A stretch of 48,575 nt of DNA, filler included, from Sphacelaria rigidula (taxonomy: Eukaryota), in assembly GCA_964200075.2 (NCBI GenBank). It is 3 parts of 3 records of this genome, joined end to end, with 100 filler letters (N's around TTAATTAATTAA, not from the genome) between each part and the next. Parts side by side here need not be neighbours in the genome. Positions count along the whole stretch, not along the records: positions 16,227 to 32,351 come from CAXNAA020001475.1; 2 more parts are not named here. The stretch is one strand, 5' to 3'. This document shows positions 1 to 48,575 of this stretch, one piece after another (position 1 is the first letter of the stretch; each line of letters opens with the position of its first letter). A program made the position numbers and the translations under genes. The notes beneath the pieces were generated by a model. That model was not told the DNA's origin, ran no database searches, and saw only the letters and a program-made list of their open reading frames with translations.

Positions 1-137
1 CTCAACTAGTAGAGCAAGTCATTCCAAGGTGTCAAAATCCGCTTAGCTCTCTTTTGGGGCGTAAAACGACGTAAAAGCTCCAAAAATACATTTTTCCGAT
101 TTTTTATTTTATTTTTGTCTATTATAGGAAGCGGCCT
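1..137. mobile_element. Right arm of long-TIR palindromic MITE (family A), cut by the window edge
   Basis: Closely matches 31338-31450 and 31800-31930 (ctcaactagtagagcaagtcattccaaggtgtcaaa...ctcttttggggcgtaaaacgac...ggaagcggcct). Confidence 0.8.
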
Positions 138-2658
138 TGGAGCATCCCCAAAGAAGGTATAAATCCACACGAGCGAGGAGCCCCTTGGGAAGGACTTACG
201 GCCCAACACGCAGCATATCTGAGAAGTTATGTCTAAGGCTAGATCGTCGGCGCAAGTTGCAGGCTGAAAACGTGGATATGTCCAGCGTTCGGTGGTGTGC
301 ATGGTGTTGCTCGGTACGGGTGCCGTGCGGACCCCATGGTACGCAGATAGTTGGCGGCCACGGTTCCCGTTCCCGTCCGTCACCACGCCTAGGGTGTAGT
401 ATATGGTGTGTGCAATTCGCCTGAAAAAAGAGGCATCTCAATTGCTTTCAGCACAAATGAGAACGGCATGATCGTTTGCATGTATGCCTGGCGGTGCAGC
501 TGGTGGCTTTAAATTTTGAAAACTCCGTCTCGACCATTATAAAGTACAGCATGATTGCTGATACAATGTACTGTATCACAGTTCCCGTACCATAATAATG
601 CATGACCGCATCTGATATGCGGCGGAACCAGCGTGTAACTGCATCTCGTCTTTATTTGAATACTTTTCTACGGTAAACTCCCAATTTTCAGAGCAACTTT
701 TGTTGTGGATTTCTCGCCTTCGACTTCGCGTTCCCTCATGAAACACAGGCAACATATGCGCCAAGCGCCCGTACGATTGGGCCAGGCACAAGTTACTAAC
801 ATGGCCACACCAATTTCGGAGGATGCCGTCGATGCGCCCTCAAAGCGTCTACCCCGCAGTCCAGACTTCGTGCACTAGAGGTGAATGCATACGTGCACGC
901 GTACGTCTACTAACTTCGACATCTTGAGCGGCTGGGCGGCCGATGTGGTAGCAAACTGACACTGGTGACCCTTTCTGGATTATGACCATCGGTGGTGTAC
1001 CGACCGGCTAATAGTCTGTGGGGGTGCGCAGTTCATGACGCACGGCCTTACGCGCGCTGTAGCCGCTGCAAGGCGCTGAAACTTCGGTCAAATGTTTTGC
1101 GAACCACAGGCAACAGTTCCCTGTCGCTATATCTGGTGCGGTGCACTGCAGCAGGGCGGAGTAGAGGGAAAAGTGGTCATATTCTGTCCCGAAAAATGTT
1201 TCTTTTCTCTTGGCGCAACACTGATAAGCCATGAGATTGCACGAGCTCTACAGGGACTTCATGAACCACCTTGCTAACGAAACAGCGATGCAGAGCTTGA
1301 TCTCTTCAACCACTCTTACACCTGTCACGTTTCCTGTAAGGGGGCTCGGTGCGGGATGATGGTGCCTGGTACCCACTACTCATGCCAAAACGACGGCTAT
1401 GAAAACATACCAACGGTGAAACCTGCAAACTCATTCGTGTTACAAACTGTCATCACCCATTAGGTGAGTTTCCAAGCAAGCACGCGCGCAAGACGTGACT
1501 GTGGTCATCTGTAAAACAGTTGACCCTTTACGAACCTGGGACGCACGTGCTCCCACTTACATCCGTTACTCCTTCAAATACCGCAAAATGAGCACGAGGA
1601 AGTACTGGCGGGATATACGATGAGATACGGGCGCTGACGCTGACAGCAGCAACTCAAAGGCAATCCCGAAAAGTTCTTGTTTTAAACTGCGCATGATCGC
1701 AAAAATGCCTCCTTGCATCACCCGCCCGTGGACTACTTTTCATTACGCCTGTTCAAATATTTTGATCGCCGAGCACTTGAAACAGGCTGGCATATAAAAA
1801 CAGTGTATATTGCAACACTGCGCCTTGCTGTACCTTCAAAGTTTTCGAGCAAACTCGCACCGCTACTCTTACCGCCGCACTCTGTCTGTGTACACCCTTA
1901 ATCATTTTCCTTCAGACGGTGGGCTCGCCAGAGGATCCTCACGTCTATATTTTCGAAAATTTGCGGATTTTTCTACTCCTCGGAATTTTTGAGGCTGGTC
2001 ATCCGTGCTCCAAGCACAGTCAAGCGTATGGGAGGCGGGATCGGGGGTCGGCGGAAAGTGCAGTGTATATATACTCGAAGAAAAAGAAGTGCAAGGGGAG
2101 CAATGCCGGCACAACCCGATAATTTTGTGCAAACAATTGGAGGAGGCCATCTGCTTCACGTTGTTGTGATGTAGAGGGGGCGGAGTAGCTGGGGGAGGGG
2201 AAGGGTGGGAAGCGATAAGTCGGGAATACAAACACAATGCAGTAGTTCTCCATGGCATCCCGTCCGAGCGAGCAACCTTGCGCTGTACTAGTACTGTTTG
2301 CAACCAAAGAACAAGTGCATCGGTCTACATAGAACCGGGAGAACTGTTCGCCTTGTACCTGTCTACCTTGCACAAGGTCATCAGTCGCTAGCAAATAAAG
2401 AGCTGCTTCATGTCAGGCATTTTTTGGACTCATGCTGAAAATACAGGAAGAGTTGTGACAGCTCGCCCCCGCTAGTCTAACCCCAAATACCCCGCTGGTA
2501 CTTCCCTGCGCAGTGACAAAGAGTGCACCTGTGCACCTGCTTTGACAGTCAAGTGCTAGTCGAGTATACCCGCACAACACGCAATCTGCCTTCGGTTGAA
2601 CGAACGAAACGAATGCATCGTGACAATAGTATAGTGTAGTTCAGTATCGCAAACTCAC

Positions 2659-3330
2659 AAGCTTGGCCACTTGAAATTCCAGCATAGCCTGGTTCCGATA
2701 GGCGGGCTTGTTCTTCACCACCTTGATGGCGACGATATCCTTGGTCGCGTGATCCTGACAGCGAAACACCTGACCGAATGTCCCCTGCCCAAGCAAATCA
2801 AGGACCGAGTAACTCGTTCCGGGGGCTTCCAATATATCGTTCACTCTAGCAATCAAGTTGAACTCCGCATTATCTAGCCCGTTGTTGCCGCCGGGAGCGC
2901 TGGGCACAGTCAACACCCTTCGCGGCACATTGGGAGTAAACCGGAACAACGGGTTGCGTGCCGAGTACGTCGAGCACATGTCCCTCGTGAGCGCAAGGGC
3001 GGGGGAGCAATGTCGCCTAGACCTGGCCCCCCCGCCCCCCCCCGCGCTGCCTACCCTGGGTGGGCCACTGCCGCTGCTGGGTGACAGTCCACCGCCGCGT
3101 TGTTGGTGGTGTCGATGCCGCGGCGGCACGCGCGGGGCAGGGGACCTTCGTTCTTCTCCATGAGGTCGAGCGGCGTTATTATTGTCGTCTCGTGAGGTGT
3201 TGTTTCTATAACAGGCTGTGAAGGCCAAAGGGTAGAGAGTAGCGCGCGGGCCCGAAATCCCCCGATTGCTACTGTTGCTGCTGCTATTGTTGGTGCCGCC
3301 TGAGCCTCGGGATGGAGGTCGTCCCGTGTT
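2659..3330 (-). CDS. YAK1: YAK1-type DYRK-family kinase, exon with pre-kinase region and subdomains I-III; remaining exons not identified in the window
   Basis: LTRDMCSTYSARNPLFRF, PRRVLTVPS..NNGLDNAEFNLIARVNDIL, YSVLDLLGQGTFGQVFRC..VAIKVVKNKPAYRNQAMLE are YAK1-like motifs. Acceptor tgtcgttcag|AAC at 3331/3330; donor CTT|gtgagt at 2659/2658; both phase 0. Confidence 0.85.
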
Positions 3331-4095
3331 CTGAACGACAGGGGAAGAAGGGGGGGGTGGGAGTAAAACATCGGTGTTGCTTTTTGATGCTTTGATGTAT
3401 CCGGTCTCCCATCTTACAACGGGGAACATGTGATTGTGATATGATTTTTTTCTCAGGAGGGATGGGGGGGGAGGGGGCGTGCAGCATGAGGCAGTTGCTG
3501 TTTAGGGGTATTTGAGGGCGGTAGTCGGGGGGGAGTGAAGAGGGGGGGTGGGGGGGTGAGGGGGGTAGGGGAGGAAGAAGCTGAAAGCTCGCGTTCATCA
3601 CTTCAGGGGATGATTGAAGAGCAGGCGTTATAGCAGACATACTGTGCTCTCTACGCTTCCGTCATCACGTCGTAGTTCATCTTTGATTCTGCCGTGTCGA
3701 ATACTTCTATGGCGTGCCCTCCTCCTGCAGGTTGCCTTTGAAAAATGGCATCAAAATAATCATGTCTCCATTGTATACGAGACAAATGATGATGTTCTGG
3801 TAAGAAAGGTAGCATGTGCCACCCAGGCAAGTTTTCAAAAGGCAGATTCGCATGTGATCTTGTCTCGATCGCCAACTGTTTCTCCCACACTACGGCAGAG
3901 CTCAAAAACACACACGTCAACAATCCTTACCCGTGTCGTGTGCTACATACAAATTGTACAAGCACCCAGGGCGAATCGGGAGGAAGAGATCACCAGCTCA
4001 ACAGCTTTCCAGGTTTTGGACAAAACAACGGAACACTCGGGACACATTTACACTAAAGTATTTGTAAACAAAACGCGGGGCAAAAAAATAGGCAC

Positions 4096-4371
4096 CTGCT
4101 TGTTCGAACCAGCATACGCGTCCTCCTCCAAAACCTCCTCCTCCTCCTCCTTCTTCATAGACAAGCATCCACCCTCCTTCCGCAGCTGATGCTGCTGCTT
4201 CTGCTGCTGCTGCTGCTGCCGCCGCCGCCGGGATACCATTTGAGCCTGAGATGCTGAAGGCGGTGCCACCTCCGGCAGCACCTCCCCCTCAGACTCCAAC
4301 TTGATGCTCGCTGCCGCGTTTCCAATTCCTTCATTGAATCGCGGAGAGAGTCTGGTGCTCTCTTGCTCCAT
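4096..4371 (-). CDS. Probable first exon of the YAK1-type kinase (poly-Q/poly-E low complexity)
   Basis: ATG at 4371 (MEQESTRLSPRF...QQQQQQKQQHQ...EEEEE...SNKQ), donor CAG|gtgcct. 92 codons, phase 0, compatible with the 3330 exon. An intervening exon at 3440-3900 cannot be excluded. Confidence 0.55.
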
Positions 4372-5818
4372 GCTTCTACAACGCCGCCTCCAACCCCCCC
4401 CCCCCCACCCACCCACCCTGAGGATCAGTCTTCCCCAGAGGCGATGTAAACCCTGTGGTCCCTTGCTAATCCCCCCCCACCCCCCAACCCTCCCCCCTCC
4501 TCCCCTTTGCCCGGTACCACGTGACAGCTGTACGGCGTGTGCTGTACTGTACTGTTGACGTGCTGCCCCTTTTGTATGCTACTCGAAGTGACCGAATTTC
4601 AGCGAAGACAAAGTGCTTGTTGTAGTGTTGGCACCCTGTTCGCTATACGGCAGGTACCAAAGGTGCAGGGCGAGGAGAAGACGGACTTTCAAATGAGTTA
4701 GTACAAGGTGAAGATGACACAGGGATCTGGTTATCCACCTTGTGTTGTTCCGATCGAACTTTGGGTCAGTGGCAGGTGTTGTCCCAAACCCAGCTCTACT
4801 AATGTTGTTGCCACACTTGAGTGCTTTTTTGACATTTTTTTTTTTCGAAAGTTGCCTGTGTACCCTTTATATGTTCTATGATAGGCTGAATAGGGTACAT
4901 GATGTTTTTGTTGAGTTTGATCTTCCCTTCCGGGATGTTTCGGCTCTCGCTTGTTCAGTACATTCATTTTAACAGCAAGTGTAGCTTGATTGTTCCCAAC
5001 CCACAGCGGGATATATACGCGGCTACGGCACCGCCAGGTGGTGGTTGGAGTCACACGTAGGCTTCCTTGTGAGGGATTGGATGGGAAGGTGAGCGTTTTG
5101 CAGAGGAGCAAACTGCTTTAGTACGTAAACAAAACGATGAGCTGCTTTCATTGTTACCCGCCTTCTCGATGCTTTGAATCACCGTTTTAGACCTGTGTGG
5201 ATGCATGTGACACAGAAGCAATTGTGTGAGGCCCTAAGCGGCCAGATGAGGGTGCTACGAGCGAAAGGCTGATTTTTTCTTTCAAGACTTCCGTGAGAGT
5301 AGTAGTGCCCAAGTCTGTGCTATGTAGGCTCAACTCCGCCCAACACCTCATCATGAATAAACCCAATTATGCGACACGAAATAAGTCGAAATCCTGTGTG
5401 AGCGCCGTGCTTTGTACTGTTTCACGTATCTATATTATACTCAGTATACAACAGTACCGCAGCGCAGTTCAGTACCGACAGTACCACCGTAGTTGACAGT
5501 TAAGTGGATCATGCGACCCGGTAGAACATGTGCATCTCACGAGCACGGCCTGCGTCTTCTGTACAGGCGCCGTGGGCGAACCCGCGACCTGCCTCAAAAA
5601 CGAAAGCGCAATCGTACTTGTCCCACTCCCGCCACCCAGGTTGAAACCAAAGTGGACACAACGTCCAGGAACTCACTGGAACTGACAGAAGTCTACAAAA
5701 CATCGGATATTGAAACGCGCGATCGTACAGCACGCAGCAGCGACCGCTGAACACGTGCTATTTCCACCAAGGTTCGGAGTAGTACTAGCCGCCATCAACC
5801 AGTGAGTAAGCGGACAGA

Positions 5819-6596
5819 ATGCGTCGGCCGCGAACACCATCCTACAGCAGGAACGACAGCATCAATCATTTCTCTCTCTGGACGGGAGCAGAACGTCCTT
5901 TTGGTAGTGAAGCAGCACCATCAAACGTATCGAGACGACGACGGAAGGCTGCGCGAGGTGGGCCAACCCGGTGCTGCGGCGTCGTGGCATCACTCGCAGC
6001 GGCGTCTCTCGTGCTCGTGCTGCGGTGCGGTGCTTTTCATGTCCATACACTGCCGCGACCGAGAACACACAACACGGCAGCTGGCATCGACAGCAATGCT
6101 GGCTACCGCTACCGATATCGTAACTCTGCCCGTGCTATGCCAGGATTGAACGCTGTAGCGCCCGAACGAGTGGCCTCACCCGCAACGACCAGGGGGCTTG
6201 ACGAAGCAGGGGACACGTCGGCTGTGCTCGACGATCTCGCAAGGGTAGATATTGACGCTTGGGAAGGGCACGAACGGGGGTTTGACTGGTACCTGGAGCA
6301 AGCCAGGCGAGGCATGACGCGCGGCACCGCGGGCTTCAGTCCCCTGAGAATGGCGTTCTGGCGGCCGGCCGAGGAGGAAGCGGAGGAGCTTAAACCTTGG
6401 GATTCGCTGTACATCATTTTAAGGAATGTGGCGCAGATGGTCGGCTTGCCTTCATTGGATGGGGCGCCCATGGCTAAAATTGAACCTTACAAGGGAAGTT
6501 GGTGGACGTTTCTGCAGAAGGTATCCAACGGTCGGTTGGAGGAACTGGCAGGAGGGCCGCTGTTTTTGATGCTGGAGAAGTATTTCTTGGCCGAAG
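5819..6596 (+). CDS. CYP97: CYP97-family cytochrome P450, exon 1 (start codon uncertain)
   Basis: Ends LEELAGGPLFLMLEKYFLAEG, a CYP97-type N-terminal segment. Donor GAAG|gtacag is phase 1 and joins exon 2 as [10 protein letters not shown]. Hydrophobic stretch ending CGAF resembles a stramenopile plastid presequence. Confidence 0.85.
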
Positions 6597-9470
6597 GTAC
6601 AGTCTACATGTGTGTTTGGAAAGAGCGGGTTCAAATATATATGTTCTGGTTTAGGGCACTCATGTTTACGGTGGTCGTCTATAGATCGACCTTGGGTGCT
6701 CCCGGACGAGAGAGGTGACAGGGATGAGGTGACAAGGATTGCGTGTTCGTTACAACTGACGATGCGTCTGGTGCGAAAACCAAGAGGACGTATGGGTCGT
6801 ACGACAGCGCGTGCTCTATGACACGGCACACGCTGTGGTACTGAACCACATCTGTCGTGCCCTCGGTCCAATCGATCCAAATTGTTCCTGTACTGTCTTC
6901 TTCATTTCCATACGTTGACACTGCTGCCGGTGTGTTTTCCCCCACGCCTTCCCCCCGATTCCAAGGTGCCACGACAGTACAGTACAGAGTAGCACGCGAG
7001 GCACAAATCGTTCGCATTATAAATCTATTAATGCCAGCATTTTAGTTTGTACAGAAATTGCGGGGCGGTTGTACTGAAGCGTTCTTGGGGACTCACTGCA
7101 ACAACAGCAATACCTCCATCACTAACCAAAGGAAGATGCATGGATGTTTGACTCTCCATGTGCAGACTTCCATGGCCCAGTCGTACGCTTTAGCAATCGT
7201 GTCTGCGCTGTCGTGCAACCTACAGCAGAGAAGAGATTCGGTGGTACGTTCGGGGCAGCGCATGATGGCCAGTGCAACGGACGTTGCAACGTACACTTTG
7301 TCGCCGTTTGTACTGTCGCGTGCCGGGCACGTTTTTTTTTATGTTTATTGAGGGGTCACAAACAACGATACGAATTTCCCAGAGAGTACTCTACCGGAAG
7401 ATAACTCTCAACCAAGCTGCCCGTAGAAGAAGCCAACGTACCGAGTGAAACTTTGGTTTGTTACTCGCGCTTCAGCACACACATTCACTTTGCCCCGGAT
7501 CCTTAACAACATGAAGTGAAGAGCAAGAGTCGAATCTGTACTTGCGGTGGTCTTTTTTCAGCTGGTACTACGGCACACCCATTATGAATAGACCACGCCT
7601 GTCGGTGCGTCAAGTGAGGAAGCGTGCCCTGGTCCGTGTGAACGTCCTGCACGATCCCCGTGGACACCGAACCTCGCGGAGTTTCTATGCTGACGTGTCG
7701 ACGTCTGCTGGGCCACGCTCTCGGTTTAACTTGAAACTTGCGTCCAGCCACACCACAACCGAAGCGGAGTTGGGCAATTATTCACTTCGTGTCACGTGGA
7801 GCGTCGTTGCCTAGACTTTCGATCTTGGCGGGATACGCGATCGACGTGGTGAAGCCATATTGGGGTCATCTATACCTATTCGCTCAAGGGCACTTCTGCG
7901 GTCATCAAGGCCAAGGCTTGCGGGCCCAATCTGGATTTGAGAGGAGGAAAAAACGTCATCTAACTGAAGAATTGGTAGAAGACCCCAAACCCGAGATGTC
8001 TTCAGCAATAATTTATATGTTGTCTTCCCCACGTCCAAAACCCCCGAACGACAAAAAAACCCATCCCTTCGCATGGATCTGTTGACTCAAAATACTCTAA
8101 ACATGCCATCCCGTCCACCACGTCTAAACATCAAACATACCATCCGTTTATATAGATGTATCTATCGATGATGTTGTCTTCCCCTTTTTATTTAGAGAAC
8201 AAAACAAGTAGAAAAAAAACGCACCGAACCCCCACGCCTACAAGGTAAAGAAAAGGGTTGGGAGTTTCTGTGCCACCCGGTAAAAACTGTGAACCACCCC
8301 CCTGAAATGGATTTTGTCATTGAGCCCCCGTTCACTAGAAAATGACGAATGTTACATCGGAGATGACCAATCCAGGGGTATTCAAGATGAGATACCGAGA
8401 AAAAGCAAGCCTCGAATCGCATTCACGCTGTCGAATTAGTGGGGACTGTGGGAAGCTGTGCGGGTAAATCGGGCGAAGTCCGACTTCGCAAACGCCAAAT
8501 CAAGTTGCAGCACTTGGACTGACTGGCCCCGACCAATTCGTTTGAATTTAGGCCCACTTGCGGACTAATTTTGCCCCGCTTTGCTTCGGCTGCTTCAGTA
8601 CATTCAATTCTTCATCAAAAGTAAAAGTATAGTGCATGGCACGACTATTGAAAAACGTCTTCATGCAGTGGTGATGTCTCACGTGGAGATCGAACCCGCG
8701 GTTTTTCCAGGGATAAAACAGCAGTCGTCCTTGTTCTCTCGCAAACAGACGGTGGTGCTCCTGACTACCCTAGAGGCATATGGTAGGAGCGTCTATTGTT
8801 TTGACGTTGCCTCTCCATGTGTTCGGAAGCATAATGTCCTCCCCAAATGATGCATACGTCAAATAACATCCCCCCAGGTGAGGGTATTTGGGGAGTTGAT
8901 ATGATCATCTCATCGTCGGGGAGGGTGGAAAAGGTGGTCTCGAATCAGCAAGGAGGATGTTAACGTTCTAGTGACCACTGGCGTCTTCGGGGGCATCGCT
9001 ATGCGTACGTAACAGACCCTGAAGGTAGACTATGACACGAGCGCCTACAAGGAGGGGATGGCGCATCTGCCCCTGGGTGCCTGCAGTTATGTTGAAAGAA
9101 ACGGAAGGTGTAATATATGATTATTAGGGTAGATTGTATTATTTATGCGGGTGTAAGAGGTCGTAAAGCAGTAGGGTAGGGGAATATGTTATAAAGGTCC
9201 CTTCCGCATATTCGGCGGTATCGCCGATGCCTATACGACTGACCAGAACTGTAGATAACGCCATCATCGTGTTCAGAGAGGGGATTGAGCGGTATCATTC
9301 TCAGGTGGGGAAAAGCGGTGCATCAGATGAATACTTGAGTGTTCACGAGTTATATCGATGCGTTTGTGTGTTCATGTGCATCTCCATTCATGTATAACCC
9401 GTCCGAACAGTTTATACCACCTGTGTGGTCATGTTTGGGGGAGGGGATGCGTGCGGTATATCTCCGAGTA

Positions 9471-10220
9471 AGGCCGCTCCTTGCGGCGAACAAGAACAAT
9501 TTCTGCAAAAGTGCCTTCTTGGGGCTTCTCCGTCGTTTTACGCCCTCGACAAGAGCTAGGCAGATTTTGACACATTTGAATGCTTTCCTGGACTCGTGGA
9601 GACGGTTACAGCACACATGTGCGTTTTTTCTGGCAGTATACCTAAGGAAATGTACGTAAACAATGGTTGGTACTCGATTTCACTTGATTTCAGACTGAAG
9701 AAAGTTCTGAGAAAATTCATGACTTCGGGCAAGTGAGTAGTCGTGAGCAGTAGACCCAGCTCGTTCAGAACGTGTTTTAGTCCACAATCGGCTCAAAGGC
9801 GCCGATTTGGGCTCTGGCAACGCTAACTTTGTCCAAGAAACACTCTGCATCCCCCTTGCCCGAGGGTTCTCGGTATGCCTTGGTCGGAGTTATGGTTCGG
9901 GTTGACGGCATCTCCATAGAACCAACTATTGTTTACGTACATTTCTCCAGGTCCCCTCTTTTCTGATGACAGCCGTTTATTTCTTGCCCAAACTTGCATT
10001 TTCTCGGAGAACGGTCAAGTCCAGACATTGATGATTTTTTCTGAATTTGACCGGTCACCGGACTAACGCGCAGGTGTGCTGCAACCGTCTCAAGGAGTAC
10101 AGCAAGGCATTCCAAGGTGTCCCAATCCGCCTAGTTCCCTTTTGAGGCGTGAAACGACGTACGAGCTCCGAGAAGGCACTTTCCCAGATTTTTATGCTTG
10201 TCTGCCGTGAGGAGTGACCT
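9471..10220. mobile_element. Diverged family A TIR element in CYP97 intron 1
   Basis: Ends aggccgctcctt... and ...gaggagtgacct. About 150-bp imperfect inverted arms (9471-9625 vs 10065-10220) similar to the 30987-31930 elements. Confidence 0.7.
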
Positions 10221-10414
10221 GGAGAACTGTTTTCTTCATTTTTCATATTTTGAACTGTACCAGAATACTCTTACATCATCGCAAAGTATTGCAATTCGCG
10301 CCTATAGGCTAAAATAGTGGATACCATCCCCATTCACGGTAGAAACCAAGCTTGCGTTTCTGTAGGTTCTGCCGGCTAGAGTTGGGGTAATTGCAGAACT
10401 ATAGTTGCCGCCAC

Positions 10415-10494
10415 GCCCCGGTGGTGTAATGGTCCGACTGTCGTCGTTAAGGTGGAGTGAACGAGGGTTCGAGTCCCGATTCGTTGGGTTTTTT
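10415..10494 (+). mobile_element. tRNA-derived SINE-like head with Pol III A and B boxes; 3' extent unknown
   Basis: GCCCCGG start, A box TGGTGTAATGG (10422-10432), B box GGTTCGAGTCC (10466-10476), then a T run. No acceptor-stem pairing, so not a functional tRNA. Confidence 0.55.
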
Positions 10495-11696
10495 CTTCGT
10501 AGTGAGTGATTTCCACCGTGGAAAGGGTGTGAACTTGAGTAAACAAAATAGTCGACTGAGCGTTCAACATGGGTTGACGCGGTGCGTCAACGATAGTCCA
10601 AATTCGCAAGTGATTGAAACGCAAAGCTTGTATCGGGGAGAGAGTAACTTATCCGTCGGGACCACGGACTCGTCCCGAGGAAGGAAAGGGGTTCAAATTG
10701 CGACAAATGAAGAAAGGAGGAAAATAAAGAAAATAATTTATGTTTTTTTGGTGAACACCCTCTCGAACCACACCGGATTGTTCGCAACACGGCAGGATAC
10801 CCTGCCGAATCACGTCGGAAACCTCGCTACACATTTTGATATTATTTAGTATGCTGGTTTGGTATGCCAACCGAAAATTCTCCACTTCCGGATGTGCTCT
10901 ATAGAGCACGCCTTTGGAAACTACCCCTGGGCATGGCTGTTTTCCCGCCCCCTGTACAGTACCACCAAGAACTCGTCGCTCAAATCCAAGTTGAACAAAA
11001 TTATTCACATACTAAGATGCGTAATCTAGATGGACTTAATATTCCATACTGTACGCAGTACACTTTTTTGTCAAAGTAATCTTTTGTCCATGGTGTGGTC
11101 ATCTGTCAAATTTTGACGCGTCAAACTGCTCATGAGCTAGTGTACCCAAAATAAGTAGTCGAAGAGGACTTCTCAGACCCGATGTCCCAAGAACACAAAA
11201 TACGTGACATCAGGATCCGAGAAGTCGAAGCGCTATCTTGGCTATATTCCGCGTGCCCGGCATTCGGCGCTGTAGGGAGAAAATGTGGGAAAAAAGATCA
11301 AAACAAGCTAGCTCATGAATTGGAACAAGCACCAATAAGTAGTAACTTTGGTTTCTTAATAAGGGTTACAACTCGGGAAGTCTCGAAAACGTGGCCTTGA
11401 CGATCGCGCATGTGCCCTCAATTTTCTCCGTCGAAATTTTCGTCGCCAATCGAAGACAGCACAACGTCTTCCTCTTTTCACGTTTCGCACCATACTGAAT
11501 ACGAAAGTGCGCGCCATACAACCGATAGTACTTTGATTTGCCTCGTTCTACATACACGAACCGTCCGCTCTGGTCCACCTGTGCACCAGACCTCTCGGTC
11601 GTCGTCGCTCTTGTTCTCCGTTGCTGAAATCGTCCAGTGTCGTGTATTGTGTACCTGTTTTGATGTTTGACGTGGTGTTGGTGTTGCGCGCGGCAG

Positions 11697-11815
11697 GACC
11701 GGTTTACAAGTTGGCGTTTGGACCTCGGTCGTTCATCGTGGTGTCTGACCCGGTGATGGCGAAGCACGTGCTCAGATCAGGCGTGACGGACTACGACAAA
11801 GGGGTATTGGCGTCG
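11697..11815 (+). CDS. CYP97: CYP97 exon 2
   Basis: (G)[39 protein letters not shown]; acceptor ggcag|GA, donor TCG|gtgag. Confidence 0.92.
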
Positions 11816-12511
11816 GTGAGAGCGAAAGAGACAAACTTGGCGTATTTACACAACAAATTTGTCTGCTGCGGTGTAGCCGCGCAAGTGTTGATCGCCTGTC
11901 GTACTGTACTGTGCAGTTTTGTGACGTCAAGAGCGTGCTGTAAGCACGCTCCCGGGACGGTTTTGAGCTGTTGTTGAAGGCAGAGAAGATATTCCATGTA
12001 TGCCGAATTGTTTCTCTACTGATTGTTTTCAAGTATTGGCTACGGCGGAGGGGCTCCTTGGATGGCTCTTGTCCCACTAGTCGGAGAATTTTGAACGGTG
12101 TATCGACTGACTGTCTTTGTCCGGTTTGTCTCAATTTTTTCACGGGGAGAGGGGAGTGAGAGCTCCGCGCGCTTCAGTGAGCACTGTATATTCGTGTAAA
12201 GAGACCGATATGCTTGTGGTACAGTCTACTCGACATCGCACTGCCTCTCGGCAGTGACAATGTACCGTACGTGGACGTGTGCAATCTTGATCAAAGCTGA
12301 GATATGGCGTGACGCTAGTGAAGTTACACCGAAGTTTCGCCAATTCATTGCATCTACTGTGCGATACGCTTTTCTCTCGCAACTGACTCCGCGAAGTGTA
12401 GGCTATGCTTTCCACCTGGCGTAATCGCTGCAGGCGTCTTCTCTTATCGCTTCTCTCTCCTGTCCTTTTTTCTTCGCGTGTTGCACTCGTCCTTTTGTCT
12501 TTTTGTTCCAG

Positions 12512-12862
12512 ATTCTCCAGCCCATCATGGGCAAAGGGTTGATTCCGGCTGATCCCGAGACGTGGAAAATTCGCCGGCGGGCGATCGTGCCCGGGTTCCA
12601 CAAGGCGTGGCTTAACCGCATGGTGCGGCTTTTCGCTGAGTGCGCCGACACGTTAGTCGTGGAGGCGCAAGCAGCGGCAAAGTCCGGAGAGGTATTGGAC
12701 ATGGAAGAGAAATTCTGCTCGCTGTCTCTGGACATTATCGGGCGAGCGGTTTTCAACTTTGAGTTTGGGTCGGTCAGCGAGGAGTCGCCGGTGATCAAGG
12801 CGGTGTACCGCGTCCTGCGTGAGGCAGAGCATCGCTCTAGCTCGTTCATCCCTTACTGGAAG
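12512..12862 (+). CDS. CYP97: CYP97 exon 3
   Basis: ILQPIMGKGLIPADPETWKIRRRAIVPGFHKAWL...SLDIIGRAVFNFEFGSV..ESPVIKAVYRVLREAEHRS..IPYWK; acceptor ttccag|ATT, donor AAG|gtatt. Confidence 0.95.
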
Positions 12863-13373
12863 GTATTTTGTGTTGTGTATGTTATTTCTCCATTTGTCCA
12901 GTCTCGAGTCATTTCCCCAGGAATTGTGTTGGTTGAATTCGTTCAACAATTGAACCATCTCTACACACTAATACGATTGAAATTTCAATGGTTTGCCCAG
13001 CAAAGTGTGTGGTGGACACGTCGCCAGCCCGCGATCTATGATCAATGGTGAGGTTGCATGAGCGTGAAAGATGTTGAATGCAGAGTTGTGTTGTCACTGC
13101 AGTCAGTGGTGCACCGGAGATGAAATTATCGTGTGGGGAAGCTTTCGGCGTCGCAACCTCGAGTACATGACTAGGCGAGTCTGAATTTACGCTTGGGCTG
13201 CAAAGGTATCCACTTGCATCTGTGTGTGCTGCGTTGCGGCTTTTTTTTTTTCCCACCAGGTTTCCGTGGGATAGATGCTTACACAGTGAAGGTCTGCCAA
13301 CGCGTTACCTCCCAAGATTTGCAAAGCTCATACTTGCCATCCCCTGTCCCCCCGTGCCGTTGCGGTTGTATAG

Positions 13374-14474
13374 CTGCCGTTTGCCCGCAGATGGATAGCA
13401 AGCCAAGCGGAATTCTCGCGAGACATCGAGCTGCTGAACGCCGTACTGGACGAGCTCATCCAAAAGGCCCTCAAGACTCAACAGACAGCGGACCTGGAGG
13501 AGCTTGAGCGACGAGACTTGGACACCATCGAGGATCCCAGTCTCTTGCGCTTCCTCATCGACATGCGTGGCGAGGATACCACAAGTAAACAGCTTCGGGA
13601 CGACCTTATGACGATGTTGATTGCCGGCCATGAGACAACCGCCGCCATGCTCACATGGACGATGTTCAACCTGGCCCAAAACCCGGAAATACTGGCCAAA
13701 ATCCACAAAGAGATAGACGAATGCTTGGGGCCAGACGAGGACCGTGTTATGACGTTTGATGACCTTCCAAACCTGCTGTACACGAGGTTGGCCCTCGTCG
13801 AGGCCCTCCGGCTTTATCCCGAGCCCCCCGTCCTCATCCGGCGAGCGCTCAAGGAGACTGAGCTGCCGCAGGGAGGCGGCCAGGGTCCCGTGAAGCTGGT
13901 CAAGGGCACGGACGTGTTCATCTCCACGTGGAATCTCCACCGGAGCCCGGCTCTGTGGGATCGGCCGGCGGAGTACCGCCCGGAGCGCTTCTTGTCGGAG
14001 TTCCGTAATCCCGACGTAACGGGGTGGAAGGGCTTCACGCCCAAGATAGGGAGCGGGCTGTACCCAAGCGAGATCGACGCAGATTTCGCGTTTTTGCCGT
14101 TCGGTGGGGGTAACCGCAAGTGTGTGGGGGACCAGTTCGCGATGATGGAGGCCACCGTGACGCTGGCAATGCTGCTCAAGAAGGTGGACTTGACCCTGGT
14201 TGGGCTGCCGGAAGACGTGGGTATGGTGACCGGCGCCACCATACATACGGCGAACGGGTTGAAGATGAGGACGGCCCTGCGCAAGCCGTCGTCGGCGCCG
14301 TCCCTACCCGTGGGTGGTGGCGGGGAACTGCGCAATGGTCACGGTGCGAAAATCAACGGCCACGATGCCAGCGGTGCGGCGGACAGTCTATCTGGTGTGA
14401 AGCTCCAGACGGTGTCCATTGGGAACCCCGATGGTGGTCAGGGGAAGGGAAAGTGCCCGATGCATGATGCATAA
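13374..14474 (+). CDS. CYP97: CYP97 exon 4 (terminal); spliced protein about 782 aa, carotenoid hydroxylase family (LUT-like)
   Basis: Acceptor gtatag|CTG. Contains SLLRFLIDMRGED, I-helix LRDDLMTMLIAGHETTAA, ExxR (EALRLYPEPP), PERF and heme motif FGGGNRKCVGDQFA; stop TAA. Confidence 0.96.
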   Translation: MPFARRWIASQAEFSRDIELLNAVLDELIQKALKTQQTADLEELERRDLDTIEDPSLLRFLIDMRGEDTTSKQLRDDLMTMLIAGHETTAAMLTWTMFNLAQNPEILAKIHKEIDECLGPDEDRVMTFDDLPNLLYTRLALVEALRLYPEPPVLIRRALKETELPQGGGQGPVKLVKGTDVFISTWNLHRSPALWDRPAEYRPERFLSEFRNPDVTGWKGFTPKIGSGLYPSEIDADFAFLPFGGGNRKCVGDQFAMMEATVTLAMLLKKVDLTLVGLPEDVGMVTGATIHTANGLKMRTALRKPSSAPSLPVGGGGELRNGHGAKINGHDASGAADSLSGVKLQTVSIGNPDGGQGKGKCPMHDA

Positions 14475-16126
14475 ATAAGATAGGACGGATGGAGAAGTTG
14501 AAACGTTGATTAGCTGGCGAAGTGTGGAGTGTGCTTGGTGTGTTGCGGGTATTTCTGTGTATTGCGATACTCTTGAACGAAAGCACGCAGGGCCACTTGG
14601 TCAACAAGGGGTGTATTCATGCTGTAAATTCTTGTCCTAAATACGTAGCCTGCCGATCATGTACTGTGGGGGTGTACAGCAGAAACCCGTACTTTCTCCT
14701 CGCACACGCCTGTTGGTTTTCGCTCTTGTTTTTTTTCTTACCCCGTCCCTGTTTCCTCTCCCCGATTCTTAATCTCTGGGATTGGGGCTGCCCAACTTCG
14801 ACGGCGCAATTGTTGGTCGCTCTGCAAAGGGGCGGTGTTGTTCCAAGGCGCTTTGCCGTGGAGCGAGTGGTCGTGGGCCTCTGTTACGTGTGCGTTTTGT
14901 TTTGTGCACTCCGTATTTTGAGGACACGAGTGAGTGCTGCGCAGTATAGTGAACTGGCCGCGAAACATGCGGTGTTGTGATGTTCTTCATGGACGATCAT
15001 TGATATGCCTACTCTTCCCAAAGTTTGCGGTACATTTTTTCTTGTCGTGTCAACTGTAGCCGTGGCATTTTGTGTGGGTGTGTGGGTGTGGGTGTGGGTG
15101 TTGTGTTCACCAGACAGTAGTACGTTTTGTTTGCCATTATGCGTGCGTTCATTTCGTTTACTCTCGTGAAAATAAATCTCGAGTCGTCCATGTTTTCCCG
15201 GAGTCCACGGAAAGCGGGACACGTGGCGCACGTTTTTTTTTTTGCTTTGTGGACGATACTTCTAGTACAGTACGTGATTTGTTGGCTATTTTTGGAGGGG
15301 GTGCAGTGGTGCGGAAACGTAAATCGACTTTAGGCAAGAGGGGGGGATTGTTCGAAGAATCCTGTGCTGTTTTGTATATTTGTTGAACATGAACTTGCAA
15401 CCAGATCCTTTCAGAGTCTCATATATTGCCTCAAGACATGAGAGGTTCACATCCTGCGTTTAGATGTACCTATCCCCCCCCCCATCCTCAGTTTCCCACA
15501 AGTTGACTGTAGATTTTAGTGCGTGACACACCTGATGAGCCGGATGAGTGGGGGTAAAATGCGGCAGGATTTTTACTTCGACGAATGTGGTGGTGGTGGT
15601 GCGATCTGCTGTACTGGAATAGTGAAATATGTGGGATTTTCCTTTAGTGGCGCTTTTTTTTATCGGAGCCTTTTAGTTCGGCAAAATGATGGACGCGCGG
15701 ACGAGCAAATCGTGGGGAATCAGTCGTCTGGGCGCACGCAGGATGCGTTGAGTTATTGGCCCAGTGGTTGTCTGAGTGACGACGCTTTTGAGCCGCTATC
15801 ACGCTCAATGCGCCAATGTTTTCCCAGTGTCCTGAAGGACCGGCAGTTGCGATGGTAATCGTATGCAACTCTCCCGCAATTCAACTGCCATGCGCAGGAG
15901 AGGATAGTTTAATTATATTCGAGGACGGCGGTTTGCCTGTGCTCACTCCAGATCTGCCCTTGTCAACGTCACCCTGGCGGCTTAGTAGTTGGTACCTTCG
16001 AAGCTCCCCGGCGGTTGGGTCGTGGGCTCAAATCTCGCTGATTTTACCCGATTTTTTTTTTTTTCTCACACCTTGCTCATCCGTGAATGACGGCAGTGTC
16101 GTGGGTACACAAATTCGACCTTTTTT

Positions 16127-16226
16127 NNNNNNNNNNNNNNNNNNNNNNNNNNNNNNNNNNNNNNNNNNNNTTAATTAATTAANNNNNNNNNNNNNNNNNN
16201 NNNNNNNNNNNNNNNNNNNNNNNNNN
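16127..16226. other. Artificial contig-joining linker (N44-TTAATTAATTAA-N44)
   Basis: Symmetric N runs around an all-frame stop linker; identical construct at 32352-32451. Confidence 0.95.
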
Positions 16227-16685
16227 GAGGTCAATGGTCAGGTGACTACGGCACGCAAGATCATGAGCACACACACACACACACACACACCGCGGGACGA
16301 GTCCAACGTCTGAATGGATCAATCAAAGCTTGCGTCTCTTTGCACATTACAAGACATTTTTGCATCGCGGATTGGATAAATATTCCCGCACGGGCGTCAA
16401 CTCTACTAACCCTTTCCCGGATACTCACGTCCCAACGCCTCTCAAGCCAGAAAATAGGTTAATTCATCTCAGGCGAAAACATAAGGATGGGGTTGAAACC
16501 ACCATCCTTTCGCCCTTGCTGGCTCCAGCTGTAGCAGTTACAGTAGATCACTGGGGCGCGGTGTTCTTGCTATATGCTAGATACACAAATGAAGAATATC
16601 TAAGCCGTACGCAGGCTGTGTCTGCGGACAGCACACACGACCCACACCCCCGAAGACACCGATAGGACCGCGTACGGCGATCTAT

Positions 16686-16756
16686 TATCATGAGACCACT
16701 GCTGGACCCCGGGGGGGTCAGTTAAAGTACGACAATCAATAAAAAAAAAAAAAAAC
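16686..16756 (+). repeat. Retroposon-like 3' end with AATC/poly-A tail
   Basis: tatcatgagaccactgctggacccc..gtcagttaaagtacgacaatcaat(A)n; similar copy at 29374-29436. Confidence 0.55.
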
Positions 16757-17830
16757 CGGCGAGGTGTGTACTATCGAGACGGTTTTGTTTGATTCTCGAA
16801 GGGCAGCTGCCAAAGATGATCGCTTGGATATTATGGGTGGTCAACAAGTGTAAACAACGTGGGAAATATCCTCTGCAATTACACCACGTAGTTTTTGCTT
16901 TCGGGGTGCTTACCCGATGATTCTGTCCTCTGCAATCAGTTTCACAGGCTGTAATTTCACACAGGGGTGGTGTTTCTGGGTCTTAGATGAGTGGATTTGG
17001 TTGTTCTCCTTCACAGAAGCTCATTGTGTGTGTCGTCTGGTGCGTGTGCAATTGGTGGCGGGGGCGCAGGAAATTCATACCTTCCACGAAATGAGGCTAT
17101 TTTTAGCGTCGTTACCAAGTAGGAGTGACTTCTGAGGTGAGGTGCCTTCGTTTACATGTGGTGTACGCAACAACTGCAAATTAGGTGCGCCAGGTTCTCG
17201 CTGAAAGCAGACAAACTATAGCTGCAGGGTACCTGGTAATTCTGTGTCTGCAGGCTCAGACCTAATCCGAAAAATATATTTTTTCATGGTCGTGAATATC
17301 CGACGATAATCCCCTTGTTCACGCGATGTAAGTGTCAAATGAACTCCACTCGCCAAGTCTAACACACACACACACACACACACACGCACGCATGCACATA
17401 TACATACCGTACTCACACGTGCAGGGCTGGATGATGGAAGGTGACAATGACGCCGAGAGCAAGCAGGCGCTACCTCGACCGTGCAAACGGGAGTGCGCTT
17501 CAGGTTGGCGGCTACCATCCGCTGTGATGGTATCCATGCGACAGGACCTGAAGGTCAAAATGGACCAGGACAGCGCAGAGGTATAGACTAATTTATGACA
17601 ACTCTGTTGGAATATTCTCGTACTACCTCATTCTCATACGATGTATGTTGCCATACCAGGCGGCCTTTCCCATGTACTGGTTGATCTCCATACAGACTTT
17701 ACTTGGTTTCGTCCTTTAGCCCTCTTCTAGACAAGACTGCCATGCCTGCCAGCGCGCCCCACACTGTCCTCCACCAGCGTAGACAGGGTACCCCCGTCTC
17801 CCGAGGCATCATCACGGTCCATCTTCGTCG

Positions 17831-17853
17831 GGGTTAGGGTTAGGGTTAGGGTT
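17831..17853 (+). repeat. Short interstitial telomere-like (TTAGGG)n
   Basis: gggttagggttagggttagggtt. Confidence 0.6.
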
Positions 17854-18935
17854 GTGATTACAGTTGATATTAGAGATATCTCAAACTGGGAATTCCCGGT
17901 ACGTTTCGCAATAATCTACAGACGAATATATCGGGAACCTCGAGTTTGAGATACCTTTATAAGGGTTGTTATGAGGGTTTGTTTGATCTTGCTTGAATAA
18001 AAATCCGAATAAAAATGAGGAACCGGAGATGGTACTGTAAACAGTGCTCTTTTTTTTTTGTCGAACCCAAAACTTGGATTTAGTTCCACGGTTTGTATGA
18101 ACGTAATAACCTGAGCACTGGTTACACCATTCTTCGAGGTGAATCATGATTTGACTATGACATGCTTGTGCAGGGAGTATGCGAGTGTGAAAGTTCGTCT
18201 CGCCCAGCATTCCCAAGTCAATGATTCCACCTCTGCGCATCACTGTTACAGGCGACCATCCAAAAATCTCTCAAGTCTTCTGCGGGAAGCTCCCACCTGA
18301 ATGTTGCCCCCCCCTGCGGTGTTTTCAAGCATTGTGCGCGTGTTTTTGCTATTCTCCGCCGCCCAAAGTCAAACTACGTGCATCAGAAACCGGAAAGATT
18401 GTTGCGCCGAAAGAGTTTTCGATTATACGAGGAGTGCCATGGTCCACTTGGCCACCTTTCCACGCGAAACACGTCGCCGTAGAATGAAGGTGGCTCTTCG
18501 GGACAATATGGACTTTTCACGTTCCCGTAAGAAGCGGCATTAGAGAGTCTCGGAAAACGTTATTTTGTCACATCAGAGTTTTAATATTTCAGGATCAGAG
18601 TGAAGAATAAAAAACAACACCTCCTCGAAAATTTTTAAGGTGGAACCACATTTGACGGAGAGGGAAATAATTTTTCATTACACTCTGATGCTGAGATATT
18701 TGCACTCTGAAACGACTACAAAGCTCTATATGAAGCCTTCGATCGTCCGTCGATGGAATCCTGAATGTAATCGTCATTTTTTTACTGAATATGATGCCGA
18801 TTCGGCAGATAAAGACGATTGGGCCGTCAGAGGGTTGAAAGTAATCTACAAAGGGTCGACTATTGTACTGTAGAACAAGAAAAACCGTCCAGGTGAACAA
18901 TCAATTAAGCCTCTCACTTTATCTCGTTCCCTCAG

Positions 18936-19012
18936 GTTCTAGCGCAGGAGAACAGGGCGCTGGTGGAGGCGAGAGCCAGCCTTGCGCAGCGCGAGGGAGA
19001 AACAACAGAACG
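18936..19012 (+). CDS. Candidate small exon (VLAQENRALVEARASLAQREGETTER); gene assignment unknown
   Basis: Pyrimidine-rich acceptor ctcgttccctcag|, GC-rich coding-like sequence, possible donor |gcaagt. Reading frame unproven. Confidence 0.3.
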
Positions 19013-21243
19013 GCAAGTGTTTATGCGTGCGGCGCGTCCGAGGGTGTCATGAATGAGCATTTGTAGCTGCAAGCAAACGAAAACCGCGCGTTAGGTGTCT
19101 GTTGTGCCCCTCCGCCCTTTTTTTTCTAGTCCTGTGGGGGAAACGTACTAGAGTTTACTGTGTTGTTGTATTTTTCTCTTAGTTTTCTTCACCTTGTTAT
19201 TTTTTCTCCTGAGTTACTATTAATATCTGTTTTTAGCTACTGTCTTTTTTTCTTATTGGCCTTCGAGCCGAGATTTCCTGACGTCTCTGGAGCTCCGCAA
19301 CCTCTGTCCCATTAGGAGCACCCACCAGGGTTTTTTCCCCAACACAAAGCAGCTGGCTAGCCGGCCTATCCCCCACGAAAGACCACACTCATTCCTGAGT
19401 ACCCTGTGTGTGCGTCGCACTATATCCACGAAGCTTGACCGAAACAGCCGGAGCACGAACCAAATCCTCACGGTGGCCAGTTGCCCTCGGGATCATCAAT
19501 AGAATGTTCATATTTATCCCGTTTTTGATCGGGCTTCGCACTGGACCACTTGATACTGTCGATTAAGCTGGAACTCGACTTAAAGTGGGACTGGCGACGA
19601 GGGCGCCGATAGTCCAGTTTAGTTGAAGCTTCTCGTCACCGGCTATATTTGCACCGTTTTTAGTATAGGGCAGTTCGACGCAGATTTCCAGGCAAATATT
19701 CTGAGATATTCGAGTTCAATATATGGGGGAACTCATCAAGAGCCCAAACATTGACAGACGACACATAACACTGTGTGGCCAACATTCGTGAAATCGGATA
19801 TAAGCGGGGGGTGAATGGTAGCGCAGGAGACAAGGAATAGCTGTCCCCGGGGATGATATCTACCGTGAGGATAGGGGTGGCACCCACCGTCTTGGCCTAC
19901 ACTGTGTAAATGGTAATACGTTTGGAGTGCATGAAAGCTTTCTCGGGCTACTTGGAATATGGAAATATCAAAATACGAAGTATAAAACGTATTTCCTCAT
20001 CAGGAGACTGAAAGAACGCACCCCCTCCTCGAATCAATCGTAACTCACGTGGTCTCTACCCTTTGGCCGGTCACGCACGAACGGCGATGCACCTCAACAC
20101 ACGAGCACATCGATAGGAATGTTAGCGATGAAGTACTATCCCCGCCCCGCCCATTTTTCCCCACCCGGGGATGATGTCGCTCTCTCCCGTCTCCAGATAG
20201 GATGGGGGTGTTATCCACCGTTTTAGCTGGTTACATAGGCATTCACACACGAACAGCGATGCTCCCGAACAAGCGGGGAGCACTGTTAGAACGTATCAAC
20301 CACATACTACTCCGTTATGACTACCTTCTGCACCCCATCCATTTTCCCGAGGAAGTCCCTGAACGATCTCAACCCAAAAAGGCAGGGTGTTATCCGACGT
20401 TTGAGTCATTTGCGATCGGACAACGATGGTTCTGAACTCGTGACCAGTACCAATGGAATAAGTACTATCTACCCTAACTAGTGATGACGCATGTTGTCTT
20501 CTTACCAGGGTTACAAACACCACGGATAAGATTTTGTAGGGAACAAAAGCCAAATATCGCATTTTCCTCGCCTCCGACGGCGCTCCCGCGAGATCCCGTC
20601 ACCAGCCGGGAGGAGAGGGGGTGCTGGGGCTCGTGGCTTTGCCACTCGCCGTCGATGTTCTCCCGGTTAATCGGCTTCCGCGAGCACTGGAAAAATATCA
20701 ATGCACTGACCGCTGGCGCGGTCAGGTTGAACTTAACTGGCCAGTGCCGCCAGTTCACAGCCCTACGCTTTAGCCTTATGCTTGTTGGCTTGCTCAATCT
20801 GCCGAGTAAAAAGCGCGATGAACCCGATTTGTGTCACCGATCCTACATCTAGGAAGCGGCATGGTGATGGGATTCCAACGCAGATGAACCGTTGCTCACG
20901 GAATATGAAAGCTTGGCGGGACGATGGGAAACCCAACCAATCTCCACGTTTCTTGTTTGATGACAAGTCCCACGCTGCCATGGGTCTCGTTTACGGAATG
21001 TTCCTCGACGGGGGTTTTCCCGAAAGACGCAACGTTCGGTGATGTAGCCGTCTTAACTTACGAGAGAATCGAGGTCAAGTTTCCATATCGCTCCCTGTGA
21101 TTTACTCCGACCACAAACCCGAACCCTATCCTAGACATGCTCTGGCCACAGATAGGATCAACCAGCCCCGCACTGATGAACCCAAAGCAAACAAAACAGG
21201 TCGTGAGTGCTGTTGCAATTTTACACAGTCAAGTAATCGCTGC

Positions 21244-21322
21244 GGGGGGGGGCGTGTACTCATTTGCTGCTTGCCTTAGTCGTTCGACCATGGACCATGC
21301 ATCCCTTTCGAGACGGAGCAAC
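21244..21322 (+). repeat. Dispersed short repeat (family C)
   Basis: gggggcgtgtactcatttgctgcttgccttagtcgttcgacc..gcatccctttcgagacggag recurs at about 22321-22400, 24627-24710 and 39680-39755, and more diverged at 36706-36845. Confidence 0.7.
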
Positions 21323-23372
21323 AGAGCAATCGCTGCGGGGGAGGCACTTATTGACCCCGACTTGAGACGGGAGCAGAGCGACCAAGCGCCATATCGTATA
21401 CTCGCCCTATCAATACTGAAAAAGGTGAAACCCGGTGCGCTTCCAGCCGTGCGGAATGCGCAACAAAAAGCAAAAAATCGCAGCCGAAACAGAAGGTGGC
21501 CTCAAACGGCACACAGCATCTCGTGGGTACGCACTTTACCCCGCAATGAGACAGACTCCTAGGCTAAACCTTGCGGCGGCGGCGGCTGCGGCGGTGTCTC
21601 GCTTGAGCGCAACGTCGCTCGACCAAGTGTAGGGTCAAAGAATTTGAGCTAGTCACACCCCAGCTTTTGAAAAATGCCGACGTTGTGTAGGATCGAAGAC
21701 GTTGGGCCAGTCACGCCCCAGCTTTTGAAAAAAGCCGAAGTTCTCCGAAGTTCGTGAGAGCATTCCGGCGGTGGCAGACATTCTCCGCAAAACGAAAGCG
21801 CATACTGTTTAGTCGACGACACATACATACTCCATCTACCGGAATAAATTGGTCGGCGATCAACACTCTGCAAAATATGATGACATACACGTTGGTATGC
21901 TTGCTGTCTTTGGACCTTTTCAAGAATGCTCGATCCGCTGAATGACTCTCTAGTTTTCCTCGTAAGCAGCAGGAGAGATGGGAGAGTCACCTAGTTGCGG
22001 CAGCATGGCGTTCAACATAGTCTTGGCAGGAATCGCCTCCATAAGCGCATCCTTCGTTGCTGCAGCACACTTCGCCTGAATCATGGACAACGTCAAACTT
22101 CTCCGCGTCCTGGAGGTGAAACGCGCGACTGGACCATCAGGAAGAAATGATCCTCCCGACACCGAATGTCTATCCCCAATTTTCGCTATAGCGAGGAGCT
22201 GTCCCGCCTACATCAGAAATATTAGGGCGTGGATTGCCTCGTTAGAGAGCCCACCGGCTCCCGGTATCTCCCCTACACGTCCTCCAACGTATCAACCCTG
22301 AACGAGGCCGAACATACGTCGGGGGGAGGGCGTGTACCCATCTGTTGCTTGCCTCAGTCGTTTGACCGGTTACCACGCATCCCTTTCGAGACGGAGAAAC
22401 GTGCGTCGGGGTGTAGAGGAAGCTTCGCGGTGTGACACGTCTCAAAAATACGGTTCTTGACGATAGTTTGGTATATGTTTAGAGCGTCCGCCTCTGGGGC
22501 ATGCGATAACTCCTAGTCGACATTCTTCTAGATTCTTACTCGGATTAATGGTTTATTTCGTCCGCATGGCACGCTATAACCATGTCGTCGACCAGCACCA
22601 AAGCCAATAGCAAAACTTCTCATCTCCATCCGTGAGCGTGCATGATACCTACTTGCCTAATTCCGTACAAAATCTTGCGGAACCTTACGACCGATCGGAT
22701 TGTTCTCTAATAATAACCCTGCGCCAACCTCGTATACATCACCTCTTTTTCAGATTGCACGGCGGCCTAATATTATCGACGTGGAAGTAGTAAACAACTT
22801 TGCTCTCAACACATGCAGCAGTCGCGACCACTACATTGATCGCAGGCAGAGGAGTGGGGAGGAAATGTCGTTATTTTCCTTTCTGATGCTCTGTCTCCCC
22901 TGTAAACCAATCTTCCTTTGGTCCTACACACATATCTATCATCCACTCGCAAGTGACATCTTTTCTGCCCTTCAACCAGAGAGTATACACCAGTCCAGTC
23001 CAGTTGCCTCCCCATCCTTAGCCTCGTGCCAGGCCTACTAGAAACTCCGAATTGACATGCCAATCATGCTGTAACATTTCCGAGACAGGCTCAATTTCGT
23101 ATGACGAGCATTCTTGGGGACGGCGGAAATATCGTAGTCCTCTTTCTTCATTTGATTTATGTGTAGCGTTGCAATATCCGCTCAAATTGTCATTGTTTCG
23201 CATTTCGGCGGGAATATCGAGCACACGTAGCCAGAGGTATACAATATCAAGATTTAGTTATGTAGGGTATACCCGAGGTGGGCGATTTTTGGTTTGAGAT
23301 ATTACACCGGAACGGAATATGTACCGAACATTCCGGTATGGCTGGGCAGTGTGCTGAGCCATGTTCCGAACA

Positions 23373-23534
23373 CTCCACATCCTGGACAATATATGGTCAA
23401 TAGTTGCAATAGACACAAAATGTACTGCATGAAGTATAGGCCTATCGCAACTACTATCGGCCGGCAATAGTTGTAATAGGCCTATACGTTATGCAGTACG
23501 TTTTTTGTATTGAAACTATTGGCCATATATTGTC
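23373..23534. mobile_element. Palindromic MITE (family B), right end truncated
   Basis: ctccacatcctggacaatatatggtcaatag...ctattggccatatattgtc is self-complementary and homologous to 24058-24238. Confidence 0.7.
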
Positions 23535-23898
23535 ATTATCCAGACTCTGTCGTCCATACAGTGTTTCATCTTATCAACCCACGCTACGCTACAGCTGTCC
23601 AGCCCTGCGTTTGTCACGACCTTTCTGACATTGTAGCTCTTACGGACCGTACCCTTCCACCTCTCGCACTCTGCCCTCGCGTCTGGGGTGGTTATGAAGA
23701 ATAGGTGTATTTCATCACCATCAAAGTCAGCTCCAGTGGGGTCACATGCCAACGTAGGAAATTGCAGACAGACTCCGATATGGTCGGTAAAGGGTGTTTC
23801 TCGATTCAATTCTCTTTTATAATTGTGTGCATGCCCGATTTGAAGGCGGTATACCATTCCCCCCAGAACGTAACGTTGGAAATTTTTTTTTTGAGATG
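23535..23898 (-). pseudogene. Fragment of a divergent two-barrel RNA polymerase largest subunit (beta'/RPB1-like catalytic loop)
   Basis: In ORF 23516-24175: CLQFPTLACDPTGADFDGDEIHLFFITTPDARAE, with ADFDGDE at 23711-23731. Aligns without gaps to the [22 protein letters not shown]-type region. Both ends of the computed ORF are MITE sequence. Confidence 0.7.
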
Positions 23899-24057
23899 CT
23901 TGAAAAAAGGAAAAAAACGGGGAAAAGAAACAAAAAAATGCCCTTATCGGGAGTATATGTACACCCTTAAAGCAGTGCGCACGCGCTGAGCCCGACACCC
24001 ATAGAACGCACCGAATGGCCGGCCGATGGAATGATACTGCGAACTTCGCTCGGAGTA

Positions 24058-24238
24058 ATGCACACCCTGGACAATATATGGTCAATAGATGCAGTAGACG
24101 AAAATGTACTGAGGTAAAGTATGGGCCTATTGCAACTACAGTATTGACGGACGACAATAGTGGCAATAGACCCATACTTTACTCAGTACACTTTTCGTCT
24201 GTTGCACCTATAGATCATATATTGTCCAGGGTGTGGAG
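24058..24238. mobile_element. Palindromic MITE (family B), Tc1/mariner-like
   Basis: About 180-bp hairpin cacaccctggacaatatatg...catatattgtccagggtgtggag, with TA on both flanks. Confidence 0.75.
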
Positions 24239-25063
24239 TACTGCACGACCCCAAGATGGCGTGTCGTTTTGTGCTTTCGATCGATTCGATGGTGTGGTTC
24301 ATTGATGGATGGATGGATCGTCGCACACTGACATTATCCGATTCCTCTATCGTTGCGAACCCAGCCGTGGTGGAGCAGAATGTTTATTTTTTCTATGGTT
24401 CAGCATGTGCTTGAATGCTACTGGGCAGTCGCGGCTAAGCCAATGGTGTGTTTTGTTCCTTGTAAGAAACAAAAGGTACATCGATTGTAGTGTAGTGTAG
24501 TGTAGTGTGCTGTGCTCTGCTGTGCTCTGCCGTGCTCTGCTGTATTTCGTCCTGTTGACATATCTTGCGTCAGTTTTTGGGACCTACTTCATTTTCTCAC
24601 TTCTCCATGGTATATCGCGTTCTCGGGCGGGGGAGAAGGGGTGTACTTATTGGTTGCTTGCCTCAGTCGTTTGACCGTTGACCACGCATCCCTTTCGAGA
24701 GGGAGCAACGTTCTTGGGGGGGGGGGGGGGGGGGGGGTGTGGCCAAAAAATTTTCTGGGAAAATGTTGTGATTAAAAAAATGTCGAGAAAACACCCAAAA
24801 AAAAAAAAAACAGNNNNNNNNNNTGTTGGTGTGTCGTCTGGGGTGTGTTGTGGGGGGGGGGGGGGGGGGAGGGGGGGGAGGGGGGGGGGGGGGTGGGGGT
24901 GGGGGGGGGGTTCTGGCCACAAACTTATCTGGGAAATTGTACTGATTAGAAAAATGTTCCGAAATGACCCATAAAAAAATAGCAGCATTCTTGTGAAAAG
25001 GGTACGAGTCCAACACACTGTTAAATGTCATCTCGATTCTACGGTGGTGGACAATGACAATAG

Positions 25064-25398
25064 GGGATAAGAAGAAGAGGCGGAGGAGAACCAAAAGGAG
25101 CGAGAGCAACCGAGAGAGACGCACGGCGAAAAAGCGACGACCGGCAGCGTCCTCGCGAGGGCAAGGGGGAGTCGGAGGAGGTCCACTGGAGTCATTTGTG
25201 GTGGAGGTCCCCGGGGGATGCGAGGTGCAGTGCTTCGTGATGGTGGATGACAGGGACGAGAGGTTGGTGATCGCGGTGGGCGACGCGCTGACTGGGGAAG
25301 CGTTGCTCGGGTGTCTAGCTGAGGAGCCAGCTGTGGTGCAGCTCGCGTCGCATGGGTTGATGCGGGAAACTGGATGTGTCAATCGCGCGGCGTTCCAG
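25064..25398 (+). CDS. Class-3 lipase-like gene, internal exon (5' boundary uncertain)
   Basis: EVQCFVMVDDRDERLVIAVGD...GCVNRAAFQ resembles the lipase-3 N-terminal strands. Donor CAG|gtgtgt, phase 0, joins the 27111 exon. Confidence 0.7.
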
Positions 25399-26079
25399 GT
25401 GTGTGTGTGCGTGTGTCGGTGTCGGTGTCGGTGTCTGTCCGTCCGTGTCTTTATCCCTGTAAGCCTCTGATTTGATTTTGATCTGGACTAACTTTATTTA
25501 TTGTCACCCAGTAACTGATCCTCCAGGTAGTCATTATCCGGCTGTGGTCATTATCCACATCATAGACCTATCCGAGACAAAACAAATCAGAAACACTCGC
25601 TCTAGGGAAATATGAAGTAGAAAGCAGAACAAGTGGGACAGAAACAGAGACTAGACTGAAAATAAGAAGGACCCCCCCCCCCCTCCCCTTCCACCCCTAG
25701 AATTGGCCGGCATCTGCAACATGGCTTCGGGTCGAAAGGGTCTCGCACAGCAGCACACGCAGTCATCCGCCATACCCAGTCGAGGGAACAAAGCAGGAAG
25801 CCGCTGGGATAGATTGCGGCTCATCTGTCTCGATCACACCATGTTGGGTATGAGCTCTCACCCGTGAACCGTACGGAAGCAAGGTACCAAACTGCGACTG
25901 GCATACACTGGGAGGAAACAACGCACGCACAGAGTGATGAGGAGACAATAATCTTATTATTCCTCATAGAACAGAGAAGGAGACTACAGGAATGATGGAG
26001 CCCAAGGGCATCGTACAGTACAGGACTTACAAACGCACAGACTGGGGAACACCGCAATACCACCGACTGAGGACAAACA

Positions 26080-26790
26080 TTAACAACCCATGGGAAAAAA
26101 CAGAGGTGCATCTGATTCCGTGTTCGCTCCGCTTCCCCCTTCATCGCTAGTCGAGTACAAAGCGGGCCATTCTCTCGGACATTTCCATCCTGGATTCCTC
26201 GTCAGCTGTTGCTGTTGTTGTGTTAGCGGTGGCAGCTCTCCGATTAGCGGCTCTCGACGCAGCAGCCTCTCGTTTGTGGCAGAGTTCCGATTTGCGTTTT
26301 CTTCGCGTCGCCACGTGACACCCAACCCTTCCGCCCCATTTCTCGACTCAAAGATGCCATTTGCCCATGTTCTTCGCCGTAGTGACCCAGTCGTACGCGT
26401 CGTTAACCTCCACACCGTCGGTCAACAATTTCCGTTGTTTGATTCCGATGAAAAAATTTCCCATCCGCGCTGACAGCACCGCCGAGGTAGACGGACTTCA
26501 TCGTCTCCTTATACCGTTGACCAGCCGCGCTGATGTGCGGGTTGCGGTCTCTGCGGAGCTGGGTATTGACCACGGATGCATGAACTCTGCTTTACTCTCC
26601 GATACTGTCAGGCCGAACTCCTGACAGGCCATCACCGCCACGGCCATCATCCTAGCAAGCCCGTCTGGGGACCTCGAGTTTGTGCCGATGTCATCCGCAT
26701 ATGGCATTGCCCACATCGAGTGCGTTACCTCCTCCACCGGCGTCTCTTCCAGAAAGTCCATCATCGTCATCTTTTGACGCATCATCTATG
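26080..26790 (-). mobile_element. Truncated, internally deleted non-LTR retrotransposon (RTE-like LINE) in a lipase intron
   Basis: WAMPYADDIG...GLARMMAVAVMACQEFGLTVSESKAEFM carries the YADD RT motif and an FGLTVSxxKxE segment typical of RTE-type RT. A further decayed ORF follows at 26080-26415. Confidence 0.8.
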
Positions 26791-27110
26791 GAACTACCAA
26801 GTCTGAGACGATGGCAAAATTCAGTACATCTTGCCTCCTATCGCTTTACCTGTGCCTCCCTCTATCGCTCTACCTGTTTCTCCGTCTGTCGCTCTACCTG
26901 TGCCTCTCTGTTTGACTGTTATCTCTTGTTTCAGTCTGTTTCCGTCTCTTGTCTGCATTTTTTCTGTCTATGTGTATGTATTATGATAGCGCGTGTCGAG
27001 ATATATTCTTCTTTCCCAATTCCACTGCATAGAAGCACCAGAAAAAAACCTTTCATGAACGTGCCACCACTCTTCCTCCCCGCGTACTCCGTTCCCCCCG
27101 ATATTTTCAG

Positions 27111-27776
27111 GCTGCGTGCGACATTTTGGAATGGGCTGGTCCGCACATCAAGGCGTCGCTAGCACCGGGCGGGCAGTTCGAAGGCTACCCCGTGCACTGC
27201 GCAGGCCACTCCTTCGGGGGCGCTGTAGCGGCGTGCCTCGCCGGAATGTTGGACGGCGCGATCGACGTGGAGCCGAGCGACTCTCCGGGGAAGAGGAACG
27301 GCAACGACAGCGACAGCGACAAGAATGACCCGAGCCCATCCGCATCCAAAGGAAGGAAAAACGCCGGATCTTCTTCGTCTTGGAATGGTGGTAGTAGTGC
27401 TGCTGGCGACGTGCCTTCCAAGAGAAGACGCCGTAACGTTGATGGAGGATCGTCGAAGAGGCGTGACGAAGCAGGCAGAGGAGATGCGCGGTCGGAAAAA
27501 CAGAAGAAAGAAAAGAAGAGCTCCACCTTGGCCAAGGCACCTGCCGGGTCTGGTGAAGATACTGCGGGGAAGGATCCGGGGGAGGTGAGGGTGGACGGGG
27601 CTGCGCCGTGGGTGGGCGTCTGTCGGGATCGGACGACGTGCGTAACGTTCGGGTGTCCGCCGTGTCTGTCGGGGAACTTGCGGGTGCCGTTCGTCACTTC
27701 GTTCGTTCTGGGGGATGACATGGTGCCGCGTACGAGTCATGAATCTCTGCGGCGGCTCAAGATTCGGCTCTTGCAG
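27111..27776 (+). CDS. Class-3 lipase-like gene, catalytic exon
   Basis: Acceptor ttttcag|GCT. VHCAGHSFGGAVA (GxSxG), CVTFGCPP and SFVLGDDMVPR (catalytic Asp region). Probable donor CAG|gcgagt. Confidence 0.85.
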
Positions 27777-29373
27777 GCGAGTCGGGGGGAGAAGTGGGGA
27801 GTGGGGGGGGGGCGTACACCGTAGTCATATGATTATTGACCTCGCATCCCTAGGAAGTCGGGACGGAGCACGCCGGGTTGTCATCGGACCAGGCTCGGGG
27901 GGAAGAGTGGGGGATTATTTATATGTCGAAATGTGCTTTTTTTTTTTCCTGTACCGAAGGGTCTGATTCATGTGGGGTTTCTGCTATTGTTTATTATTTG
28001 GTGTTGCCGTTGTTGTCTTTGTATTCATGGTGTTTATTTGTTTCAGGCTCCTGGCAGTACTACTGTACGGAGTATACCATACCACTACGTGTTGTTTTTG
28101 TTTCCACAGTTTCGTTTTATTCGTTCATTTGTTTTGTTTATTTCAAGCTCCGGGAATTTTTGCATCGAATACTACTTTGGCAAGGGACTACCTAACCCTG
28201 CGCCAACGGTCGCTTTACCTTGTGTGCGTGGGATGGATGAAAGGTGGGTTCCGCCGCCCATCTTGTGGTGCGTGCGAAAACCCTCCTCTGAAAGAAGACT
28301 CCCCCTTGCGATGATGGAATACAAGAATCGGTTCTATTCTGAAACAACCTATCATCACCATTCGATAATGATCGATTGATCGGTCGATTGTCTGATTGAT
28401 TGATCGGTCGATTGTCTGATTGATTGATTGTCGTACATTAACTTACCCCGGAGAGACCCATTCGTGGTCATTATCCACGTGATGGACGTAATCAAAGTTA
28501 CACAAAATGGAAACGCTCGCTAAATAAAATAATATCGGCGGAATAGAGACAGAACATTGTGTTCCCTTTTAAAAAAAAAATAATGATCCAACTCCAACAA
28601 ACGACCTCAACCACTCCCAACAATAAAATTATATTCCATTGAACAACTGCTTTTTCCAGTACACACTCCGTCACACACATTTTTGACAGTTTTCTGGGAC
28701 CCTCAGCCGCAGTACAGCAACAGTTTCACGACAGGGTTTTACGCCCAGCATTTTTTTTAATTGATATATATATATATATATGTATACATATGTATACAGA
28801 ACAAACGCATAAGAAAGCGACATGACGAACTACGATATGGGTAGAGCCACGGCTGTGTGCAGTTCTGGTTGGGTGTGCTTAGCTCGTGCACACGAGGAAT
28901 AAGTAAATATGCAGCTAACAGTATTCCTTCATGCAGTATCGCCGTGTTTTCGTCATTCATCATGAGGAGTCGCGTCATCGTTCAATCCTCTGAGGGTTGG
29001 CAATTTTGCAGACAGAGATTAATGTCGACTCGGTCAGGATTCTATCTCATGAGCACTGGTTTCTCACGCACAATTTTTCTGCTTTTGTTTCCGAAGTCAG
29101 ATCTGCTGTGTGTTTGTATATGCGTTTGGAAAAATACCGCCTCTTCCAAGGGTTTAACGCCGCACACCCCTGTACTTTCCTTTTGTTTTCCTCTTTGTTG
29201 CTTCGGGTCGGCCGTTTCTTTCTGCGCTTTGCTTGTGTTGAATTTTTATTACTTTTTTTCTTGTCACGACTTAGTCTGCTACGTCGTTCTGTTCGACCCC
29301 GCCCTTTCTTTTTCCTGTTCCTTTTTTTTTTCTTCCTTAGAGCGTGTTTGAATTCCGTTTTCCTTGAGTACGT

Positions 29374-29436
29374 CTATCATGAGACCGCGGCTAGACCCCT
29401 GGGGAGTCAGTTAAAGTGCGACAATCAATCAATCAA
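29374..29436 (+). repeat. Retroposon-like 3' end with (AATC)n tail
   Basis: Homologous to 16686-16756; ends caatcaatcaatcaa. Confidence 0.55.
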
Positions 29437-30256
29437 CCCCTCGTGACCGTGACGTTGTTTTCTTTTTCTCTTTTTCGTTTTTTTTCGTTTTTTTTCGTTT
29501 TTTCGTTTTTTCGTTTTTTCGTTTTTTCGTTTTTTCTTTTTCTTGTGTTTCTTCCTTCTTTTATTTCCTTCTCCTCCCCCCCCCCCTCCTTTTTTTCTAT
29601 TGTTTCTTGTGATATTTTGTGTCTTTTCCTCTTTCCTCTTTAATTCCATTCTCAAGTTCTACCCCATAACAACGGACTAGACTCGCGTGCACGCCAAAAT
29701 ATTTCCGAGAATGGAGACAGATCACCAACCGCAATGTCATGAGAGGGGAACAACAAAAGTTGCAAATCTGCATGCGTGGAGGAAGATTCTGTAATCCTCA
29801 CCGTTTCATGGAGAGGAGAAAAAGACACGATGCGCGGTTCGTTCCTCCCGTTTGTTTGTTTTTCTCCTGTGAGGGCTGCTTAGGCAGGAGCCGAAAGCAA
29901 TGGTTGATGCATACAGAGCCAACACATGCATAATACTAACGATCACGCTGATCCTAACCTTAGCCTTAACCTTAACCCCAACCATATGAAGTCTGATGAC
30001 ATCATTTCTGACTCTGCGCCAATCACGTGCACGCGCGTATGTATTTGGTGTTCAATCAATAGCTTTTCGGCTGTTTTCTCAACTCTGCTAGTCTTCTTTT
30101 GTACCATCTTTATTTCTCTCTCTTTTTTTTTTTTTTCCCTTTTTTTTTCTTTTTTTTTTTTTCTTTTTTTTCCACCCTGGTGATTCTGAAGGTATAGGGC
30201 TTGTTTTCTGTTCCCCTTTTTTTTCCTTCTTGCTTCTTCGGTCGCTCTCCACCCAG

Positions 30257-30355
30257 GTGATGCCGAAGAGAAAGGGCTTGCTATCGCAGGGAGTGGCGTT
30301 CGGAAGCAGCCTCTTCACGGATGTAGCGGGGGTAGCTGTACAAGGGGTTCGACAG
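30257..30355 (+). CDS. Class-3 lipase-like gene, downstream exon; rest of the gene not found before the contig break
   Basis: Acceptor ccacccag|GTG after a long pyrimidine tract; VMPKRKGLLSQGVAFGSSLFTDVAGVAVQGVRQ; donor CAG|gtacg; phase 0/0. Confidence 0.65.
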
Positions 30356-30986
30356 GTACGCTCATTTTCATTCCTTTTTAAATTGGTTAGGAATAGTGGG
30401 GAGACTTGCAGCTCTGGTGAGCCGCCCTCCTCCTGTGGAGCATGACAAAACCTCGGTGACGGGATAGAATATTACGCGAGGTGATGGAACGTTATTTCCA
30501 GGAGAATGCTCCCGGATCCATGCGGAGTAGACCGTATCCCGATGTGTGTGGATGTGGCTGTGTAAAACGATGGATGTATACGAGTTGTCATACATAAGCA
30601 CGTCCTGATACTGTGTTCATGTAAATATACGAGTACCCCCCCCCCCCCACTCGCCCAGCCCCATACGTTTGTTGAAAGTTGTTCATAAAATCGAAAACGT
30701 CAATGCGAGTAGAACGGTAGTGCTTTTGGTGTCTGTCTTTTTCTCGGTTTTGCTTTTAGTCTCGGCCCTCGTTTTTTTTTTTCAATTCACCGAGAGCAAG
30801 TACATACTGTACTTGTAGTCTGACTTGAATGTATGCGTGTTGTCATCCCGTCTCTTCTGGACGCCAGTCTACGCTTGTCGGTACGTGTTGGCGCATCAGC
30901 CGGGGTCACGCAGCAGGAAGATCACCACAGGATTTTTTTTTTCATTTTTTCATTTTATTTTTTGTTTTTTGAAGTTTTATTATTTT

Positions 30987-31452
30987 AGGCTGCTCCTTAT
31001 AACAGACAGAAATAATAATCTGGAATTTTTTCTTTTTGGAGCTTTTACGTCGTTTTACGCCCCAAAAGAGAGCTAGGAGGAGTTTGACACCTTGGAATGA
31101 CCTGCTCTAGTAGTTGAGGCGGTTCCAGGACGTCTTCCCGTTTTCCGGTGGCCGCAGTTTTCATTTTGGCCAAACAAGAACTTGTGTCAAAGAACGGTAA
31201 AAAACAGTCAAATCTAGAACAAATCGCCACTTTTCTCTGGACTTCACTGTTTTTTACCGTTCTTGGACAAGAATTCTTGTTCGGCCAAAATGAAAACTGC
31301 GGCCAACGGGAAAAGGGAAGGTGTCCTGGAACCACCTCAACTAGTAGAGCAAGTCATTCCAAGGTGTCAAACTCCACCTAGCTCTCTTTTGGGGCGTAAA
31401 ACGACCTAAAAGCTCCTAAAAGGCAATTTTCCAGATTTTTATTTCTGTCTGT
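30987..31452. mobile_element. Long-TIR palindromic MITE (family A), copy 1 of a tandem pair
   Basis: About 220-bp inverted arms around a short core (30987-31210 vs 31245-31452). Confidence 0.85.
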
Positions 31453-31457
31453 AGACC

Positions 31458-31930
31458 GATCCTTATAGCAGACAAAAATAAAAATCTGAAGAAGTGCCTT
31501 TTTTGAGCTTCCACGTCGTTTTACGCTCCAAAATAGAGCTAGGCGGAGTTTGACACCTTGGAATGACTTGTTCTAGTAGTTGAGGCGGTTCCAGGACGTC
31601 TTCCCGTTTTCCGGTGGCCGCAGTTTTTATTTTGGCCAAGCAAGATTTTCTTTCCACGGACAGTAAAAAACAGTCAGGCCCAGAGAAAAGTGGCGATTTT
31701 TCTATATCTGACTGTTTTTTACCGTTCTTCGACAAAAATTATTGTTCGGCCAAAATAAAAACTGCTGCCACCGGGAAAAGGGAAGATGTCCTGGAACCGC
31801 CTAAACTAGTAGCGCAAGTCATTCCAAGGTGTCAGGCTCCGCCTAGCTCTCTTTTGGGGCGTAAAACAACGTAAAAGCTTCAAAAAGGCACTTTTCCAGA
31901 TTTTTATTTTCGTCTCTTGTAAGGAGCATC
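31458..31930. mobile_element. Long-TIR palindromic MITE (family A), copy 2 of a tandem pair
   Basis: Same arms as copy 1. The core (aaatcgccacttttctctgg) is in the opposite orientation. Confidence 0.85.
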
Positions 31931-32351
31931 ACCAGTATTTTTAATCGTCCTTTTCGTTTAATTGATCGACGTATGCTTTGACGTGCTGCTTCTATTTGTC
32001 AAGTCTAAATTTGGTTTCAGCACTCCACCTTCCTTCTGCAGTCCTTGCCTTTCTTGTCATCGCTGAAAAGGGTTCATCGATCCTTTTCCCTCGTCGATCG
32101 TGAAGTCGGACTTTTGTGTACCCAACACATAGTCGCTCTCCACCGCTGGGCATAATGTGAGCACAAAAACTCAGATCATGTGTACTTCACGGAGATTCCA
32201 ACCCACGTCCGAGTGATGCTACGGTAGGGGTAGAGAAATAATTTCTGAGGTTAGAATTGTTAGGAGCCCCCTATCTCATCTCCAGAACACGACTTATAAA
32301 AATATGCGAGTACGCCAGGATTACTATTCCAATGTGCTGGGGATATCCCGA

Positions 32352-32451
32352 NNNNNNNNNNNNNNNNNNNNNNNNNNNNNNNNNNNNNNNNNNNNTTAAT
32401 TAATTAANNNNNNNNNNNNNNNNNNNNNNNNNNNNNNNNNNNNNNNNNNNN
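32352..32451. other. Artificial contig-joining linker
   Basis: N run, TTAATTAATTAA, N run. Confidence 0.95.
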
Positions 32452-32617
32452 AATCAAATCAACACGAGAAACCAAATGGGGGGGGGAAAAAAAAACGAAC
32501 ACAGGTGGTGGTAGTGGAGCGATAGAAACACGCACTACACTCCATACTACACGACACACACGCAACCGTCATCACAACCATCACGGTCATGACAAAAAAA
32601 GGAGTCTCGTACTTCAC

Positions 32618-33519
32618 CTGCCCCGGACGTAGCCGCCCTCTTGCCCAGCACACTCTCGCCACCCGCAGCCCCACTCGCGCCCGCCCCTGCCCCACCCGCA
32701 GCCCCTCTGAGGGCACCTCTATCTCTCATCTCCCGGGTAGAACCTGGAGCAGGAGGCGTGGACGCCGACCCAGTAGAGACCGCTGCGGCCTTAGAAGGCG
32801 AAGCAGTATTTGAAGGGCCCGGGGCTGTCTCAGGCAAGCCATCGCTCTTCATGTTACTGCTGTCGTCGGCTTCTCCGTTTCCTGCTGCGGCCGCTGCGAC
32901 CTCCCCCGCCTTGCTTCCGGCGTGGGCTCCGAGCTTGCCCCCCGCTGGTGGCGCCGCCTCAACGCTGTTTTTGACGCCCTTGTCATGCTTGACTGCTATG
33001 CTATCGTCGTGGCTGTCGCCCTTGACATCTCCGGGCGATTTTTGGTCGTCGTCCTCACCACCCTCGGCAGCGTCCTTTTTCACCTCTTCTTCGACGTCCC
33101 TGATATTCTTTACCACAGCTCCGTCGCCCTCGCCATCGTCCCCTTCGGTCCTGTCGTCCTTGCCGGCCTTATCAGCCTTGTCGGTCAAGTTGGTACTGGC
33201 AAGGCTGCTTGCCTCGTCGCTCTTAGCAGCATCGGATACTGAAACCGCAGGCGCCGCTACTGCCGCTCCCACGGCTGCCGCCGTTTCTGCCCCCGCCGAG
33301 TCATCACAATGACTGTCGGAAGGGGGAGGCAAAGGCACAGGCGGGGGAACCGGGGAGCGGGAGCGAGAACGTACGACAACGCCAAGGGGTGGCAGCGGTC
33401 CGGCACTCTTTTTGCTGCTCTTCGTCTCGTCCTTCGACTCCGCGTCGGGAGTGGGCTTTCCCTCGCCTGTTTGTGCACCCTCTTCCATTCCATCTTCATT
33501 AGCCGTGACCTTGGACGTT
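32618..33519 (-). CDS. Unknown protein, exon 8 (Ala/Gly/Asp/Lys-rich, disordered); gene runs into the contig break
   Basis: Acceptor gttgtcag|A, phase 2, matches exon 7. Long open frame (32547-33488 ORF). Donor near 32618 (CAG|gtgaag) or 32613. Confidence 0.7.
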
Positions 33520-34384
33520 CTGACAACAGCAACATATGGGGCGAGGGAAGCAGGTCGGGGGGGAGAGGGGGGGGAGAGGGCATAACGACGGTGAACGTTT
33601 GTGCACGGTGTCAGCCAGCTACTGCGCTCACCAGGCCGGATTCTGGTGTCATGGGCACATGCGATGGTTGACTGACGGCAAGTGGCTTTTGCCTACTTCG
33701 AAGCCGGGCGCTAAGGCATAGGTTGCACAGGGAAAAAGTATCCTCGAACCATTCGACTCAATGGATGATGAGACAGCGTAGCACGTCAATTCAGCTTTTC
33801 TTGAGCTGTCGTCGACATCTTCGACAAACAGCTGCTGGCTGCCGCGGTGAAGACGCAAAAACTATGTCACACATAATAATACTGAACACTGCCTATGTGA
33901 GCGCGATGTGTGCTCGGAGGGCGAGGGTACAAATGCAAAATATTTTGTTTCGTTCATGTAAATCTAGCGTTCGCTTTTGATTCGCCACGCTTTACTCCAC
34001 GCCACTTGGTAAGGACCCCAAGAACCCTGCCCAACCGCCGAGGAGCCGCGACAACCCAATCATCGCCAAAACACGTTGGGTAGGCCGCAACTGTACTCTC
34101 CCTGTGCGTGGCACACGCAAGCAACCGCTTCACACTACTTTGGTTCCGATTTGCACTTCTCTCTCGGCAACTCGTTGGAAAAATACACCTTCCATCAAGA
34201 CGGAGCGATCAACCGATCGGTTGGTTGGTTGATTGATTAATCATCCCGCATATTACATTAACTCATGCCCGAGGGATTTGAGCCATGATGACTATTGTAC
34301 GAAGTAGGCGATCAGGCTGTACAATACACACTATTGTAAGACCTGCTTTGCGCGGGCAGAAAGCCCACGTCATGCCGCACTAAC

Positions 34385-34503
34385 CCGTTGGCTGCCTCCA
34401 GCTTCTCCAGCTGAGCCCTCAGAACCGCCATACGCTTCACGTGCTTCACCCGAAGCTGCTCGTGCTCGGCGGCAGCAAGCACAAGCCTTTTAGCCTCATC
34501 TAT
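34385..34503 (-). CDS. Unknown protein, exon 7 (coiled-coil-like)
   Basis: gagcag|IDEAKRLVLAAAEHEQLRVKHVKRMAVLRAQLEKLEAANG|gttagt; phase 0/2. Confidence 0.75.
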
Positions 34504-34754
34504 CTGCTCAGTAGGACGAGGGAACAACAAAGGAATATAAAAAATCGAGACACATACAGTACATGTACATGAATGACACACACACAAAATAGGGCGTGGA
34601 CAAGAACTAATCGGCGGTTGTCGTACTCAAGCGAAAAGCAGCACGCGCAGTAAGCGTCTTGAGAACCTCTCGGGGGGGCGAGACTCCCTCATGCCCACCC
34701 TCGGTGAGCCACTCCGAAAATATCTTCATCAGCTGCATCCCCTGAATAAGTTTC

Positions 34755-34890
34755 ACACCCTGGACAAAATATGCTCAGTTGTTGCTGTAGACAAGAAATG
34801 TACTGCCCATAGTATAGGCCTATTGCGACTAATGTCGCGACACGGACTATACTGTACGCAATATATTTCTTGTCTATTTCCAAGGTATAG
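34755..34890. mobile_element. Diverged family B MITE in an intron
   Basis: cacaccctggacaaaatatg...aaatgtactg..gtataggcctattgcgact is similar to 24058-24238. Confidence 0.55.
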
Positions 34891-35304
34891 TGCGGTGAGT
34901 CGCCGGCCCGGAATGAGCGCACTGTACTGTTACAGTAAAATGACTTGATGTCAGTATAGAGGATCGGACTTGTGTGGTTCATCACGCTGTTGTGGGACCA
35001 CACACTTTAAAGGATCGCACTATAACGGGACCCCGTTGTACTGGGATTGAACATTAGACGTCGATCTTGTTCTGGAGAATGATACGGTACCCGAGGAGTT
35101 AAAAACATGTCGTATTTTTGAGAGGTTGAGATGACATTAAACAGAAAATAAAAAAAAGCAGGCCTAAGCGATACCGACAGCGCCCAAGTACACCAACCGC
35201 AAACAGGACGGGAAACAGAAGTGCAGGGACTACCGCGTCCCGTTCATCGCTTCGTTCAGGACGATCAAGAGGAGTACTGTTGAAAAAAAAAGAGTTGCAC
35301 AAAC

Positions 35305-35424
35305 CTTCTCACGGCGCTTAGTGTCCAAGTCCTTCTGGCGCCTGGTTGTATCGGCAGCCACTTCCCGAATCTTCTCCATTGCCACAGCTGCTCGGGTGTT
35401 GTACAGCGCCGACTCGCGCTCATC
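35305..35424 (-). CDS. Unknown protein, exon 6 (coiled-coil-like)
   Basis: ttcacag|DERESALYNTRAAVAMEKIREVAADTTRRQKDLDTKRREK|gtttgt; 40 codons. Confidence 0.75.
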
Positions 35425-35727
35425 CTGTGAACGGAGAAACGTTCATGCATCCGCCGAAACAAAAAAAATAGCATCAAAAGCACGCATGAAAGAGAAACTT
35501 GAAACATAGTGACCTAGAGTCGCCGATACAAGTAAGTCACCGATGCGCCCGGGAGAAAAAAAATCGCCGACCGCTACATGATTTTTTCTTTTGTTTCGCA
35601 ATCACATGAATCATCGTGCCTTCTCACTCAAAACGACAGACCCACCGTCCGAAGGCCGGGGGCGTGAGCACTCACCACGGGGAAAAAACAACGCACCACA
35701 TCTCATCACATCGCATCGCATAACCAC

Positions 35728-36645
35728 CTCAAACATCTTCACCTTCACCATCGCAACCCGTGCATCCCTGGGCAAGTTCTTTGGAAACCATTGCGTCCTG
35801 TCCATGATCGTCCCGCCCACTTCCCCCTTCACCCCAGCACTGGTGGCACTCTCCTCGGTATCCTGCCCACCCAAGATCGCGCCCCCCAGTCCATCCCCAT
35901 CGCCGACAGTGCCCACCCTTTCAGCTCCAGCTATCCACGGCACGTACTCCTGAATCTCATGACTGATCTCGTCGGGAACAACGGCGGCAATCGATAACTC
36001 TCTGCGTCCCCCGACCCTAGCCGTACCTTCACCACCCTGGTCGGAGCCAGCGTTGGCACAAGAATCTCCCTCAGCTTTCATGTCGCCAACGCCGCCGCCG
36101 GCGGCGGACACCGCTGCCGCCGAACACAAGCCGCCGAGAGCGTCACGCGGCGCCGCGCGGCGGAGCGGCACTCGCATGTAAGGCAACAACTCAAGCCCCT
36201 TGGGAACTAGCGGGCGTTGACCCGAACCATCATCCCTTCGCCGCCCAGCAGCTCTCCCTTCCCCCGTCGTGGCGGCGGCATCGCCTGCCAGCGATGGTTT
36301 CGCGCCGCCACTCCCGCGGGCGTGCTCGCCGTGGAGTACCCTTTGGCGCCAAGCGAGCCCGTCACGGACGCCCGCATCTGTCTCGGTGCCTAAGCGCAGT
36401 AATTCCTCCCAACGCCGCGACGTCTCCGCGTCTCCTGGGTGATCAGGCAGTTCAGCATCGTCATCGTTGCTGATGCCACCAGCGCCATCGATGGCCATTG
36501 CAAGAGTTTTGTTGGATGGATCACCCTCGGGGGCGGATTGGGAGCCATCGTCGGCGGTGCGTGTCTGGTGCTGGGTTATAAGGCGGCACTCCTCTCGGCG
36601 TGCTTCCATCACCGCCCGACTCCGGCTAGTCAGCACGGCGAGTAC
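35728..36645 (-). CDS. Unknown protein, exon 5
   Basis: ttttttcag|VLAVLTSRSRAVMEARREE...WFPKNLPRDARVAMVKVKMFE|gtggtt; 306 codons, phase 0/0 (alternative donors nearby). Confidence 0.75.
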
Positions 36646-37157
36646 CTGAAAAAAATTCAGGTGCCAAAACACAAGAGAAGGTGTTTATAATTGCACTACT
36701 TGTTTCGGGGGGGTGTACTCATGATCATGCATGCCAAAGTCATAAGACCATTGACCTCGCATCCCTACAAAGCCGGGACAGGGGGGGTTCCAAGACTACT
36801 AATGTGTACTCATGATCATGCATGCCATAGTCAAGACTACTAATGGGAGCACTCAAACAAAGCAGATAAGGCATAACGTTACACTCATCAATTTCTGTGC
36901 ACCTTAATGAATACCCGCTCTCTGTGCGGCCACCATGAGTACCTGCCAATGTCGCACGTTGTACGACTTCCCAGGTCCGAGGCGCGAACCAAGCACATGG
37001 CAACGGTTTCATCAACCACGGCGATACTCCGGCCGAAATGAACACCGGCAAAACTCTTCACCAAGATCCATATTTTGTTTTCCATATCGCCGCACTCACA
37101 CCACCCCCACCACCGACAACAATGAAATGCCCAACTTATACGCTTCACTGCACCCAC

Positions 37158-37454
37158 CTTGCCCATATCGAACTCTCCCTCAAGCCCAGCGCGCTTCATT
37201 GCCATCGCCTGCAAACCGCGCACGCGCTCCTGCTCCCGCGCGCGCAATCCTTGCCTCTCAATCGCAGCACCGCTCGCACTCCGCACCCCCACCACTTCCT
37301 CAGCGCCACCGCCGCCCCCGGCATTGCCCCCGCCGCTAACATTGCTCCCGGTTCCATTACCGATGCCCTTTTTCTTGGATTTCCCCTTGTCGGGAGTAAC
37401 GTGACCAGCCAGGCCACCGGTCTTACCGTCGGCGGCTCCCGCACCAACAACCAT

Positions 37455-37489
<35 letters not shown>

Positions 37490-38162
37490 TCTTCTGCACG
37501 TTGGACTTATCCTTTGCTGACGCCGTAAGTAAAGCGGGAGGAGTTCTCGGTGCGCCCGCGTTGATGTGTGGCGGTGTTACGTTTCCGAGGTCTGCATCCT
37601 TTTTAGCGTCGTCGGCATTTGGTTCGGCCGCTTGTTCTCCGTCCATATCCATCATCACGGGAACATCGCCATCGTCGCTCACCTCCTCTTCCCCGGCACC
37701 ACCGGCGCCGCCGCCATTGTTGCCGCCGTTGGAAACACCCTCTTCCGACGAGGGAGACTCACGGCCGGTACGAGCAGAAGATGCCGGGGAAGCATTGATG
37801 TCTCCGATGACGTCACTTCCAGCGGCACTCTTGGTCGTTTTGGCGGTTGCGGGCCAACTGTCGGGCGTGTCATCGGCCGCGCCGCCTCCGCCCGAGCCGC
37901 TGCCTCCACCCTCGGCGCCTCCAGAGCTGCTACCCTGACTGATGGAGAGCGACGAGGAAGCCTTGGTGCTCTTGACGTCGTTTTCGGAATCGATTTCGCT
38001 CTCCGAACTGTTGAGAGATGACACGGATAGAAAGGGAGACTGTTCCGTGCAGTCGTCGACGGAGCGGGAAGATCGCCACGTCGTTGGCGGTAGGCGTGCG
38101 GAGAGGAGGTGCGAGCGCATGACCATGAACCACCGTTCCCATTCCTCGCGCTCTGCTTCCAC
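37158..38162 (-). CDS. Unknown protein, exon 4 (Ser/Gly-rich, with poly-Gly from a GCC repeat)
   Basis: actttag|VEAEREEWERWFMVMRSHLL...GEFDMGK|gtgggt; 335 codons, phase 0/0. Confidence 0.78.
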
Positions 38163-39009
38163 CTAAAGTTGACGCACAACACCGCAAGGTAAAATAAGGA
38201 ATGGGCAACAGTACGGATCACACGGAGGTGGGGGGGGGGGGGGGAAAACCGGAGAGGCCTTTATTTCTAAACCGGTTAAAAACAGCCCTCTCACGACAAG
38301 AAACAAAACANNNNNNNNNNAACCCACAACAGAAAAGAGAAAAAAAAGGGGGGGAAAAGAGGAGAGCCCCCAGGGGGGGGGGGGGGGGGGGGGGTAAACA
38401 AGAGAGGCATTTATTTCAAAACCAGTAAATAGTAGACGTTTCGCGATATGAATCAAGACAAGTCATCAAGGAGAACGGGAATATAAAAAACCAGGTGCTG
38501 GACAAAAAAAAACAGTTAAGTATACTTGCAACACAGTTGTAAATATACGAAAACTCGCGCGCTTGCCAGAAATGCGTGTGCTCTTATGCTCGCAATTCCC
38601 GCACACCGTGTACTTTCTCTTCCGATTAAACACGTCACACGTACTACGAGAACCAGCGAAGGAAAGCAGGGGGCAAAACAATGGCGTACGTGCTCTACAA
38701 CTCTAGCAATTCCAGAACGACGTCAGTGTTCACCGAGGCAGACGCTACCACACAATACTCCGGGAATTCCGCGGCAACTCAACATGGACGTAGAGCACCC
38801 TCACCACTCCCCCCGACTCGAGAGAATCGTGAGGATTACAATTCAACAATCACCAACAAGCCCAAGATTATTGTAAAACGCTAAGCTCATGTAAAGACAA
38901 CATTTTCCCTGGTAACACACATCAATCCCCCGCCCACCCCCTCTCGCCCTCCCCTCCTGTCTTCGTTTCTCATTGCTCCCGTTTGCTCAGTCTGCATTAT
39001 GTGCTTCAC

Positions 39010-39195
39010 CTTAGCATCCTCCTCCATTGCAGTTGCTAGAGCCTTCTTGTGAGCCTCCAGCTCCGGCTGAATAGAGTGGGGGTTCTTCATCCATCCCTCT
39101 AGCCGCCGGATCTTGCTGTCACGCCGACTGTTCTTGGGTATGGGGGGCGCCAAGGAACTGCGAACAGCACCCGGCAGAATGTTTTTTTCTATCGT
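39010..39195 (-). CDS. Unknown protein, exon 3
   Basis: gtgcag|TIEKNILPGAVRSS...WMKNPHSIQPELEAHKKALATAMEEDAK|gtgaag; 62 codons. Confidence 0.72.
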
Positions 39196-40243
39196 CTGCA
39201 CAACAAAGAAGAGAGGTGTGGTGGACAGGGGGCGGGCAGCCAAAGCGCTCGGTATTCATTGACTCGGACACCCTACGTAGCTCAAGCAGGCTCGCAGGGT
39301 ACATCCTACCACCGTTGTTGGAGCTCGGACTTCGGCCTCGGTTTGACTGCGCTGTGCGTCGGAATGTGCCTATTTCGCTGGATGGGTTGACCCGTGTCGT
39401 CCGCTGTACAGATATATACCCCTCGCGGGAGTACATGCGAAAATATCTTTTCGTGTTGACTGTACATTGAGGGATACGCAGTACCGGCGTTCACCGTGTC
39501 AACCGATAGCAAAAGAAAAAAACATTCGCCTCGACTTCAAGACCGCAATAATCAAGACCCGCCCTACGGAGCGGGGACAGCACCATGAGGAGTAAGTACC
39601 CTTTTGGTCTGCTAGGTAGAATATGACACGATATTCATATAGTATCCAGCAGTTCAAGCTGAAATTCCGAACACATTTCAGGGGGGGCGTACTCATTTGT
39701 TGCTTGCCTTAGTCATTTGACCATTGACCACGCATCCCTTTCGAGACGGAGCATTCAGGGGGGGGGAAAGTGCGATATGTGTGGTAGTCGAAACCCGACC
39801 TCTGGATCATGACTACCCATGGTACATTATTATTATTATTATTATATCCATCCCATTAGCTCGATCTCTCGAACCCGTGGTCATAGAGTGCGTACAATCT
39901 ACTTGAAAATAACCAGATTCGCTGTTGCAAGTGCTGTCCCCAAGTAAAACCAACTTCTGGGAACGCCTGCATACGCCGCAAACAGACGTTAATAATTAAA
40001 CGGGGGTACACAGTTGCGCGAGTCGGGATAACTTCCAAGGTAACACGAATCATGTTTCCCTTCACACGCAACGACTTCTACTGAGCAGAGTTAGACTCGT
40101 GCGTGCCTGGTTCAAGCTGTACACGCTATGACTATGACACCCTAAATAATGAAGATTATTTGCTGCTACGATTATACTCTATACATCAGCACTTTGCCAC
40201 GTACTATAGTACCTGGCACGTCCGATCTACACTGGTCACCTAC

Positions 40244-40421
40244 CTGCAAATCAACAACCGACTCGATATCTTTGATGTCCGTCCTGGCATCTGTCTTCAG
40301 CACAGCTGTAACCCCCGAGATGTTCGTGGGTATTGGCCCGACAAGTTTTTTCTTCTTGTCCGCCGCGGCAGGTGCTTTGTTATCGATTTCGTAAAATGCA
40401 TCTCTCCAATCTCCGCCATTC
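40244..40421 (-). CDS. Unknown protein, exon 2
   Basis: cttgtcag|(R)NGGDWRDAFYEIDNK...DIESVVDLQ|gtaggt; phase 2/0. Confidence 0.72.
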
Positions 40422-40540
40422 CTGACAAGCATGTCGTTGTTTCAATCACCAACAGATGAGACGTACAGACATATGGGCAGAGAGAAAAGAGATCGGGATC
40501 AAGCAACACATACACACACGCACACGTGAGCCGAACTTAC

Positions 40541-40593
40541 CTCTCCGACGGCAGCGAAGCGCCCGTCAGTGGTAAGCCTTTCGCCATCGACAT
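40541..40593 (-). CDS. Unknown protein, exon 1
   Basis: aaacATG, MSMAKGLPLTGASLPSE(R), strong donor AG|gtaagt; phase 2 matches exon 2. Confidence 0.65.
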
Positions 40594-40828
40594 GTTTCCG
40601 TAAATGCTACTGTAGCGTAGTTTTACAAAAAAAAAGCGCCAGGTTCACGCACTACTACTACTTTTACTCAGGTCTCCGCTTCGGTCGTGCGGGGTGCAGA
40701 GATAACTGAACAATGGCATACGGCTGGGTTTCTAGTGAATTGGAGTATGACCATGTCTTGCTTCAGCTTACTCCCTTCTTCCTTCCGGAGAGATGGGCAA
40801 TTTGAATATCATGAATCAGTGTGTAGCT

Positions 40829-43628
40829 TCATCGGTTCCATTCCTCATCGTCTTCGCTGCCCATAATGTATAATGCCCACATCTCCACCTCTGCTGCACC
40901 AAGCACTAGAGGATCGCTGTGGGGGAGAATAAAAATCCACAATCAAAAGGAATACCTCCGGTCTCTGGTCACAGCCCTCTCCGATGCATCAACAGCTCGG
41001 CTCCTGCGTTTCTCATAGTCATCATCCAATCCGACGCCGATGATAACATGCGCGCGAGACACAACGGCAAACAAGGGGAAAGGAGGACACGTGAACAGGT
41101 TGATTGCTACCGCCCTGCTTAGCACTGGGCAGGTTGTGTATTGTTGTATTGTGCATGGCATGGGGTGCGGTATATAGTCGGCATTTCTGATAGGCGCATG
41201 ATACTCTAGAAAGTAGAGCTAATGTACATGTAGGTGACGTGATGCAGTGACATTCACGGCGGGTGGGGCCAACATATACGCATGACGTACACTTGCGGAA
41301 TGCACACCTCATAATTCCCGGTTTGGTCGTTGTTAAGTAGGAGCCGTGCGCAGATCGTTGATCGTACACCGTGTTCTCGACGGCACTGGGTACCTGGTCC
41401 TCAAAAACTTGTGACGCGGTGTACTTACTTGCTGCTGTGCTTACACCTTACTGTCTGCGCGTGCGTTCGCTAGAGCTGTGAGTGTTTTCGACCCGATGAA
41501 TCAAAACAATTATAATCGCGATGCAAGCAAGCCCGGAGTGACCTGTTCCTATTAATAGTGCTACGGGTTGGTGTCTACTACAATGCACAAGGACAATTCA
41601 GATGACACATTGCATCCCTTGGATAGAAAACATACTGCACTTTTCGTTTCTACCAGGAGATTCAGGACCTTCGCCGGTGCTCAATAAAGAATGTACGATG
41701 GCCAATGATAATACTTGATTAATCAATTAATTAATTAACCAATTAATCAATTAATGTCTGTTGGGATATGGTCGGGATGTGGTTTATATTTTTTGGACTG
41801 AGGGAAAACAATATCGACAAAAACGCGCGAACCATGGACGGCGTTGTGCCGACAGATACTATACTCCGCGGTACAACCCTGAAAAAAAGCGAATAACAGG
41901 TGTGTATTGTACCAGTAAAATCGTGTGTGATAGCTGCGTGTGAAGACAAATACACAAAATGATTTCAGCTGGATCACCGTACGTTCCTAGTCTCTCACCA
42001 GCGTAAATAGGCCACACCCCATCTCCAGCTATTCGGTGTACTTCGTCATCTGTCGACGAATAGCATGTACTGTACGAGTAATGGCTTCGCAATGTAGAAA
42101 TTGCGAATGCATTCAACTTCTTACAGACCTAGAACAGTACAGAGCACCTCGCCAAAACTATCACTACGCCCCTCCCCACCCCCCCCCCTGGGTCAACAAG
42201 ATATGCAAACAATTTCAAATCCACCTAGCACGGGACATGCCGCCTGCGGCGACCATGAATTACCCAACACACACTCTACAGTATCTCGTGATTGCAGTTG
42301 ACTGTCAGCGTGTTTGCAATGGTTTCGGGCGATAAACAAAAAACAAGGACACTACACACATGGAAGGCAGTTGGTGTTGTCTCTCAGCAGAATCCTGCAC
42401 AGTACGGCTACAGCAGTGGAGTACCGGTACAGTACTGTACAACAGACAGCGGAGTAGAGTTTTCAGAAACTCGTACGCTTCCAACCCTACAGAAGTGTAC
42501 TACTGTAGCTTGTTGCGATGCACACACGCGGCGAAGATTGTACAAAAGTAGCGCACGTTGGCCTATCCGCGGAGATTTTTCTGCTGGTGCATCTTTTCTT
42601 CCCGCAATCAACATAGCTGTGTTCCTGCTCGGTTGGACCCCTACAATCGAAATTTGGCGCCGTTTCTACATGCTGTCCCATACGACACAGGTGATTGTCT
42701 ATCCACACTTCCGCTGTCTTGCGCGACAGCAGCCGGGAACAAGAAGGGCAGCAACGAGAGTCGGCGCTGCCCTAGACCCATGTCGACATAGTTTGCCGCG
42801 AAGCACACACCACTAGGAAACATGTTCAATGGTCGAAACAAAATAAAAACATCCAGCCCCACGCCCCTCCATTGGTTAGGTACGTGCTGGTGCGGCGCGA
42901 TCCCGCCGAGGAAGACACGACTCGCTCGGTTCAAAATCGCACATGTGTATGTGTGTACCACGGTATGTGACAGACGACACCACTCACGAGATAATCTTCC
43001 ACAGTAAACATGGCTTACTTACACCCTGAGGAGTGCTATGTGACATCTTCGACTGCCTGCGCGAGCTAGGACAACAACCGTTTGCGAGGCCTCGTGCACG
43101 GAGTATCGCCCCAAGGTCATCGTGAGACCCAAACGGACAGTAAGTACTGTCGGCAAAAGTATTCAGAGTACAGTATAAATAGAGTAGTACCGCGCGATCA
43201 GTACTACAGCAGTTCAGGCAATGTTGTACCGTACCGCAAGGCAGAGTGCAGTGAAGTACATGTGGGGCGCACAACGACACAATACCCAACCCCGACGCTC
43301 ACCTTTTCCGTGTAACAATGGACATGCCAACTGTCTCCGCCATGACAACCCTTGCTTGTTCAGGTGTCGGCTCGACTGTCCAGCTCTCACAAGTACCCCA
43401 ACCAAAATAGACGGATCGGTTCCGTCTGCCGAATTTTCAACTTGTTTGCAACACGAAAAATCTCTCGCTAAACCAAACGCCCTGGTGGGTGAAAAGTTCC
43501 AGAATCGCTGCACCTTATGGCGCCGTGGCGTACTGAAGCACTTTTCCCTTTCCCTAGTTGAGATGTCGTGGTTTGGTTGCTCGGTAATCGCAAGTTGTTG
43601 ATACACCACCCTGAACCTGGGTTCTTGC
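40829..43628 (-). CDS. Weak candidate exons of a further unknown gene (about 40829-40916, 40956-41003, 41981-42049, 42557-42713, 43304-43628)
   Basis: Several short open segments bounded by cag|...|gt signals (for example GGAAAG|gtgagc near 43304; terminal DPLVLGAAEVEMWALYIMGSEDDEEWNR*). No recognisable domain, and a full phase chain was not established. Confidence 0.25.
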
Positions 43629-44617
43629 GAATATATCGACAAAACTGTAAATGGGCGTGTTCGCACAAATTGGGAGATGAATTAAACTTTCCCCGCTACA
43701 GTGACAGAAGACAGAAAACAGAAGACAATTGACAACAGTACAGTACAGTAACAAGATGGGATCATATTTCAAGATTGCGGGAATAGCAGAAGCATACAGA
43801 GGGCGCTGTGATATGCATTGTGCAGACGGCAGCAGCCCAGTTCAGAGATAGTCTCACCATTGCTACGTACATGTTTAATACGTCGGTCTTGCGTTGGCTG
43901 GATCGGGGGCGAGAAGCACGACATCCTGCACTTGACTACTTGTAGTTCAGCAGACAGAACAGAGATCAGTAACGTTTAGCTGCACGGTAAGCTACGGTAC
44001 GGCACATGAGGTGCAGTCCGCACTAGACAGCAGAGGTATCAGTACTTCACTGTATGTACTGCGCTGCAGAACAATGTTAGTACAGCAATGCGCTGCCCAC
44101 ACACGCAGGAGATGCCATGGCCGGTATGTTTGTGTATGATATGGTTCAACGGCAATGTATGTGCGCGTGTGTGCGTACACAAAGATACTGGGGGAATGAT
44201 GTGCCAGCGTACGGCATCGCGTCCGCATACTCAACCTCGTACTACAGACTGTAGGCTTCGAACGGTATCATAGTCTAGGCCACCCTAAAAATGGATTCAA
44301 ACTGTCACACCGATATCTGATCGGCACAGACGATTTGGGTCGTGATCTGCAAATCTTGTCAATCGTTAACCGTCCAATCAACAGCGGGCAGATAGACCCA
44401 AATATTGTCTTCAACAACCCAGTAAGATGCGTTCTCGTTGATTTCGCCATGTCGGGTAAATCTCATGGCGTACGGAGATGTCTGGACACTAATGTCCGTA
44501 CGAAACCCCGCCACAACACGATCAGCAGATGAAGCTTACTTTTGGTGTGAGCATTTGTTGGGGTACGGGTAAACGATCGATACCGCCACCGTCACCTAAT
44601 TCGTCGCCTGTCGAGAG

Positions 44618-44620
<3 letters not shown>

Positions 44621-44688
<68 letters not shown>

Positions 44689-44713
44689 ACTCACACACAC
44701 ACACACACACACA
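44621..44713. repeat. (TG)n microsatellite followed directly by (CA)n
   Basis: Long TG run to about 44687, then a CA run. Confidence 0.95.
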
Positions 44714-44809
44714 GTTTGAGAAATGTGCTTTGAAACCTGGCATGGAATATCGCAGGGGAATTACAAAACCAACTGTCTGTGGGTCATTATTTTCCCACCC
44801 ATGAATTAC

Positions 44810-46152
44810 GCCGCTTTTTATGGCAAACCATGATCAAGATCTGGGGAAAAGCTTTTGGGGATTTCTACGTTTGACGCCTCAAGGGAGAGCCAGGCGGATT
44901 TTGGCACCTTGGAATGCCTTGTTGTACTCGCTGAGACGGTTCCAGGACAACTGTTCCTTTTTTTCGGTAACTGCAGTGTTTTCTTGGCCTAAGTTATATA
45001 TTTCTCGAAGACCGTATTCCGCGGCCCGTGGCGTAGGGTAGAGATGTTCATATTTTGTACTATTTGAGAGGGCCTTGACGGAGTCGATTCCTCTGATAGA
45101 GGGATCAGATGTGGAATGAGGGCTTGCGGCGGTGACGCTGCCAACCCGAGCATGGTACAGTAGTCACACACACTTGACTACCCGTACCCGTGCGTCAGCA
45201 TAAATCTATCCGCACAAGTATATCTGCACTGAGTGTACCCGTTCACATGAACAGACCGCTCATTTGTCTCGGAGACCGGCCAAGTCCACAATAACTTGGC
45301 AAATTTTTGTGGATTTAAACGGTCCTCGGGGACAATGCAAGTAAGACCAAGAAAAACTGCGGCCACCGCGGAAACGCACAGGTGCGCTGGAACCGTCTCA
45401 ACGGGGACCGACAGCAGGCATTCCAAGATGTCAAAACCCATCTATCAATACTGTAGCTCTCTTTCAGGGCGGAAGACGATGCAGAAGCTCCAAAAAGTAG
45501 GGTTGGGGACTGGAACAGTATCTACTGACAGTATTCCTGTACTGGCAGTTTTCCTGTACTGCGTCAGAGGCTGCCAGTACAGTCAGTACATACCCATCTT
45601 ACGTACGTCCTATATTATGCCTCCTAATCCACATGGAAACCCACCGAAACTGCGCCGCATGAGAGGCGGGAGAGGGGAGAGGTTGAGAACAGGGCACACA
45701 TACACTAGAGGGAGACTACAAAATCAATGGACCAATATGTCACTAGCAGCAGCAGCCCGCCCGCTTCAGACTCGAGCCGGGGCCTCAGATCCCTGAACCC
45801 GCCGCGACCTCCAGCGAATCACGATCGTTGGAGTTTTTCTCTGGGTATACTAACAACTGTTTGAAGAAGAAACGTTTTCACACCCGGGCAGGCATAATGG
45901 AAGTGGCCCAAAATCACCCCAAAAATATCTTCTAGTGAAGCCAAATCGCGTAAAAATACGCCTGCGGCGAGGCCCCCTCACCAGCCGGGGGGACCCGCGG
46001 CTTCGCCGCGACACCAATATACTGATAGGACCTAGTAATATGGCTGCTCTCCGCAGCCAGTGTACCTGGTACTGGCGCGTAGCGCCAGTCCCCAACCCTA
46101 CCAAAAAGACAGTTTTCCAGATCTTGCCTTTGTTCGACATAAGAAGCGACCT
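44810..46152. mobile_element. Diverged family A TIR element, right arm interrupted by a nested insertion
   Basis: Left arm 44810-44990 (gccgctttttatggc...caccttggaatgcc..ggttccagga). Right arm 45350-45497 resumes at 46109-46152 (acagttttccagatc...aagaagcgacct). Confidence 0.72.
45498..46100. mobile_element. Non-autonomous hAT-type DNA transposon (603 bp)
   Basis: Perfect 16-bp TIRs TAGGGTTGGGGACTGG / CCAGTCCCCAACCCTA; exact 8-bp TSD CCAAAAAG (45490-45497, 46101-46108); CAGTA/TACTG subterminal motifs. Confidence 0.9.
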
Positions 46153-48575
46153 TGAGGGCAAAAAATGAAAATATTCTTCACAAAAAAGTCGTCAACAAAT
46201 GAAATTTATGTTTTCTCAATCACCGATTATTTTCGTAATGCCCCTTCGATACTTGATAATAATTTTGTCAGAGCAAGCCTCAAAGCTAAGCTGACAAATT
46301 GCTCGTCACGTACAGATCCGTGTGTAGGCTGGCCCAGCCACAATAAAGATCCACACGACCTCAGGCTGCCGTACTACTGCACGATATCTGAGCGTGATCA
46401 GCCCATAGCTCTACAATGTACTGATTTGATGTAACACAGATGTAACTCGGATACGCTCAACGACTGCACTGTTGCGTATACAATACAGTATTGTGTCCAA
46501 GTGCCCAATTGTAAACAGCAGCACGTCGTCGGTCAGTACCGCGCCCCGATATGTGTTCATCGACAGCTCATTCCCGTCTCCCTCGTGATGTCGATCTCGC
46601 ATGTTTTCTCCAGACTGCTAATGCGAAGTACTGCGACTATTTTCATGCAAGATCAAGTAGTATCATACCACTCCTAGTTATTGATGAGGTGGGTCAACCA
46701 ATGTTTTGATCGGATGGCAATCACGCCAGTTTCACGTCTTCTGCTCCTCGCTCCCTGGGAAGTTTGGTTCTCGAAGTGAACTTACACGTGCGCTTGCTGG
46801 TGCATGCACCACCAACCGTAGTTCATTGTCGTCCCCGAACTGGTGCGGGATATCACGCTATGCTCTCATACACAAGGCCCCGCAAGTTCGCAGAAGAGCG
46901 CACAACTCAATCATGTTGTTGGTCAAAGTGCTCAAGTATCACCGCCAGCCGTTCTTAAAGAGCACACCTGCTCCCCCCATGCAACACGCACACAGTTCAT
47001 TTCCTATTGTCGCTCCAAATTTATTCGTCGGTTGGCGACTTGTCTTGACTCAACGCTTTCCTTAACAAACTCATCAATTGCATTTTTTCACGAAATAAGT
47101 ACACGTGTCGCTGCCGCGTGGCCGGACAGTAAACCACAGTGTGCGGCTGGGGGTTCTCCCCTCATTAGTTATTGGCGAGCGCCAGGATCGACGACGTGAC
47201 GAAAGCCATGTTTCCGTTACCCACACTAATTATCTTGAAAAACGCGTCCTTTGAAGCATGTATACTATGGTCCTGTCAGAGCCCCTTCGGTGGCAGAGAC
47301 TGCATACTCCCTCCCGATTCTCGTGCTCGCTGTTGATGAACAAGTATTACCCGCGGGGTCTAATTTCTAAATGTAACGAGTAGCCAAATAGCCCCCTGAT
47401 ACGGAAAAGGCTCTGCCTCCTCCCCGCAAAAAACGATGGTTGTCCTCAATGTCGCATGCCTGCCGTGTGTAGATTCAAGAACGAGCTCAAAGTAAATGTC
47501 CCCGCGACGTCTTTGTTCGATTTTCCTGCCCATGCTCCAAGCATACCTCCGCCGGGCAAGGCTCTGATGGTGTCAACCACCACCACCACTCACAATACTC
47601 ACGCGTAGCAATGACGAAGACACTGCCGAGAGGGGGGTGCCTTCGTATCCCCGGACTGGAGGCCCTGACGCAGCGCTAGCAGGCAACCAAGAACACATCC
47701 GCAGCCCCGGTATAAACCAGCACGCAACTCAACACATGTGCCTGTGGTGTAAGGTATTGATTGCTGGAAGAGAAGGAAACCGCAGCAGAGTATCATCGTG
47801 TCTTGATATTCAACCCCGGCACCAGGAGAAGGCGAGCGCAGTACACGCAACAACAATCCGCAAACAAAGCAGATAGGGAGAGAACCCTTTTACCAATCTC
47901 TTGTACGTACCACCTACCCTATGATGGGAACTCTTGACCCGATCTGATCGCGAGTGAAAGCACCAGCGAGAGCTTGACCCCAGGTGAGTGACAACACATA
48001 CAACCCTGCCATGTCCAAGTGTATCGTGGATTGTCACCCCCTACCCCCCGCCTTTGAGGATTGGCGTCGATTGGCAACGACGCTGTAAAACACGCCACTC
48101 ACTGCGTAGGCTAGGCAGTCGGGTCACCGTTTTTTTCGGCTCGCGATTTTTTGTGCAGTAATCGTGATGGTGCTCGAGTTAGATCTCCGCACAAAGGGAA
48201 TGGTCGTACCATGTGGTGAGAGACCCATGAGGCAGCGTATATCCCGTGGCTCTCTCTGAGAGTGGCGATGCCAGAAAATAAAACGACTCATTCGAGGCCA
48301 TCACCCAAGCGCGAGATAATTAGTGCTCTTCGGGCCGAACAATCTTATCAGGTTACAGTTCACCTTTCATGCGATTCGCCGAACATATCACGGCGCTTCA
48401 TGCTTGGTGATGGCAAGCCTTGTCCGGCGAAAAGCCGGCGTGCTCCGTCTCGCCTTTGAAGGGATGCGAGGCAAACAGTTCTATGACCACGGTATGCAGA
48501 GTCATGAGTACCCCCCCCCCCCAGCCCCCCACCCCAACCCACCCGCACCCAATCAAACAAACGACACCACACAAA

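What the first reader, a model, noticed from the sequence alone, without database searches (positions are those of the whole stretch)
23535..23898. Orphan divergent RNA polymerase catalytic loop (GADFDGD): possible relic of a virus or mobile element carrying its own two-barrel RNAP
Seen: the minus frame encodes CLQFPTLACDPTGADFDGDEIHLFFITTPDARAECERW, with all three catalytic Asp intact. Known: multisubunit RNAP largest subunits have NADFDGD, preceded by a hydrophobic strand (AIQLHPLVC in bacterial beta') and followed by EMNLHxPQxxxxRAE in eukaryotic and archaeal subunits. The spacing from DFDGDE to ARAE here matches without gaps. However, the nearly invariant Asn is Gly, no NRQPxLH segment is recognisable upstream, and the flanks do not resemble RPA1, RPB1, RPC1 or plastid rpoC1. 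Phaeoviruses such as EsV-1, the usual brown-algal endogenous viruses, are reported to lack RNAP. Inference: this derives from another RNAP-encoding agent (other giant virus, mirusvirus-like, linear plasmid or large transposon), now fragmented by MITEs. A pyrimidine tract ending tcaag at 23899 leaves open that it is a spliced exon.
Basis: partly seen in the sequence, partly recalled or inferred. Interest (0 to 1): 0.85.

Follow-up and report, generated by a model that had tools for sequence, protein, structure and literature searches.

The report
Relic of a mini-RNA-polymerase virus gene
A short dead piece of a viral-type RNA polymerase gene sits between two small transposons in an algal genome, and its closest relatives are an unnamed family of half-size polymerase subunits that, where their neighbours can be seen, lie in compact virus-like genomes.

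Summary
The minus strand of 23546-23785 encodes ...CLQFPTLACDPTGADFDGDEIHLFF..., and the similarity goes well beyond the 7-residue motif. The fragment is not a copy of a host RPA1, RPB1, RPC1 or rpoC1 gene. Its relatives are an unnamed family of about 570-660-residue beta'-like proteins (phmmer E 1.3e-10 against 1.84 billion proteins; family HMM E 4.4e-18). A profile of the family matches archaeal and eukaryotic RNAP largest subunits at E about 1e-25. A model of one member aligns to RPB1 at Z about 18 through the active site, bridge-helix and trigger-loop zones. Two metagenome contigs carry clade-A members in 94-98% coding, intron-less gene blocks. There the neighbours are a family-B DNA polymerase, an 833-residue Rpb2-like subunit, a protein with a TFIIS zinc ribbon and a D5-like helicase. 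The window holds only about 9-14% of such a gene and no other gene of that block. The fragment is bounded by two copies of a very high-copy palindromic MITE and sits on a long branch. DNA runs show at least one paralogue elsewhere at about 92% identity. Best reading: a decayed endogenous fragment of an RNAP-encoding virus-like agent for which I found no description. The spliced-exon idea gained no support. Context is known for the sister clade only.

The parts
23546..23785 (-). Relic of a mini beta'-like RNAP catalytic subunit, about 80 codons. The HMM-aligned core is 23609-23770 and the envelope is 23546-23794.
   Evidence: tblastn of 5 family proteins against the window gave E 2.8e-17 to 3.4e-9, all at this one place. 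Family HMM: E 4.4e-18, profile positions 211-264 of 595.
23714..23734 (-). Codons of GADFDGD, the catalytic loop with all three Asp kept and Gly where cellular enzymes have Asn.
   Evidence: In the family alignment this position varies (H, N, A, D), so it is not conserved in this family.
23786..23898 (-). In-frame upstream stretch with no significant likeness to the family. It is either decayed beyond recognition or unrelated DNA. No RPPxL or NRQPxLH segment is present.
   Evidence: It lies outside or at the edge of the HMM envelope, and the tblastn alignments start at 23785 or below.
23899..23960 (-). Pyrimidine-rich tract ending ...tcaag.
   Evidence: Sequence. No other exon of this protein is in the window.
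23385..23534 (.). Palindromic MITE copy that abuts the 3' end of the relic and supplies the last codons and the stop of the open frame.
   Evidence: Inverted repeats I3 and I4. DNA hairpin -50.7 kcal/mol, z -12.4. k-mer depth 20,000-40,000 against about 27 for the unique flanks.
24054..24242 (.). Second copy of the same MITE family on the 5' side. It makes up much of the upstream part of the 220-codon open frame.
   Evidence: Inverted repeat I2 and direct repeats D3 and D4. The 22-mer core occurs 3 times in the window against 0 expected. Depth is about 37,000.

Best explanation
The stretch is a dead, endogenised fragment of the catalytic (beta'-like, largest-subunit) gene of an RNAP-encoding virus-like DNA agent. 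It has no function of its own. It carries only about 54-80 of the roughly 600 codons of the parent gene: the strand leading into the double-psi beta-barrel loop, the Mg-binding DFDGD loop and the helix after it. It is cut off on the 3' side by a MITE. It has no recognisable upstream RPPxL segment, zinc site, bridge helix or trigger loop. The parent protein, inferred from relatives, is a miniature archaeo-eukaryotic-type RNAP largest subunit of about 570-660 residues. That protein keeps an N-terminal C..H..C.GH zinc site, the K.GxxR and S.R.VI.P segments, RPPxL, ADFDGDE, a long helix in the bridge-helix position and a QxxLxxxH segment in the trigger-loop position. In the sister clade it is encoded next to a family-B DNA polymerase, and in one contig also next to an 833-residue Rpb2-like subunit, a TFIIS-ribbon protein and a D5-like helicase. 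That set implies a self-sufficient replication and transcription module of the kind that cytoplasmic large DNA viruses carry. Shown: the homology, the isolation of the fragment, the MITE borders, the second genomic copy and the gene neighbourhood of two clade-A loci. Inferred: that the agent is a virus, that clade B has the same genome type, and that the piece entered the algal genome by integration and then decayed.
For: (1) Family membership: phmmer hits P0002 at 1.3e-10, P0003 at 1.0e-8 and P0004 at 1.3e-6, with 51-54% identity; family HMM E 4.4e-18. (2) The family is a true RNAP largest-subunit homologue. Its members reach Pfam RNA_pol_Rpb1_2 at up to 61.8 bits. The profile matches PDB Rpo1N, RPA1 and RPB1 at E 7e-25 to 1e-19, while bacterial beta' scores only 1e-13 to 1e-17. 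VIA-align gives Z about 18, with model residues 112-389 on human RPB1 359-1100. (3) Virus-like context. In L009, 97.6% of 13,341 bp is covered by seven long ORFs without introns. They include Rpb2_6 (E 8.9e-17), DNA_pol_B (1e-28), DUF5906 with a PHROG DNA primase hit (2e-15) and a TFIIS ribbon (4.5e-4). L008 has the same convergent beta'/PolB pair. (4) Isolation. tblastn of 5 family proteins and of 9 L008/L009 ORFs, and the HMM scan, find nothing else in the 48.6 kb. The window otherwise holds host-type genes: P450, lipase_3 and a kinase. (5) Decay. The end branch is 2.21 against a median of 0.68, the upstream motif is lost, and MITEs sit at both borders. (6) It is genomic. DNA contigs of two studies cover it at the single-copy level, about 26-30.
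Against: Gene context is known only for clade A. The window fragment sits in clade B, for which no locus could be fetched. No capsid, packaging ATPase or VLTF3 gene was seen in the 13.3 kb and 4.1 kb available, so 'virus' as against plasmid or another mobile element is not shown. The 129-codon stretch from 23902 down to the stop is free of stops and frameshifts, and all three Asp are intact. In the paralogue, the two listed differences inside the ADFDGD codons are both synonymous, which could hint at past or present constraint. A second contig with 11-12 differences in 147 bp, at depth 81.6 in one run and 24.4 in another, shows that the piece belongs to a small repeat family; this would also fit carriage by a host transposon. 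The AF2 model is of middling confidence (pLDDT 58.8).
Confidence: 0.78

Rival explanations
1. It is a pseudogene fragment of one of the host's own RNA polymerases (RPA1, RPB1, RPC1, a Pol IV/V-like paralogue, or plastid rpoC1).
For: The best PDB sequence hits of the fragment are cellular largest subunits: NRPE1 at E 0.002 and RPC1 at 0.023. Foldseek's top PDB hit for the relative's model is Pol IV NRPD1 at 4.3e-8.
Against: Those hits are marginal, whereas the unnamed family scores 1.3e-10 in a library about 10,000 times larger. The family proteins are 570-660 residues, not 1,400-2,000. With the family profile, bacterial and plastid-type beta' score far below the archaeo-eukaryotic type. The Foldseek E-values for Pol IV, archaeal, Pol I, Pol III and ASFV enzymes are all within one order of magnitude, so none stands out.
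Confidence: 0.03
2. It is a live exon of a host gene, a domesticated viral polymerase piece spliced into a transcript, as the acceptor-like tract at 23899 suggests.
For: The frame is open for 220 codons. A pyrimidine tract ends in AG directly upstream. The catalytic Asp residues are intact, and the two paralogue differences inside the motif codons are synonymous.
Against: No other part of the roughly 600-residue protein is anywhere in the window. The 3' end of the frame and about 90 of its upstream codons are MITE sequence. The fragment alone lacks every other element needed for catalysis.
Confidence: 0.05
3. The fragment is cargo of a host transposon or a segmental repeat, a captured gene piece that spread within the genome, rather than the in-situ remnant of an integrated viral genome. 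Its ultimate origin would still be the mini-RNAP family.
For: There is at least one more copy at about 92% identity, with k-mer depth 81.6 in run X1 against about 27 for single-copy DNA, and 24.4 in run X4. The piece is framed by two copies of one MITE family. No other gene of the agent lies nearby.
Against: The paralogous contig stops matching the window upstream of 23771, so the two copies do not share the flanks at 90% likeness. MITEs at thousands of copies will flank many loci by chance.
Confidence: 0.12
4. The parent family belongs not to a virus but to a capsid-less element (a linear-plasmid-like replicon) or to an unsampled cellular lineage.
For: No capsid or packaging gene was found in L008 or L009. 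The group is absent from IMG/VR in three family-specific scans. Yeast cytoplasmic linear plasmids are known, from recall, to pair a DNA polymerase with a reduced RNAP, a helicase and a capping enzyme.
Against: The PolB is of the RNA-primed kind: Pfam DNA_pol_B, and the PDB profile is best on archaeal PolB, delta and alpha at 5e-42 to 1e-33. Only a sub-threshold DNA_pol_B_2 hit appears, in L008. PolB relatives lie on contigs of up to 56.9 kb, larger than known killer plasmids (recalled). A cellular origin is unlikely given 94-98% coding density with overlapping genes on both strands.
Confidence: 0.15

Closest known systems
RNAP largest subunits of Nucleocytoviricota (pithovirus, poxvirus 147 kDa, ASFV) and of archaea and eukaryotes (Rpo1N, RPA1, RPB1, RPC1)
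   Same: The catalytic ADFDGDE loop, the K.GxxR and S.R.VI.P segments, and an N-terminal zinc motif are shared. A helix and a QxxLxxxH segment are placed where the bridge helix and trigger loop lie. Scores: profile E about 1e-25, Foldseek BFVD 6.5e-9, VIA Z about 18. The neighbours (PolB, Rpb2-like, TFIIS ribbon, D5-like helicase) are the hallmark informational genes of these viruses (hallmark list as quoted in 10.1101/2025.02.06.636530, passages seen).
   Different: The proteins are less than half the length (570-660 against 1,150-1,450 residues or more). Only Pfam domain 2 is detectable; Rpb1 domains 1, 3, 4 and 5 give no hit. The Asn before ADFDGD is not conserved. The group is not found in IMG/VR.
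Baculovirus and nudivirus LEF-9 / LEF-8 RNAP
   Same: It is also a drastically shortened beta'/beta pair in a eukaryotic DNA virus. The sizes, about 500 and 880 residues, are recalled.
   Different: No Pfam LEF-9 or LEF-8 hit appeared. Foldseek places nudivirus and baculovirus LEF-9 at E 4e-5 to 2e-3, below about 35 large-DNA-virus RNAP entries. The catalytic loop here is the canonical ADFDGDE.
Phaeovirus endogenous elements of brown algae (EsV-1-like GEVEs)
   Same: They are viral DNA integrated and decaying in an algal nuclear genome.
   Different: The phaeovirus-like GEVE of Undaria lacks RNApolA and RNApolB (10.1101/2025.02.06.636530, passages seen). A beta'-like relic therefore cannot come from that kind of virus.
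Mriyaviruses / NCLDV-like dwarf viruses, the small relatives of giant viruses
   Same: They are small, compact genomes related to Nucleocytoviricota and known mostly from metagenomes.
   Different: Mriyaviruses encode neither RNA polymerase subunits nor a DNA polymerase (10.1101/2024.02.29.582850, abstract and passages seen). The loci here encode both.

Membership tests
Multisubunit RNAP largest subunit (Pfam RNA_pol_Rpb1_2, PF00623) | Catalytic loop with three Asp (NADFDGD) in the double-psi beta-barrel | tested here: met
   GADFDGD at 23714-23734 with all three Asp present and Asn replaced by Gly.
Multisubunit RNAP largest subunit (Pfam RNA_pol_Rpb1_2, PF00623) | Score at or above Pfam's gathering threshold of 25.3 bits | tested here: not met
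   The window fragment scores 23.4 bits, E 8.1e-5. Six of the 7 relatives scanned pass, at 25.4 to 61.8 bits (P0002, P0003, P0006, P0007, L008 and L009); P0004 gives no hit.
Multisubunit RNAP largest subunit (Pfam RNA_pol_Rpb1_2, PF00623) | The rest of the catalytic subunit: upstream NRQPxLH-like segment, zinc site, bridge helix and trigger loop | tested here: not met
   None of these is in the window. The HMM covers profile positions 211-264 of 595 only. Relatives have RPPxL, C..H..C.GH and helices aligned to the bridge-helix and trigger-loop zones of RPB1.
Unnamed mini beta'-like family (P0002-P0013, P0024-P0026, L008, L009) | Significant match to a family profile built without the query | tested here: met
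   E 4.4e-18, 61 bits, the only hit in the window. phmmer E 1.3e-10 to 1.1e-4 to 5 members. The tree puts it in clade B with SH-aLRT 99.
Eukaryotic RNA-dependent RNA polymerase (RDR, Pfam RdRP PF05183) | Profile match around the DxDGD loop | tested here: not met
   The fragment gives no RdRP hit at E up to 10. Relative P0003 gives only E 0.16.
Baculovirus / nudivirus LEF-9 | Profile or fold match better than to other RNAPs | tested here: inconclusive
   No Pfam hit. Foldseek E is 4e-5 to 2e-3, weaker than for NCLDV enzymes. No dedicated tree was made.
Endogenous element of Nucleocytoviricota (GEVE) | Other hallmark genes nearby (MCP, A32 ATPase, VLTF3, PolB, D5, RNAP B) | tested here: not met
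   In the window, none of the 9 L008/L009 ORFs other than beta' gives a hit with E below 0.1. MCP, ATPase and VLTF3 of this group are unknown, so they could not be searched for.
Nucleocytoviricota (for the parent agent, seen in L008 and L009) | Double-jelly-roll capsid, A32 packaging ATPase and VLTF3 alongside PolB, D5, RNAP and TFIIS | tested here: inconclusive
   PolB, a D5-like helicase, Rpb1-like and Rpb2-like subunits and a TFIIS ribbon are present. No capsid, ATPase or VLTF3 was detected in the 17.4 kb available, and two ORFs (535 and 334 aa) match nothing.

The most novel reading that the evidence does not exclude
The relic records past infection or integration in this algal lineage by an undescribed lineage of small, compact DNA viruses. 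These would carry their own transcription and replication core, built around the smallest archaeo-eukaryotic-type two-barrel RNAP yet seen: beta' of about 600 residues, beta of about 830, a TFIIS-ribbon protein, an RNA-primed PolB and a D5-like helicase. Such a lineage could be either a minimal branch of Nucleocytoviricota or a sister to it.
Probability: 0.4. Interest if true: 0.8.

Novelty: new variant of a known kind. Interest (0 to 1): 0.62.

Why it matters
The fragment itself is inert. What matters is where it points. It is a fixed mark that an RNAP-encoding agent, unlike the RNAP-less phaeoviruses usually found in brown algae, has entered an algal germ line. The family it belongs to has no name in the libraries I searched. 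If the parent elements are viruses, they would give a natural minimal version of the eukaryote-type multisubunit RNAP core, about 1,430 residues for both catalytic subunits. That is useful for asking which parts of the enzyme are dispensable. They would also add a new small-genome lineage to the debate on how large cytoplasmic DNA viruses arose. The algal relics offer a host assignment that metagenomic contigs cannot give.

Tried and rejected
- **Whole-genome search:** no genome is held for this window, so other copies, longer copies and host RNAP genes could not be searched.
- **IMG/VR scans.**
  - Family-specific scans for clade A and clade B found none.
  - The PolB-specific scan gave only 19-28% identity hits.
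- **Phage collection:** only Rhizobium jumbo-phage beta' at 27% identity.
- **Prokaryote genome scan:** one bacterial false positive, L025. L010 from the metagenome scan is likewise bacterial.
- **Sequencing runs:** no RNA holder is listed. In two runs guessed to be RNA, no contig covers 23521-23988, while 25063-25399 is covered. This says nothing about expression either way.
- **Capping-enzyme reading of the L009 721-aa ORF:** it rests only on motifs seen by eye (KVDGER, DGVV, WKLK, a Rossmann-like IIDVGSS). There is no Pfam or PDB support, so I do not claim it.
- **Two exhaustive-search hits dropped:** P0005 and P0008 are repeat proteins, dropped as noise.
- **Paralogue differences:** only 8 of the 11-12 are listed by the tool, 3 synonymous and 5 not. 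That is too few for a selection test.
- **Literature:** nine full-text searches found no paper describing this group.

Full report
**1. The observation**

The minus strand of 23516-24178 is an open stop-to-stop frame of 220 codons. From 23902 downwards it reads QASQKKNFQRYVLGGMVYRLQIGHAHNYKRELNRETPFTDHIGVCLQFPTLACDPTGADFDGDEIHLFFITTPDARAECERWKGTVRKSYNVRKVVTNAGLDSCSVAWVDKMKHCMDDRVWIMTIYGQ*. The GADFDGD codons are at 23714-23734. The pyrimidine tract ending tcaag at 23899 is present.

**2. More than a motif**

- Pfam gives RNA_pol_Rpb1_2 at E 8.1e-5 and 23.4 bits, just below the gathering score of 25.3.
- Against PDB sequences the best hits are plant Pol V NRPE1 (E 0.002, ungapped from ADFDGD to A[RK]AE), then RPC1, archaeal Rpo1N, RPB1 and RPA1 at E 0.02-1.6. 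These are marginal.
- The exhaustive phmmer search of 1.84 billion representatives returned 7 proteins. Two (P0005, P0008) are tandem-repeat proteins that I discard as noise.
- The other five (P0002, P0003, P0004, P0006, P0007) match at E 1.3e-10 to 1.1e-4 with 38-54% identity over 43-56 residues, far beyond the motif.

**3. The family**

Word-indexed searches added P0009-P0013 and P0024-P0026. All are unnamed, come from the sources 'lgn' and 'ena', and lie on contigs of 2.6-36 kb. Full-length members have 566-657 residues.

The alignment shows these segments in order:
- an N-terminal C..H..C.GH motif;
- K.GxxR and S.R.VI.P;
- RPPxL..QP;
- ADFDGDE;
- a QQ..QG.IG..R.ARVA block;
- a QQ.LDAHRA block.

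Evidence that this is an RNAP largest-subunit homologue:
- Members reach PF00623 at up to 61.8 bits.
- A profile of 10 members hits archaeal Rpo1N at 6.7e-25, RPA1 at 8e-22, RPB1 at about 1e-20 and RPC1 at about 6e-19. Bacterial and plastid-type beta' reach only 1e-17 to 1e-13.
- An AF2 model of P0007 (pLDDT 58.8, about 80 in the barrel) matches large-DNA-virus RNAPs in BFVD (pithovirus 6.5e-9, entomopoxvirus 1.1e-8). LEF-9 entries score only 4e-5 to 2e-3.
- The same model matches Pol IV, archaeal, Pol I, Pol III and ASFV enzymes in the PDB, all near 1e-7.
- VIA-align gives Z about 18. Model residues 112-322 fall on human RPB1 359-859, and model residues up to 389-392 fall on 1100-1103, or yeast 1078-1081.
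- This places the QQLSQGEVGRIGRAAR block (residues 319-334) in the bridge-helix zone and QQALLDAHRA (382-391) in the trigger-loop zone. The Q-x2-L-x3-H spacing equals that of the yeast trigger loop as I recall it; that comparison is recalled, not tested.

The family is therefore a true but miniature archaeo-eukaryotic-type largest subunit.

**4. Where the family lives**

Three IMG/VR scans with family-specific patterns found no member. The prokaryote genome scan gave one false positive. The metagenome scan gave two real loci and one bacterial false positive.

L009 (13,341 bp, the whole contig) is 97.6% covered by seven long ORFs on both strands:

| ORF | Match |
|---|---|
| 535 aa | none |
| 334 aa | none |
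| 833 aa | Rpb2_6 at 8.9e-17 and a sub-threshold Rpb2_7 hit; Rpo2 and RPB2 in PDB at 8e-12 |
| 721 aa | N-terminal TFIIS zinc ribbon, E 4.5e-4, just under threshold |
| 618 aa | the mini beta' |
| 795 aa | family-B DNA polymerase, 1.1e-28 |
| 530 aa | DUF5906; PHROG 'DNA primase' helicase part, 2.1e-15 |

L008 (4,085 bp) repeats the convergent beta'/PolB pair. The PolB profile is closest to RNA-primed archaeal, delta and alpha enzymes (4.7e-42 to 1e-32). PolB relatives sit on contigs of up to 56.9 kb. This is the informational core typical of cytoplasmic large DNA viruses, in a very compact form. No capsid or packaging gene was recognised in the 17.4 kb available.

**5. What the window holds**

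- tblastn with five family proteins, tblastn with nine L008/L009 ORFs, and a family HMM built from 14 sequences without the window against every six-frame peptide of 25 residues or more all find one place only.
- The HMM hit has E 4.4e-18 and 61 bits. It covers profile positions 211-264 of 595, that is window 23609-23770 with an envelope of 23546-23794.
- The window therefore holds 9-14% of one gene and nothing else of the agent.
- The 3' end runs straight into a palindromic MITE at 23385-23534 (hairpin -50.7 kcal/mol, z -12.4). A second copy lies at 24054-24242.
- The k-mer depth of these elements is 20,000-40,000 against about 27 for unique DNA.
- The rest of the window has host-type genes: P450 exons at 12425-14471, a lipase_3 and a kinase start.

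**6. Placement and decay**

In a 16-row tree the family splits into two clades, each with SH-aLRT 99.
- Clade A holds P0007, P0009-P0013, L008 and L009.
- Clade B holds P0002-P0004, P0006, P0024-P0026 and the window fragment.

The fragment's end branch is 2.21 against a median of 0.68. Its best identity is 46% over 70 columns, to P0002. The tool warns that long rows are placed insecurely. Relative to P0002 the fragment lacks 15 residues after SYNV. The RPPxL segment is not recognisable.

**7. Copies and transcripts**

- Runs of a coded 'organism A' (three studies) and of an 'algae metagenome' hold the stretch.
- DNA contigs cover the fragment at depth 26-30.
- A second 595-bp contig matches 23625-23771 with 12 differences (X1, depth 81.6) and 11 differences (X4, depth 24.4), and departs from the window upstream of 23771. 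So there is at least one paralogous copy.
- Of the 8 listed differences, 3 are synonymous, two of them inside the ADFDGD codons, and 5 are not. That is too few to test.
- Whether the piece is transcribed stays open: no run on record as RNA is listed among the holders.

**8. Verdict**

- The fragment is real. It is homologous to RNAP largest subunits, is not a host RNAP copy, and is most simply a decayed endogenous piece of an RNAP-encoding virus-like agent.
The exon suggestion is not.
- The class of the agent stays open because no structural gene was seen, and because context exists only for the sister clade.
- I found no paper describing such a group in nine searches.
- Mriyaviruses and NDDVs, the known small relatives of giant viruses, lack both polymerases (abstract and passages seen).
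- The phaeovirus-like GEVE of Undaria lacks RNApolA and RNApolB (passages seen).
- Supplements were closed and may list related contigs.

Noticed in passing
window 23385-23534 and 24054-24242 (also 22234-22467): A palindromic MITE of about 150 bp folds into a near-perfect hairpin. Its k-mer depth is 20,000-57,000 against about 27 for unique DNA, which suggests on the order of a thousand copies per genome. Contigs guessed to be RNA also carry it.
   Followed up: partly
window 24574-24807: A G-rich / poly-G repeat block next to a 10-N gap has summed k-mer depth of 0.4-1.2 million in the DNA runs. This is an extremely abundant simple repeat or satellite.
   Followed up: no
window 25063-25399: This stretch is covered without differences by contigs of about 2.1-2.2 kb from two runs guessed to be RNA (depth 112-134). 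It is probably an expressed exon of a neighbouring host gene. No piece of those contigs maps to the RNAP fragment.
   Followed up: no
window 12425-14471 (+), 27033-27821 (+), 2644-3501 (-): Host-type coding pieces: cytochrome P450 in at least two exons (E 1.3e-51 and 2.2e-11), a class-3 lipase motif region (2.1e-6) and the start of a protein kinase domain (7.5e-7).
   Followed up: partly
L009 5256-7421 (-): A 721-aa ORF joins an N-terminal TFIIS-type zinc ribbon to a body with KVDGER, DGVV and WKLK motifs and a Rossmann-like IIDVGSS segment. By eye this resembles a guanylyltransferase-methyltransferase, but Pfam and PDB give no support.
   Followed up: partly
L009 7420-7421: The divergent 721-aa and 618-aa ORFs overlap by two bases at their start codons, and two other gene pairs overlap by 44-49 bases. 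Promoters must therefore lie inside neighbouring coding sequence, or the true starts lie further in.
   Followed up: no
window 16127-16226, 24814-24823, 32352-32451, 38311-38320: Six runs of N (196 bases in all) mark assembly gaps. One lies only about 900 bp from the fragment.
   Followed up: no
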